DNA of 63,447 nucleotides, the filler included, from Folioceros fuciformis (lineage: Eukaryota), in assembly GCA_049999805.1 (NCBI GenBank). It is 13 parts of 13 records of this genome, joined end to end, with 100 filler letters (N's around TTAATTAATTAA, not from the genome) between each part and the next. Parts side by side here need not be neighbours in the genome. Positions count along the whole stretch, not along the records: positions 7,641 to 12,221 come from JBNGIO010006457.1; 12 more parts are not named here. The stretch is one strand, 5' to 3'. Numbering within the stretch: position 1 is the first letter of the stretch; each line of letters begins with the position of its first letter. The notes under the pieces are model-generated. The model searched no databases and was not told the DNA's origin. It worked only from the letters and a program-made list of their open reading frames with translations. Below are positions 1 to 63,447 of this stretch, piece by piece. The translations under genes were made by a program, and so were the position numbers.

Positions 1-151
1 TTTACGGCCGGAAGTGGAATATATTGAGGGCAGCCGTATTTCGTTACCCCCACTTATTCCGCATTCCCGCCGTCGTGAATTGAGTTACGCTCCAGCCTAC
101 TACCGTACTCAGTCTTTCGCATACTCTCCGCCTGCAGAACGGATCGCAGCT

Positions 152-526
152 ATGCTGAGTGTTGGCGGCATTTCTCACTTGGATGGCAGCTTTGTTCCGT
201 TGATCCTGCTGCTGGTACTGGTCGGCGTCGCTGCCTGGGAGCAGAAAAGATTTGCCGAGAGGTGTTCGGTGCTTCAGGCAGCTGGCAGGCCAATTCTTGG
301 CAGGGAGGAACAGCTGCGCAAGAAGATGAGGTTGTTGCATGCTCAGTTGCGGCGGCTCAGAGGATTGTCTCCCACTCCTGATGAGGAGGACTTCCGCAAG
401 CTGTCGCCGTGTCCGGGTCTTGAGATGATTCTTGATGCTGCTGATTGTGATCCAGAGGGTAACCTGGTCTTTAGGTATGCTCCGTTCTGGAGAAGTCCTG
501 AAGCGGAGGCGATTGCGGGATTATAA
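152..526 (+). CDS. Antisense accessory ORF in the 3' region of Copia element A; N-terminal hydrophobic segment, unknown function
   Basis: Frame open 14..526 with first ATG at 152. FVPLILLLVLVGVAAW is followed by basic helical REEQLRKKMRLLHAQLRRLRGL. Ends about 140 bp from the pol stop, on the opposite strand. Confidence 0.5.
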   Translation: MLSVGGISHLDGSFVPLILLLVLVGVAAWEQKRFAERCSVLQAAGRPILGREEQLRKKMRLLHAQLRRLRGLSPTPDEEDFRKLSPCPGLEMILDAADCDPEGNLVFRYAPFWRSPEAEAIAGL

Positions 527-665
527 CTGTTTTGCCTGCGCGCACACAGAAGTAAAGCAAGGTAGCAATTCTTTTGTGCATGCTAATCTTTCCCCCACTG
601 TTTGTGACAAGACTAACCCTTTGGTTGTGCAGGTGCGTGCCTGTGCTGTGCAGGTTTGCAAGGAG

Positions 666-2005
666 TCAGGGACTTGGTTGGATGTCGAGCCCCAGACCCT
701 TGCAGTGCGCAATGTGCCTATCTTTTGGAAGTGCCTTCGTGAGTAGGTCTGCCACGTTCTGTTCTGTGGGCACGTAGACTAGGTCAATTTCTCTGGAGGC
801 CACTGTCTGCCTGATGTAGTGCTGTTTGACAGCTATGTGCCTGGTCCGAGAGTGATGCACAGGATTCCTGGACAAGGCTATGGCTGACTGGTTGTCGCAG
901 TAGACAGTCGTGGCTCCTGGTTGAGGGAAGCCCACAGACGCCATAAACAGGCGGTTGTACACAGTTTCTTGAGCGGCTGCAGTGGCGGCCGTGTATTCTG
1001 CCTCGGTGCTAGAGAGTGCGACCACAGTCTGCTTCTTAGAGGTCCAGCTGACTGCTCCTCCAGAGAGGATTGTGCAGTTGGCGGTAATTGACTGCCTAGA
1101 GTCTTCATCACTTGCCCAATCGGAGTCAGAATAGCAGATAAGCACTGGAAATTTTCCTTGCGATTTGTACTTAAGTCCTAGATGCTGTGTTCCCTTCAGG
1201 TAGCGTAGGACTCTTTTAACTCCTGTCCAGTGTGCTGTGCCAGGGTCAGAGAGGAACCTGGAGAAGACTCGTGCAGCTGGAGCTACATCAGGCCTCGTCC
1301 ATCCACTGATCCAGATAAGGCATCCCGTTAGCATACTGTAGGGTTTCTTTGCCATTTCCAACTTCTCTGCTTCTGTTTTTGGACTCTGGTCTGTGGAGAA
1401 CTTCTCTCCCACAGCCATTGGAGTGATAGCTGGCTTGCAGTCTGTCATGATGAATCTTTCTAGCATTTGTCTCACGTAGTGTGCTTGGTGGCAGAAAATA
1501 CTACTCTTGTCTGGACTGATCACTATCTGTATGCCTAGGAAGAAAGTGAGCTGTCCCAAATCCGTCATGGAAAATTCAGCAGTGAGGATGGACTTTACTT
1601 TCTTCATGATGTCTGGAGAGTTAGCAAATATCAGTGCATCATCGACATACAGTGCCAAGATGGCAAATAATTGCCCTTGCCTCAGGATGTATACATTTGT
1701 GTCAGCATCACTCTGGGTGAATCCAGATTTTACCAGGTAAGCATGGATCTTTTGATACCAGATCCTTGGTGCTTGCTTTAAGCCGTACAGGCTCTTTCTT
1801 AGTTTGCATACCTTATGTGGTTCTGACTTGCTGACATAACCCTCAGGCTGGGTGATATACATCTCCTCGTCTATTTCACCGTGCAGAAAGGCAGTCTTGA
1901 CGTCCATCTGGTGAATATCCAGTTTGCACTCAGCAGCCAAGGCAAAGAGCATTCTTACTGAAGAGGCTCGTACGACAGGTGAGAATGTCTCATGGAAATC
2001 CAGTC
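666..2005 (-). CDS. pol: Copia pol C-terminal part: reverse transcriptase and RNase H
   Basis: Motifs HQMDVKTAFLHG, LYGLKQAPR, LYVDD, YSDSDWA, SSTEAEY, CDNQSAI, ADLLTKAL. Confidence 0.95.
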
Positions 2006-2015
2006 NNNNNNNNNN

Positions 2016-3177
2016 GATTGCTGGAGGAGGCTCCACGACCACGAGTATGAGTGGCCTCCTCGTTGAGCAGGGCGCCAATGATATCTGAGAGTGTGATTTG
2101 AGATTGTGTCCCAGCAGCTACTGCGGCTTGAGCTGTTTGTATATGTTGATTCTGAGTACTCACAAAGCTGTTGTATTTTTCTGGTAGTGACATAAGGAGG
2201 GCCACTGCAGCTTGGAGTTCATCAACAGCAGTGCCAGCCGTGATCAGGTTGGTACGTAGCATTCTGAAACGGCTGACGTGATTCTCAACAGTATCTCCAT
2301 CTCGCATTCTCAGATTGTAGAAGGCACGTGTAGCATGAACGAGTGTTGTAACACTTTTCTTTTGGTGCACTTGGCAAAGGGAATCCCATATTGCCTTCGA
2401 ACTGTCTGCCTCCCGGGCATGAGACATCATGCTTAAGTCCAGAGCAGAATGGATTACGTTTTGAGCACGAAGATCCTTGAGTTTCCAGGCATGCTGGTCT
2501 GCTCGACTTGCAGCAGTTGCACCTCCAGCAGGTGTTGCTGGCATTGGAGTTGCTCCAGTGACATACTCCCAAAGTTCGAGTTCTTGTAAGATGGTGCGTA
2601 CCCGAATCATCCATATGTCAAAGTGTTGGCCACTAAATCTATCTTTGTCTTTGAAGTCATACTTAAAGTTGTTGACTGTGACGTTTGCAGGAGGATTAGT
2701 GCCCATGGCTGTGTATTGACTAAACTGCGTCTGACTTAGATCAAACAACTGATCAAGATGAAGTGAAGAAGAGTGACTAGATGCTGGTGAATTATGTGAG
2801 GACCTTGGTGTGGAGGCAGAGCTACCAGAAGAGGGAGGCTGAGAGAAAATGACACCGGATGATAACGTGCCTAAAGTGCTTACAGAAGCTAATGCTGGAT
2901 CTGGAAGGGTGTACTCGTCTGAGTAGTCGAAGGGATTTTCTGGAAGGACAGGTGTCTGTTCAAACCCAGAAATTGGTGACTCTTCGGATACCACTTCAAA
3001 TCCAGCAGTTGGCAGCGTTTCAGGTGCTTCTTCAGATCCGACTCTTTCTGGTGACGTTCCAGATCTTGGGCTTGAAGGTGACGCTTCAGAGCTCGATCTT
3101 GGACGCGACGTTCCAGGTCTAGCAGGAATCCGGCGCGGTGGCCTCCCGGCTGGGCTTGGATCCCAAGGTTCCGACAT
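2016..3177 (-). CDS. gag: Copia Gag (UBN2-type) with long Ser/Pro-rich N-terminal extension; truncated by gap
   Basis: FDIWMIRVRTILQELELWEYVTG, FYNLRMRDGDTVENHVSRF, LLMSLPEKYNSFV; ATG at 3177. Confidence 0.88.
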
Positions 3178-3769
3178 GTTCAACCACCATCTTTCTTGAT
3201 TTCTCTTCAAGTGTCATCTGTGTCAGGAATGCGGCCACCTCAGAGATGACGTCGTTCTTGGGTCTCCCACCAGGTAGAACGCAGGGCGGCTCTGAGTGGA
3301 AATTTGGCACAGTTTGATGCAGATTGATGAACGCTGTTCTTTCTGGCTCAGTTTCCAGTTGCTGAGCGCTCTGCTGCTTAATCACTCCTTCCAGGTGGGC
3401 TACCTTCGTGAACAATGCATTCAGGTCATGAGACAGATGTTTGGCTCTGCAGTTGATGTTGTCAACTTTGTCACGGAGGCGCTCATCCTGGACTTCGCGC
3501 ATTCGCCGAAAGTCACACAATGTTGCGTGTGTGTGACGACGCTCCTCAGCGAACAGCTGGTGAAGAGTCCTCAATGCCGGCTGTGGCAGGTCAGGTGCGA
3601 CCTCAGGCGCGCTCGCAGATGGATGCAGGTGCGCACTCCTTCCGCAATTGCTGCAAGAGCTCTCAGCTTGGTAAGTGTAGGGTGGTGGACGTGCACTCCG
3701 CGGTGTGGCCTCCGCTATGCTGACTCTGTGTGGATAGAAGGTGCGCCTTGAGCGACCATTGCGAGGCAT
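3119..3769 (-). CDS. Extra sense ORF (ORF0, 216 aa) between PBS and gag
   Basis: Intact ATG-started ORF beginning MPRNGRSRR, with CSNC and heptad-like LSHDLNALFTKVAHLEGVIKQQ; overlaps the gag start. Confidence 0.6.
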   Translation of the reverse strand: MPRNGRSRRTFYPHRVSIAEATPRSARPPPYTYQAESSCSNCGRSAHLHPSASAPEVAPDLPQPALRTLHQLFAEERRHTHATLCDFRRMREVQDERLRDKVDNINCRAKHLSHDLNALFTKVAHLEGVIKQQSAQQLETEPERTAFINLHQTVPNFHSEPPCVLPGGRPKNDVISEVAAFLTQMTLEEKSRKMVVEHVGTLGSKPSREATAPDSC

Positions 3770-4207
3770 TGCTTAGGGTAGCAGTCTAGTCATTTACCTA
3801 TCTAATGCAGGCCAGTGGACTGACTCCTGTGTTCCTACACAGGCTTCTTTCCTACAGCAGATTGAGTCTTACACACATGATGAACTAGATGCAAGACAAG
3901 CTAGGAGTGTTCTTGGTTGAACATGCTGTGCAGGGCAGAAACCAAGGTGACAGGCTAGCGAATTAGAGGTGCAAGTTCAACAGGGTGGCTCAATGCTTCT
4001 TGGCGCCAGGTGCGCAAGTGCTAAGCATAGTAGTGATTGACAACCTCCGCCAGGAAGGTTTCCGCCATCACGCCAAACCGGGTGAGTGAGAGTCTGAGTG
4101 CATGAATTGCAGCACGAAAATTTTCATGTGTCAGAGTTCTAATGCAGGACTATGATTTACAGATCTCACGCCGGCTAGGAGGCGACATGGCGGAATCTGT
4201 CAACCAA

Positions 4208-4219
4208 GCTCTGATACCA
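4208..4219 (-). promoter_or_regulatory. Primer binding site (tRNA-iMet)
   Basis: Reverse complement reads TGGTATCAGAGC. Confidence 0.92.
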
Positions 4220-4245
4220 TAGCGTAAATAGGATCGATAGCGTAG

Positions 4246-4345
4246 NNNNNNNNNNNNNNNNNNNNNNNNNNNNNNNNNNNNNNNNNNNNTTAATTAATTA
4301 ANNNNNNNNNNNNNNNNNNNNNNNNNNNNNNNNNNNNNNNNNNNN
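4246..4345. other. Artificial contig spacer, first of 12 (others at 7541, 12222, 16191, 19865, 22630, 29323, 38082, 39715, 50469, 52047, 56972; each 100 bp)
   Basis: N44-TTAATTAATTAA-N44 repeated identically; the linker has stops in all six frames. Confidence 0.97.
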
Positions 4346-4687
4346 CATTGAAGTCGTAAACCAAGAATCAATACATTTGATATGGAATGAATGAGAACAA
4401 CTTGGTAGTCTTCTAACTTCTTGGTTTTCCTCAAATGGTTCTAGACATATACAACATAATTCATTGTTTGCATCCTCTTCTTGCTTGTATAATATGTGTG
4501 GAATAATATGATCTAGTCTAGATATGTCGAGACAACGCTCCACCAATTTAACTATTGGTGCTCGTGGCCGAGCCCGTGCTTGTGCTTGTCTACCTTGTAC
4601 TCTTCGGAAGACTCTTTGGATGAATGATCGTACTCTTTGTCGCGTTCCAACTTGTGGTGCCGGTCCTCGTTGTTGTGAAGATGCCAT
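4346..4687 (-). CDS. RING-H2 protein, second partial copy cut by the contig end
   Basis: Same translation as 7125..7526 up to FTTSM. Confidence 0.75.
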
Positions 4688-5032
4688 GATAATTAGTGAA
4701 TCAATATGATGTATCCACAAAAATACTACAATTGTGTATATGTGGTATGACCTTGTAACAAATAAAAATGATGCGGATGTCGCCGCAAAGTTGTAATCTT
4801 AGAGTAAGATATAAGTTGATGACGGGCGCGGAAAATTCAAACCCGCCTATTGATATTCTTGCGTATTTATTTTATTCAGATGCAGAAATTATTATTGTAT
4901 TAAAATGCTTTCACTTCTTAGAGTGAAATAATGATGGCAATAATAGCTTTATAGAGAGGCCGCACTAGGAATCCACAACTTTAATAACGATGAAATGATA
5001 ATGGCAACAAAGGCTTCATGCAAAGGCAACGT

Positions 5033-5160
5033 TAGAGCACAAGATATAACAAAGCACCACCGTAGAAGGCAACGCTCTATAGAGCACAAGATGTAACAAA
5101 GCACTACCGTAGAAGGCAATGCTCTATAGAGCACAAGATATAACAAAGCACCACCGTAGT
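5033..5160. repeat. About 47-bp tandem repeat, about 3 copies
   Basis: tagagcacaagatataacaaagcaccaccgtagaaggcaa recurs. Confidence 0.8.
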
Positions 5161-7124
5161 AAGCAAGAGAGACGGAGAGAGGGAGAGAGGGCGAGAGAGA
5201 GCGAGAGCGCCAAGACGTATAGAAATGTTGTGTGCCACAAGTGTGTGAGAGGCCCTTTATATTGCTTGAGAAAACTAAACCCTAATTTCATAGAGAGCAT
5301 ATATATTTGCGATTAGTTATTGAACCCACTCATCCTAGCCCTAGACTCTACTTATTGAATGGGTGACGTAAATAAATAGGTTATGACACTAAATATTTAT
5401 GATGCTAATTTCTTGGTCTTCTTACCCATGTGCCATCCTGGGGATGTAATATGTCATAACATTGAACTACGGTGCTAACTATTTTTGGTCCCCATACACG
5501 TATGCCATCGTACGGATCATATCCTAAAATGAAAGCTACGTATAGAATATGCTTGGAAGAACCTAGATGTTGATGCTTAGAACTCCACGCATGCTGCACC
5601 GTTGCGTACGTCTTGCAATATTTAATGGTGCTGCATGCATGATCCATTACCAAATTCATATTCCTTGGCAACGGGAAATAATGCAAAGTTTCCAATGCGG
5701 GTCATGGCCGATCCCATGTCTACTCCCGGACCGATTGATGTAAGACTTGCCAAGTTCAAAAATCTTGGTAGACTAAGTTCACCTTGCTTGCAAGGGAAGG
5801 AGATGAATTTTTTGTTTTTGGCACCTTGAGGTTGCGAGAATGTAATGGCCAAGAACGTGATTGCGAAGATGAATATGTGCGCTTTCAATGAGGCGAGGGA
5901 AGAGCGACGAATTGAAGGCGAGGCTCAAATGTTTGGAAGATTTGCACAAGTCCACAAACTATGCACGGGTGTGGCGGGAAAGCTCAAGGTTTTGACTTCT
6001 AACCTAGACGTTGGGTTCTTCCTATCCAAATTTCTCGCCTTGAACGGTGTGTTTGTTGAAAACCCTTGGTATAGCTTGTTGCGGAGCACTCATTATGGTT
6101 GCAGCCACCACTCACTCGCCACAACCTTTCTATAGCAATCTCGGCGCAACACTTTGTTGGCCATCATCCAAAGCCCTCACGACGAGCTTGCTTCCAATTC
6201 CCACGCTTGGCACTAATGTCCATCGGTCAACTTGTTAGCTATTATTCACGAAAAGCGTTTGATGCTTCTAGAGTCCTTCAAAGTGTCACGGACATAGGTC
6301 ACGCCATTCCTCTTGGAAAATGATTTGTGTAATGGTGAAATATTAGAGTTCTATGAAATATTAGAGTTCTATACACGTCTACGTCTCTCTCTCTCTCTCT
6401 CTCTCTTTTTTGAAAAAAAATAAAAATCAATAGTTTTATGTATAATAAAAGGTTATATCATACATTAATATTTAGTTAAGATCATTAAATATATATATAA
6501 TGAATATGAATACTTATTTCTACCATATTAGTACATCAAAAATTATGAAAGAAATCCATGTGCACGATGGAATAAAAGTGAACACCCCCGCAGAGGAACC
6601 ACCGAAAACCATTTAGGCGAGAACTAAAACAGAACCCGTATGTTCCTCATGCGCGCACGTGCTTCCACAACCCTAGCTAGCTTCCATATTTTTCATTCCT
6701 AGTAGGTGCTCGTGCGTCTTAGGGGCTTCCGCTTCCATGGCTTTTCCTTTTTTGGTCTTCTTGAGTAGTCCAGCTGCCAAAATTCAACTCTTGCATAAGA
6801 ATTTCACAAGTGTAAAATCAATTCAAAGATGTTTTAAACTCTGCAAGCACATACAAGAAAGAACAAGCTTGCTCCAAAGTGATGGCAATACGCACCCAAG
6901 CGTTGCACCTTACACCCACAAAGACCTTGGTCGAAGCTCAATGGCAATAATCTTGAAGTGATTGACAACCTGCATTGTCGAGTTTATGTACAACGCGTTA
7001 TGAGGCAGTGTTCTTCTCTAGTTGCAATAAAGCATGCATTTAGCACTAGATTCTCTCTTACGCAATTGTCAGCCATGAATTATCTTTTGTTTGTAGAACA
7101 CATAGATGATCTATTACGTCTTAG

Positions 7125-7526
7125 TTATGCTTTGTACACAAATGCCCTTTCTATATCGAGAGCACTTCTATCAAGAGGACAAGTCATTGAAGTCGTAAAC
7201 CAAGAATCAATACATTTGATATGGAATGAATGAGAACAACTTGGTAGTCTTCTAACTTCTTGGTTTTCCTCAAATGGTTCTAGACATATACAACATAATT
7301 CATTGTTTGCATCCTCTTCTTGCTTGTATAATATGTGTGGAATAATATGATCTAGTCTAGATATGTCGAGACAACGCTCCACCAATTTAACTATTGGTGC
7401 TCGTGGCCGAGCCCGTGCTTGTGCTTGTCTACCTTGTACTCTTCGGAAGACTCTTTGGATGAATGATCGTACTCTTTGTCGCGTTCCAACTTGTGGTGCC
7501 GGTCCTCGTTGTTGTGAAGATGCCAT
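7125..7526 (-). CDS. Small intronless RING-H2 finger protein (putative E3 ubiquitin ligase), 133 aa
   Basis: CCICLEPFEENQEVRRLPSCSHSFHIKCIDSWFTTSMTCPLDR matches RING-H2 spacing. Confidence 0.85.
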   Translation of the reverse strand: MASSQQRGPAPQVGTRQRVRSFIQRVFRRVQGRQAQARARPRAPIVKLVERCLDISRLDHIIPHILYKQEEDANNELCCICLEPFEENQEVRRLPSCSHSFHIKCIDSWFTTSMTCPLDRSALDIERAFVYKA

Positions 7527-7640
7527 GATAATTAGTGAATNNNNNNNNNNNNNNNNNNNNNNNNNNNNNNNNNNNNNNNNNNNNTTAATTAATTAANNNN
7601 NNNNNNNNNNNNNNNNNNNNNNNNNNNNNNNNNNNNNNNN

Positions 7641-10600
7641 ACATTTGCATTTTCAAGGGTCTCCTTGATAATGACTTGTATTGCCTTGACATGCTACCTG
7701 TGAAGACAGTCACAGTTCACAGCACTGGGTTAGCTAACTTGGACACCAAATAGCTGGCTCTTTTATGGCACGCGAGACTCGGACATCCCAACAAGCAGAA
7801 GTTGGTAGACATGTCCGTGAAACAATGTTACAGGGAACCACTTCCCCGTTGCTTCAAGGAACTTCCATCCTGCGAAGCGTGCATAATTGCCAAGCAAAAG
7901 GAGCACCCTTTTCCTTCCACGCCAGCATACAGAGCTACCTCCGTCCTGGACCTTGTCCATGCTGATATTTCTGGAAGAATACAGGTGTCCTCCTTAGGTG
8001 GCTCCAACTATTACCTCACCTTAACGGATGACTACAGCCGCTACAGTTGGACATTTCCTATGCGGAGGAAGAGCGATGTCCTCGAGCTATTCAAAGAGTG
8101 GCTACCTACAGTGCAACGACAAACAGGTTCTTTGGTCAAGTACCTACGTACAGACAACGGAACTGAATTTGTAAATGCTGCATTTGATGAGTACCTTATT
8201 GCGGCAGGCATCCAGAGACAGCTTACTGTCCCGTACACACCCCAGCAAAATGGGGTGGCCGAAAGGAAGAACCAGACTCTTCTGGCCATGACCAGGAGCA
8301 TGTTGCTCTGGTCCGGGCTTCCTCAAATGTACTGGGCTGAAGCAATCTCTGCTGCAACTTATATCCTGAACAGAATCATTACGAGCTCTGTTCCTGATCA
8401 GACACCCTATGAGGTTCTCTATAAAAGGAAGCCGAGCCTGTTGCACCTGCGTGTATTTGGCTCTCGAGCATATGCGCTTATTCCTTCGGCGAAACGTCGT
8501 AAGCTAGACCCGCGAGCACAAGCCCTAATTTTCGTAGGGTACAGTGAGCAGTCTAAGGCCTATCGACTATATGATCCAACTACCCGGCAGATGTCCCTGT
8601 CACGTAGCGTGACATTCATTGAGCCCAAACATCCTCTGCATACCTGTGCTCCAGAGTCAGAGGGAGCTGTTCCTCCGCCTGATGAGACAGAGGGAGCCCC
8701 TGCCATTACTGCATCTGATGGGCAGGTCACTTATCATCTCTATCCCCAAGATGGTGCCGATGACTTGCCAGATACAGTTCCGCCGAACAATGTATTACCT
8801 GCAGATCCATCACTTGCTGATGCTGTAGATATGGGCCCTGTACCTGCGATTCCAGATCCAGCCCATCTTGAGGAACCTGTCTCGCCTGCCCATTCCCAGG
8901 CTTCTGTGGCTTTTTCGGATGATTTCACCATTAATGAGCAAAGTTCAGTCTCAACAGATGCTGAACATCCGCTGGAGGACCTGGCTCCACCGGTCCCAGT
9001 GGTTCCTGAAGAGGTGGCCCCTCGACGCTCTGGACGTCACCGGCCAACCCCTGAGCAATGGGCTGAACCGAGGTATCAGTCCATCGACTTCAGAAATAGA
9101 GCAGCTGCTGCAACGACGGTACATACTGCCCCCTCCGACATCCCTGATGAGCCACATACTTTGTCTGAGGCATATAATGGACCTGATAGCCAGCACTGGC
9201 ATGCTGCAGTAGAAGACGAGTATCAGTCATTAATCAAAAATAAGACCTGGACTCTCGTCGATCTGCCGCCTGGCCGCAAGCCCATTTCTTGCAAATGGGT
9301 CTTCAAACACAAGTTGAATGCTCAAGGCAAGATTGTTCGTTACAAGGCCAGATTAGTGGCTCGAGGCTTTACTCAGGTGGAGGGCCTGGATTATCAGGAG
9401 ACATTTTCTCCTGTAGTCCGAGCTCAATCCATACGCATGCTTTTGGCTTTGGTTGCACAATTCGACTTGGAGCTGTGGCAGATGGATGTCTGCACAGCAT
9501 ATCTTTATGGCTCCTTGGATGAAGAATTGTACATGCAACAGCCAGAAGGTTATGTCAATAAGCAGCATCCTCTTCAGGTTCTGAAATTACTTAAATGCAT
9601 TTACGGACTTAAACAGTCTGGCAGGGTCTGGTACTTTACGATCCATGTTTACCTGCTGGGACTGTCCTTTGTCCAAAGTGCTGCAGACACTAACGTCTAC
9701 AGGTTGGTCAGAGGTTCTTCTTTTGTTGTGATTGCGCTGTACGTAGATGATGTCATCCTGGTTACAAACAGCAAACCCCTGTTAGCCGAGGTCAAACAGA
9801 TGCTTAGTGACAAATTCGAAATGAAGGATATTGGTGATCTGAAGTTTTGTCTGGGCATTCAAATCCTTCGAGTTCGTGAGGAGGGCCTTCTGATTATCCA
9901 TCAGCACAAATATATTCGTGAGATCCTGCACAAATTTAAAATGGATCAGGCTCGTCCAGCAGTCACCCCATCAGCTGTAGGCGTTAAGTTGATAGTTGCC
10001 CAGTGTCCCACCTCTACTGAAGCTAAACAGGACATGGCAGATGTGCCCTACCGGCATGCAATCGGTAGTATTCTCTTTGTGGCTAACTGGACTCGCCCTG
10101 ATATCCAGTACGCCGTCAGCATAGCTTCCCAATTTATGGAAAACCCTGGACGTCCACACTGGGTAGCTGTGAAGCGTATCTTCCGATATCTGCAGGGAAC
10201 CCACAGGTACGGGTTATTTTACAAGCGTAGTGACACAGGCAACTTTCAAATTTCTAGCTTTACAGACGCTGACAGGGGTTCGTACAGTGATGGCCGCCGC
10301 AGCCTGTCTACTTACTTTTTTCTGTTGGCAAATGCCTCTGTGAGCTGGAGTTGTAAGAAACAAACTTCGATCGCTCTATCTTCGACAGAAGCGGAATATA
10401 AATCCCTTACAGAGGCTTCCAAAGAGGCAGAGTGGGCACGCCAATTCTTGTATGACCTTGGCCACCCTCAGCCAGAGCCTACCCTCCTCTTATGTGATAA
10501 CACCGGTGCTCTTGCCCTTGTAGCCAATCCACGGTACCACGCTCGTACCAAACATATTGAAATACAACACCATTACATCCGAGACGCAGCTGCACGGGGA

Positions 10601-10744
10601 GTGGTTAAAGTTGGTTACGTTGATACCGATCTCAACACTGCTGACATCTTTACCAAGCCCCTACCCAAGTTCAAGCACTACGCTCACATGACGGGACTCG
10701 GCCTGCAAGACTATGCTGCTTATTTTGCACCAGGCACCCTATGA
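7641..10744 (+). CDS. pol: Copia pol: GAG-pre-integrase, integrase, RT, RNase H (one in-frame TAG at 7751)
   Basis: LWHARLGH, LVHADISG, RTDNGTEF, TPQQNGVAERKN, YKARLVARGF, LYVDD, SSTEAEY. Confidence 0.95.
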
Positions 10745-10925
10745 GTCAGAGAACTTATCTGGATGGGGGGGGGGGGGAACCTGAGTTCTCTGACCAACAG
10801 ATAAATTAGTTGCAAGCCTCCCTTCCTCCAGACAAGGGTTCTCTGCGCACACAGTTTTTTCAGTCAGTCTTGCCCGTCTTTACAGTCATGCAGCTCTGCA
10901 GGTGGATGAAGCTTATCTGACCTGA

Positions 10926-11270
10926 TCAAATCACTCTGCAGCAGCGCACACAGACATCTTCGGCGCGCCTGACTCTGGCTATAGCGACCTCTGCCGACCA
11001 CCTGCCTTCCCACCCAATGAATTTGATCAGCTGCTCCACCCTTAACGGCGTCCAGCTGAGATACCCTCGATTCCTCTCCTCAATCGGCGGAGCTGCTCTC
11101 TTTGCCTGTGTTTTCTTCTCCTTTGGTTGCCGTTCACAGCTGTGGGTATCCTTCCCATATCTGTGCCCGCTACGTGTCGTCATGCCCCACAGGTGAATCA
11201 CTATGGTAAGGGCAGCTGCCGCAATGAGAAGAGCTGCTAAAGCAAGGGTTTCCGTCGTGGATTTGACCAT
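10926..11270 (-). CDS. Antisense accessory ORF (114 aa) between pol stop and PPT; N-terminal TM/signal anchor
   Basis: ATG-started; LALAALLIAAAALTIVIHLW followed by a basic region. Confidence 0.55.
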   Translation of the reverse strand: MVKSTTETLALAALLIAAAALTIVIHLWGMTTRSGHRYGKDTHSCERQPKEKKTQAKRAAPPIEERNRGYLSWTPLRVEQLIKFIGWEGRWSAEVAIARVRRAEDVCVRCCRVI

Positions 11271-11392
11271 CTTTGGAGTCTGGAGCTCGACAGTACTGGG
11301 CGATGGCGTTTCCGCTTCCTCACAGAACGGAACGTGGTGCTGAGCTTTCCTCTGACGCCGTAATAAGTTGACGCCATTAGGTTAAGAGGGAG

Positions 11393-11566
11393 TGTCGAGG
11401 GGGGGTAACCCTATACGACCCAACTTAAGTAAATAATAGGGTTATGCATAAAATAATACATAAAGACAATTTTGTTTATTATTCATAATCAATTACATTT
11501 GGTAGTTTGCACGCACAAGGGCTCTGCGCTCCGCGGCTCTCACCTTTTGCGACTCCCAAATTGACA
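11393..11566 (+). repeat. 3' LTR of element C (174 bp), preceded by PPT AAGAGGGAG
   Basis: TGTC...GACA inverted termini; the right end falls exactly where the neighbouring RNase H breaks after CDNQSAIALS. Confidence 0.85.
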
Positions 11567-12221
11567 CGAGAAAGAGCAATTGCTGATTGATTGTCGCAGA
11601 ACAGTCGAGTTGGACTAGCTGGGAGTTTGCCTAAACCTTTGAGGAAAGTGCGAATCCATAAGATCTCCCGAGGTGCTTGTGCCATAGCACCATACTCTGC
11701 TTCGGTGTTGGAAAGGCATATGGTGGGCATATTCTTGCTTGACCATGACACCACAAAACTACCGAGGAAACAGCAATAGGCTGCAACACTTTTGCGAATA
11801 TCGGGGTCTCTTGCCCAATCTGCATCACAGAACGCAAAAAGCCCAAGTCCATTTGGCTGCCTAGTATACCTGAGACCTCTGATAGGTGTGCCCTTCAAGT
11901 AACGAAATATTCTCTTCACGGCTATCCAGTGTTCCATTCCTGGGTTCTCAAGGAATTGGCTAACATTACTGACAACCCTACTAATATCTAATCTTGTCCA
12001 CCCAGCTAGATAAAGCAAGCAACCCACAGCTGGCCTATATGGCTTCTTTGCCATTTTTGCCTTCTCAGGCAAAGTCTAGGCGATTGCTCCTTGGACAGCT
12101 TTTCTCCCACTGCCATTGGAGTTGCCACTAGCTTTGCATCTTCCATTTGAAAACGTTGTAGCAGTTGTTTGACAAAGTGTTCTTGGTGGATGTTGATTGT
12201 ATGGTCTGCATGATTAAAATG
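11567..12221 (-). pseudogene. Copia RT/RNase H fragment interrupted by element C
   Basis: PYRPAVGCLLYLA, KRIFRYLKGT, CDADWA, NTEAEY, CDNQSAI. Confidence 0.9.
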
Positions 12222-13214
12222 NNNNNNNNNNNNNNNNNNNNNNNNNNNNNNNNNNNNNNNNNNNNTTAATTAATTAANNNNNNNNNNNNNNNNNNNNNNN
12301 NNNNNNNNNNNNNNNNNNNNNGTGATGTTTATGGTGAAGCATACTGGTAACAGCTGATCGCGATGGTCCCGCAGCTGATTCAGATGATGGGCATCAAACC
12401 TTAGCACAACGCAGTTCGTTCCTGTAACATGTACGACTCCTCTACAATGTGCATAGCAATCTGGCTGCACAAGCTCCAGCTGTGCATAACGAAACGGGCC
12501 TTGCTTCCAATTCAACGAAAGGGGCAAGCTGGCCCCGTGGACGGTGGGGTGTACTCTCGTTGCTTGATGCCCTCACAAGGCGAAGGACCTGTCCCCGTTG
12601 GAGTCAGACCGACGGTGATTAAAGAGGTGAATGCTGGTGGTCTGTGACAGGTGCGTGTCTTTCTCGCTCTCTCAGGGCATCTCATTTTCCCGTTGGCCAC
12701 TGGCCTCTGGCCGTATCGGGAGGAAGCCATGAAGGAACCTGTTGATACCCTGTGACCCAATGCCAGCCCTGGATTGATGATGTCATCGACGGACGGGAAG
12801 TGGTACAGGCTCCGTTAATTCGCTGATAAAAGACGAAAGCAACGGCGGCGCCCACATTGCAGGGTCCCGGAGCTGGGTCCCAGTCCGTCAGGGGCTTTCA
12901 CACAGTTTCTTGCCGGCCGTTGCGGGACCGCGACCGCAGAGGAGCGAGCCGCGTGGGGCCTTGGGCCCGGGGCCATGGCGTCCATCTGTTCCGGCCCGGA
13001 CGCCTCCCGGAGCGGAGGACCGGGCTGTACACTCCCCTTGCGCCTCGGGTTTTCGCCTTGGTTCCAGCTTCCTCCTTCTCTCGCACCGGGCGAGCCATGG
13101 CGGATGAGGTGAGGTTGTGGAGGAGGCCAGAGAGGCGGCGGAGCATGCGGATCAGGAGCGGAAGTGGAAGAGGAAGGTGGGCGAGGAGGATGAGGAGGTG
13201 GAGGCCCACAGCCC

Positions 13215-15755
13215 CTTCCTCGTTAGCTACGGCCAACCCTGCGTGCTCCAAGTCGTGGGCCTTATCGTTGACGAAGAACTTCGTTGTCAGTGATAAAGCC
13301 TACCACTCGGAGCACGCAGGGAACGCCCGGATTCATGGACGCTGGGAACGCTGAAGGTCTCAAGCTCTCATTGTTGGGAGCTCATGGACTTTGACCACTT
13401 CCTCGACGAGTTTGGGAGAATGCCGTCGAGAGAAAACTTGAGCGTCGTCACCAACTTTCCAGCGCTAGCCAGCGTGGTTCCCAGGAAGGCAAGCCTCCAG
13501 CTCTGCTCTATTCGGTTGCAAGTTTCGCAAGTTTCTCGATGCGCGCTTTTGGCTTTTTCTTGGAGTTTCTGTGGGTGCTCTGGATGCCGCTCTCTGTTCT
13601 GCTCTTTCGGAGTATCATTCGTGTGCTCTGCGTGCTTGCACGAGATGGACATTTTCGGAGTTCCGTTTGTGTGGTACTGACTCGCGTGCGTTTGAGATCG
13701 ACTGTTTCGGAGTTCATGTGCGTGTGCGTGCGCGCGCGCGCACAAGCCTGTGACTTACCTGTCCAAGGCATGAAATCGATGCTAGCGATGTGCTTGCAGG
13801 CGCGTTGTCCTGCCCTGCTGAAAGAGCTTGCTTAACTGCAAGCCTTATGCGCGCCTGCACATGTGAATACGTTTTCTGTGCTGGGCAAAACCTGTTGCAG
13901 CCCAGCTGGAGCTCCAGTCATGTCTTATGTGCTTGTGACGTATGTGATTGAACCTGTACATGTGTGTGACGTTGCTCGCGCGTGCACATGAAAGTACCTC
14001 CATCCTGCTTCGCTCCAAGCCCTTCCAATGACCGTAACAAGCTTGTTACTTCGAGCATGGAGCTTGGGCTCAACTTGAGGCTTGGATCTGGCCCATAGCA
14101 AGGTCGAGCGGGAGTCAGTCATCCGATACCTTTACTTGGCGAGAACAGTGCAGCTCGATCTTTTGCTTCTCGCCTTCCTCTGTTGGGTGGATGTCTTTGC
14201 ACGCGTGCAGGTGTCGATGTCCGGCCTGCCCCCAATCGATTGCGAAGTTTGTATTCTTGTACGTCTTGGAAATTTTCCCCGGTTGTGCAACACCAGGTTC
14301 AGGATTTTACTTCATTCTGTGAGTTCTTTTGTGGACTGTTGCTTTTGCTCGTTTTTGCCCTGCCCAGGTTGTGTGCTCAACGTCTCTTCTCTCGGTTGCT
14401 CTTCATGTGCTTGTCACTGTCACTGCTTATGTCGCCAATCTGTTTTGTTACAGGTGAGGCTTTGTTAGAGGCAGAAGGACTTGTCCTGTGCCTTTGTAAG
14501 GTATGGTTCGTAGCTGCCCATTTCTTTGGCTGTACACCAGGTTCTCTGCCTTATTGCAGCATTCTCTGTCTTCGCAGCCTGACTTCCTGCGATTTGCGTT
14601 TGGTGTAGCGTTTGCTGGCTTTGTTGTAGTCAAGATGGTCAGGGTAAGTGTGTTTCTTCCGAGCGTTTGTGTGAGTTGGTGTCTAACTTGACGTGGTAGC
14701 TAAGAGCCTTCCCTTGCTACATTTATTTGCAGGTTTGGCGGTTACCTCGAGAAGGGGAATGGGTACACCATGGTGTTCATGAACTGTCTGACAAACAATC
14801 AACAGTCCTCCTTCGCTACGGCAAACTCTGCGTGCTCCAAGTTGTGGGCTTTATCGTTGACGAAGAACTTCGTTGTCAATGATAAAGCCTACCACTCGGA
14901 GCACGCAGGGAACGCCAGGATTCATGGACGCTGGGAACGCTGAAGGACTCAAGGTCTCAACATTGGGAACTCATGGACTTTGACCACTTCCCCGACAAGT
15001 TGGGGAGGATGCCCTTGGGTTGCAATCGCTCGCTGTTTAAAAGTTTCGCAAGTTCTCGGTGCACGCTTTTGCCTGTTTCTTGGAGTTTGCTGTGGGTGCT
15101 CTGGATGCCGCTCTCTGCTCTGCTCCTTCAGAGCAGGATGTGTGTGTTCTGCGTGCTTTGAAGAGATGACATTTTGGGAGTTTCGTTTGTGTGGTGCTGA
15201 CTCGCGTGCGTTTGAAATCGACTGTTTCGGGAGTTCATGTGTGTGTGTGTGTGTGCGTGCTCGCGCGCGCTTAAGCTTATGACCCATCTGTCCAAGGCAT
15301 GAGATTGATGCTAGTGCTTCCAGGCGCCTTGCCCTGCTGAAAGAGCTGGCTTAGCTGCGAGCCTTATGCGCGCCTGTACATGTGAATCCGTTTTCTGTGT
15401 TGGGGAAAACTTGTTGCAGCCCAGCTGGACCTCCAGTCATGGCTAATGTGCTTGTGACGTATGTGATTGAACCTGTACATGTGTGTGGCGTTGCTCGCGC
15501 GTGCACTTGAATGTACCTCCATCCTGCTTTGGTCCAAGACCTTCCAATGACCAGAACAAGCTTGTCACTTTGAGAGCTTCTCTGGCTGAGCCCTTGGATC
15601 TGGCGGATGGCAAGGTCGGAGAGAGTCGGCGTCAGTCAGCCGATATCTTTACTTGGCAAGAATAGTGCAGCTCGAGCTTTTGCTCCTCACCTTTCTCTGT
15701 TTGACCCCGTGGATGTGTTTGCAGGCGTGCAGGTGTCTCTCCGGCCTGCCCCTAA
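13215..15755. repeat. Two diverged direct copies of an about 1-kb unit (~13215..14240 and ~14805..15755)
   Basis: Collinear shared blocks, e.g. gacgaagaacttcgttgtca, catggactttgaccacttcc, gtgacgtatgtgattgaacctgtacatg. Confidence 0.8.
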
Positions 15756-17782
15756 AGGATTGCAACCACAGCAGCTGCGATCTTGGATGAGGTTCACAGC
15801 TCCTTTTGGCTGAGCCCAGATTTTAGTTCAGGCAGGGGAGATCGATGCTGGCATGTGATGTGTGAAACGCTGATGCTGATGTCAAGTCATACTTGCTTTC
15901 TTAATTACGTTTGGACATCCAGACAATGACTTCGTGCTTGCCGAAGATGGACATGGAGGTGGTCGGTGAGGGCATCCTCGTGCAACCCGATTACTCTCTG
16001 GTTCGCGGTCCAAGAACTCGATGCCGACGCCAGCATCGAGTGGCACATCTGCTTGCTCGGCAAGGTATGTCTAGACGGGCTCGAGTTCCTTTTGTGTGTA
16101 TCCTTTCTCCAATACCTACTGTAGTGACGCTCTACATGCAATTGCAGCTAGCCAACTTGTGCCGCCATGATCAACTCAGGCATCTCCACANNNNNNNNNN
16201 NNNNNNNNNNNNNNNNNNNNNNNNNNNNNNNNNNTTAATTAATTAANNNNNNNNNNNNNNNNNNNNNNNNNNNNNNNNNNNNNNNNNNNNCCGTGTCAAC
16301 ACAGACACTGACAAAAGTGTCACGGAATGCCAAGTGAAACTGCAGAGGGGTATGGCAAGTATCTAGGCATTAATAACCACGTGTAAGCCTCTTGGCCATT
16401 CTGCCATAAACTTGACGGTCGACTCAAAGTTCGCCAACTTCACCATACACTTGCAATGCATAGCCGCCAGGCAACCGTCGTGGAATGAAGGGCTGCTTTC
16501 CTCCCACTTGTTGGGGAACTATAAATCCCTCACTTTTGCCAAAATTCAAGTAGGGGCAGGGAGGACCTTGGTCAACATGCCTACAACTAAACACACTAAG
16601 ATGGAGCCGACGTCACAAAAAGTCAGGTCACATGGGCAAAATGTTGCAAGACTCTAGGAGCGGATAACCAAGATATATCTCTCGTATACATGGCAAAACC
16701 ATTGCCAACGTTATCCCCGAAGTTGACACGAATCAAGAGCGCAGGCTATGTGGAGACTGCTTCACAGCACCTGCTTTGTGTGCATGTTGTAAAACACATG
16801 GCCTGCCCCCTTTAGTTATCACATGGTGCAAAGGAGAGATTGGAGAGTCTAATTATACCAGTCTCCAAGATTTATGAGACATGTATATGCTGCCTAAGAC
16901 ATGAATATGGGGAATGGAAGCTTCATCTCGTATAGCCAACATCTTCTTAGATAGCGGACATATCACAATTGATGTGGCTGTTAGGATGGGTTTTTTGAGT
17001 AATATAGGCTAGGATGTGAGTCTCATTGTTTTAGCTCTGTGTATCTCAATTTTGAGGGGGAATTATAAAGGCATCGTTGTCCTACAGATGGTGAGTACTT
17101 GCATTACCTAGCAGTCGAGTGTATCTCAATGCCAAGGGGGATTTATAACGTCATGGCCATTCTACAAATGGTGAGTCCCTGCATTACAGGTAGTCGTGCA
17201 TCCCTCTACTGAATATCCCCTAAGGGATTTGGAATGACACTCTTGCAAACAAATTGCCAAGTAGGGTTCGTTACAAACCTCATGAATACAAAAAGCACGC
17301 AAGCTTGCCCTCAAAGATACCCCATGGGTTGGGGTATATGGCCACTCCTTGTACACATGTACTCGTTCATATATGCCTTTGTAGAATATATGCAAGTAAA
17401 AAGGATTGTTTAATATTCTTACCTCTATTATTCATACCAAGAAAAAAAAAAACAAAGAAACTTGTATACAATTGACTTTTGAACTATATCCTTCGAGATT
17501 ATGCCAAATGCAATGACTATATATGTGATGTTGCAATATATTAAATATTACAATAAGATTTAGGGGCATACATTTGATACCTCTACATACCAAATCTTTA
17601 TTTGAGATTTTGTATTGTAGAAGGCTATAAATGTGATACTCCTCCTCATCCAATATTTATTCTATTCTAATTAGCTTCGTCCTAGTTGTAACCCAACAGA
17701 GGTTACTCCAGCAATTGTGATGGCGGCAGCACCTCTAGAAGACACCCATGTTTCCAAAGGCCAGCCATGCGAGGGTTCCAAC

Positions 17783-17955
17783 GCCTATGCTAGTTCGAAC
17801 TCTAGAATTCCCAAGCGGTGTGAGATCAAGGAGTTGAGTGCCAATGCTAGTTCCAACTCTAGAATTCCCAAGCAGTGTGAGATCAAGGAGTCGAGTGCCA
17901 ATGCTAGTTCCAACTCTAGAATTCCCAAGAGGTGTGAGATAAAGGAGTGGAGTAC
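17783..17955. repeat. 57-bp tandem repeat, 3 copies
   Basis: atgctagtt at 17787, 17844 and 17901. Confidence 0.88.
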
Positions 17956-19219
17956 CGTGGCGCTGTGGTCATGGGGTAGGTGCATCTGTGATTTGCAGCA
18001 TCCCTTGTATCTTTGTGATTTGCAGCATCCCTTGTATCTTTGCCTCTTCAATCTGCAATTTGTTGGACAATGCTCTTGACAAGCTTGTTGATGCTTTTGT
18101 AGAGCTTGTGCATGACACTTGTGCCATTTGCAAGAACCATATTATGGGCCCATGTGAGTAGAATGACATCTCCCTTGATGCTTGCAATTGCTTTAAGGTT
18201 TTTGTAGCATGCACCTAGGTGTAGCACTTGTTTGGCTAACCTTGAAAGTAGCCATTGCTTAATGATGGCAAAAAGGAATGATATATATCATTATATAATA
18301 TAAAGTTGTTTGGAATGTATAGGTATTGAGTGTGAGGAAGGTCAACCTGTTTCAAAAGCTAGAGTCGCCACCTTGTCCGCGCTGACGAGAATTGCATAGC
18401 TGCATGGGGTAAGGACTACATTCTTTGTGGCATCCATGCCCTTTCGACTCTCTTTCACTGCTTTTGATGAACACCCTCCTTGAGTTTAATGGCCCTCTAA
18501 TTTTGAGTTCTGCATTCTTGTAGCGGCTTGCAATCATGCATTTCACTCTCATTGCATTCAGGCCTGGTTGAAGAGTCGGCAAACTTGTCCTCTTGGTAAG
18601 CTAGGTTACAGTTTTATCGTCATGCCTGTCATGCGTGCTAATTATGTGAGCACTCATTGTCACGTTTGTCATCTTATGTGTTTTGTTTTGCACTTCTTTG
18701 CTGGAGGCTCTAATCTTGTGATTGTCCTCTTACAACTTGTAGATGGAAGAGAGTGGGAATTGAAGAAGCTTGGTCCTTAGTAGCCCCAGGGTTGGGGCCA
18801 CCTCCATGTCTAAGTTTCAATGGTGTAAACACACACACGTCAAGGAACAAAGTGAGCCCGGGCTTGATTGTTGCATGTAGAGGATTTTACAGCGTTTGCA
18901 CTTGTATCTTGCATGACTCCACACATTCCGTGGGATGAAATGAAATTATCCATCCCAACCAACAAGGTGGCATGTCCTAGATTGATGACTTTGCGGCAGC
19001 AAAGAGGGGACCTACCTTGCAACATTGTTTGTTGTGTAATTATCTAGATAGACAACAGCGAAATCAACAGGAATTTAATGAAGTTTAAAATCTCTTTCTT
19101 CCTTCCCTCCGCAAACCCAGCAATTTATTTGGTGTATGCCATTATGCCTTCCCATACTTCCAATTGTCCAACAAATCGAAAACTAAATGTTTAGTCAATT
19201 TGCAATACATTGATACGTA

Positions 19220-19500
19220 GCCAGCCCCGTATATTCATTCGGATCTTTCAGCTCCCTTAGAGGGCTGGATCACACTTGTCCGCTACGTCGGAAAGTTCCA
19301 ACACGTTTCAAGCAAACCCAACTTGGTAGCAAACTTTTGTCTCCTTGGGAACGATGGCGGGGGAGTTTGACTCCACGCGTCTCTGGCAATAATTGTCTGC
19401 AGCATGGAATCATCCACCAAACTTCCTACACAGCCGACCAAAATGAGCGCAGGAGCCACCGCACTCAAGTAGAGATGAACTGGTGCCTTCCTTTCTACCC
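19220..19500 (+). pseudogene. Highly degenerate Copia integrase remnant
   Basis: Fragments IHSDL, NDGGG and CLQHGIIHQTSYT..QNE..HRT.VEM occur in order across frameshifts. Confidence 0.5.
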
Positions 19501-19966
19501 AATTAGCTCCCCTTCAGTTCTGGGTACGTCACCGCTTGTATACAACCATAACATAACTCGACACTTCCTTCTGGTCCTCTCCGAACTCCAACTCTCTTCA
19601 ATCCTTAGGCAGTGCTGTCCCTTGTCTTCCTAGTTTTCTATTCCCAGTCCTTGTTTTTGTCGCAGCTGGTTAGAACTCTTAGGGGCAGTTACCTGACTCT
19701 CCTCCTCATGTTGTGCTGAGCTCGTATTGTTTTCTTCCTTTGGTATTCCATGGATTCCTCTGCGAATGGTACCTATGGATTACACAAGATAAGTGGCGAC
19801 TATGTGATGGGACCTGACCGTGTCAACACAGACACTGACAAAAGTGTCACGGAATGCCAAGTGANNNNNNNNNNNNNNNNNNNNNNNNNNNNNNNNNNNN
19901 NNNNNNNNTTAATTAATTAANNNNNNNNNNNNNNNNNNNNNNNNNNNNNNNNNNNNNNNNNNNNAG

Positions 19967-20929
19967 GTGATGAAAGACGATGGGGACAGGTCGTCTAGGA
20001 CTGATTTCGCTGTGGAGGAAACTCACTCTGAAAGGAGACTCCACCAGCTCATGTACGCCGACAGGGACTACGAACCGGCGGAGACCTCCTCTGCGGACAA
20101 CAGGAATGAACCTGTTGTGCAAGTGAGAGACGAGAAGGGATACTCAGTCGTGAAAATCACGTGCAAGGATCGACCTAAGCTTCTGTTTGACACAGTATGC
20201 ACATTGACAGACATGGATTACGATGTTGTCCATGCCACCATCGACTCGGAGAACGGAGAAGCCGTGCAGGTGAGATCGCAGTCCCTCTCAACGGATTTGC
20301 AGTATCTTTGGCCTTGGAGGTTAAAATGCCTTGCATTTTGTTCTGTGGAGGTCTCATGGGGTATGTGGTTTTGTTCGTCAGGAATACTTTATTCGTCGAA
20401 AAAACGGTGAAATTTTAGATGCCGATGCCGGAAGGAAGGTGGTCAAATGCTTGAAAGCAGCGATCGAGAGACGGGCCCCAGCTGTAAGCCCCCGACAGCG
20501 CCTTGATTCAGATTTTAGCTACCGTAAGCCACTTGAGATAACACAACTGATCTGTGGCTTTGTCCTTAATTTCAGGGCCTGCGGCTAGAGTTGTGTACGA
20601 GTGACAGAGTAGGGCTGCTGTCAGAGATCACTCGTATCTTCTCAACGAACAACCTTTCCGTGACTAGGGCCGATGTGGCCACTCTTAATGATCAAGCTGT
20701 CAACGTGTTCTACGTGGTCGACTCCAGCGGGTGCCCTGTGGACATGAAAGTTGTGGAGGCAGTCAGGAAACAGATCGGGCAGACCATGTTGAAAGTGGCT
20801 GTAGAGATTCCACCTCGGTCTGTCAAGTCTCCTCCCAGAGAAGCCGTGAAGCCCAAGTTTTCTTTCGGCAACATCTTGAAGTCCCAGCTCTTCTACAACC
20901 TGGGCCTTGTCAAGCCTTCTTACGCTTGA
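19967..20929 (+). CDS. ACR: ACT-domain repeat (ACR-family) protein, last three exons: 19967..20269, 20382..20483, 20576..20929
   Basis: [63 protein letters not shown]; two GT-AG introns keep the frame. Confidence 0.93.
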
Positions 20930-22242
20930 TAGCAGGAATTCGAAGGACCACAGTCGAATGTGCGTCTCTGTTGTCAAGTCTTCGCGACCTGGGTCACCTG
21001 GGGCAAGATGTTCAGGTCATCCTGAACCCTGTCCGTCAACCTTGTACCTTGTGTTGCCAACCTCCGGAGCTGCCATCACTGTGTACAGAAGAGGCGCATG
21101 ACAGGATATAGGATACAATTGGGCCTCGGTTTGAGCTGAGGGCCTGTGGTTTAGGTACTACTTCCGAATTGTACCTCCTACCTAAATATTTTTTTTCCCA
21201 AATCGTTGCAACGTGGGTGAAAGGTGGTATGTCCGAGTTATCATTGAATAGGAAATACTGTGCATGATTGCGGAAGGATCTAGCGTGAGTGAACGGTGAT
21301 TCCAGTTTTTTGTCTTCGGAAAAGACAGGGGAACGTTTGAGACCAACCCAATGAGGGCGGCTCGTGCGAATAGCATGGGCAAGTTGCTGCAGGTGAAGGT
21401 GAAGGTGCAGGATCCGTCCAAAAAGAATTGATCCAAACTGTGAGTCCGATTTGTAATGTTGTGCTCCCATCGACGAGCCTCCCTTTTGACTTGAGATAAC
21501 CGTTGTAGGTGTAACTCTCTGATTTCATCCATAGCTACTTCAACAAAGTTTGGGTTTTACGCTCGTCATTCATGAACAATATTCTAAGCTCACGGGTAGT
21601 GAAGATACCAAGTCGTAGATTCGAGAGAAAGCTGCGACTTGAATGGAGCCGGTGTGGACCCGTGTTGCCTGCCGTGTGTAGATCACAATCAAACCCACTA
21701 CACCCGTCTCTCATGGAGGACGCTACGACTAAGGAATGCAGTTGGGTCCAGGTTGTGACCAACTCAATGGAGAAAGGGCCACTGGTCAGCAAGTTTGAAT
21801 CAATAAGGCCATCATTCCGACCATCAAACCACTAGGGAAACATAGATTCGTCATCTCGGTGGCCCATCCCACCGTCCCGAACTAGAGCTCACGAACATCC
21901 AGACAGACTGACGACTGTAGCCCTCAGCTGGAAAGGGACACGACAGGAACCGCGTTGCTCGCAGGCACCAGCTAACAGAAGTAAAAACCCTCTTCAACAA
22001 AGGCAGCAAACCGGCCCCAATTCCGAATCCTTCACGACGACAACGCAAACAACAGACGAAGGCGGAGTAAACTTGACTCTCACGACAACGAGGTCGGAGG
22101 GGCGATATTTATACAGTAGGTTCACGTGTGGTTAGGGTTTGGGCGACGGGGAGGCTAGGGCTGACGGTTTCAGTCAGAATCTCTGATGTGCTGATAAATA
22201 AGCCAACCGACACAGGGATCTACATTAAAATTTGCTCAGTCA

Positions 22243-22629
22243 CTATCGTAGCACAGACATGGTGGTTAGGGAAGAGTCAGTGGCTCCCGCCGTCACGGGG
22301 CCCCCGGCCTGTAGCACAGCTCTCAGTTGCCCAAGAGCTTTTGAAGTGATCAGCTCTCCAGGTGCGACCAGGGGGATGCCAGGGGGGTAGGGACATAACA
22401 ACTCAGCAGAAACTTCCGGAACCGGATCCATCTCGAAAGCGGACACGAGACCCAGATGTGACTGGGCTGATGCACCAAGCTGCAAGCCCTGCCCCTGTCC
22501 CTCGATGCGCGGTTGCTGTGACCTGGAGGAAAGGACTTTGACAGAATGGACCAGCAGTCTATGGACGTCATGTCTGCTTGTGCCTGCATGAAGAGCGAAA
22601 GTGATGGACCGGAGCAACGGCAGCTCGGC
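22243..22629 (-). CDS. Orn/Lys/Arg decarboxylase family, C-terminal domain (partial)
   Basis: VSAELLCPYPPGIPLVAPGELIT and a GATDSSLTT tail. Confidence 0.8.
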   Translation of the reverse strand, partial: AELPLLRSITFALHAGTSRHDVHRLLVHSVKVLSSRSQQPRIEGQGQGLQLGASAQSHLGLVSAFEMDPVPEVSAELLCPYPPGIPLVAPGELITSKALGQLRAVLQAGGPVTAGATDSSLTTMSVLR

Positions 22630-22844
22630 NNNNNNNNNNNNNNNNNNNNNNNNNNNNNNNNNNNNNNNNNNNNTTAATTAATTAANNNNNNNNNNNNNNN
22701 NNNNNNNNNNNNNNNNNNNNNNNNNNNNNTTTTCAAGGCTGCAATTAATTCACGAAAATTCTGATGTGAGAGTCTTCTAATGCAGACTTGAGTTTTGCAA
22801 AATGTGCAGGTGTTAGAAGGCACAGGCTCCATGCTCTAATACCA

Positions 22845-23111
22845 TTAAGCAAGGGGTAGGATCGAAGGTAGTTAGGCAAGAAAGATTATTAAAATTGTGT
22901 GACCGGTGACTGCCTTTGGGCAGGTATGTGTGTGAGGACTGTAGGGTTGCGACCGTTCATGAAAGAACGTGTCGCTTAGAACGGTCACGATGGTATGAAA
23001 CGTTGTGACGTTTCATACCTTGAATATTTTGCCTATTTAAATTCTAAACTAAGGCTGACTATTTAAATATACTTTAAAATACTCTTAAATGTTTTTATAT
23101 ATATTTCTATA
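22845..23111 (-). repeat. LTR of element G (about 266 bp, non-TG/CA ends)
   Basis: Bounded by PPT AAGTGGGAG and PBS TGGTATTAGAGC; sense strand reads TATAGAAA...GCTTAA. Confidence 0.8.
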
Positions 23112-23314
23112 CTCCCACTTAGACAGACTTAGTAGATTTCGTGCATTTGAATCTTCAATCTTCCGTGGATTGATGAGAATTGCTCCCACTGCTTGTTGTG
23201 TTCCCTTGTTGATGTCCTCCATTCTTTGCCTTGATGATTCCAATGAAGATTATAATCCTTGAAGAGCTACACAAGTCTTGCATGCATTTTTGCTGTCTAT
23301 GGGAGTTACAAGAC

Positions 23315-26300
23315 TTAAGGGCATTCTGCTAGCCCCATGGCCTTGCAAAACCTATCATGTCTTTCTTTAGCTAAGGCTTTTGTGAGGACATTTGCAACAT
23401 TCTGATTTGTCGGCACATACTGCAGGTTTGCTTGTGCATTTAATATGACCTGCCTTATAAAATGGTGCTTTATCTCTATGTGCTTAGTCCTCGCATGCAT
23501 AATTGGGTTCTGAGCAAGTGCTATAGCTGATTGGTTGTCACATAACAACAATGTAGGTGCAGCTTGCTCTTCACCTAAGGATGCAAGTAACTCCCTAACA
23601 TGCACAATATCTTGTGCTGCTGTTGTGGTTGCTGCATATTCAGCCTCTGTTGAGGACAATGCAACTACTTGCTGTTTCTTACTATACCAAGAGATGATAG
23701 TTGAGTCATACTCATTGGAGCCTAGGAGCAAGCAGTTTGCTGAAATAGACTTCCGGGCGTCCGAGTCCGAAGCCCAATCAGCATCACAGAAGCAAGTGAG
23801 AGTGAGTGCTTCTGGCCTCTTCTTGTAGATTAGTCCAAGTTTAGGAGTACCCTTGAGATACTGCATAATCCGCTGCACAGCTGTCCAGTGGGATGCTCCA
23901 TAGCATGTTAAGAATTGAGCAGTGACTCCCACTGCATGTGACAAGTTTGGCTTGGTCCAATTTCTACAATAAATGAGGGTGCAAATCGCTGATCTGTAAG
24001 GGACTTTTTCCGTTTGCATCCTTTCATCCTCTGTTTTAGGAGATTGCTCTATGCTTAGCTTCTCCCCTGCAACCATTGGTGTTGGTGCAGGTTTGCAGTC
24101 AACCATTCTAAATCTAGCTAGAAGTTGACTGATGTATTGTGCTTGGTGTATTGCCACAGTGTGTGTGGTCAGGTCCTGGACTATTTGAATGCCCAAAAAC
24201 CATGTAAGCTTGCCTAGGTCAGTCATTGAAAATTTCGAGGTAAGAATTTGCTTGACCTTTGACATTAGCTTAGGACTGCTAGCAATAAGCACTGCATCAT
24301 CCACATAGAGGGCAAGGTATACTACACCCTCTCTTTCTCGCAGCAGGTAAACATTTGAGTCAGCTTCGCTTTGCACAAATCCTGACTTCCTTAGATAGGT
24401 ATCTATTCTGTTGTACCATGCCCGAGGTGACTGCTTAAGCCCATAAATAGTTTTGATGAGCTTACACACTTTGTTTGGATGTTTGGGGTCTTCGAAGCCC
24501 TCCGGTTGGCGCATGTAAATGGTCTCCTCCAAGGTACCATTTAGAAAAGCAGTCTTCACATCCATATGCTCCATTACATAGTCATGTTGTGCTGCTATAG
24601 CAAACAAGGAGCGTACGGATGTAGAACGTACCACTGGAGAGAATGTCTCGGTGTAGTCCAAGCCTTCCACTTGGCTATACCCTCTAGCAACCAGTCTTGC
24701 TTTGTAACGAGCGACACTGCCATCCGAGTTCAGCTTCTTCTTGAAAACCCATTTGCATGTGACTGGTTTTCTGCCTGCTGGAAGGTCCACAAGCTCCCAT
24801 GTTCCATTGTCTACAAGGGACTTGTACTCTGAATTGATGCCCTCAATCCATTTTGCTGCTTCGGGCGAGCTGATGGCTTTCTTGTAGGAGAGGGGCTCAC
24901 CCAAGTCTTCTGGATCAACATCCTCTTGCACCAAGAAAGAGGATGCAGTCAAGGGTGGATTTACCCATTCTAATGGAGAGGAGGTGTGTCTTCTTGTGCT
25001 CCTTCCAAGTTGTGGAGTTGAAGGCTCAAGTAGCTCTTGGCTTTGTGTAGGAGCCTCCTGTTCAGGTACCTGCTCTTCCACTTCAGGTGCCTCTGCTTCA
25101 GGGTCTTCGTCCTCATCATCGGACAGGAAAGAACTTGCTTCCTCCTCTGGTTCAGGTGCAGGAGGGGCAGGTGTTGGTACTGGCAAGCTAAGGGACTGGA
25201 AGGAGCCCTGTTCATACTCATCTAGTTGTTCGAGAGCTGTGTAGCTAGAGGACGATGTATCTACTGGGATAAGCTCAGGTGGGGCTAGCAACAGCTGCTC
25301 ATGAAAAGTAACACTACGACAATGTGTTGTAGTGCGTGTGGTGGGGTCAAAGAGTTTGTACCCTTTTATGCCTTCTGTATACCCCACGAAGACATACTTC
25401 CGAGCCTTGTAATCTAGCTTCACCCTCTGGTCTTCGGATAAGTGGGCATACACTGGTGCTCCAAATATTCGAAGATGGGAGATTCGAGGCTTGTGTGATG
25501 TCCACCGCTCGAAGGGTGTCGCTCCAGAGAAGGCCTTGGTAGGAAGGCGGTTCCGAAGGAACACTGCTGTTGCTTCAGCCTCTCCCCAGTAGCCTCTGGA
25601 TAATCCTGCCACCTTCATTATTGATTTAGCGGACTCCTGAACATGCTGTTGCTGAGCTCCGCAATTGGGTTTTGAGCCGATGTGTAGGGTGTGGTCAGCT
25701 GCCTAGCAATTCCGAGACTACTGCAATACTCAATGAAGTTGTTTGAGCAAAATTCACCACCATTGTCACTCCTCAACGTCTTCAAGAGGTGACCTGTTTG
25801 CCTTTGAGCAAAAGTGACATAGTCCTAGAAACACCCTAGAGCATCACTCTTTTGCTTGATTAAGTAGATCATTGTGTACCTACTCCAATCATCAATGAAG
25901 AGCAACATGTACTTGGCTCCTCCAAAAGTTGCTGTTGACATGGGGCCACAAAGGTCAGTATGCACCAACTCCAAAAGTTGTGTGGCCCTTGTTGGGTTCT
26001 TGTACGTGTAGGGCTGGCGATGCTACTTCCCAAACCCGCAGGCTTCGCAGAATTGTTTGTCCGCAAACCTGATCATGAATTTCTCCCTGTAGAGAGTGGT
26101 GCAGGCTACCATTGATTTCAACTTGTCGAAGTTTGGATGTCCAAGCCGATAGTGCCACAACATGGTCTCTCTCTCAGCTAGCTTCTCCTGGCTGATATTA
26201 GCTACATGTGTTCCAGCTTGAACATCTAGCTTGTATGTGATGTCTAACTTGTAAAGATTGTAGACAGGGGTGCCCCGAATTACCACCCTATCCTTAAGTG

Positions 26301-27921
26301 AGGGGTCTAGCACCTTACACTCCCCTCCAGCAAACATGATGCTCAACATGTGCTGGGTGTCCAGTAAATGTACTGACACTAGGTTCTTAACCATTGCTGG
26401 GACGTGTAAAACATCTATGAGGTCAATGATGGTGCCATTTGAGAGCTGGACAGGGACCTTGCCTATCCCAGCTATGGGGAGACCCCAGTCGTCTCCAAGT
26501 AATACTACTTGACCTCGTGGCATCTTTCTATATTCTGAAAAAGCTTTGAAGGTGTGACAAACATGTGAGGAAGCTCCAGAATCTAAGTACCAGGAATGCC
26601 TGTACTGAGGGGTTGCTACCATGTAGCAGGCTAGCAACGTGTTCACTTTGCGATGAGCCATATTTGATTCAGGAGGAGGTGGTACTCGACGAGGTTCACC
26701 CGCCTTCTTCTTCCGACAGTCTGCCTCCCAGTGTCCAGGTATCAGACACCAATTGCACGAGCCTTTCTTCTTGGTTCGCGTGCTTGCTGCAGGCTTCTTG
26801 CTGTTGTCCTTTTGCCAGGTTTGACAAGGTGGAGGCCGCCGTGTACAACACTCGGTTTGAGGATTCTCCCCTGTGGGAGGGTCCACTCCGGTTTGCTTGT
26901 CTGGAAGACTCTTCCTCGAGAAGAGCTCCGATTAGATCTGCAAGGGACACAGCTGGCACTTGTCCTGCAGTTGTGGCCTGAGCTATCTGACGAAGCCTTG
27001 TACTGTGATTGCTCACGAAAGTCCGGTAGCTGTCAGGCAAAGAAAGAAGCAGGGCTGTGGCTGCTTTGCATTTCCGTCGTGGGAGTCCCACTTGATGTGA
27101 ACTTTGAACGTAGTGTTCGGAACTTGCTCACATGTTGCTCAATTGAGTCGAATTCTCGCATCCTGCAATTGTAGAATTGCCTTGTGGCCGTCAAGTTGGA
27201 TGCTCCATTCACCACCTGATAGGATTGTGTGAGAGCATCCCAAGCTGTTTTGTGGTTTCCACATCCTGCGTGTAATGCATCATTGACCCGTCCAGGGCTG
27301 CCTGGATCACCACCAATGCACGCAGGTCCTTCATGGCCCACGTCTCCTGATCAGCTACTGGTGCAGTCGCTGCAGGCTTCGGGGTGGCGCCAGTGACAAC
27401 ATCCCACAAACCATTCTCACGAAGAATGGTCTTAACTCGCATGGCCCAAATATCAAACTGGGATCCTGAGAATCTGTCTCTCTCCTTGAATCGATCTTCA
27501 AGTTGTTGATGGTTGTATTGTTAACCGTGCCAACAGGATTTGGGTTTGCCATGGAGTGAACTACTTGGGATGCAAGGATAGCTTGTAAAGTTTGTGATGC
27601 GAGAGTGGATTGAGCAAAACGAGTTGACCGTGAAGCTTGGGCTACTGCAGCTGCTTGAGCTAGTTGTGCTAATTGTGAATTCACCACAGACTCAACAGTT
27701 GGATTTGAAGTGGAACTAGATTGTGCCGATTGAGCGGGTGCTTCGTGCTCTGAATGTGGTGAAAAATCAGACAGGAGATCTTCAGGTGGTGTGACAGCCG
27801 GAGTTGCATTGTTGCTAGCACTTTCTAATGGATTGAATAGATGAGGGAGCCAATAAGTGCCCCTTCCACGGCCACGGGGATGAGGGTTTCATCCTCTTCC
27901 ACCCCGTCCACCGCTTGACAT
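23315..27921 (-). pseudogene. Copia gag-pol with frameshifts and stops
   Basis: MRVKTILRENGLWDVVTG, zinc knuckle CNWCLIPGHWEADC, protease WYLDSGAS, LWHYRLGH, RT LYVDD, RNase H CDADWA. Confidence 0.93.
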
Positions 27922-28349
27922 CAGCTGGTTTCAATCCACCCTAGAAGGAGGCGAGTGATGGCTGCAGGTTTGAATCCATGGCGCCACACTTGCAGATCGA
28001 CGCCCGCTTGAAGATGGCGGAGCCCTGCTGCTGGCCTGGTGATGCTGGCTGCTTCACGGCTTGAGCACCGCCGCCTGCGTGCTTGAATGGCGCCAGCCGC
28101 CTTCTTGCTTGAAGATGATGGGATGGTGCTAGGTGGGTGTTGGCGCCTGAGCCACGGCCGGTCAAGGCTGGAACAGCCACGGGAAACGCCCCACTGGTGG
28201 AGATGATGAGGCCACGAGAAGCCGCCCTAGCCTGGCTGCTCCAATGCTCCCTTCAGAAGCACCCACGGCCAGTCCAGATGCTGCTACAGGGGCGGAGGTA
28301 CGCCACGACCTATCCAGGTGTTGTTGCAACCGCGGGCTGCGCCCGTCAC

Positions 28350-29080
28350 CCTACCTGCTTCCCGCGCCGCCGTCTGCCTGATGCTGTCCGCACCGCGATG
28401 TGCCCTTGGGGTGCGCCCACGGTTCTGCAGGCAGGCAGAGGATGCACCCGATCGGCTGCCTGCTGATTCTTGGATGCAGGCTGCAATTTTGGTTAGAGGA
28501 GGGATTCCTCCTCTCGGCGCCCCTTCCTGGTTCTCACAATGGCCAATGTTGTGCCTGCAGAAGATGTGCATGTGCCTTCCATGGCTGCCTGGAGTGTGGC
28601 GATCTTGTGCGCAAGCAACTCCACCTATCGTGTGAGGTTCACTATGCTAACATGTGTGTTAGATTGCTTGTCCTAGTGATCAGAGATTCTGGCTAGAGTC
28701 TTGCTACCTTGTGCATTTACGAGATCAGCAAGCGTTGCAGGGGTCTGATGGTTCAAATTTTGAGAGGACAGGTTAGCATGTGTACACTGGCTGCAGGTTG
28801 TGGGCTGAATTTCTCTAAGTGATTGAGATTTAGAAACCGAGGTTTCTTATGCCTGTCTAATAATCTCACTAATTTGCTTTCTAATATGTCTTAGAGGGTC
28901 TAATTTGCTGACTGGCTGTGCACTAATGTGGCTGCAGGTCTGGCCATTTGTGAAGACAGTTGGTAAAGCTTGTGAGAAAAATCTATTCAAATCTTTGTGT
29001 TGATTTTCTACAGACTGACCAGGGTATCCAAAAAATGGATCATCACTCAGATACGTTTTTCTCCCTCTACCTCTTGGCAT
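28350..29080 (-). pseudogene. Degenerate ORF0 upstream of gag in element G
   Basis: One frame from MPRGRGRK through CSQCTH to VELLAHKIATLQAAM, broken only by TAA/TAG codons. Confidence 0.55.
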
Positions 29081-29424
29081 GATGCTAATCATCCATAATG
29101 GTGAAAGATGGCATCTGCCAGGAATTGATCTGCCATGCCTCCATAACGGACTAGCACATTTTTCAAGGCTGCAATTAATTCACGAAAATTCTGATGTGAG
29201 AGTCTTCTAATGCAGACTTGAGTTTTGCAAAATGTGCAGGTGTTAGAAGGCACAGGCTCCATGCTCTAATACCATTAAGCAAGGGGTAGGATCGAAGGTA
29301 GTTAGGCAAGAAAGATTATTAANNNNNNNNNNNNNNNNNNNNNNNNNNNNNNNNNNNNNNNNNNNNTTAATTAATTAANNNNNNNNNNNNNNNNNNNNNN
29401 NNNNNNNNNNNNNNNNNNNNNNGT

Positions 29425-29757
29425 TTCAGCAACAACACAAATTCACGTATAATCCAAGGCACTGCTGACAGGACCTTGGCTATTGTGACTTGTGTTGAGA
29501 AGACGCTCTCTTTGCTGCTGTCAAATCAGGAAGTGCCGAAGACCAGAGTTGACGATCTGAAGCCAGAGCCAACGACAGTTAATCAAATCCCCTGGATTTT
29601 TGAGGCCAAGCTACAAATAATCAAAAATCTGGTGGCGTCTATCACACAGCAATTGTGTGATATGCACATTGCAACTAGAAAGAATTTTGTGCAGAAAGAA
29701 GACGAAAGGGAAATTGATCTACCAATTCTATCATCGGCAGATGGCTCAGAGGCATGA
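29425..29757 (+). CDS. Possible 3' part of ORF0 upstream of gag in element H
   Basis: Frame open from the contig edge; helical LQIIKNLVASITQQLCDMH; same strand as gag. Confidence 0.35.
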   Translation, partial: FSNNTNSRIIQGTADRTLAIVTCVEKTLSLLLSNQEVPKTRVDDLKPEPTTVNQIPWIFEAKLQIIKNLVASITQQLCDMHIATRKNFVQKEDEREIDLPILSSADGSEA

Positions 29758-30290
29758 ATCTTCCGCTGCGCCTGCAAACAGGAGCGCCTGGTGCTGTGGG
29801 AACACTAGACTGCAACCAGCACGACTCATCATGAAGCGGTGCGATGAGCGCTGCCAGGTGTACGCCAGACAGGTTTCTCATGACTGCTGATACAGAGATT
29901 GACGTCTGTTACAATCTGCAAATGTTCCCGCGAAGTGCTGAAGAGGCGCCTTTGTGTCTGCTGTACCTGAAACGCCAAAAGCCAACCGTCAGTTTTTGGT
30001 AAAGTTAGGTCAAAGAACAGCAAAACTGAAACGATAACCTGTTATTGGTTTTTCCTTTCCAGGCTAGCTCTCGTTTCTTTTTAAGCTGGGAGTCACGAAC
30101 CTCAAACAACAGCAAGCCTGAGCTAGGATAGCTACTATCCCTTCCCCTGCATGCTGCTGTTTAGGCTACAGCTCCTGCATCCTTTTTTTTTAGACATATG
30201 CATTGTAACTTGACAGAAGGTCCTGAGGGGCACATACCAATCTGACCTGTGTTGTTGGAGCCATAGCTCCTGTTACCTCGTTAGACTCTT

Positions 30291-33200
30291 ATGTCCACAG
30301 GATCTGTCCTGTCTATAGATGCATTGAGTAGCTTATTTCAAGCACTCAGTCTCGGACAGATCATATCTGCTGCAATCCAGAATCCAACTCCATCATTAGT
30401 CATGGCTATAGTTGTAAAACCCACATATACGTCAGAACTGAAGGAGAAAGAGTTGGTGAATCCGAATGAAGTCCATCTTGTTGGCACGACGTGTGTGGAA
30501 TATAGTTGATGGGACAACTCCCAAACCAGATTCCAACGCAAACCCAGCACCATCTGCAGAACAGATTGCTGAATGGGATGAATTGAACAGTATTGCAATT
30601 GCCTTATTAATAGGAGGATTGCACACTGACCTCATTTCTCAGGTCGAGTTCCTTGACAAGGCTTCTGACATCTGGACACAGCTGGAGAAAACTTACAAGG
30701 CTACGAACGTACTAACTCTTGTTGGAGTGAAGTACGAATTCTATGCCTTGAGGATGAAAGAGGGAGACAAGGTGGCAGCCTTTACAAGTAAATTTCGTCA
30801 CCTTAGGGCCCAGATGACCTCTCTATCAAGCACAAAGATGGGAGAAGTCGATGTTGTGGCTGAGCTCCTTGCGAGACTCCCTCCATCGTATCAATCTTTC
30901 GTCACTAGTCAAAATGGACCATTGAGAGCTGCTGCTACTGGAAGTGCTGTAAACATCACTCTAGAGGATGTTATAGGCGCCTTGTACCAGGAAGAGCAGA
31001 GCCGAATGTTTTCTTCAAGTACTCCAAAGAGTAAGACGGAGAAGGCATTAGTAACAGCTCAAAGGCCATTCAAGGGAAAAGGCAAAGCTGCAGGTAAACC
31101 TAGCCAATTTTCAAATTCAGCTGGCTCACCTAAGCGTCCAGGCAACTGCAACTGGTGTGGTATAGCTGGACACTGGGCCAGGGAATGTAAGAAGAAGAAG
31201 GCAGGAGAACCTAAGCGGGCTCCTAAAAATTCCAACAGTTCTGCAACTGTTGCGATCAAGGAGAAGACATCAGGTGACACCAAACCAGTGGTGAAGATAC
31301 TTACAGTCTGCCTTACCCGTTCCATATGTGATGAAGATGGTTGGTACTTGGATTCTGGCGCAACCTCCCACATCTGCAGAAATAAAGAGCAATTTTACTT
31401 GCTTATGACAAACAGATTAGCTGAAAGAGTGCTTTTGGGAGATGAACACAATCAGTCTAGTCTCCAAATCAATGGCAGTGGAACATGCAAGTTCACACTC
31501 AACGATGGATCACTTCTTACCCTGGATGACGTACTCTATGTGCCGTCCATGGCAAAGAATTTGGTTTCTCTTAGCAAACTGATGCAACTTCGAGTGTATG
31601 ACATGAAAGCCAGTGAGGACACTTGTCTCTTCTACAAGAGGTCAGAACCATCCATGCTGGCATTTAAAGGTACCTTAGATCATGATCTGTATAGACTCGA
31701 TATTTGCACACTTCGTCATCAAGCTGGTCTTGTCTCTGCGAAGTCCCAACGTCTTGCTGTCCTTTGGCATGCACGGCTTGGTCATGTTAATAAGAGAAAG
31801 ATAGTAGATATGTCGTTACAAGCATGTCACCTTGAACCATTGCCTCAGGTTTTCAAAGACTTACCTTCTTGTGAAGCTTGCATTGTTGCCAAACAGAAAG
31901 CTCATCCCTTCCCAATTTCAGCCACCTACAGGGCATCTGTTGTCCTCGAGTTAGTGCATGCAGACATTTCCGGTAAAATACATGTCCCCTCTCTGGGTGG
32001 CTCCATTTATTACCTCCACATAACTGACGATTATTCTCGCTACACGTGGACTTTCCCGATGCACTTGAAGAGTGATACCTTTGAACTCTTCCGTGATTGG
32101 TTGTGGACTGCTGAAAAATAGACAGGTCAGTCTGTTAAGTCTCTTCGGACTGACAATGGAACAGAATTTGTCAATGACACTTTTGACAACTTCCTGCATG
32201 AGAGGGGGATTCAACGTCAGCATACTATCCATTACACTCCACAGCAAAATGGCGTAGTTGAAAGGAAAAATCAGACATTGCTGGCCATGACCCGGAGTAT
32301 GTTATTGTGGGCTAAATTACCTCAAGCCTATTGGTCTGAAGCCATTGTTGCATCTACATATATCTTGAACAGGCTTTTTACAAGTTCCGTTCCATCTCAG
32401 ACCCCCTATGAGGCTTTTTGGAAACGGAAACCTAGTTTGCTGCACTTGCGTGTGTTTGGTTCACGTGCTTTTGCTCTCATCCCAAAGGAGAAGTGAAAGA
32501 AGCTGGATCCGAGAGCCCAAGCACTTGTTTTCGTCGGCTACAGTGAACAATCCAAAGCATATAAACTCTATGACCCTGCACATCAGCAAGTTGTGTTAGC
32601 CCGATCTGTCACTTTTCTTGAAATTGATAGACCCCTCGCTACTGGACAAACAACAGCAGAGGGAGTGGACATACCACAATCAACTGATGACACTATTGAT
32701 TTCCCTGGTGATGATACACATGACGAGGGAGATGTTCAAACAGTCCAACCTGCTGGTCCAGCACCTCCTCCTGTTCAACCTGTCCTGCTACATCCCCCAC
32801 GTGTACAGCAACAGCCAGCACATGCTGCCAATCCTGATCCACAACCAGCTCTTGCTCCAGATTATTGTGAGGACATTCATGTACCTAATCCAGATGTTGA
32901 CCAAGCAGAGGGAGACAATGATGCACAAATGCTCATGGACAATATACCTGAGGAACATGAACAACCACTTGCTGTTCAAGACCAAGAACATGATCCTCCT
33001 TTACGACGTTCCACCAGACATCGTCCTCCTCCAGAACAGTGGAAAGAGCCACGGTATGAATCAATCGATTTTAGGACAGCATATGCAGACATCTGCAATT
33101 CAGCTTCAAGCACCATACACCTGGAGCCTAAATCCTTAACAGAGGCATATTCAGGACCTGAACGTGATAAGTGGAAGTTTGCAATTGATGATGAATACAA

Positions 33201-34710
33201 TTCTTTAGTTAAGAACAAAACATGGAAGTTGGTTGATCTCCCACCTGGCAAAAAACCTATCTCCTGCAAGTGGATATTTAAGCTAAAGTTGAATGCAAAG
33301 GGCAAAATTGCAAGGTATAAGGCAAGGTTGGTCGCAAGAGGATTCACGCAGATTGAAGGGTTAGATTATCAGGAAACGTTCTCACCAGTTGTGAGAGCAC
33401 AATCCATCAGGATGATCTTAGCTCTAGCAGCAGAATTTGACTTGGACCTACATCAAATGGACGTATGTACAGCTTTCTTATATGGAGCACTTGATGAGGA
33501 TTTGTACATGGTGCAACCTGAAGGGTATGTAGACCCGAAACATCCTAAACAGGTCCTAAAGCTGCTAAAGACCATCTATGGCCTGAAGCAAAGTGGCAGA
33601 GTTTGGTATCTTACAATACACGAGTACCTCATCAGCAACTCTTTTATACAAAGCTCTGCAGACGGTACTGTATACAAGCTCACAAAAAGAGATGAATATG
33701 TTATCATGGCATTGTATGTTGATGATGTCATACTTGCTACAAACAGTCAGCCTCTTCTAGCACAAGTAAAGGAAATGTTGAGTAGTAGGTTTGAGATGAA
33801 GGATATAGGCGAGTTAAGGTTCTGCCTGGGTACACAGCTTTTACGGGTCAGACCTGAAAAACTCATCATTATTCACCAGTATCAGTACGTTCAAGAGCTT
33901 CTGCAAAAGTTCAAGCTTGAAGATGCTAGACCTTCTTCCACCCCTTATGCTTTAGGGACTAAGCTGACTAGCCAACAATGCCCACAAGGTGCAGACGAGA
34001 TGAGGGAGATGGCCCAGGTCCCCTACAGGCATGCAATTGGCAGTTTAATTTTTATTGCCAATTGGACAAGACCGGATATACAGTATTCTGTTAGCACTCT
34101 ATCTCAATTTCTGGAAAATCCAGGACGCGTGCATTGGACAGCAGCTAAGCGTGTTATCCGCTACCTTAAGGGAACACAATCCTATGGGCTTGCATACAGG
34201 AGTAGTGGACAGCAGAAACTTACGTTAAAGGGCTTCACAGATGCTGATTGGGCATCGGATACAGAATCACGTCGCAGCCTTTCTACATATTGCTTTCTTC
34301 TTTCGTCAGCTGTCACGAGCTGGAGCTGCAAGAAGCAAATATCCGTTGCCCTCTCATCAACAGAAGCGGAGTATAAAAGTTTAACAGAAGCCTCTAAGGA
34401 GGCAGAGTGGATACGAACCTTCCTGGCAGATCTAGGACAAAAGCAAGAGCTGTCAACTCCACTCTTGTGTGACAACATGTCAGCCCTCGAGCTTGTTGCG
34501 AATCCTAAGTTTCATGCGCGCACGAAACACATTGAAATACAACATCATTATGTTAGAGATGTGGTTCATCGTGGAATTGTGAAGATCAGCTATGTTCCAA
34601 CAGACGAAAATACGGCTGACATCCTCACTAAAGGTCTGTCCAAACACTTGCACTATCAGCACATGGTAGGCCTTGGGCTTATTGATTTTACAGCCTATGA
34701 ACAAATATGA
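30291..34710 (+). pseudogene. Copia gag-pol (frameshift near 30455, TAG at 32119, TGA at 32494)
   Basis: CNWCGIAGHWAREC, WYLDSGAT, LWHARLGH, RTDNGTEF, LYVDD, FTDADWA, ADILTKGL. Confidence 0.94.
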
Positions 34711-34939
34711 CTGGCGCTTATCTGGGTGAAAGGGATCTGGGTTTTGCATCCCTTTTTTTTTTATTCAAAAGGGTTACTTTCCAGCCATGCTCTGCCCTGA
34801 ACAGCCATATTCAGACAAAAACGAACAGTTGTCAGTGACCAGGAACCTGCTAACCAGGGTGGATGAAGCTCAAACTTGTCATCTAATCACCTGACTGTTG
34901 GTTTGAAAGGTCACTCCTCCTCCTCCTCTTCTCTCGGCA

Positions 34940-35365
34940 TCACGTCCTTAATCTTGTCAAGCAGCTTGATAGTTTCTTCCAGTTTTTTTTTATTAGGGTT
35001 TGCTTCCCTTCCTCCCCAATCGCATATGCAGGGAGGTTAGGTGTCTCCCCCTTTTTCACCTTTCCACAAATTACAGAGAGGCTCAACTCCACATGGTAGG
35101 CACCCAAGTGGACTCTCTGCCCCCAACTTGAATTGTAGTCCCATTCCCAGCCGCGTGCAGCAGATTGTCGTCTGTCCACCAACTCATGCAGATTGTCCTC
35201 CACTTCAGCTGGCAGCTTGGGCATGTTGTCTCTTCTCCGTGGTTTTCCAGCTCCCATGTACACCCTGTCGCTTCGCGTCTTCATGATGGCACACTGAAGT
35301 ATGTGAGAGCACAGAAAAATCAGTAGCTCAACTCCAGCAATCAGAGATGCGAGATGACTGGCCAT
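34940..35365 (-). CDS. Antisense accessory ORF (about 141 aa) between pol stop and PPT; hydrophobic N-terminus
   Basis: ATG at 35365; LASLIAGVELLIFLCSHILQCAIM followed by basic KPRRR. Confidence 0.5.
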   Translation of the reverse strand: MASHLASLIAGVELLIFLCSHILQCAIMKTRSDRVYMGAGKPRRRDNMPKLPAEVEDNLHELVDRRQSAARGWEWDYNSSWGQRVHLGAYHVELSLSVICGKVKKGETPNLPAYAIGEEGKQTLIKKNWKKLSSCLTRLRT

Positions 35366-35603
35366 AGCCCTCACGTTGTGGGTTTATCCCTCCCGGGGCA
35401 GTGATGGTACAGCGACAGTTGGGCACCACTCGAGCACAGAGTGAGGAACGTGATCATGCAACTATGAGTCTAGATTGCACAGTCGTTCGGGAGTAGTTCC
35501 TCATGGAATCTCGTATAGATTCTTTCCAAAGGGTTACTCGCGTCATGCCGGGATTTTTTTAGGTATATTACTATCTAGCTAAGCTCCTTAGCTTAAGAGG
35601 GAG

Positions 35604-35812
35604 TGTTAGCGGGTTAAGCTGTTATTCGCTTAGCCTAGTTATTATTTTCGTACCTTTTCATTTAGGGTTTATTTGATATTTAATGAACACACGTGAGACC
35701 TTTTTTGTATTCCATTCATTTTATTCATTCTTTTGAATATACAAGTGATATATATGTCTAAGCCTTCAGGCTCTAGTCAAACAGTCCAATGCTTATACAT
35801 CTATAATTTACA
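35604..35812 (+). repeat. 3' LTR of element H (about 209 bp)
   Basis: Follows PPT AAGAGGGAG; TGT...ACA ends; the right end truncates the neighbouring ORF. Confidence 0.75.
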
Positions 35813-36801
35813 CTGGTTAGCGAGCTCCTGTTCTACCTCCTGTTCCTGTATAGCCCGCTCCTCTGTCTGACCTTCGGTTCGCTCCAGGGCTGTCTTCGGT
35901 GTCTCCGACCTACTCCCTCCTCTCGTGCTCTGCCCGCTGACCCATCTCCTCTTGGCAAGGGTCTTCCTCTGAGCTGCTGTCCTCTTCTTAGGCCTGACGG
36001 GAACCTCCCCCTCCGAGCTATCCCCACTCCCCGACACCCAACTGCTGGAGTCAGCCTTCACTGGCTCAGCAGGCTTCCATTTTACATCCCTGATTGGCCT
36101 CCACATGTGCAGTAAAGCCAACACCTCCAGTTCCGACACCAGGTTAGCATAACTATAAATATGCAATAGAAACGGGGAAATCATCGAGGGCTGAGGAGAG
36201 GGCAGGGTCAGATTCTGCCTCTCCTCGTCCATCCTTGCATACAGAATTTTTTCCCAATCAATCCTGGTCTCCTTCACTACCTCATGCACAAACAGGAGCA
36301 TCTGGTCAGACAGATAATCCTGTTTGCGAACCTAGAGAAAACTAAGAAACCACCTAGCCAGACCCATCAGCTGCAGGCTCACCATGTCGCGAACCAACCA
36401 TCTGTTAGCCTCCTTCTTCGTGCCTAGTTTGAGTAGTCCTTTAGCGTCTCCTGTACCTCCCCATTTCCTCAGGGACTCCAGCACCAATCCTCCCTCTTCT
36501 TGCTGGTCACGGCCATACACCCTCCTCACTAGCCCTAGGTTCCACCCCTGCGGTCTACCTCTGATCCCTTTCTCACGGACAAGTTCCCTCAACCTCAGGG
36601 TGCACTCCCTAACCAACTGTGGCGTTGCATAGTTCCACTTCTGAGTCATGAAACCCAGACCCAATTCATCCACCAGCCCTCCTGCTCTGACCCTCCAATG
36701 CTCCATGTGGGGCCACAGGAGTAGGTCGATTCAGGGAACATTAGGTTCCCCTCCTGCTCGGGTACTGTCACTCCAGGCAGCAGTTTAGGGTGCGACCTCA
36801 T
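35813..36801 (-). pseudogene. Frameshifted transposon-associated ORF of unknown function inside a probable LTR element starting at 36981
   Basis: Consecutive coding-like segments ELGLGFMTQKWNY..IRGRPQGWN and IDWEKIL..ISPFLLHIYSYANL, then an acidic/basic tail; TGTAGAGG at 36981. Confidence 0.55.
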
Positions 36802-36981
36802 CCTGCCAACCTCCTCCGGTCTTCAGTATCCCAAACACCCAAAGACCAAGGCCACTTTTGGGTATGAATACCCCTATCTTATTCACATACTAAGCCGATT
36901 CGCTCATTCCTTCACACAAAAATCGCAGCCTGCTCATTCTGTCACTCAAAATGGGAGTGTCGAAAGTTTTTTTCCTCTACA

Positions 36982-37680
36982 GTAACACTCAACATTGTTA
37001 CGACTACGAGATTTACTACAAGAAGAACTTCGCTCCTTGTACTTCCCCTTTGAAGTGGACCTTCCTTTCATCATGAGGGCATTGGAACCTTTCGAAGGTT
37101 CCATATTCTTCCTGTTCACCTCCTCTGTTAACAGGCTACCTTCTACATTTACAACGGTAAGACTACTTGCAGGAGCGGAAGTACTCAGAGCTGTACAAAA
37201 GGTGTCTCAACTCTCTAGTAATGTGACCAACAGAAACATAGCTCTCACGGAATCTGGAAACGAGATACCTTGAGATGAGAGTTGGCTGAAAATGGTATTG
37301 AACTGGTTCAGATGATCGGACATCCTCGTCCCTTCCTTCATCTTTAAGTCCACCAACTGTTTCAACTAGTACACCTAAGAAGCCGCACTTTGCTTCTCGT
37401 ACAGGTCACACAACTTTTGCTATAGCTCGTAGCTTGTGGTCTTGTCTTTCACGTTGAAGTAGACCGACTTCGACAATGTTAGCATGATGGTAGACCTAGC
37501 AAGCTCATCTAGATCCTGCCACTCATCCTGAGTCATGCTAACGGGTTTCACTCCTAGCAACTTTATCGGCTTGATTTGCTTCTTCTGCATTAGAACATTA
37601 TACACTTGTTCTTTCCAGAACGGGAAGTTAGTACCATCTATCTTCTCAATATTGAACATGACATTTTTTGAGGATGCCAT
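36982..37680 (-). pseudogene. Tnt1-like Copia gag pseudogene cut at its zinc knuckle
   Basis: FNIEKIDGTNFPFWKEQV, ARSTIMLTLS, LKMKEG..SDHLNQFN, ending SKSRSRNNVECY at the insertion point; several stops. Confidence 0.85.
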
Positions 37681-38181
37681 GTTTCAAAATCGATGCAAAT
37701 CAAGCAAAATGCTAGTTAGAAACTATCGAGATGTAATGTAGATGTTGTTACCCTCGTTCTGATTCTTCTGTCCACAATTTAGGATGATACGACGAGCCTA
37801 AATCCTTCGTTGAGATCCGATTCCGCCTTGTGGCCGGAATCCCAACTAGCTTCTGTCTTTGCCCTCAACGTCGATGGTCCGACACTTGCAATCCAATGTT
37901 CGGCGTTAGCGACTCCCACATACGACGACACCACGTGATTCGGCTTCGTAGCCTCCCTCATTGGTGGGACTGGCATCCGTCGGCCGCGACTAGCACTTGT
38001 CGGCGCCGCTGCCGTTTGCCGAACAGGACTTGCACTCGCCGGCCGGCCCGCGCCTTGGCGATGCCCCGCGCCATGCCGTCCNNNNNNNNNNNNNNNNNNN
38101 NNNNNNNNNNNNNNNNNNNNNNNNNTTAATTAATTAANNNNNNNNNNNNNNNNNNNNNNNNNNNNNNNNNNNNNNNNNNNN

Positions 38182-38259
38182 CAGAGGGTCGGGATCGCTG
38201 GCGGTGACGGTGACAGCCATTGCAAGCAGCAGCCCTGCGATAGCAACGACAGCACCCAT
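38182..38259 (-). CDS. Germin-like protein 5' end (signal peptide and start of box A), partial
   Basis: MGAVVAIAGLLLAMAVTVTASDPDPL at the contig edge. Confidence 0.65.
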
Positions 38260-38444
38260 CTTGGACTGTCCTCTCTTGGACACAGCCGCCACGCGAGCGC
38301 TGATGAACGGGATGTGTGGATTGGTGGCGAGCTGGTATGGACAAGTGGGGGAACGGGTACCGTAACGGGGGGCCGTTCACGGGAGAGGGCAGCAACTGCA
38401 ACTGTCGACCGCAGCTACTGTTTTGCAATCTCGATGCTGATGCG

Positions 38445-38630
38445 TGGAGATGGTGGAGGCAGCCTCTGCTTTATTGCTGCCAATCTCGCTGGTGTGTGAG
38501 GTGGATCAATCTTCCATACTGCAGGTGTGCGGGCTGATGGGTGGAGATGGTGGAGGCAGCCTCTCCTTTATTGTTGCCAATCTCGCTGGTGTGTGAGGTG
38601 GATCAATCTTCCATACTGCAGGTGTGCGGG
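38445..38630. repeat. About 90-bp direct duplication
   Basis: tggagatggtggaggcagcctct...ccatactgcaggtgtgcggg occurs twice. Confidence 0.85.
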
Positions 38631-39530
38631 CAGGGGGATAGTCCCTCCCAGGGTAGGCCCACGAAATGGACGACGAAGCTGGGCAGAAGATGCTTGCTGG
38701 GTGCTACCCACGGTAACTGTAACTTGTTAGCAGCAGCGACACATTCGCTATTGCAATTGCAATTGTAGAGAGACACGAGTCATATGACATGACATGAGCA
38801 AGTGTAGCAAGGCCGATTAACAGGGAGAGAAATGTGGAGGGTTGTCCCACTACTCCTGCTCATGCTACTTTGATATTCCTCAACGCCTAGTGAAGGAACA
38901 TGGACCGTCTTACTAGCTGCTGTACAAAGAGCAGGAGGGAAGACGGGAACATCAAACAACGTGGAGCCCATGTCGACATGCAACAGGAAGATTCCAGGTG
39001 TCACTCGAGCAAGACGTCCACCTGGGACAATGCCTAAGGACTTGGTGATGCATACGGGACTTCAGCGTTCTAAGAACTGTTCTTGTGCACTGTACTTTCG
39101 CGACTCGAGTTTTGAGATTATTGATAAGCAGCTCCAGCAGACAGGAAGCTGTTCCCACGCGCAACTTCAAGGCATTTTCTTCTTCAACTTCCAGCGGCCA
39201 TCTTCCCCTCCCGATTTCCGAGACAGCGACACTAGCCTAAGCACTTTCCCTGGTTCCCACACGATTGCTGGGCAGCTGCAGTCCGGAAATCACCACGGTG
39301 CCTCACGCCATCACCTCAAACCTACTCATTGCGTTGCGCGTGCGTCGCTTGCTTGCACCGAAATCTTGGCTCTGCGTTAGCAAGCCCATACAAGAGCAAC
39401 GCCCTCCTTGCCTGTTTTCGTCCATCTCCTCCTGCCCTCATTCATCTCCGGTATCGCAGCTTGCTTGCAAATTGCGATTGTTCCGATATCCTTCTCAAGA
39501 ATCGGACAGACTTGCAACTACTCAACGCCA

Positions 39531-39572
39531 CTGCGCTGCGCTGCACTGCACTGCACTGCACTGCACTGCACT
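39531..39572 (+). repeat. (CTGCA)n microsatellite just upstream of the germin-like start
   Basis: ctgcgctgcgctgcactgcactgcactgcactgcactgca. Confidence 0.85.
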
Positions 39573-39603
39573 GGTACGGCAGCAGCTGCACTCCACTTCC
39601 ACG

Positions 39604-39714
39604 ATGGCGGCTGTGTCCAAGAGAGGACAGTCCAAGATGGGTGCTGTCGCTGCTATCGCAGGGCTGTTGCTTGCAATGGCTGTCACCGTCACCGCCAGCG
39701 ATCCCGACCCTCTG
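39604..39714 (+). CDS. Germin-like protein 5' end, partial
   Basis: MAAVSKRGQSKMGAVAAIAGLLLAMAVTVTASDPDPL; SDPDPL normally precedes QDFCVAD in germins. Confidence 0.7.
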
Positions 39715-39814
39715 NNNNNNNNNNNNNNNNNNNNNNNNNNNNNNNNNNNNNNNNNNNNTTAATTAATTAANNNNNNNNNNNNNNNNNNNNNNNNNNNNNN
39801 NNNNNNNNNNNNNN

Positions 39815-40185
39815 AGGCCTCCAAGATAACGCAACTGGGTTAGATTGAATGGCAGGTTGTCAATCGTCGTCTGAGAGGAGGCCGAAAGGTCGAGCCTACG
39901 CACAACGGACTGGGGGGTGCAGAATACCCGTAACCAGTCACACGGCGTATCCTCGCTCCCGTTCCAGCTTGCGAAGCCCAAGCTCTGGTCCAGACTACCT
40001 CTATTGTCTTCCAGAAACTTCAACAGCCCTTGCCCATCGGGAGAGAGTTGAGCACGAACGTTGCTTCCCACCACTGTGATCACGAGCCACAAGCATATCC
40101 ACAAACCTGCACCACCATGATGGCCATGCACAAGTCGGCCTACCCTAACCTGTGACTCAAACTTCAAGGCCCTCTTCATATTCAT
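39815..40185 (-). CDS. LRR receptor kinase, 5' part of adjacent copy
   Basis: Same translation as 46529..46899. Confidence 0.8.
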
Positions 40186-41539
40186 AACTACATGTGAGGA
40201 ACGGCAACTTGTTAGGCGGAGGCCATTGCCAAGCACAATTGCCCTCCTCTCCCTGCGCAGGTCTTCAAAACAATTAAGGGACTCACGACGAACTTCACTA
40301 CAGCACCTAGCTTGAAAGGAGAGAGCTTTGACTACGGGGCAGAGGCAGCGATTAGCAAGCCTACTGTGTAGCAAAGAGACTTTTTCATCAACACCTCCAA
40401 TTTGAAAGTGTCCACTGACTAGGGTTCATCGGATGTAGTGTACATCTAACCTTCAAGACCAAAATCCCACAGCGGACAGGAGGGCTCGCTTTGAACTTGG
40501 GCCCGATTCAAGTCCAAACTCTCACGATCAATCCAAACATATCGCTCGCGTCGAAGAGTGCGCTCGTGCCTGGCCCAGCCTCGAAGCGGAAGCCAAGCCC
40601 CGAGGCCGAGCCATGAGTCGGCCAATGACGCGCACTGCTGCCTCAGCGGCAGGCCGGTGTGGGAAGGCACTGAGCGGACATCTACTGTACCCACTGGGCT
40701 AAATATAGGATATTCGTTAAGACAGCATGTACACACTATGGTAAGAAGTTGGGGAACCCTCTCCATCCCGTTAGTCTACCACACAAGTTACTGGGTGAAG
40801 GCGCAAGATAAGGTTGAAGCTGAGTAGGAACTGTTCATGCTGTCAGATTGTGGTTCGTGCATACATGCTGTACATACACTACAGACTTTGGTCCCCTAGA
40901 CTTGGACTCCTCAGAAACGGTAAGTGAGGTCAAGCAATGGACAGTCCAACAGAAGACGGCTCCCAGTCCGTATCATGAGAGTCGTGACGTGTCCAGGGTG
41001 AAGGATGAATCCGCCCGGAACAAAATTCTGTGCAGTATGTACTGTCTGTAGTGACATACAGTACAAAATTCATCTGATTCTTTCTTCCACTATTCCACTT
41101 TAGTGTCAAAGTGTGGGCTACATACACCCGCCACCTCGCTGTTTGTAGCATATGGCCTCCAGGTACATATGTACAAGTATGCATCCTAACTGTGACGAAA
41201 TGCATTTCGTGACAGGCCAGCAAAGCACCTTCTGCTACGTTTGCAATGTCAGAGGCTTAGAAACCAAGCTTCCCGACACCCAAGAGATTGAGGCTCCCAC
41301 AGCTGTCCACAAGGATGTCACAAGGCGACAAACAAAAACAGCTGCTTCCCCAACTCCTTCAGCATGAAGTTTCCACACCGATGACGTCAGGAGGCAACAA
41401 TTACGCAGGCCTGCTTGCGCAGCAACTTCTGCATGCTTAGGTTCCATGACCGGTTGCTAGGATACAGGTTTCTCAGCTCACTCTCAGCTCAGTGCGATCC
41501 AAGTAATTCAAGCCATCATGGAGGATCATGGTAGTTGAT

Positions 41540-42050
41540 GACATGAGGTTTGACCTATGCTCACGGCAGGGGAAACTGGCCTGGCATGAGGCCCGTCTCA
41601 ACAATTAAAGTTGCCAACTCACGTCGGTGGTGGCCAAAGAGACGGCTATGGGCACTAACTTAACACCGATCCTTCCTGAACGTGATTCCGGGTAAAATGT
41701 GTCATCTGCTGATTTTTCAAATCCAACAAAAACAGTCACAGGGCTCACGGTTTCCCCCAGGCTCCACCTGTCTCAACCACTGCAGAGAAATCTTTGAAAG
41801 AGACATGGCATCCCCCAAAAGCTCTGCGAATGGTTTGGCTCTTCTTGCGAGCAGCACTTCCAAATGTCGATCGATGGGATGGTCTTTTCATTGCTCCAGG
41901 AATGGAGACCTGCATGCTGTGCTCCGAAGGTGGGGAGCATAAGAGTCCGCATTTTTTTAAAACTTTCGCTGCCCTTTCTCCTCCCAATTGTGGCCGACCG
42001 TATATGGTTGGGTTTGCAGAACTCGTCAAGGTTTCCCACCTGAGATAAGG
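41540..42050 (+). pseudogene. Degenerate LINE (L1-like) C-terminal zinc-binding remnant; repeated at 48254..48764
   Basis: W..PPK..MVWL..RAALPNVDR..CMLC..E..HFF resembles zf-RVT. Confidence 0.45.
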
Positions 42051-43482
42051 AGGTAACAGTTACGGTGCTCGTTGGTGTGCACCCAGCAAACAGCATCGAC
42101 TGTTAAGAATTCAGTGGTGGCCCCCCTCCCTCTTAGGGGTGTTACATTGTTTGTACTAATAAAGGCGAAACCTGGACGAGGCTCGTGTATGGTATAGCTT
42201 GCCAAGTGCTTCCTATGAAGGCATTTTATGTTCTGTCTTATGCCCGTTTAGTAAAGGGTTGGCGAGCTGTAGGTCCCAGAAATTCAAGGTAGCACAGTGG
42301 AAGGAGGCAGGTATCTTCTATGCGGCCTGGATGGGTTACAGATGGCTACTTGCGCTTGGCTTCGGTGATCGGTCTGGTCGATGGCTTCTTGCCGTTGGCT
42401 TGGGTGCCCACATGCCCCTCGTGGCTTAGAGGGGAGAATAGTGGTGAACCGGCATAGCTGTAACAGCGAGGCCGGCCCCGGTGCGAGCTAACGAACTTTA
42501 CATAGTGGTGAAGCACTATAGCTAGGATAGGGGCAGGATCAACGTATGTATTCGGTGTCTAGGGCAGTTGGTGAGGATGCCTTGTCAGAGACTGGAAAAA
42601 CCTTGCATTCTCACGCAATCAGAGAAGGAACTCGAGATCTTACACTAAACCACAAATCTCCACAGCAGCCCGCTGGGACGTCAGCAATCTCATATGCCTT
42701 AGTGGAGAAGGATTGTAAGGTCAATTGAGTTAGGTCCTGTGAGAAGAGGATAATGATGCAAGACCGTGAACCAGCTGTTGCTCTGCCTCTGCCTGCTTTA
42801 CGTCTCAGTACCCTCTACAAGAGTCTGTTGTGTTCCTTTCAAAGGACTATTCCTAGGAGCACCGCTCCTTTATCTTTCTGGGCCTCTGTCCGGGGTTTTC
42901 TTGACACCTCCATCGAACTCTTGGTTTTGCGTCATGCCTCTCTCTATCAATCCTATGGTCCGGAACTTGCTAAACGTCATGCTAGAAACACACTTTCATT
43001 GTTTACATTGCATTAGGGCCACAACTGGGCTTTTGACACAATGCTGGCGAGATCTGCAAAGACCCTATATTTGAAATCTGTGTTGGCCTTTGCCAACCTC
43101 AAAATCAGCCTTGATGCAACTGTTTCCAGAGAGCGCAACTATGGCACATTTCAGCCTACTGGATCATATTGTCGTGCAGCTCACCCAAGGCAAATGTTGA
43201 ACAGCACGTTGAAGTATCCGGGCCGGGCTTGCCCTAGCTATCAGAAGTTGAAAGAAGGCTTCAAAACGGCCCGACGTTCTTCACAAGCATATGCACACGA
43301 CAACCTACAGTACGTCCATCTCGCCTCTGTTGTCAGCTTTCCCTTGCCTCCACCAGTGCACGATTCACACCTTGTCTTTCGTGCAGAGCAGAAAGACATC
43401 GAGTACATACCAGCCTCATACTACTCGCTTTTTCTTGGATCCGTCCATCATAAGTCTACAAACAGCGGCTGGCTTCTACAAA

Positions 43483-46400
43483 TTATGGTGAAAACAACTT
43501 AGACATCTCAATCTCAGCGACGGATATGGTTACCGTAGATCTACTGTGCAGAGACCACTCGGAGCTTTGTTGCACGTAAGCACGGACATGACCATCACCA
43601 CGCTGTGCCTGCAGATCATCTCGAACGTCATCCCATGCCTCCGAGTCCAAGTGAAGCCAGATGGTGTGCAACATATTCCGGACCTCCCTCATTTCGGGAC
43701 GATCTCGGGATTTGAGGGCCAAGCACTGGACAGCCAATGCGCCCACACTTTCTACGGACGCCTTCCCATTGGCTAAACTATAGGTGTCCGCCAACACGGG
43801 GTCGATCAGCCCTTGCCAGTTCCCCCTGTCCATGGCTGAAAATGCCAGGTTCGCCAAGCTGGCCTCATCATACCCTCTCTGAAAGTCTACAGCCGGTTGA
43901 GCTGAGATGAGTTCCAGCAGCACAACGCCGAAGCTGTAGACGTCGCTCTTGGGAGTGAGCTGGCAGCTTACATAGTACTCAGGGTCGATATAGCCCATGG
44001 TGCCTTGAACTGCGACTGTGGACACATGAGTGGCTGCCTTGTTAGGAACCAGCTTGGAAATTCCGAAATCTGCCACCTTCGCATTGAGCTCATCGTCAAG
44101 GAGAATATTTGAAGACTTGACGTCTCGGTGGAAGATGGGAGGGTCGGCCGCCGAATGCAGATACGCTAGCGCGTCGGATGTCTGAAGCGCTATAAGGAGG
44201 CGTTGTCTCCAGGTGAGCGGGGAAAATGTTTCACTTTTGCCCTGGAGATGTTCAAGCAGCGTGCCGTTGGGGACAAACTCAAAGACAAGGAGCGCGATTT
44301 TGTTCTCCATGGAACAGCCCAGCAGCTTCACCAAGTGTCTGTGGTTTACTCCAGACAAAATCCTGACCTCATTGAGAAACTGCTGCTTGTACTCGGGGGA
44401 GCCGTCCCGCTTGCCCTTCTTGATTGCCACTTGCGTGCCATCGTCGAGTTTGCCCGTGTAGACGATGCCGAAGCCGCCCACTCCGATCTGGGCCGACTGT
44501 GAAAAGTTGGAGGTGGCTTTGCTGAGCTTCCGAAGGGGCATCACCGTCACAGTTTCCCTCTCCAGCAGCGTGGCGATCAAGTCGGCATCCTGCTGGTGCC
44601 TTTTGGAGTACACCCGCCATGTCCAGCTCAGGAGCAAACAACTACCCATGGAGACCAATACGGCGGGAACTAGTACCGCCACTAACAGCCGCACATTGAT
44701 CCGACCCGCGGTATCCTGATCAGAAGAAGGATGTGGTCCAGAAGCGGGAACTGGTCCGCCAAAGTGGAAATCATTGTCAGCAAAGGAGCTTGCCTTGAAG
44801 ACAGTTTCATTCAGGTCCTCTGGAATAACGACAAACAGATTGTTTCCAGACAGATTGATGTATTCCAAGTGAGGTAAACCATAGAAAACAGCATAGGGTA
44901 TGTATCCCTCCAAAAGGTTATGGCTGAGATCCAACACTCGTAGACTGGAGGGTAAGAACCATGGAATCAATGCGTATAGCTGGTTGTTGGATGCGTTGAA
45001 ATGCTCCAAGTTCGGTGACAACCCTTGCAGTCCCCACAAATGGTTGTTGCTGATATCCAGTACGGTGAGACTGTCTAGAAACAGGTCAGGAATGTGCCCA
45101 GAAAGTCTGTTGTTGGATACGTTGAGAAAGGTAAGGTTGGGCATGCACATCTTGAAAAACGACGCATCCGGCAGTGTTCCGGTCAAGTTGCAAGACGCAA
45201 GATCCAAGACCTGAAGAGAGTCCAGACCCATTGGACTGGAACAGTTGAAAGTATCGTTTAGCTGTTGGCCCATGAGATCGGTGCCCGCTAACCGAAGTTC
45301 CATCAAAGGTGAGCTCCCGTCACTGAACGCTTCCAGCAGAGTGAGCAAAGGATCGGGGAACACCGTTGAAGGTGTCATGTGGAAGCGGTTGTGGCTCAAG
45401 TCCAAAACTGTCAAGTCCATCAAACGCGCCAGGTTCCAAGAGTTGAGGATCTCTGTGAGGTCCCCAGTGAGGCTGTTGCCTTGCACGCGGATACTTTCAA
45501 AATCAAAGCCGGTGGAACCCATTGCCGTCTGGGCGAGACAGGCGATGAAGTCACCAGACAAGTTGTTGTTATGTAGCCACAGCTGTCTCGGACGAAGATA
45601 GGAGAAGAAAGAGCAAGGAATCGGGCCAACAAGCTCATTGTCGCTCAGATCAAGGTGAACTTGACGCTGATCATAAACCGGTAAATCTCCCGGAGCATTG
45701 GGTATGTTGCCAACTAGAGAATTTCGTGAAAGGTTCACATACTGTGCTCCATAAAGCAAAGCTGCAGGAATGCTGCCATTCAGATCATTTCCAGACAGAT
45801 CCACCCATCCGTATGCACCTGAGGGAAAAATATGAATATCCTGGGGGACGGGGCCAGACAAGTTGTTGTTCGACAGGTCCAGGTGTGTCACTTTCTCTAG
45901 TCCGGACGGAATGGGGCCTTGCAGACTGTTCCATGAAAGATCCAGCACATCAAGAAACTTCAGGCTTATGTTACCTGGTAGTCGTCCCACTAATTGGTTC
46001 CTGGAAAGGTTCACCTGCTTCAGAGAGGACATCTGGAAGAAGGAAGCCGTGACGTCCGTGAGATTGTTTTCGGCTGCGCCCAGGTATTCCAGATTGGGTG
46101 CAGTTGGCACATCCCCGCTCAGCTGGTTCCTGCCGACAGACAGTTGGGTGAGGCGTGTGAGCCCCTCCAAACTGGGGATGGTGCCCTTGAGGGAATTTCC
46201 AGACAGGTCCAGGCTCTCGAGTTTGGTTAGGTTGCGCACTTCTTCCGGGATGACAGCTGAGCCTTCCAGTTCCAGTTCATTGTTTGCAAGTGAGAGCGCC
46301 ATCAGCTCTCGCAGCCCGAGGAAGCTGTGGATCAAATACCGACTCCATGCCGTCCGCTTCGCAATCAGGTACTGGAGGCGGGGAAGCGCGGGGTGCGAGC

Positions 46401-46899
46401 TGTTCGAATTCTCCGGCCAGACACTTATCTGAGATCCCGAAAGATCCAGCCACTTAAGCCCCGTCAAGAACTGGAAGTCATCACTGGAGCGTAAAGGTTG
46501 GACGTCGAACGACAGGTCCAGCTCCTGAAGGCCTCCAAGATAACGCAACTGGGTTAGATTGAATGGCAGGTTGTCAATCGTCGTCTGAGAGGAGGCCGAA
46601 AGGTCGAGCCTACGCACAACGGACTGGGGGGTGCAGAATACCCGTAACCAGTCACACGGCGTATCCTCGCTCCCGTTCCAGCTTGCGAAGCCCAAGCTCT
46701 GGTCCAGACTACCTCTATTGTCTTCCAGAAACTTCAACAGCCCTTGCCCATCGGGAGAGAGTTGAGCACGAACGTTGCTTCCCACCACTGTGATCACGAG
46801 CCACAAGCATATCCACAAACCTGCACCACCATGATGGCCATGCACAAGTCGGCCTACCCTAACCTGTGACTCAAACTTCAAGGCCCTCTTCATATTCAT
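43483..46899 (-). CDS. Intronless LRR receptor-like Ser/Thr kinase (RD type)
   Basis: Hydrophobic leader, LRRNT SWNGSEDTPCDW, many LxxLDLSxNxLxGxIP repeats, TM LLVAVLVPAVLVSMG, kinase IGVGGFG / HRDVKSSNILLD / DFG / GYIDPEY; probable ATG at 46899 or 46893. Confidence 0.95.
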   Translation of the reverse strand: MNMKRALKFESQVRVGRLVHGHHGGAGLWICLWLVITVVGSNVRAQLSPDGQGLLKFLEDNRGSLDQSLGFASWNGSEDTPCDWLRVFCTPQSVVRRLDLSASSQTTIDNLPFNLTQLRYLGGLQELDLSFDVQPLRSSDDFQFLTGLKWLDLSGSQISVWPENSNSSHPALPRLQYLIAKRTAWSRYLIHSFLGLRELMALSLANNELELEGSAVIPEEVRNLTKLESLDLSGNSLKGTIPSLEGLTRLTQLSVGRNQLSGDVPTAPNLEYLGAAENNLTDVTASFFQMSSLKQVNLSRNQLVGRLPGNISLKFLDVLDLSWNSLQGPIPSGLEKVTHLDLSNNNLSGPVPQDIHIFPSGAYGWVDLSGNDLNGSIPAALLYGAQYVNLSRNSLVGNIPNAPGDLPVYDQRQVHLDLSDNELVGPIPCSFFSYLRPRQLWLHNNNLSGDFIACLAQTAMGSTGFDFESIRVQGNSLTGDLTEILNSWNLARLMDLTVLDLSHNRFHMTPSTVFPDPLLTLLEAFSDGSSPLMELRLAGTDLMGQQLNDTFNCSSPMGLDSLQVLDLASCNLTGTLPDASFFKMCMPNLTFLNVSNNRLSGHIPDLFLDSLTVLDISNNHLWGLQGLSPNLEHFNASNNQLYALIPWFLPSSLRVLDLSHNLLEGYIPYAVFYGLPHLEYINLSGNNLFVVIPEDLNETVFKASSFADNDFHFGGPVPASGPHPSSDQDTAGRINVRLLVAVLVPAVLVSMGSCLLLSWTWRVYSKRHQQDADLIATLLERETVTVMPLRKLSKATSNFSQSAQIGVGGFGIVYTGKLDDGTQVAIKKGKRDGSPEYKQQFLNEVRILSGVNHRHLVKLLGCSMENKIALLVFEFVPNGTLLEHLQGKSETFSPLTWRQRLLIALQTSDALAYLHSAADPPIFHRDVKSSNILLDDELNAKVADFGISKLVPNKAATHVSTVAVQGTMGYIDPEYYVSCQLTPKSDVYSFGVVLLELISAQPAVDFQRGYDEASLANLAFSAMDRGNWQGLIDPVLADTYSLANGKASVESVGALAVQCLALKSRDRPEMREVRNMLHTIWLHLDSEAWDDVRDDLQAQRGDGHVRAYVQQSSEWSLHSRSTVTISVAEIEMSKLFSP

Positions 46900-49800
46900 A
46901 ACTACATGTGAGGAACGGCAACTTGTTAGGCGGAGGCCATTGCCAAGCACAATTGCCCTCCTCTCCCTGCGCAGGTCTTCAAAACAATTAAGGGACTCAC
47001 GACGAACTTCACTACAGCACCTAGCTTGAAAGGAGAGAGCTTTGACTACGGGGCAGAGGCAGCGATTAGCAAGCCTACTGTGTAGCAAAGAGACTTTTTC
47101 ATCAACACCTCCAATTTGAAAGTGTCCACTGACTAGGGTTCATCGGATGTAGTGTACATCTAACCTTCAAGACCAAAATCCCACAGCGGACAGGAGGGCT
47201 CGCTTTGAACTTGGGCCCGATTCAAGTCCAAACTCTCACGATCAATCCAAACATATCGCTCGCGTCGAAGAGTGCGCTCGTGCCTGGCCCAGCCTCGAAG
47301 CGGAAGCCAAGCCCCGAGGCCGAGCCATGAGTCGGCCAATGACGCGCACTGCTGCCTCAGCGGCAGGCCGGTGTGGGAAGGCACTGAGCGGACATCTACT
47401 GTACCCACTGGGCTAAATATAGGATATTCGTTAAGACAGCATGTACACACTATGGTAAGAAGTTGGGGAACCCTCTCCATCCCGTTAGTCTACCACACAA
47501 GTTACTGGGTGAAGGCGCAAGATAAGGTTGAAGCTGAGTAGGAACTGTTCATGCTGTCAGATTGTGGTTCGTGCATACATGCTGTACATACACTACAGAC
47601 TTTGGTCCCCTAGACTTGGACTCCTCAGAAACGGTAAGTGAGGTCAAGCAATGGACAGTCCAACAGAAGACGGCTCCCAGTCCGTATCATGAGAGTCGTG
47701 ACGTGTCCAGGGTGAAGGATGAATCCGCCCGGAACAAAATTCTGTGCAGTATGTACTGTCTGTAGTGACATACAGTACAAAATTCATCTGATTCTTTCTT
47801 CCACTATTCCACTTTAGTGTCAAAGTGTGGGCTACATACACCCGCCACCTCGCTGTTTGTAGCATATGGCCTCCAGGTACATATGTACAAGTATGCATCC
47901 TAACTGTGACGAAATGCATTTCGTGACAGGCCAGCAAAGCACCTTCTGCTACGTTTGCAATGTCAGAGGCTTAGAAACCAAGCTTCCCGACACCCAAGAG
48001 ATTGAGGCTCCCACAGCTGTCCACAAGGATGTCACAAGGCGACAAACAAAAACAGCTGCTTCCCCAACTCCTTCAGCATGAAGTTTCCACACCGATGACG
48101 TCAGGAGGCAACAATTACGCAGGCCTGCTTGCGCAGCAACTTCTGCATGCTTAGGTTCCATGACCGGTTGCTAGGATACAGGTTTCTCAGCTCACTCTCA
48201 GCTCAGTGCGATCCAAGTAATTCAAGCCATCATGGAGGATCATGGTAGTTGATGACATGAGGTTTGACCTATGCTCACGGCAGGGGAAACTGGCCTGGCA
48301 TGAGGCCCGTCTCAACAATTAAAGTTGCCAACTCACGTCGGTGGTGGCCAAAGAGACGGCTATGGGCACTAACTTAACACCGATCCTTCCTGAACGTGAT
48401 TCCGGGTAAAATGTGTCATCTGCTGATTTTTCAAATCCAACAAAAACAGTCACAGGGCTCACGGTTTCCCCCAGGCTCCACCTGTCTCAACCACTGCAGA
48501 GAAATCTTTGAAAGAGACATGGCATCCCCCAAAAGCTCTGCGAATGGTTTGGCTCTTCTTGCGAGCAGCACTTCCAAATGTCGATCGATGGGATGGTCTT
48601 TTCATTGCTCCAGGAATGGAGACCTGCATGCTGTGCTCCGAAGGTGGGGAGCATAAGAGTCCGCATTTTTTTAAAACTTTCGCTGCCCTTTCTCCTCCCA
48701 ATTGTGGCCGACCGTATATGGTTGGGTTTGCAGAACTCGTCAAGGTTTCCCACCTGAGATAAGGAGGTAACAGTTACGGTGCTCGTTGGTGTGCACCCAG
48801 CAAACAGCATCGACTGTTAAGAATTCAGTGGTGGCCCCCCTCCCTCTTAGGGGTGTTACATTGTTTGTACTAATAAAGGCGAAACCTGGACGAGGCTCGT
48901 GTATGGTATAGCTTGCCAAGTGCTTCCTATGAAGGCATTTTATGTTCTGTCTTATGCCCGTTTAGTAAAGGGTTGGCGAGCTGTAGGTCCCAGAAATTCA
49001 AGGTAGCACAGTGGAAGGAGGCAGGTATCTTCTATGCGGCCTGGATGGGTTACAGATGGCTACTTGCGCTTGGCTTCGGTGATCGGTCTGGTCGATGGCT
49101 TCTTGCCGTTGGCTTGGGTGCCCACATGCCCCTCGTGGCTTAGAGGGGAGAATAGTGGTGAACCGGCATAGCTGTAACAGCGAGGCCGGCCCCGGTGCGA
49201 GCTAACGAACTTTACATAGTGGTGAAGCACTATAGCTAGGATAGGGGCAGGATCAACGTATGTATTCGGTGTCTAGGGCAGTTGGTGAGGATGCCTTGTC
49301 AGAGACTGGAAAAACCTTGCATTCTCACGCAATCAGAGAAGGAACTCGAGATCTTACACTAAACCACAAATCTCCACAGCAGCCCGCTGGGACGTCAGCA
49401 ATCTCATATGCCTTAGTGGAGAAGGATTGTAAGGTCAATTGAGTTAGGTCCTGTGAGAAGAGGATAATGATGCAAGACCGTGAACCAGCTGTTGCTCTGC
49501 CTCTGCCTGCTTTACGTCTCAGTACCCTCTACAAGAGTCTGTTGTGTTCCTTTCAAAGGACTATTCCTAGGAGCACCGCTCCTTTATCTTTCTGGGCCTC
49601 TGTCCGGGGTTTTCTTGACACCTCCATCGAACTCTTGGTTTTGCGTCATGCCTCTCTCTATCAATCCTATGGTCCGGAACTTGCTAAACGTCATGCTAGA
49701 AACACACTTTCATTGTTTACATTGCATTAGGGCCACAACTGGGCTTTTGACACAATGCTGGCGAGATCTGCAAAGACCCTATATTTGAAATCTGTGTTGG

Positions 49801-50196
49801 CCTTTGCCAACCTCAAAATCAGCCTTGATGCAACTGTTTCCAGAGAGCGCAACTATGGCACATTTCAGCCTACTGGATCATATTGTCGTGCAGCTCACCC
49901 AAGGCAAATGTTGAACAGCACGTTGAAGTATCCGGGCCGGGCTTGCCCTAGCTATCAGAAGTTGAAAGAAGGCTTCAAAACGGCCCGACGTTCTTCACAA
50001 GCATATGCACACGACAACCTACAGTACGTCCATCTCGCCTCTGTTGTCAGCTTTCCCTTGCCTCCACCAGTGCACGATTCACACCTTGTCTTTCGTGCAG
50101 AGCAGAAAGACATCGAGTACATACCAGCCTCATACTACTCGCTTTTTCTTGGATCCGTCCATCATAAGTCTACAAACAGCGGCTGGCTTCTACAAA

Positions 50197-50468
50197 TTAT
50201 GGTGAAAACAACTTAGACATCTCAATCTCAGCGACGGATATGGTTACCGTAGATCTACTGTGCAGAGACCACTCGGAGCTTTGTTGCACGTAAGCACGGA
50301 CATGACCATCACCACGCTGTGCCTGCAGATCATCTCGAACGTCATCCCATGCCTCCGAGTCCAAGTGAAGCCAGATGGTGTGCAACATATTCCGGACCTC
50401 CCTCATTTCGGGACGATCTCGGGATTTGAGGGCCAAGCACTGGACAGCCAATGCGCCCACACTTTCTA
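50197..50468 (-). CDS. LRR receptor kinase, 3' end of adjacent copy
   Basis: Same translation as 43483..43754. Confidence 0.8.
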
Positions 50469-50599
50469 NNNNNNNNNNNNNNNNNNNNNNNNNNNNNNNN
50501 NNNNNNNNNNNNTTAATTAATTAANNNNNNNNNNNNNNNNNNNNNNNNNNNNNNNNNNNNNNNNNNNNAGGTTTCACTTTGGTTTGGTTCAACCTTTGG

Positions 50600-51160
50600 C
50601 CTGCTCTCTCTCCTCTTGTAGTTGAGGACAACTTTGGTACTTATCTTGCCTGTTGTCTAGGTGGGGGTCAATGGATTACTATGCACAACACTATGCAAAA
50701 TGTCATGTTTTCATGGGCTAAGGAAACTGGCTTTCTACCCTTGAGGAGCACTCATACACTCTACTTAATGGTGTTTTTCCTCGAGCTACCTTTTTCTCAT
50801 CCAAGAAGATCAACAAGTTTTTAATGCCAACATGGTCACAACTTAGCCCACATGGTTCATGGTCTACAAACATGTTATCCTCAACTCTTCGGGTTTGGCT
50901 CTAGAGGGGAGTGCATCGGCCAAGGTTCACAAGCATATCCCTCTATAGGCTGGACACACCTTTTATCCCCCTTGCCATTAAGACCCATGAGGCCATGTGC
51001 AAGGCATTTTCCAAGTTTTTGAAGTCTTGCACCAAGGTGATTCACAACAAGAAAAAAATGGGCTTGGTCTTCCTCTTTCATATATTGTAGCATTTTTTTC
51101 CATAGAGGGTTTCTGTTGCATTACAGCAAGCATTGACTAATGCCATATACAAGACGACAA
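50600..51160 (+). pseudogene. Degenerate C-terminus of a restriction-like-endonuclease (CRE/R2-group) non-LTR retrotransposon
   Basis: Ordered fragments YLACCLGGGQWITMHNTMQNV..AKETGF, FIPLAIKTHEAM..FL, RVSVALQQA..NAI. Confidence 0.5.
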
Positions 51161-51779
51161 TTTTGGTAGGAGAGGCGGCGTTAGCAATCCCAGTGGTAGG
51201 TAGACCCTTTCTCATCCTAGACGATGATGGTTTAGGTGCTATTGGTAGTCATTAGGCTTCAGGGGTTAGCCCCTAGTGTTTCTTTCATGGTTTATCTCCC
51301 TCTCCAGGGGGCAGATGAGTTTTTCCATCTTGTTCTTCTAAACTAAATAAGTTTGATGAAATCAACCATTTTGTGTTTGGAACTAGATGTTTTTCTTTGA
51401 AAACAAGGTATTGAACATTCAATGGACAAAAGGGGACCTTGAAATTTGTAGTTGCATGACATGCAACTACTAAGTACTAATTTTGGACACTGTCTAAAAA
51501 CACACATATGGTTCACAAGTACCAAAGGTTCATAAGTACTCCCCATTACAGTGGTGTCACGACTTCATCCCCCTTGCCACCAAGACATCATCCCCCTTGC
51601 CACCAAGACAAATTTAGTGATGGCCAAGGTCCTTTATGAGATCATTAAGATATATTGTAAGGAGTATTATGACAGCACGTGAGGGGTCGGCTCCTCTTTT
51701 GTGTATCATAGCATTTTATAGGTAAAGAGTGTCAATGGCTTTACAATGGGTATTATCCATACAATGTATAGGAAGGTGA

Positions 51780-52040
51780 TAAGCATAGAGCAAACAGCAT
51801 CATCTTCATGACTAATGCTAGGTAAACACAATGTACACTATTAGGCGATGACAAACATACGGCAAACAACATCATCTTTGTGACTAGTGCTAACTTAACA
51901 TAGTGTACACTGCTACAACGATGGCTAACATAGGGCAAACAAGATCATCTTCATTACTAGTGTTAGCTAAACAAAATGTATACTATTAGCAGGATGGCAA
52001 GAATAAGGCAAACAACATCATCTTCATTACTAGTGCTAGC
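51780..52040. repeat. About 73-bp diverged tandem repeat, about 3.5 copies
   Basis: gcaaacaacatcatcttcattactagtgctag-like core recurs. Confidence 0.8.
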
Positions 52041-52206
52041 AATGAANNNNNNNNNNNNNNNNNNNNNNNNNNNNNNNNNNNNNNNNNNNNTTAATTAATT
52101 AANNNNNNNNNNNNNNNNNNNNNNNNNNNNNNNNNNNNNNNNNNNNTTTTTCAACCAAAACAAACTACTACCCCAAACTTTGGAGGTTCACACCATACAC
52201 TCCTAA

Positions 52207-52857
52207 TCACAGTGCATGTTGTCTTTGATGTTGTAAGATTCGACCCCACACTGCTCTTTTAGAAGCATTCTTATAGCTCCTCTTGTCACCTTCATTGTAA
52301 GTACTTGTTGAACAAGATGTAAATAAATCAGGTGAGCAGAATTGTCGATCACGTTTTATCTTATTGGTATGCTTACACGATGCAGCTCTGAAGGACGAAA
52401 TAATAGGTTGCTTGGATCTCAAGAGTGTAACCAGCTTGCAGTCCACATGAGCAATTTGTTCCTTCAGATCCTGTAAGTCCACACTTGTTGTAGATAAATG
52501 TCCTTGTATTTGATTACAGCGTTTGTCCACAATTTTGTTGTTTGTCTTAAGGTGTTGAATTATTGTATTAACACCTATATGTGTGGCAGATTTGGTAAAA
52601 GAAGAATCACAAAGATTATTCCCTATAGTGCCTATCTGTGCACACACTCTTGCTAAATTTGGTAAGCTTTGTGAAGGTAGATCAAACAACAAATCAGTCT
52701 CTAGTGGATAAATAGCAGCAATTAAAGTATTAAAAGCTATTTTTAAATCAGCTATCGAAAGTAATTGTAGCTTATTTGTTTGAATCCACTGCAGGACATG
52801 TTGATGAAGTTGGGATACAACTGATAATTCATCAACGACATTCACCCTATCATACAT
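52207..52857 (-). CDS. 216-aa ORF just inside a PBS(iMet); probable ORF0 of another LTR element
   Basis: ATG-started, intact; heptad-like LSTTSVDLQDLKEQIAHVDCKLVTLL; no recognisable gag motif; about 400 bp downstream of the PBS. Confidence 0.55.
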   Translation of the reverse strand: MYDRVNVVDELSVVSQLHQHVLQWIQTNKLQLLSIADLKIAFNTLIAAIYPLETDLLFDLPSQSLPNLARVCAQIGTIGNNLCDSSFTKSATHIGVNTIIQHLKTNNKIVDKRCNQIQGHLSTTSVDLQDLKEQIAHVDCKLVTLLRSKQPIISSFRAASCKHTNKIKRDRQFCSPDLFTSCSTSTYNEGDKRSYKNASKRAVWGRILQHQRQHAL

Positions 52858-53261
52858 AGGGATCCTTTCAGCGGGACACAGACGCCTGCGCTGGTGGCCA
52901 TAATTATTGGCTATAATTACCAGCGAATTTTCTAAATGATGAAATGCAGAAACTGGGCATTGTTTGTTTTCTTATTTAATTTTTAATATATAATTCTGCC
53001 AGCCAGGCAGCTACTCTTGTGGGCCTCCATTGAATTGATCTTGATATCAATGTGCACTAGATTATCTACCTGATTATGCAGAAACTCTGTATGAATTCAT
53101 CAATCTAAAACAAGAATGAAAAACATTCTTTTAAAGATTACGTTTCTTGAAATTCAAATTAATTTCAGAAACAAGAAAACAAAACAAGTATAGAACAGTG
53201 CATATTTTCTAATGCACAATTTTATTATGCATTCATCTGAATACAAGCAACAACAAGCATG

Positions 53262-53273
53262 GTTCTGATACCA
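53262..53273 (-). promoter_or_regulatory. PBS (tRNA-iMet, one mismatch), with LTR starting at 53274 (far end uncertain, about 53510-53535)
   Basis: Reverse complement TGGTATCAGAAC abutting TGATGAAA. Confidence 0.75.
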
Positions 53274-54599
53274 TGATGAAATATAAGTAAATGTAATTAA
53301 AACAATTAATCTCATTAAAACATTTACATAATTAGTTCTCTTAGAAAAGAAGAAGTAAGTGTCTACAAAATATAGCACAAATTAAACTAAAAATGTGAAA
53401 CGTTGTAGCTCTTCACTTGGAGTCGTAACCCTAACGAAACGACACCATAAACTATTTAACCATAACTCAACGTATCTTAAATCAAGCATAAACCCTTTAA
53501 TCATATATCAGCACTATATATCATTACGGATATCATTTGCTCCAAAGTTTAACAAAATATTTAATAGAATACTAACAAAAGGCCGAACATCATTTGCTCC
53601 AAAGTCTGGCAAATACTGATGGTCACAATACACTAGCTTGGTCACAATAGATCTCTTTGGGTATACTAAATGTTACAAAGCAAGCTCACTAGTAAGGTTA
53701 TGTATGCATTAATATATCTAGTTGCATATCTAGTGCACCCAAACACATAAAGGTTCAAATTAGCACAGGCACAAAGGAGTTGCTCACGTCATCCAGTGGA
53801 CAATGGCCTCGACGCATGGGAAATCTCATAATGCAATCACCTGCTCAATGAGATTCCGCGCATATCACCGCCTGTCAGCTTAGGAGATCTTGAGATGCTT
53901 GCTAATAGGGAACACAGAAAGGAACCAAGCACTTACAATGCAACTTTTCCTCAATATAGCTGCAATCAAGGCACAAGTAAACACTTTGACAGCACGTCTC
54001 AATGGAGCCCTTGCTTTAGAAGATGGCTTTGTTCGTGATGGTTGCAGTTAGACCCTGTTCTAACCTTAATGATCGAGGTGGCATCTCCCTGCTCAGCACA
54101 TATGCGTGAGCAACGGGAAATGTGAAGGGTTGCAACCAATTGCCTGAAGCAACACCAACACAAAAACGGAAGTGATACACCTCTGGGCGTGAAGTCGATG
54201 CCTTCTGATGTGACGCTTTCTTATACTCGTGCCCTTCACAATCAATAGACGCAACTTCATGCCAATTCGTGTCCATGCTACCACCTACAACATACTGAAC
54301 CATTAACATGCACAATCTCACCAATTTGACTTGGTAGATTTTCTTGTTGTGCGCCGCCATGGCTGGTAACCCCAGCACCCATGGTGCGCAAGCACACAGA
54401 GTGTCGGGCTTCTCTTTCAAGGACTTGCGATAGCGCCACTAAGAAATCAAGCGGGTTCAGTACCCTCATCTTTGGGGACAAGTTCTTCCTTCCCTTCATA
54501 AGCAAACACAATAGTTGCAACAACAGGTTCAAGCGTATATTCTAGCCTGTTTTCACAAATCCCCGCCTTTACCACACTTGCGCTAGGGATTCATGCTTC

Positions 54600-54966
54600 A
54601 ATGCCTAGTGCCGTACCTTCTGCCTCACTACCAAACCCAGGAGTTATGGGAATCCTTTGCCTGCACCAGGAGCTGGTTTCGCCAATCCTTTGCCCGGTTT
54701 TGGATCTGAATTAGGAAACCCTCTGCCTGACCCTAGAACTGGATTTGATCCTTCTCTACCTCCCCCACCAGCACCGGGAGCAGGATTTGACCACACCCTC
54801 TTGCCTCCATACACACAAACATACCAGCCCTTTTATACAGTCGAGTTCAAGGACCGAGATAGGTTTAACAGCAATAAATACCCTGTGTGGAGTGTTCGAA
54901 TGAGAGCTGCCCTTCATGCCATACATGTGCGGACAGTCGTGAGTGGGCATGTCGCGCTGCACTGGC
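54600..54966 (+). pseudogene. Copia gag N-terminus remnant with Pro/Gly-rich leader, interrupted
   Basis: EFKDRDRFNSNKYPVWSVRMRAAL..VVSG parallels DFKDKDRFSGQHFDIWMIRVRTIL..YVTG of element A. Confidence 0.6.
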
Positions 54967-55959
54967 TGTAGAGCTGTCATGCCTGCCTTAGTCCGGCTGT
55001 GTCCCTCTCGTTTGGGCTCATTAGCAGCATAACTCTCTCTTATACGGACAAAATCCCTAACACAACATGCAACACACACACACATCAATATGACCCCCTT
55101 GCCTAAAATTGGGGCAACCACAATTGAGGGAGCACCATTTTAGGAACAACCTCATTGTCATCCTATCACCAGTTTCCTAACCACCGCTTATAAAAACTAC
55201 ATCGGATGGAACTACGGTTAGGATGCACTCATTCTTCATAGGCGTCACTCTCTTCATCTTTGACTGTGAGTCCGGCCTGTAGGGTTCCAAAGACTGGCCA
55301 AGTTCTTCTTCAGCCTCTGGTTCCAGATTCAGGGAGTATTGGGGTGCTATTTGTGGAGGCAAAACCCCGGGCACTGATTGCCAACGGGTTCCACCTTTAG
55401 TGGCCACACTTATCCCACTGTCGTTGAGACATTGGGTTTCGTTCCCACGAAGGAGCGATGGGGTTTCTTGCTGCTGTGGATGGAGGGTCGGACTTGATCG
55501 ACTCGATGATGGATTCGAGGGCTCCCCTCCAGCTCCAATCAGGCGTAGAACAGGCCTCGCTGTCCAGCGGTCAACTGCACCTCTCTCGGTGCCCACAAAC
55601 TCACTCCAGTCACTAAAACGACTCTAACCTCTCAGATCTGCGACTTCCCTCACACACTTCACTCACTCTCTCACTCCAGCACCAACACCAGCAACTAACA
55701 ATGACACCACTACCTTCTACACTTCCCTACTGACTCCTCCTACCCGACAAGAGTCACTAGACTAACCCCAAACAAAAGGAAGGAGGGAACACACTCCCCT
55801 CGTGGATATCTCCCCCCTACAACCTTACCAGACGCCATGAAACACGGCCGGCCTACAACACTTGTCCGAGCAAGGAACAGGAGTGGACAGGTCGAGAGAA
55901 AGACACATCCTTTACAATCAAGAGCTAGGGGCAAGCCCCTACACCCTGGTCATTACACC

Positions 55960-56122
55960 TTGTGATCCTACCAGACACTATACAACCGGCAACACGCTGC
56001 CCGCGATCCTACCAAACACTGTACAGCCGGCAACACGCTGCCTGCGATCCTACCAGACACTGTATAGCCGGCAACACACGGCTTGCGATCCTACCAGACG
56101 TTGCACAGCCGGCAACACACTG
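55960..56122. repeat. About 41-42-bp tandem repeat, 4 copies
   Basis: gatcctaccagacactgtacagccggcaacac-like unit. Confidence 0.85.
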
Positions 56123-57071
56123 CAGGTTCTAAACCAAGCAGGGACAGACCACAAGAGCTCATGAAGAGAGGACCTCCAAGAGCTCACGAAGAGATAGACT
56201 GACTCCCAAAGTGAATGACTCCCTCCTCCTACAGGCTCACCTGATCTTATAGGAGCCTCTCTCTCTCTCTGACTTCACATCTCTCTAACTTGAGAAATAT
56301 TATTTTAATAGCCTAGCCGGCTGTCACCAGCCACTTATTGAGACTTCTAGCACATCCTGCCACCAATGAGCTCCTGGCCCTACCACCACAAGGATCTACC
56401 ACCTCTTAGACTATCCTGAGACTTCAGAGGATGTCTAAGCTTCAAAGATTTGCGGACGCCGCCTCTTCCTTGCTGGATGGTCGCCCGCTAAGTCTTCCCC
56501 TGCAACTGTTCACCCTTGGTGGCTAAGCCAGCCTCTAGGGGAGGAGCATGAGCAATGGGAAAGATAGAGAAGAGCTGGGAAGGAGTGGGATCAGTAGCCG
56601 GAACCTGGCCTGAAAACGGTAGCTTATTCAGCGGGATCAGCTTCCAGCTGAAATGGTTTCTCGGCCATGGGAGACTGGGGTGCTGGGGGAGGCCCTGAAC
56701 TAAGAGGAAAAGAAAGCAGGTGAAACGGAGTTGAATTGGAATTTCTGGAATTAAATCCAGAAAAATAGGGAAGAAAATAGAAAAGGGGAAATTAGGAAAA
56801 TAAAAAGAAAAGAAATATGGGTATACGTATATGGTATACATATCAGTACGTATTAAATATGTATCTAAATCATATAGAATACAAGGGGCGTATACATATA
56901 CGGACTGTATACGGTCTCTAAAAAAACCTTATATGGAGGCAAGGGGAGGGAGCGGGATCGGGATGGAGGAGNNNNNNNNNNNNNNNNNNNNNNNNNNNNN
57001 NNNNNNNNNNNNNNNTTAATTAATTAANNNNNNNNNNNNNNNNNNNNNNNNNNNNNNNNNNNNNNNNNNNN

Positions 57072-59086
57072 TATCAAAATCTCTTAGCAGATGCAGCAAC
57101 AAGTATTCCCATAGCACTTACCCAACTCTATTCCCTCAAGGATGCCTGTGTTTACCGTAAGGGCCGGTTGGTCATCCCCTCCTAGCTCACTGCTGTCAAA
57201 CAGGCCATCCTCCATTATCTGCATGATTCCCCAATCTCGGGGCACTTGGGTATTGACAAAACCTATGCCAAGGTTTGGGAACATTTCCACTAGGAAGGCA
57301 TGCGCTCTGATTGCATAGAGTAGGTGCGCTCCTGTCAATTCTACCAACAAGCCAAACCTAGCCATCAGAAATACCCAGGTCTACTCCAACCCCTCCAAAT
57401 CCCCAGTGGCCGTTTCCGGTCAATAGCCATGGACTTCATTACACACCTACCTCGTACCCGCTCTGGTAAGGACAACATCTGGGTGGTGACAGATAGGTTT
57501 TCCTCGGTCTGCCACTTCATTCTAGTCACCTCGACCATCACTGCCCCCAAACTGGCCACCCTTTTTGTCCGTGAAATCTTCCGATTACACGAAACACCAG
57601 AGGACATTGTGTCGGANNNNNNNNNNNNNNNNNNNNNNNNNNNNNNNNNNNNNNNNNNNNNNNNNNNNNNNNNNNNNNNNNNNNNNNNNNNNNNNNNNNN
57701 NNNNNNNNNNNNNNNNCGTGAAATCTTCCGATTACACGAAACACCAGAGGACATTGTGTCGGATAAGGACACGAAATTCACCTTTGGGTTTTTGTGGAAC
57801 TTCATGGACACACTAGGCATCAAACAGAACATGTCTTTAGCCTATCACCCAGAGACGGACGGCCAGACAGAGAAGCAGAATCAGGTGTTAGAAGACATGC
57901 TTCGTCACACACGAGAAGCAGACGAAGTGGGAGGAACTCCTTCCCTTATTGGAGTATGCATAAAATTCCTTGAAGCATGCAGCCACAAGGGTTACTCCCT
58001 TCAAACTCCTGTATGGTGAGACACCCCCACCTTCAGGCTTATGGCCCAACAGTTAAGACAAGTGGCGAAGCGCTGTTGAAATCGCCGAGGACATCTGGCA
58101 CGAGGCCAAGATGGCTCGACAAAACTCCAAGCAGCACAAGACCGGACCTGCATGACAGCAAACTGTCACCAACACGACATCAACTACTTCGTTGGCCAGT
58201 TTGTTTGGCTCCGAGTCAAGCCCCACAGGTATCCTGACATGATTCAACAACGCAACAAACTCACCTACCGCTTTGCAGGTCCTTTCTGGGTGTTGAAACG
58301 CATCAACAAGGTCACGTACCAGCTTGAACTGCCCGCCGACTGGCGCCTCTGCTGAACATTCCATGTGTCCCTGTTGAAACCAGTGATCCACCGCCGTGCT
58401 GAACTTCCCTCATTGCCGACACCAGCGGAGTCTGTGCTAGCAACCAGCCAACCCTTAGTCACCCATTCTAGGACACAGACTCCCATTCCCTCTCCGGAGG
58501 CCAGCCACAGTCTTCCCTTTGAACCCCTCCCGACGGTATCACCAATTCCCCACCAACCGACCCGCATCCTCCAACGTCGAGACCGGCACCTCCGGCACCG
58601 ACACATCCGTGACTTCCTGGTTGCGTGGGAGGGCGAGCCCGATTCAGCGGCAACATGGGAACCCGAGGATTTCTATCTACAATTCCCCCGTCTGCGCGAG
58701 CAGATTCCAAATGGCTAGGAGGACCCGGCCCCAGCAAGTGGGGGAGAATGAAACGTGACGACGAGCAGGCCACTCAAGTCATCCGCCGAGGAACCGAAGC
58801 TACCACGAAACAGGTAGCAGGAACCCTACGAAACACTCATGGTTTTAGCGAATACCCAGCTGATACGAAATAATTAAACAGATACTAATTAAATAGATAA
58901 ATGCCAGTATATAGGATATCCGGATAACTAAAAATTGTTATACCAGTAGAATCCCAAGAAGTAGGGTAGTTAGGCGGGCAGGCACAGCCTTCTTGGCACT
59001 GCTCCCACACATGTATTTGTAGCGAATCCAAACATGAAGAGAACGCCCATTTTCCCAAAGCCGGAATCTAGAGCTGCTCCATAACA
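57072..59086 (+). mobile_element. Ty3/Gypsy chromovirus 3' part: degenerate integrase, chromodomain, PPT (58740..58748), 3' LTR (58749..59086)
   Basis: HDSPISGHLG, IAMDFITHLP, YHPETDGQTE, RFAGPF, FLVAWEGEPDSAATWEP; GGGGGAGAA then TG...CA. Confidence 0.9.
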
Positions 59087-61226
59087 CAAGTCGTTATTTT
59101 GTAAGGCTCCTATAGCAAGGAGTTCCCTTTGCGGGGTTTCAATGATGCAGTGACCATCCCCGAAGCATACGTAACAGCCTGATTCATCTACCTTTCTAAC
59201 TGAGAAGAGGCTCTTTGTAAGCCCTGGTACATGAAGAACGCCTGATATGTGCAAGGTAGATGTTGTTTTAAGGTTAATTTTGAGGGACCCATGACCCTGT
59301 ATTTTGTGTCTGGAGTCATCTCCTAGACTAACATACTGAGGTGGTTGTGTAGGGTTGATCTCTGTGAAGTATTCTAGGTTTCGTGTCATGTGTTGGGAGG
59401 CACCTGAGTCAATGTACCATGTGTGATGTCCCTGAGCTGCAAGGCAGGATGCCACATAAGCTGTTGGATTAGAGGAACTTGGTTGATCTAGCTAATCTTG
59501 GGATGATTGAGGTGTGTGTGTTAAATATGCTCTTGTATGTCTTTCCATTGTGAGGGCGAGTTGTCCTATCTGCTCACGTCGACGTTGTGGGTTGTTTGTA
59601 GCTTGTCGTTTCCGACATTCCTCATAGGTATGTCTTGTAATTTTACAGTACCCGCATACGGGTTTCCAAGGGGGATTGTAGTAACCTCTTCCTCTACTAT
59701 GGTAAGTACCCTGATAATTGCCCGGTCCACAGGGATGTGGTTGTCCTCGCATGCCACCGCCCCTACCCCTGAATCTTTTGCCTGTAAAATAGGCGTTGGA
59801 GGAAGATTCTCCAGCATAAAAAGTGTTGGATAATTTGCGTCTTGCTTCTTCTATTAGCATAGAGCTAATAACTTTGTTGACTGTCAGGGGAGTTACTCCT
59901 TGAAGGGACTACACAACAGTAACCTAGGACTTGGGCAGCGTGGAAAGGAGTAGGGCTGCAGAAAGATCTTTGGTAAGGGCGAATCCAATGGCCTTGAATT
60001 TTGTTGACCAGCTACGGAAGTGCATAGTATGTTGGTCGACGAAATCTCCCTCTTGCGTGCGCAGGCCGAAGAAGTGTGTACGGTGTGCATAATATTATAT
60101 CGTGCAATTGCTGCTAGGCAGCTGCTGCAGTGTTTGTGTTTTTGATTTGTTGGACATTCCCATGACGCATAGCCTGGATGATCACGTTGTGTGCTTGTTG
60201 ATTGGCGTCTTCCCAGTCCTCCTTTTCTTTTGCTGTTCCGTTGCTTGGGTAGGCTATGGGAACAGGGGGGTTGCCTATGCCTTCTACGTAGCCCCATAAT
60301 TTTCTCTCCTTTAGGATATTTTTATCCTAAATTTCCATGTTGGAAAGTTTTGCTACTGACCATCGAACTTGTCTTCTTTGGACAGGCTGGTGTGGGAGGA
60401 CATGGTGTTGGTGGCGTTCTAAACGCTGAAGACAATGTTTCTAATTATACTAGATGCATCTAACTGCATGGTGAGGACAACTCTGTAAGTTTGTTGAGGG
60501 AATTTTATGTGGGAATGTGATTCGTCTAGACTGTTGATTTTCTGTATTATTGAGGTTTGTGTTTCTTGAATTTCCTTCGCAGATGGGAGCATGAAGAGGT
60601 TGTGCTGTCTACATAGAGAACTGAGGTGAGAGATTACTTTCTCCTTGACATCTGTGAGTGAGATGGGAGCGATGATGTCTAGACATGTGGTAAATTCCCT
60701 TTTCATTGTTGATGGAAGAGGTATTCTACTTGGATGTATGAGAAGTCATAATCATTATGTTCTAGGTGACCTCTGAGGAGTAGTTCTTTGCCAATTAAAA
60801 AGTAGGACACCGCAGGTCCTGAACCAGCCATAATGACAAAGGTTTTCCTGTGCCTCTTTGAGGTATCGAATCTCTCTGTTGGACCTTTGCCATTGAAGGT
60901 ATTTGGCTTTTTTTTTCTGCCTTCTTTGCAAGGCGCCTTAGCCTCTGATCACCAGGCACTAGGTCGCAATTGGCGGGGCATTATGGTGTGGCTGGTATGG
61001 ATGAGATCAATGACCAGAGGGAAGGGATCATGCTCTGATACCATGTAATTATCAGGATTAGATTTGCATTGAAACGTGATCGTTAAGTACAAAGGTGAAA
61101 CGCTGCGAGCGTACTCGTAACTGTTCGCTCAAGTTCGACTTTTGGTATCTAGTCTGTAGACCGAAACGTGCCCTAACCTAGGCAGTAGATATGCATTAAT
61201 AATAGGCCCACCTTTGATACCCTACA
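59087..61226 (-). mobile_element. Ty1/Copia element M 5' part: LTR 61044..61226, PBS 61032..61043, degenerate ORF0, gag and protease; interrupted by the Gypsy element
   Basis: TGTA...TACA LTR, TGGTATCAGAGC, CGYCKITRHTYEEC, WYIDSGASQHMT, VLHVPGLTKSLFSV. Confidence 0.88.
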
Positions 61227-61430
61227 GTCCGTGTTTGGGCAATTGGCATGTGCACCTCCATGCTCTTCTGAAAGGCACCAGTGCTGTGCACCAGCCTTTT
61301 TCAAGCACAGCAAAGTAACATGGTCAGCGAAAATGAGGCCCTCCGACTCTAGTCGTCCACACACAACTAGCGCTTCCTGTTCGAGCAAGCCTGTGCTTGG
61401 CATACCTAGTCTCATAGCATTCCAGATGGA
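61227..61430 (-). pseudogene. PLS-type PPR gene fragment
   Basis: WNAM.LG/YAQH..EAL, ADHVT and STGAFQKSMEVH across frameshifts; ends at the LTR edge. Confidence 0.65.
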
Positions 61431-61642
61431 ATATTCCACTCGCACCTCAAATGGACACCGAGATCAATGTACTCGTCGCTTCACAAATAAATCCTTCTTA
61501 CAGACGGACACTTTCGAAACTTTGCCTCTAATTACAAAATAGGTGTAGATGTGACAATAATGAGCATCTTGGCATTTATGTATGTATTATTTGTTGTAGG
61601 TTTCAAAACATTCGCTCATGACCATGGTGGTGTAGGGTTATT

Positions 61643-63002
61643 AAAGCCCAATGTGTTTAGACTAATGTGTTTAGTCTAAGATTAGTGTCTAGTTAAGTAT
61701 CATTAGTTTAGATTAGCTTAAGCTAATATGTAAGAAGCTTCTTGCGCAGCTTCCTGTGCGCTTCTTGTGAAGCTTCCTAGGGAGCTCTTCTAGAGGGTAT
61801 AAATACCCCCTTGAGCTCCCTTGCATATTAAGACTCATTGTGAGAGTGTGACCTCTCTTTCTCCTCTCCTCCTTCACCATGTAGCTCCTGGAGCGATCCT
61901 TCAAGTGGAACAACGCACATGACATTGGAGCACCATGGATCACTGGATCACTAACAGTGTGGTTTAACTTCTTCCAAACATGGCATAAGGAAACCTTGTG
62001 GCCAAACTCCTTACACACCTAGCAAAAGGGAACGTGGTGGCTGAACTTCGTACACACTTAACAAAAGGTAACATACATTATCTACCTTTTTGGCTAAGGG
62101 CAATTGTAGGCTTAGTGCCTTGGCATGTTGCTATTAAAACAACATCCTACTGGGATTAACATCAATTATTAGGACGAAGCAAACCTCCACTGCCCTAGTA
62201 AGGTTGGTCGTACACTATGGAATTAATAAATTGGGACTATTTGAAGTCTCTCTCTGTGTACAGTCGGCCGAAGTTGTTACAATTATTATTATTATTATTA
62301 TTATTATTTAATGTTTGATTTGCTCTTTGATTTTAGATTGTAGAAGTGGCAAGGCCAAAGTCTATTGCGGTAGCCATTAACCAAGTCTTAGAGCTTGTGA
62401 AAGAAGCTAAACTACTTATAGGTCTAAAAGGGAAGGATCATTATCGAAGAAAACTCTAGAGAGGACTTCAACTAGGGTGTGCATGACCAGAGGAGTTATG
62501 TCAGATTAACAACTAAGGCAACAACAAGCATAAGGAGGACACTTATTTTTTCTCCTTCTTTTGCTTCTTCCTCCTCCCACCAGTCCCTCCCTCTTCTTGT
62601 TTGTACACAGGTTGGCTGGTTCTTCATAGGAGAAATCACTCTAGCCTAACATTTTAGACTTTTCTCCATGCTCAAGCATTGTAACTCATGCACCCAGTGT
62701 GTCCCATGTTTTAGACTTTTCTCCATGGTCAAGCATGGTGTCCCATGTTTTGGACTTTTTACCAGGTTAATAAAGTCCAATGTGCTTCGACTAATGTGTT
62801 TAGTGTAAGATTAGTGTCTAGTTCAGTACCATTAGTTTAGATTAGCTTAAGCTAATCAGTTGGAAGCTTCTTGCGCAACTTCCGATGCGCTCCTTGCGCA
62901 GCTTCCGATGCGCTCCTTGCGCAGCTTTCAATGCGCTTCTTGCGTAGCTTCCGATACGCTTCTTGCGCAGCTTCCGATGCGCTTCTTGTGAAGCTTCCTA
63001 GG
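61643..63002. repeat. Two diverged copies of an LTR-like block (~61643..61782 and ~62772..63002); the second has an expanded 21-bp tandem array
   Basis: Shared gactaatgtgtttagt..attagtttagattagcttaagctaat; cttgcgcagcttccgatgcgc-like unit about 6 times. Confidence 0.75.
62281..62309 (+). repeat. (ATT)n microsatellite
   Basis: attattattattattattattattatt. Confidence 0.9.
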
Positions 63003-63447
63003 TCCTAAGATTGGAAGCTTCCTATGACTTTAGTGGTAGTTAGACCCTTGCTCAATGCCAGGACCTAGGACTTTAGTGGTAGTGAAGACTCTTTCCCCTT
63101 ACTAGCTTGGAGGACCTAAGACTCCAGTGATATGGAAGACTCTTTCTCCTTACTAGCTTGGACGCTGATATTTTAGCTACTATTGGTAGCCATTAGGGTT
63201 AGCTACTATTGGTAGCCATTAGGGTTAGGGGTAGCCGTATTGTCTAATCAAGATTTATCTCCCTCATTACGGATGGATGGATTTTCATATTGGTTTTTTT
63301 ATAGTCTTTTTAAAATAAATGGACCTAACCTTCTTGATGCATCGAAGATGTGCATGAGGTTCTTGAGCATAGGAAACAACTTAGCTATGAGGTTCTTGAA
63401 CTTAGGAAAAACTTAGCCATGAGGTTCTTGAGCTTAGGAAACACCTT

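Follow-up and report, generated by a model that had tools for sequence, protein, structure and literature searches.

The window analysed here, a stretch of 63,447 nt (filler included) from Folioceros fuciformis, consists of 13 separate contigs joined by spacers of N44, 12 nt and N44, and the other contigs within it are therefore unrelated loci. Contig A (positions 1-4245) was found to be a Ty1/copia element on the minus strand, in the order primer binding site (PBS), 440-nt leader, an extra sense ORF (ORF0), extended gag, 10-N gap, reverse transcriptase-RNase H, and an antisense frame open at its 5' end. Its features are as follows.

4220-4245, minus strand: putative last 26 nt of the 5' LTR, truncated by the contig end, adjoining the PBS on its 5' side
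4208-4219, minus strand: PBS TGGTATCAGAGC, exact 12-nt match
4021-4182, minus strand: leader stretch conserved with family G (tblastx and blastn, A against G)
4146-4137, minus strand: leader 10-mer TGCATTAGAA, inside the conserved stretch
3769-3119, minus strand: ORF0, 216 aa, ATG to TAG, between PBS and gag
3050-3120: 27-nt tandem repeat, 2.6 copies, 70% matches, at the junction of ORF0 stop and gag start
2707-3177, minus strand: 157-aa Ser/Pro-rich extension in frame with gag, its frame open from 3213
2016-2706, minus strand: canonical gag core up to the gap, Met at 2706 in the context GCCATGG
2006-2015: 10-N assembly gap at the expected place of protease and integrase
666-2005, minus strand: reverse transcriptase (RVT_2, E 1.5e-59, 666-2003) and RNase H part of pol, stop at 666-668
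586-597, minus strand: candidate polypurine tract GTGGGGGAAAGA
2-526, plus strand: open frame of 174 codons antisense to pol, beyond the pol stop at 666, 5'-open at the contig end

Element A carries a Copia-type Gag (Retrotran_gag_2 at residues 194-379 of its gag ORF; E 4.8e-32, 111 bits against a cut-off of 27) and a Copia-type reverse transcriptase (RVT_2 in 666-2003). Its pol is 47-55% identical to the pol of contigs C, G and H (47% to C, 55% to G), which makes G its closest relative. In contrast to its ORF0, which an earlier note on this DNA had described as intact, the element is not intact: the gap replaces protease and integrase, the 5' LTR is present with 26 nt only, and the 3' LTR is undelimited. 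In contig C, an rve domain (residues 48-144) precedes RVT_2 (477-721), and the corresponding stretch of A is the gap, at both edges of which run contigs continue with unlike sequence. The polypurine tract is offered as a candidate read from the sequence, because the LTR start cannot be fixed.

At the 5' end, the 26-nt LTR piece has no second copy within the window, and its TCGATCCTA also stands at the corresponding place in G. Initiator tRNA-Met presumably pairs with the PBS through its 3' end; with at most one mismatch, the 12-mer has five sites in the window, against 0.41 expected. The leader conserved between A and G (tblastx 46% identity over 54 codons; blastn 83% over 35 nt) includes TGCATTAGAA, with five matches in the window against 0.24 expected, which correspond to four distinct sites because the G site is counted twice in a self-overlapping contig. 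At three of these (A, G and L), the 10-mer lies 46-62 nt 3' of the PBS. As far as the REXdb survey describes primer sites, the 3' end of tRNA-Met primes most Copia elements, and the Bryco, Osser, Bianca and TAR lineages have half-tRNA-Met or half-tRNA-Ile sites or are self-priming (Neumann et al. 2019, PMC6317226); on its PBS, A was rejected as a member of these lineages.

The assembly of contig A is consensus-like and represents a young, high-copy plant Ty1/copia family. Over stretches of 450-780 nt, the run contigs and the window disagree at 1-3 letters, with depths of 130-220: X1 and X2 contigs are near-identical to 3455-4237 (3 other letters, depth 152/218), a run contig over 2603-3138 has 1 other letter (depth 134), and the pol 3' end (457-905) has a depth of 157, like the ORF0 region. 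Among the 40 variant sites listed (986 in total), one falls in ORF0. ORF0 is present at family-level read depth and belongs to the element. We also considered that A might be a repeat-graph path joining pieces of subfamilies, or might contain a 1-nt error, with the real ORF0 and gag forming one frame or not being adjacent. The run data are small (~290-320 million letters) and contigs B, G and J overlap themselves end to end. Two run contigs both stop at 3138, within the ORF0/gag overlap, and the junction could therefore be a subfamily mosaic. A joint 2745->3741 bypasses ORF0 and the gag extension at similar depth (132/186), and loose ends at 3729 belong to relatives with the same leader and a different downstream sequence. 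However, depth is even (134-157 in X1) over ORF0, gag and the pol end, none of the indels listed lies between 3119 and 3213, and the shorter side of the joint has just 31 letters at 80% likeness. We regard such an assembly artefact as highly improbable.

The 216-aa sense ORF that the earlier note had placed between PBS (4219..4208) and gag in this element was borne out. Its length is beyond chance, as only 2 of 1000 dinucleotide-shuffled versions of the region from PBS to gag reached 216 codons. The protein is laid out as an Arg/Gly/Pro-rich disordered head (1-62), a helix (63-138) with a leucine zipper (98-130), and a low-confidence tail. A single-sequence AlphaFold2 model predicts the 76-residue helix at 63-138, with 60 residues at a pLDDT of at least 90 and block means of 91-95 over residues 71-130. 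Within it, residues 98-130 form a five-heptad zipper with L/I/V/A in 10 of 10 consecutive a/d core positions. The heptad score was reached by 0 of 500 shuffles, compared with 140 to 500 of 500 for six control frames on the wrong strand or in the wrong frame. ORF0 thus has the pattern of a coiled coil of the leucine-zipper type, and its product is predicted to self-associate. Relatives were looked for widely. No Pfam family was detected, none of the 417 candidates of a word-indexed protein search scored, phmmer gave 0 matches among 1.84 billion representatives, and neither an Atlas search nor either of two metagenome scans returned a relative; with tblastn (E<10), ORF0 and the antisense ORF of A gave only noise in the other contigs. 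The one recognisable likeness to related families or species is a start motif of 9-12 residues shared by A and G.

This motif, MPR.GR.R.T.Y, has three matches in a six-frame translation of the 63 kb, all of them in sense orientation and within the 5' regions of A and G. The two copies in G are the following.

29050-29092, minus strand: first start-motif copy of G, MISIMPRGRGRKTY, heading an 81-aa ORF just past the conserved leader
27553-27888, minus strand: 112-codon frame in frame with the gag start of G, opening with PRGRGRGTY

The canonical gag start of A aligns with the gag start of G, and the frame upstream of this Met is open in both elements, for 157 codons (from the ATG at 3177) in A and for 112 codons in G. 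The two motif copies of G use different codons at 7 of 8 shared residues (the exception is the codon of the final Tyr; at the ninth residue, one copy has K and the other G), and the frames that bear them align with z=4.3 (0/200 shuffles); the value for ORF0 of A against the Gag extension of G is z=2.1 (7/200 shuffles). Against a link between ORF0 and Gag speak the low z value of this second alignment, the shortness and low complexity of the motif, and its place in A, ~250 nt further from the leader than in G. In its layout of motif, disordered linker and helix, ORF0 mirrors the in-frame Gag extension of G. The motif recurs only in the sister family G, where one copy is in frame with gag. ORF0 therefore resembles a Gag N-terminal module that became detached or was duplicated, and the match in both motif and layout points to a gag offshoot and not to an acquired gene. 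Judged by these sequence comparisons, ORF0 is probably an offshoot of gag's own N-terminal extension.

A second element in the window, on contig L, carries a comparable frame.

52207-52857, minus strand: stand-alone 216-aa ORF, 405 nt behind a PBS-like site at 53273..53262 (1 mismatch)

The length of this frame, an open stretch of 254 codons in DNA of 36% GC, was reached in 0 of 1000 shuffles, and its heptad score in 1 of 500. It ends in a clean stop, has no overlapping frame, and the gag of L lies beyond the contig end. No Pfam family was found in it, its AlphaFold2 model was poor (mean pLDDT 38.5), and it has no sequence similarity to ORF0 of A. The data support the view that A and L each carry an extra sense ORF, alike in size and position. 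As both ORFs end in clean stops, they fit a separate gene equally well as a Gag module. ORF0-like frames had been claimed for G, H, L and M, and of these the frame in L stood up. In G and H, the frames of the 5' region are at chance level (362 and 99 of 1000 shuffles), and so is the 95-aa frame of M, which is not the longest in its region. Among the ORFs of A, L, G, M and H, no similarity was found beyond the start motif of A and G.

Several of these observations would also fit extra ORFs that are non-functional, that is, fast-evolving untranslated DNA that happens to be open in a recently amplified master copy and would merely be preserved in the consensus-like contig. Expanded leaders, tandem repeats, and captured or duplicated scraps could supply such DNA at either end of the element. 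The family is indeed young and high-copy, ORF0 is without homologue in any database searched, and the 5' frames of G and H are no longer than expected by chance, with a GC-rich stretch in G where many frames of both strands are open. Moreover, a 151-codon shadow frame lies opposite ORF0, and eight ATG triplets (counted by eye) lie between PBS and ORF0 start, so that simple scanning would reach ORF0 poorly. A composition-corrected codon-usage score is uninformative, ranking ORF0 33rd of 110 while failing to separate known coding from wrong frames. An intact ORF in a young, high-copy family is in itself no proof of selection. Against this reading, a five-heptad zipper in a confidently predicted 76-residue helix is unexpected of DNA that was never translated, as is the long open frame of L at its low GC content, and the start motif was kept between the G copies with changed codons. 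We consider non-functional ORFs somewhat unlikely, and ORF0 appears to be genuine coding sequence of the element, or to have been so until very recently, and would presumably be translated. Our preferred reading, held tentatively, is that this real or recently real coding sequence is related to the Gag N-terminal extension of the clade, in a young, high-copy Ty1/copia family.

Under this preferred reading, the 5' end of gag would have grown a long extra coding region in the family of A, with ORF0 possibly arising by duplication of the Gag N-terminal module. ORF0 would then be the first long ORF on the genomic RNA, and its product might serve as a self-associating, RNA-binding helper of particle assembly. 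It could act as a free protein or be fused to Gag. The frame of the gag extension is +1 relative to ORF0 and overlaps it by 59 nt from the ATG, or by 95 nt from the frame opening, and a +1 shift at the ORF0 stop (UGC UAG A -> AGA in the gag frame) could join the two. The overlap coincides with the 27-nt tandem repeat, and no known +1 frameshift heptamer was seen. A possible analogue in function is LINE-1 ORF1p, which also comes from the first ORF of its element and has both a self-associating coiled coil and a basic part that binds nucleic acid. LINE-1 is a non-LTR element, and its ORF1p has RRM and C-terminal domains that ORF0 is without. No fold or sequence match between ORF0 and ORF1p was found, and the comparison concerns only how the two proteins may work.

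Beyond pol, the earlier note had described an antisense ORF in A and antisense ORFs with hydrophobic leaders in C and H. In A, the open frame exists (2..526) and runs off the contig end. Its hydrophobic stretch covers residues 60-78 (nt 179-235). The corresponding frames of C and H are given below.

10929-11381, minus strand: 151-codon frame of C antisense to pol, with a hydrophobic stretch, 185 nt past the pol stop
34940-35365, minus strand: 141-aa ORF of H antisense to pol, with a hydrophobic N-terminus, 230 nt past the pol stop

The hydrophobic stretches after pol in C and H were confirmed. No Pfam family was found in either frame, and no similarity among the antisense frames of A, C and H. 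The longest ORF beyond the pol of C (11479-12054, minus strand, 191 aa) was rejected as an accessory gene, since it is a reversed fragment of another Copia pol (in-frame tblastn, 43% identity to residues 709-903 of C pol, E 2.7e-41).

These frames bear on the possibility, raised in the earlier note, of a Copia lineage with two accessory genes, a 5' sense ORF0 and a 3' antisense gene for a small membrane-anchored protein. The genes would be independent, separately expressed, and too fast-evolving to retain sequence similarity between families. At the 5' side, ORF0 and the L ORF agree in length, distance from the PBS (405-439 nt), clean stops and heptads. At the 3' side, three of the four elements whose pol 3' end lies in the window (A, C and H) have an antisense frame of 147-174 codons, with its end 140-230 nt past the pol stop. 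All three are nominally beyond chance: the 174-codon open frame of A was reached in 6 of 1000 shuffles (25 of 1000 for its 124-codon ATG ORF), and those of C and H in 16 and 7 of 1000. Of 102 ORFs of 100-200 codons, only five have a 19-residue hydropathy mean of 2.1 or more, and these frames are three of the five. A subfamily variant, P0001 (100 aa), is 90% identical over residues 90-174 of the A frame, with both indels being whole codons, and a 3-nt insertion occurs at 513-514 in run X2. Heterogeneous orphan ORFs are, moreover, usual in elements that have extra ORFs, as far as the REXdb survey's account goes (PMC6317226).

Other observations speak against two such genes. The frames and the underlying DNA are dissimilar. 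This applies also to C and H, which are 62% identical in their pol proteins and share a single 19-nt blastn match (E 8e-4) in their post-pol regions. The fourth element, G, is the nearest to A and has no antisense frame of at least 90 codons. P0001 starts at the position-90 match, past the hydrophobic stretch, and extends 13 residues beyond the frame of A, so that neither end is kept, a result made ambiguous by the start that the gene caller chose. In A, the open frame is cut by the contig end and may be within the 3' LTR. The sense strand of this DNA likewise has an open frame, of 158 codons, and the whole-codon indels therefore do not show which strand, if either, is read. In addition, the antisense frames had been chosen in the earlier note after being seen. 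Taken together, the data point only weakly to a membrane gene read antisense to pol and to its presence in several elements; a conserved gene is a less likely explanation of these frames than quickly changing by-products of the 3' region. With no sequence similarity between the ORFs of different elements, the claim of a Copia lineage with two accessory genes is unsupported, and two independent genes seem to us clearly unlikely.

Comparison with known elements places these results in context. The literature summary of the earlier note was broadly right. The REXdb survey sorts extra ORFs into 5'F, 5'R, 3'F and 3'R according to their place and strand; in its description, the proteins vary greatly, for the most part contain no known domain, and have a questionable function (Neumann et al. 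2019, PMC6317226). It counts extra ORFs of at least 250 codons in 582 Ty1/copia elements of 45 groups, so that, by its tally, extra ORFs in Copia are not new as such and ORFs of 216 aa fell below its threshold (PMC6317226). In common bean, 63 of 65 Copia families have no extra ORF, and the other two have sense env-like ORFs (PMC4093653). Within its account of extra ORFs, the survey names only the 3' sense ORF of SIRE as typical of a Copia lineage (PMC6317226). Like ORF0, the env-like ORF of SIRE/Sirevirus is an extra, fast-evolving ORF in Copia without conserved domain; it differs in being 3' of pol, whereas the extra sense ORF of A is 5' of gag. No SIRE-type sense ORF was found beyond the pol of A, where the longest sense ATG ORF has 98 aa and lies inside the 158-codon frame. 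In position, ORF0 resembles rice Retrosat2 ORF0 (Ty3/gypsy), an orphan sense ORF between 5' LTR and gag-pol. Ogre ORF1, also of Ty3/gypsy, is another such ORF. Both belong to the other superfamily, however, and have no sequence relation to ORF0 of A (0 matches).

For the antisense frames, the counterparts are the ORFs between pol and 3' LTR of the Ty3/gypsy elements Grande (gene23, maize), RIRE2 (rice), Retand (Silene) and pvRetro13 (bean), which have the same position and orientation and, in the account given there, no similarity to known proteins (PMC7264820). Those ORFs are similar between species and occur in most copies, whereas here no similarity was seen even between C and H. A plant Ty1/copia group with two element-specific proteins beside Gag-Pol, namely a 5' RG-rich, zipper-bearing ORF0 from a duplicated Gag N-terminus and a small single-pass membrane protein encoded antisense beyond pol, is in our view very unlikely. 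Within such a plan, fast evolution would have kept only position, size and physical features. If true, the two-protein plan would parallel the antisense proteins of complex retroviruses.

The features of contig A (1-4245), which carries a minus-strand Ty1/copia element, are as follows.

5' of the PBS, minus strand: LTR end, 26 nt
4219..4208, minus strand: PBS, exact over 12 nt
between PBS and ORF0, minus strand: leader of 440 nt, its first ~160 nt conserved with contig G, whose family is the sister of A
3769..3119, minus strand: ORF0, 216 aa
3213 (opening) and 3177 (ATG), minus strand: gag frame, +1 relative to ORF0 and overlapping it
3050-3120: 27-nt tandem repeat at the ORF0/gag junction
2006-2015: 10-N gap at the expected place of protease and integrase
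ending at stop 666, minus strand: RVT_2 and RNase H region
contig end to 526, plus strand: antisense open frame of 174 codons, beyond pol

The coordinates first noted for this element proved correct, but it could not be called intact, being gapped and without both LTRs, and its antisense frame is open at the contig end. Residues 1-157 of the Gag ORF are Ser/Pro-rich and lie ahead of a Met at 2706 in the context GCCATGG; from this Met onward, A can be aligned both to Retrotran_gag_2 and to the start of gag in G. By eye, we counted eight ATG triplets in the leader. Its conserved part, 3' of the PBS (A 4021-4182 and G 29089-29250, minus strand), was 46% identical across 54 codons of a single frame, which has one internal stop in A and closes at a stop common to both families; it may act in cis as a conserved RNA element or represent a short upstream ORF. 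The leader 10-mer TGCATTAGAA also recurs in contig L. Its occurrence in contig H (37586) was dismissed as a leader motif, since by eye it sits in an apparent reversed gag of another Copia. Comparison of LTRs, between the A 3' end and G and among the 5' and 3' flanks of H, C and A, gave nothing usable.

How A should be read depends on the nature of the contigs. The spacer of 44 N, TTAATTAATTAA and 44 N separates 13 contigs, A to M, some of which carry genes (an LRR receptor kinase on J, a RING-H2 protein on B and an ACT-domain protein on F) that mark the source genome as plant-like. In three contigs, the two ends overlap each other with 100% identity:

B, 4346-7540: more than 300 nt repeated, spacing 2839
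G, 22730-29322: 163 nt including the PBS, spacing 6430
J, 39815-50468: more than 300 nt, spacing 6714

Such self-overlapping contigs are the product expected from a repeat graph of low-coverage reads, and we therefore treated A as a consensus-like route through a family of high copy number rather than as a single genomic copy. G resembles a circularly collapsed LTR element that retains one LTR, ~470 nt long at most, while the self-overlaps of the gene contigs B and J may reflect tandem copies or graph cycles. In two DNA runs of one organism (X1 and X2, ~290-320 million letters each), 90% of the sampled words of 2016-4245 were present; because both runs may be the source of the window, they do not count as independent support. 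A further run, X4, presumed to be RNA, yielded no matching piece.

Several observations indicate that ORF0 of A is a real feature. When the PBS-to-gag region was shuffled 1000 times by dinucleotide, an ATG ORF of 216 codons arose just twice. The single-sequence AlphaFold2 model consists of one long helix (residues 63-138; 60 residues with pLDDT of at least 90) flanked by a head and tail of low confidence. The predicted helix has a predicted five-heptad leucine zipper, in that 10 of 10 consecutive a/d positions within residues 98-130 are L, I, V or A; this heptad score was matched by 0 of 500 shuffles, as compared with 140-500 of 500 for six wrong-strand or wrong-frame control ORFs. Complex prediction with two copies of residues 60-142 scored 0.09 against a mark of 0.32. 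Codon-usage scores failed to separate known coding from wrong-strand frames and were dropped. Judged on its sequence, ORF0 is very probably coding, now or until recently.

The run data also place ORF0 within the family of A. X1/X2 contigs that are 1-3 letters off the window span 3455-4237 and 2603-3138 (the stretch 3139-3454 was absent among the long run pieces listed), and X1 depth over these pieces was 134-152, versus 157 over the pol stop; since this equals the depth of the pol-stop piece, ORF0 travels with the family of A. In a run from a second organism (X3), a 382-nt contig at a depth of only 6 matched 3327-3708 within ORF0 with one other letter, and other parts of the ORF0 region were covered at depth 70-1356 by contigs at least 80% alike. 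These matches reflect either related elements in that organism or carry-over between the samples of one study.

The earlier note had claimed ORF0-like frames in G, H, L and M, and of these only the one in L held up well. L has a PBS-like site (53273..53262, one mismatch, CA directly before) with TGCATTAGAA 46 nt downstream, and an ATG 405 nt after the PBS heads a 216-aa ORF in DNA of 36% GC (0 of 1000 shuffles). Its heptad score was matched by 1 of 500 shuffles, and the heptads, placed by eye at roughly residues 95-146, agree with low-confidence helices at 94-123 and 129-147; the AlphaFold2 model (mean pLDDT 38.5) was too poor for comparison with ORF0. The ORF ends at a clean stop without an overlapping frame, 60 nt before the contig end. 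The 5' region frames of G and H, on the other hand, were at chance level (362 and 99 of 1000 shuffles, respectively), and gag-pol is interrupted by stops and frameshifts in both, which are decayed copies. In M, a 134-aa frame that is maybe decayed gag exceeds the 95-aa frame in length. A tblastn search with ORF0 against the other contigs returned noise only. L is the sole solid parallel to ORF0, and it is a parallel without sequence similarity.

Searches beyond the window were likewise negative. Pfam assigned ORF0 to no family, none of 417 candidates passed in a word-indexed protein search, phmmer gave 0 hits among 1.84 billion representatives of any length, an Atlas search returned no match, and neither ORF0 nor the gag core found a relative in metagenome loci and contigs. 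These results argue that ORF0 is not a recognisable captured host gene. A PDB fold search with the ORF0 model returned five matches, all with E>1, and a single helix carries little information in such a search. For longer relatives of the A Gag ORF, 0 of 8000 scored candidates passed, in a search that was probably crowded by low-complexity words.

Our best lead to the origin of ORF0 came from the comparison with G, which forms the closest pair in the window with A (55% identity over RT-RNase H). The loose pattern of the ORF0 start, PR.GR.R..T.Y, matched at three places when the whole window was translated in six frames, each of them on the sense strand of a 5' region:

site 1, A: start of ORF0
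site 2, G: ATG of an 81-aa ORF directly after the conserved leader
site 3, G: opening of a 112-codon frame that continues into the gag start

The two copies in G use different codons at 7 of 8 shared residues, which speaks for the peptide rather than the DNA being kept. Alignment of the two motif-bearing frames of G gave z=4.3 (0 of 200 shuffles), and that of ORF0 with the Gag extension of G only z=2.1 (7 of 200 shuffles). In the extension, the motif is followed by an acidic/Ser-rich linker and then by a Gln/Ala/Leu-rich stretch ahead of gag, an order shared with ORF0. From these sequence comparisons, the reading we prefer for ORF0 is that of a detached or duplicated N-terminal module of an expanded Gag. 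The letters at the ORF0 stop, UGC UAG A, continue as AGA in the gag frame, and a +1 shift at this stop would fuse ORF0 to Gag. A second element in L (54609-54968, plus strand; gag start), head to head with the L ORF, has a Pro/Gly-rich in-frame extension with NPLP-like repeats ahead of gag and is another Copia with an N-terminal Gag extension.

We also considered the antisense frames beyond pol, for which hydrophobic ORFs in C and H had been put forward as counterparts of the one in A. The frame of A ends 140 nt beyond the pol stop, and the other two are:

10929-11381, antisense to C pol: C frame of 151 codons, ending 185 nt beyond the pol stop and adjoining 11479-12054
antisense in H: ORF of 141 aa, ending 230 nt beyond the H pol stop

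Open-frame length was reached in 6 (A), 16 (C) and 7 (H) of 1000 shuffles (nominal values), and of the 102 window ORFs that are 100-200 codons long, only five have a best 19-residue hydropathy mean of at least 2.1, the three frames among them. The recurrence of position and physical character is real. The proteins and DNA share nothing, not even between C and H with their 62% pol identity, and this lack of similarity counts against a conserved gene. A fourth element whose pol 3' end is present, G, lacks an antisense frame. The 191-aa ATG ORF of C (11479-12054) was discarded as an accessory gene, being a reversed Copia pol fragment (E 2.7e-41). Because the LTR start could not be fixed, the antisense frames may be located in U3. 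The DNA of the A frame is also open on the sense strand (158 codons). The only relative of the A frame in the databases is P0001, a 100-aa protein of another assembly, with 90% identity to residues 90-174 and two whole-codon indels; it begins after the hydrophobic stretch and reaches its stop 13 residues later. By eye, H ~36980-37680 (minus strand) looks like a canonical Copia gag, short-headed and interrupted by stops, and the frames 36730..36335 and 36331..35804, neither with a Pfam family, follow it on the same strand; lying after this reversed gag, they are not antisense ORFs of element H.

The analysis did not bear out a Copia lineage with two accessory genes. The literature summary that accompanied this proposal is backed by two papers: antisense ORFs downstream of pol are known from Ty3/gypsy families (PMC7264820), and in common bean 63 of 65 Copia families have a polyprotein ORF only, the other two having sense env-like ORFs (PMC4093653). 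In the REXdb survey, 582 Copia elements of 45 groups have extra ORFs of 250 codons or more, which were sorted by side (5' or 3') and by strand (forward or reverse) and proved highly heterogeneous; the SIRE 3' forward ORF is the sole lineage-typical one named there, and ORFs belonging to the polyprotein in some copies were left out (PMC6317226). Copia groups with 5' sense ORFs may already figure in its per-lineage eORF tables. When open-access full texts were searched for 5' ORFs of Copia elements, Retrosat2 ORF0, a Gypsy case, was all that came up, which is not proof of absence. We rate A as a fresh variant within the known class of extra-ORF LTR retrotransposons. The extra ORFs of plant LTR retrotransposons are recognised but unexplained, and have been described almost wholly in Ty3/gypsy lineages and SIRE; survey thresholds of 250 codons overlook ORFs of the present class. 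If ORF0 is traceable to the Gag N-terminus, it would provide a concrete origin story for extra ORFs, in which a disordered Gag extension is duplicated and becomes detached, and a tractable protein (basic head plus leucine zipper) for probing roles in particle assembly or RNA handling. If the ORFs are neutral, they would serve as a caution that consensus-like low-coverage contigs keep ORFs intact without selection.

Some further repeats were seen in the window. M (57072-63447) holds the 5' part of a Copia on the minus strand, with an exact PBS at 61043..61032, abutting a plus-strand chromovirus piece (Chromo domain 58356-58715; weak rve match 57429-58019, crossing a 100-N gap). Its Copia domains are:

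59495-59908, minus strand: zinc-knuckle frame
58973-59491, minus strand: Pol_BBD

Upstream of the M PBS, two LTR-like stretches (61636-61777 and 62765-62906) are 88% identical and 1129 nt apart, each with a 23-nt tandem array (61714-61798 and 62843-63019), possibly a tandem LTR. D (12322-16190) contains tandem repeats with a unit of ~1520 nt and 84-94% identity, in GC-rich DNA with many open frames. Shorter tandem arrays were found in three other contigs:

17772-17956, E: 57 nt
38436-38629, I: 97 nt
51774-51991, K: 73 nt

Follow-up and report, generated by a model that had tools for sequence, protein, structure and literature searches.

The window analysed here, a stretch of DNA of 63,447 nt, is composed of 13 contigs chained by linkers of 44 N, TTAATTAATTAA and a further 44 N (positions 4246-4345, 7541-7640, 12222-12321 and nine others). 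The contigs are unplaced, so features that lie on two of them have no physical linkage. The contig at 7641-12221 (4581 bases) holds the 3' two-thirds of a Ty1/copia retrotransposon, called element C. The 5' part of this element is missing, cut by the contig start at 7641, and neither a 5' LTR nor a primer-binding site is visible. Its pol gene (integrase, SH3-like domain, RT and RNase H) occupies 7754..10744 on the plus strand, with a frame that is open from 7754, a first ATG at 7811 and a stop codon ending at 10744. Within the ORF 7811..10744 (plus), Pfam places rve at residues 48-144 and RVT_2 at residues 477-721 (E 3.8e-74). The integrase thus lies before RVT_2, which is the domain order of Ty1/copia elements and identifies C as one of them.

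Downstream of pol, an internal 3' region of 639 nt (10745..11383, plus) extends from the pol stop to a polypurine tract, AAGAGGGAG, at 11384..11392 on the plus strand. No tandem repeats were found in 10745..11383, low complexity likewise does not account for the layout, and the same region has no match in Rfam. The polypurine tract abuts the LTR, with TGT following directly and the TG expected of a Ty1/copia LTR at 11393. The 14-mer TTAAGAGGGAGTGT of element C is repeated exactly at 35593-35606, behind a second element of the window, D, which supports the reading of a polypurine tract followed by an LTR start in C. As a minimal TG...CA unit, the 3' LTR spans 11393..11499 (plus, 107 nt); its true end is uncertain and could lie as far as about 11570, where homology to an interrupted older copia starts. 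The LTR is AT-rich and carries TATA-like strings on both strands. A fragment of the older copia, from the RNase H region and 43% identical to pol of C, lies beside the 3' LTR at 11482..12153 on the minus strand. Since the 3' LTR abuts this fragment, element C was probably inserted into an older copia copy on the opposite strand.

The internal 3' region contains, antisense to gag-pol and between the pol stop at 10744 and the LTR at 11393, an ORF that is the subject of this report. This ORF, termed aORF-C, lies at 10926..11270 on the minus strand, starts with ATG in the context AAAGATGG and encodes 114 aa followed by a stop. The surrounding frame is open from stop to stop over 151 codons (10929 to 11381), and 122 nt lie between the ATG at 11270 and the 3' LTR. 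A hydrophobic segment, LALAALLIAAAALTIVIHLW, is encoded by codons 9-28 (11187..11246, minus) and is a predicted membrane anchor; its Kyte-Doolittle 19-residue mean (KD19), taken from residue 9, is 2.59. AlphaFold2, run on the single sequence, gave a mean pLDDT of 56 and predicted that residues 5-33 form a helix, in which block means of pLDDT were 68-81; values above 70 were reached only in this N-terminal helix. The antisense leader of C contains one out-of-frame upstream ATG (11375..11377, minus), which opens a 46-aa uORF at 11237..11377. Between the pol stop and the stop of aORF-C lies the 13-mer GGTGGATGAAGCT (10901..10913, plus), which recurs exactly in element D at 34858-34870 and may be a cis element.

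A preliminary description, made from the sequence, had reported this ORF on the minus strand with its ATG and 114 aa, and all of these details were confirmed. The pol stop at 10744, the polypurine tract at 11384, the distance of about 120 bp to the 3' LTR and the hydrophobic stretch near the N-terminus were likewise recovered. It had also placed the ORF wholly inside the element. The ORF is indeed flanked by the pol stop on one side and the polypurine tract on the other, and the statement applies to an element whose 5' part is lost at the contig start.

Three other copia elements of the window, called A, B and D, were found to be related to C. In a tree of RT-RNase H sequences with 11 rows, from which 8 of 15 candidate loci had been excluded for in-frame stops, seven metagenome copia sequences fall outside a single clade of A, B, C and D, whose forks (C, D) and (A, B) each have support of 100/99. 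A, C and D, three of the four clade elements with a visible 3' region, each have an ATG ORF on the antisense strand that lies after the pol stop and before the 3' end. The arrangement had earlier been called recurring, and to this extent it is.

The gag-pol of element D (30460..34710, plus) is 62% identical to pol of C and has in-frame stops at 32119-32121 and 32494-32496; no 5' LTR of D was found. Its polypurine tract and LTR start lie at 35593..35606 (plus), within the 14-mer shared with C. The antisense ORF of D, aORF-D, at 34940..35365 on the minus strand, encodes 141 aa with hydrophobic residues 5-26 followed by a basic stretch. A spacer of 238 nt separates its ATG from the LTR, and the antisense leader contains three upstream ATGs by hand reading, which count if transcription starts in the LTR. 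The start contexts, also read by hand, are AAAG ATG G in C and GGCT ATG G in D, both with a purine at -3 and G at +4. Outside short motifs, namely one after the pol stop, the 13-mer and the polypurine tract, the 3' regions of C and D cannot be aligned.

Element A lies on the minus strand, with gag and RT-RNase H ORFs at 666..3772 that are 45-47% identical to pol of C. Protease and integrase are missing between gag and RT, where there is an N gap (2006-2015). Given this loss in A and the pol stops in D, these copies are not active. The antisense ORF of A, aORF-A, at 152..526 (plus), encodes 124 aa from the first visible ATG; its frame is already open at base 2, and the true start may lie beyond the window. 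Element B, the sister of A, is exactly one complete copia filling the contig 22730-29322, with identical 163-nt LTRs at both ends. Its post-pol region is only 422 nt long and holds no such antisense ORF.

The predicted proteins of A, C and D share an N-terminal hydrophobic segment. Its KD19 is 2.59 in C, 2.14 in D and 2.31 in A, and the net charge of the 15 residues before and after it is 0/+2 in C, 0/+3 in D and -1/+1 in A.

Several further features were observed on other contigs of the window. The contig 39815-50468 has an identical stretch of 3940 bases (100%) at both ends, with a unit of 6714 nt, which could represent a tandem duplication or an assembly overlap. The same contig encodes an intronless LRR receptor kinase of 1138 aa (43483..46899, minus). 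Opposite this gene, at 43041-43502, lies a 153-aa ORF that overlaps the gene end by 20 nt; it has neither a hydrophobic start nor a Pfam match and is probably a chance ORF. An ACR-type ACT domain is also encoded in the window, and together with the receptor kinase it indicates a land plant as the source. The contig 4346-7540 is AT-rich (about 40% GC) and its first and last 356 bases are the same, with a unit of 2839 nt, so that it may represent a circle, a tandem unit or an artefact of assembly; none of its ORFs has a Pfam match. Short tandem arrays are located at 55961-56123, where a 41-nt unit occurs three times (84-88% alike), and at 38436-38629, where a 97-nt unit occurs twice (97% alike).

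The length of the antisense ORFs was compared with chance by dinucleotide-preserving shuffling. For aORF-C, the region 10745-11383 was shuffled and antisense ATG ORFs at least as long were counted. Its length was reached in 70 of 2000 shuffles, that of aORF-D in 2 of 2000 and that of aORF-A in 36 of 2000. Long frames are also common in the window, which contains 112 stop-to-stop frames of at least 100 codons and 44 ATG ORFs of at least 100 aa. The length of aORF-C by itself is therefore weak evidence beyond chance.

The hydrophobic N-terminus is far rarer. An N-terminal KD19 of at least 2.0 was found in 3 of the 158 ATG ORFs of at least 60 aa in the window, and these are the antisense ORFs of A, C and D; the next-best value in the window is 1.57. 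The same three stand alone at stricter length cuts (3 of 87 ORFs of at least 80 aa, 3 of 44 of at least 100 aa). Among shuffled antisense ORFs of at least 60 aa, such a segment arose in 2 of 1908 for C, 0 of 1779 for D and 24 of 1976 for A. These counts are to be read with the knowledge that the features of the ORFs had been noticed before they were tested statistically. Hydrophobic codons require T at the second position. The antisense strand of the 3' regions is T-poor, the sense strand having 20-22% A in C and D, and the composition thus disfavours a hydrophobic segment. The hydrophobic N-terminus and its recurrence clearly exceed chance. Together these data make a good statistical case for the arrangement being genuine and selected for in this clade, at any rate in the recent history of these families.

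The three ORFs have no significant similarity to one another. BLASTP of aORF-C against aORF-D gave E 8.9, and the Smith-Waterman scores were reached by 1384 of 2000 shuffles for C-D, 1503 of 2000 for C-A and 177 of 2000 for D-A. The ORFs may either have diverged beyond recognition or have arisen more than once. With pol itself only 62% identical between C and D, unrecognisable divergence is plausible for a weakly constrained small protein.

Database searches likewise gave no relatives. In Pfam, at E up to 0.1, no family was found for aORF-C or aORF-D, and Transposase_28 (PF04195) is absent from all three antisense ORFs. For aORF-A, the only match was to Nup54 (E 0.07), below the curated cut-off. 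Among 5.8 billion clustered proteins there were no relatives of aORF-C or aORF-D, and a word-indexed search with aORF-C gave 0 matches among 66 candidates. The sole HMMER match of aORF-C among 1.84 billion representatives, a fibronectin-III protein with five fn3 stretches, was judged spurious because it is repeat-inflated, aORF-C having been matched four times over to an inter-domain linker and LSWTPL motif. The search of solved structures gave no more than an F-BAR protein at E 1.6. The ESM Atlas, queried like the language model with the 113 aa of aORF-C that follow the start codon, returned nothing usable for it, and scores of at most 0.81 for aORF-A. Language-model recognition scores were low (1449 for C, 1781 for A). 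Codon-usage log-odds of the antisense ORFs were 0.05-0.07 per codon, against about 0 in controls and 0.11-0.21 in real genes; neither this measure nor GC by codon position was discriminating.

Collections of assembled contigs were also searched for related loci. None was found in viral_contigs. Of 260 relatives in metagenome_contigs, 80 loci were retained, with pol identities of 31-50% throughout, and none of the 80 contains a relative of the three antisense ORFs or of their 3' regions. The pol C-terminus together with at least 500 nt of downstream sequence is available in 36 of the 80. An antisense ATG ORF of at least 100 aa is present in 2 of these 36, and one that also has a hydrophobic start in 0 of 36, which indicates that the layout is not general to copia.

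Other copies of element C were followed in three DNA runs of the same sample, in the form of assembled contigs and summary tables. Inside aORF-C, at least three base differences that are not bisulfite-like occur among the differences listed (1399 further). Translated by hand, they are synonymous at 11019 (F84) and give I85V at 11018 and T22I at 11206. Of three length changes inside the ORF, two preserve the frame (-163+28 and -146+149). In the first, from 11057 to 11221, 163 letters are replaced by 28, with a net loss of 45 codons and, by hand reading, no stop in the insert; in the second, from 11055 to 11202, 146 letters are replaced by 149 in frame. The third, an 8-nt skip from 10945 to 10954, breaks the frame near the C-terminus. 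The -163+28 variant replaces codons 18-71, so that half of the hydrophobic segment is gone, and it has the highest depth at this place (107.6 in run X1). Given this depth, the commonest subfamily of C may be without the membrane anchor. At 11376, all aligned contigs have G in place of A (332 of 332 depth in X1), and the upstream ATG of C is thus specific to the copy in the window. Its absence from the other copies removes one objection to translation.

For aORF-A, a second copy is present in a public assembly (P0003, 100 aa), with 78 of 87 residues identical and both gaps one codon long. P0003 has a differing end and, as called, begins downstream of the hydrophobic part. The copy data lean mildly towards conservation of the frame and are far from a proper test of it. 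A further run, X4, which we guess to be RNA (49 million letters), had no match anywhere on the contig 7641-12221, pol included, and is uninformative either way. On this contig, C>T (252) and G>A (409) differences are in large excess in the DNA run X3, a pattern typical of a bisulfite-type library.

ORFs of antisense orientation in the interval from pol to the 3' LTR are established for plant LTR retrotransposons, according to the available portions of PMC7264820. Examples of this class, named aORF-3R or eORF-3'R in the same portions, are maize Grande gene23, rice RIRE2, Silene Retand and Phaseolus PvRetro13 (PMC7264820). Transcription of Grande gene23 is driven by a promoter immediately upstream of it, which provides a precedent for an antisense start in the present elements (PMC7264820, in part). 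The products of known antisense ORFs are suspected to be nuclear or DNA-binding, and their function is unassigned in the accessible text of two sources (PMC7264820, PMC11963269). In Retand, the survey excerpted from PMC11963269 covered antisense ORFs longer than 600 bp and found Transposase_28 in 57 of 104. The present ORFs resemble the aORF-3R class in position, orientation, lack of database similarity and family-specific divergence. They differ from it in being much smaller, in lying in Ty1/copia elements, in having neither Transposase_28 nor another domain and in being membrane-anchored by prediction. Grande, RIRE2 and Retand are Ty3/gypsy elements.

Small ORFs of this kind could have been overlooked on account of their size. 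The REXdb survey counted extra ORFs of at least 250 codons and, in the portions available, reports for copia mainly the sense ORF of SIRE (PMC6317226). With 114 codons, or 151 from stop to stop, aORF-C is below this threshold, and ORFs of 114-141 codons would escape such a survey as it is described there. A limited search of full-text literature found no description of a copia antisense transmembrane ORF of this kind, which is not proof of absence. Env-like ORFs between pol and the 3' LTR are found in SIRE (copia) and in Athila and Bagy2 (gypsy); they are very divergent and some have transmembrane segments, as given in parts of PMC7264820 and PMC6317226. They are in sense orientation and much longer, whereas the present ORFs are antisense and small.

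The nearest functional analogy is the antisense protein ASP of HIV-1, a hydrophobic, membrane-associated product of minus-strand transcripts initiated in the 3' LTR, with no known homologues in the available portions of PMC3182985 and PMC12568219. ASP and the present ORFs are alike in strand, 3' location and hydrophobicity, and this is an analogy, not a family relationship. ASP belongs to an animal retrovirus and overlaps env by overprinting, whereas the present ORFs lie in otherwise non-coding sequence of a plant copia. HIV-1 Vpu is a small accessory protein with an N-terminal membrane anchor, a cytosolic C-terminal domain and known targets, and is encoded on the sense strand. The predicted architecture of the present ORFs is shared with Vpu, from which they differ in strand; the comparison is one of architecture.

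With regard to the product, the preliminary description had proposed a small membrane or secreted protein. The membrane part of this proposal is favoured by the architecture, that is, by a hydrophobic stretch 19-23 residues long, a modelled helix (residues 5-33) and the asymmetry of charge, and secretion appears less likely. The roles in movement, fusion or anti-silencing that it also named are speculative. In aORF-C, a hydrophobic segment modelled as one N-terminal helix and a charge asymmetry were found, as in signal-anchors. At 19-23 residues, the stretch is longer than is usual in signal peptides that are cleaved, and positive charges lie behind it, which argues for an uncleaved anchor. 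By the positive-inside rule, the positively charged flank stays cytosolic. The C-terminal 85-115 residues would, by this rule, face the cytosol; the pI of this domain is 10.0 in C and 9.5 in D.

Putting these observations together, we consider the antisense ORF to be, with somewhat better than even probability, a real accessory gene of a plant Ty1/copia clade, which encodes a fast-evolving, N-terminally anchored protein with a cytosolic basic tail. Its expression could proceed as follows. An antisense transcript would begin either within the 3' LTR, which is rich in AT, or within the 120-240 nt that separate the LTR from the ATG, and the first ATG of the transcript, in good context, would be translated into a protein of about 115-140 aa. 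The helix of 19-23 residues would then enter an endomembrane and remain as a signal-anchor that is not cleaved, leaving the basic C-terminal domain on the cytosolic side and the short N-terminus on the other. Our best guess for its role is a fast-evolving accessory factor that tethers RNA or particles of the element to membranes, or that engages host defence.

Three other explanations were weighed against an accessory gene. The ORFs could have arisen by chance, from a T-poor antisense strand that yields long open frames without selection, with the hydrophobic starts as an after-the-fact coincidence. Such an origin would fit the abundance of long frames in the window, the 70 in 2000 shuffles that match aORF-C in length, the lack of similarity among the three ORFs or to other proteins, and the low protein-likeness scores. 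However, shuffles that keep the composition seldom reach the observed lengths, hydrophobic segments are nearly absent from them, and none of the 155 other window ORFs of at least 60 aa has such a segment. Moreover, the same T-poor strand that is to supply the open frames disfavours the second-position T of hydrophobic codons. We therefore regard chance as quite unlikely. Regulation of the element by a non-coding RNA from the antisense strand, which might form dsRNA or siRNAs with the genomic RNA, the ORF being incidental or only weakly translated, is unlikely in our judgement, if a little less so. The available portions of PMC7264820 report that several retroelements have antisense promoters and produce non-coding antisense RNAs, and they consider a dsRNA role for the antisense ORFs of plants. 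The upstream ATGs, three in the leader of D and one in that of the window copy of C, would also suit a non-coding transcript if it started in the LTR. However, the upstream ATG of C is missing from all other copies aligned, and a non-coding RNA leaves unexplained why frames of 114-141 codons with anchor-like starts occur in three elements that have diverged past alignment.

The ORFs could also be relics with no present role, either host gene fragments captured in reverse orientation by transduction or a small ancestral insertion. Extra ORFs have been proposed to originate, among other ways, by capture (PMC7264820, in part), and the extra ORFs of plant elements form many unrelated groups in the accessible part of PMC6317226. 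That D, with two pol stops, and A, without protease and integrase, are inactive copies would also be consistent with relics. However, no host or other protein resembles the three, save the second copy of aORF-A, and a frame without a role is expected to be lost between elements as diverged as C and D, with their pol identity of 62%. This origin is considered highly improbable.

An accessory gene thus remains the preferred reading, and a more far-reaching form of it can be put forward as a speculative possibility. The clade may keep, through selection on architecture and not on sequence, a gene on the antisense strand whose product, a small membrane protein anchored at its N-terminus, is functionally like the accessory membrane proteins of complex retroviruses. 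At endomembranes, this protein would aid the replication of the element itself or blunt host silencing, and it would have been overlooked by surveys that count much longer ORFs.

Antisense extra ORFs are widespread in plant LTR retrotransposons, and none has a demonstrated function. As a compact protein of about 115 aa, the predicted product offers a localisation and a topology that are directly testable. Annotation cut-offs of 200-250 codons conceal a candidate class of this size. If true, a small membrane-anchored type in Ty1/copia would widen the current picture of nuclear or DNA-binding products, and it would suggest that retrovirus-like accessory membrane proteins arose also in plant retroelements.
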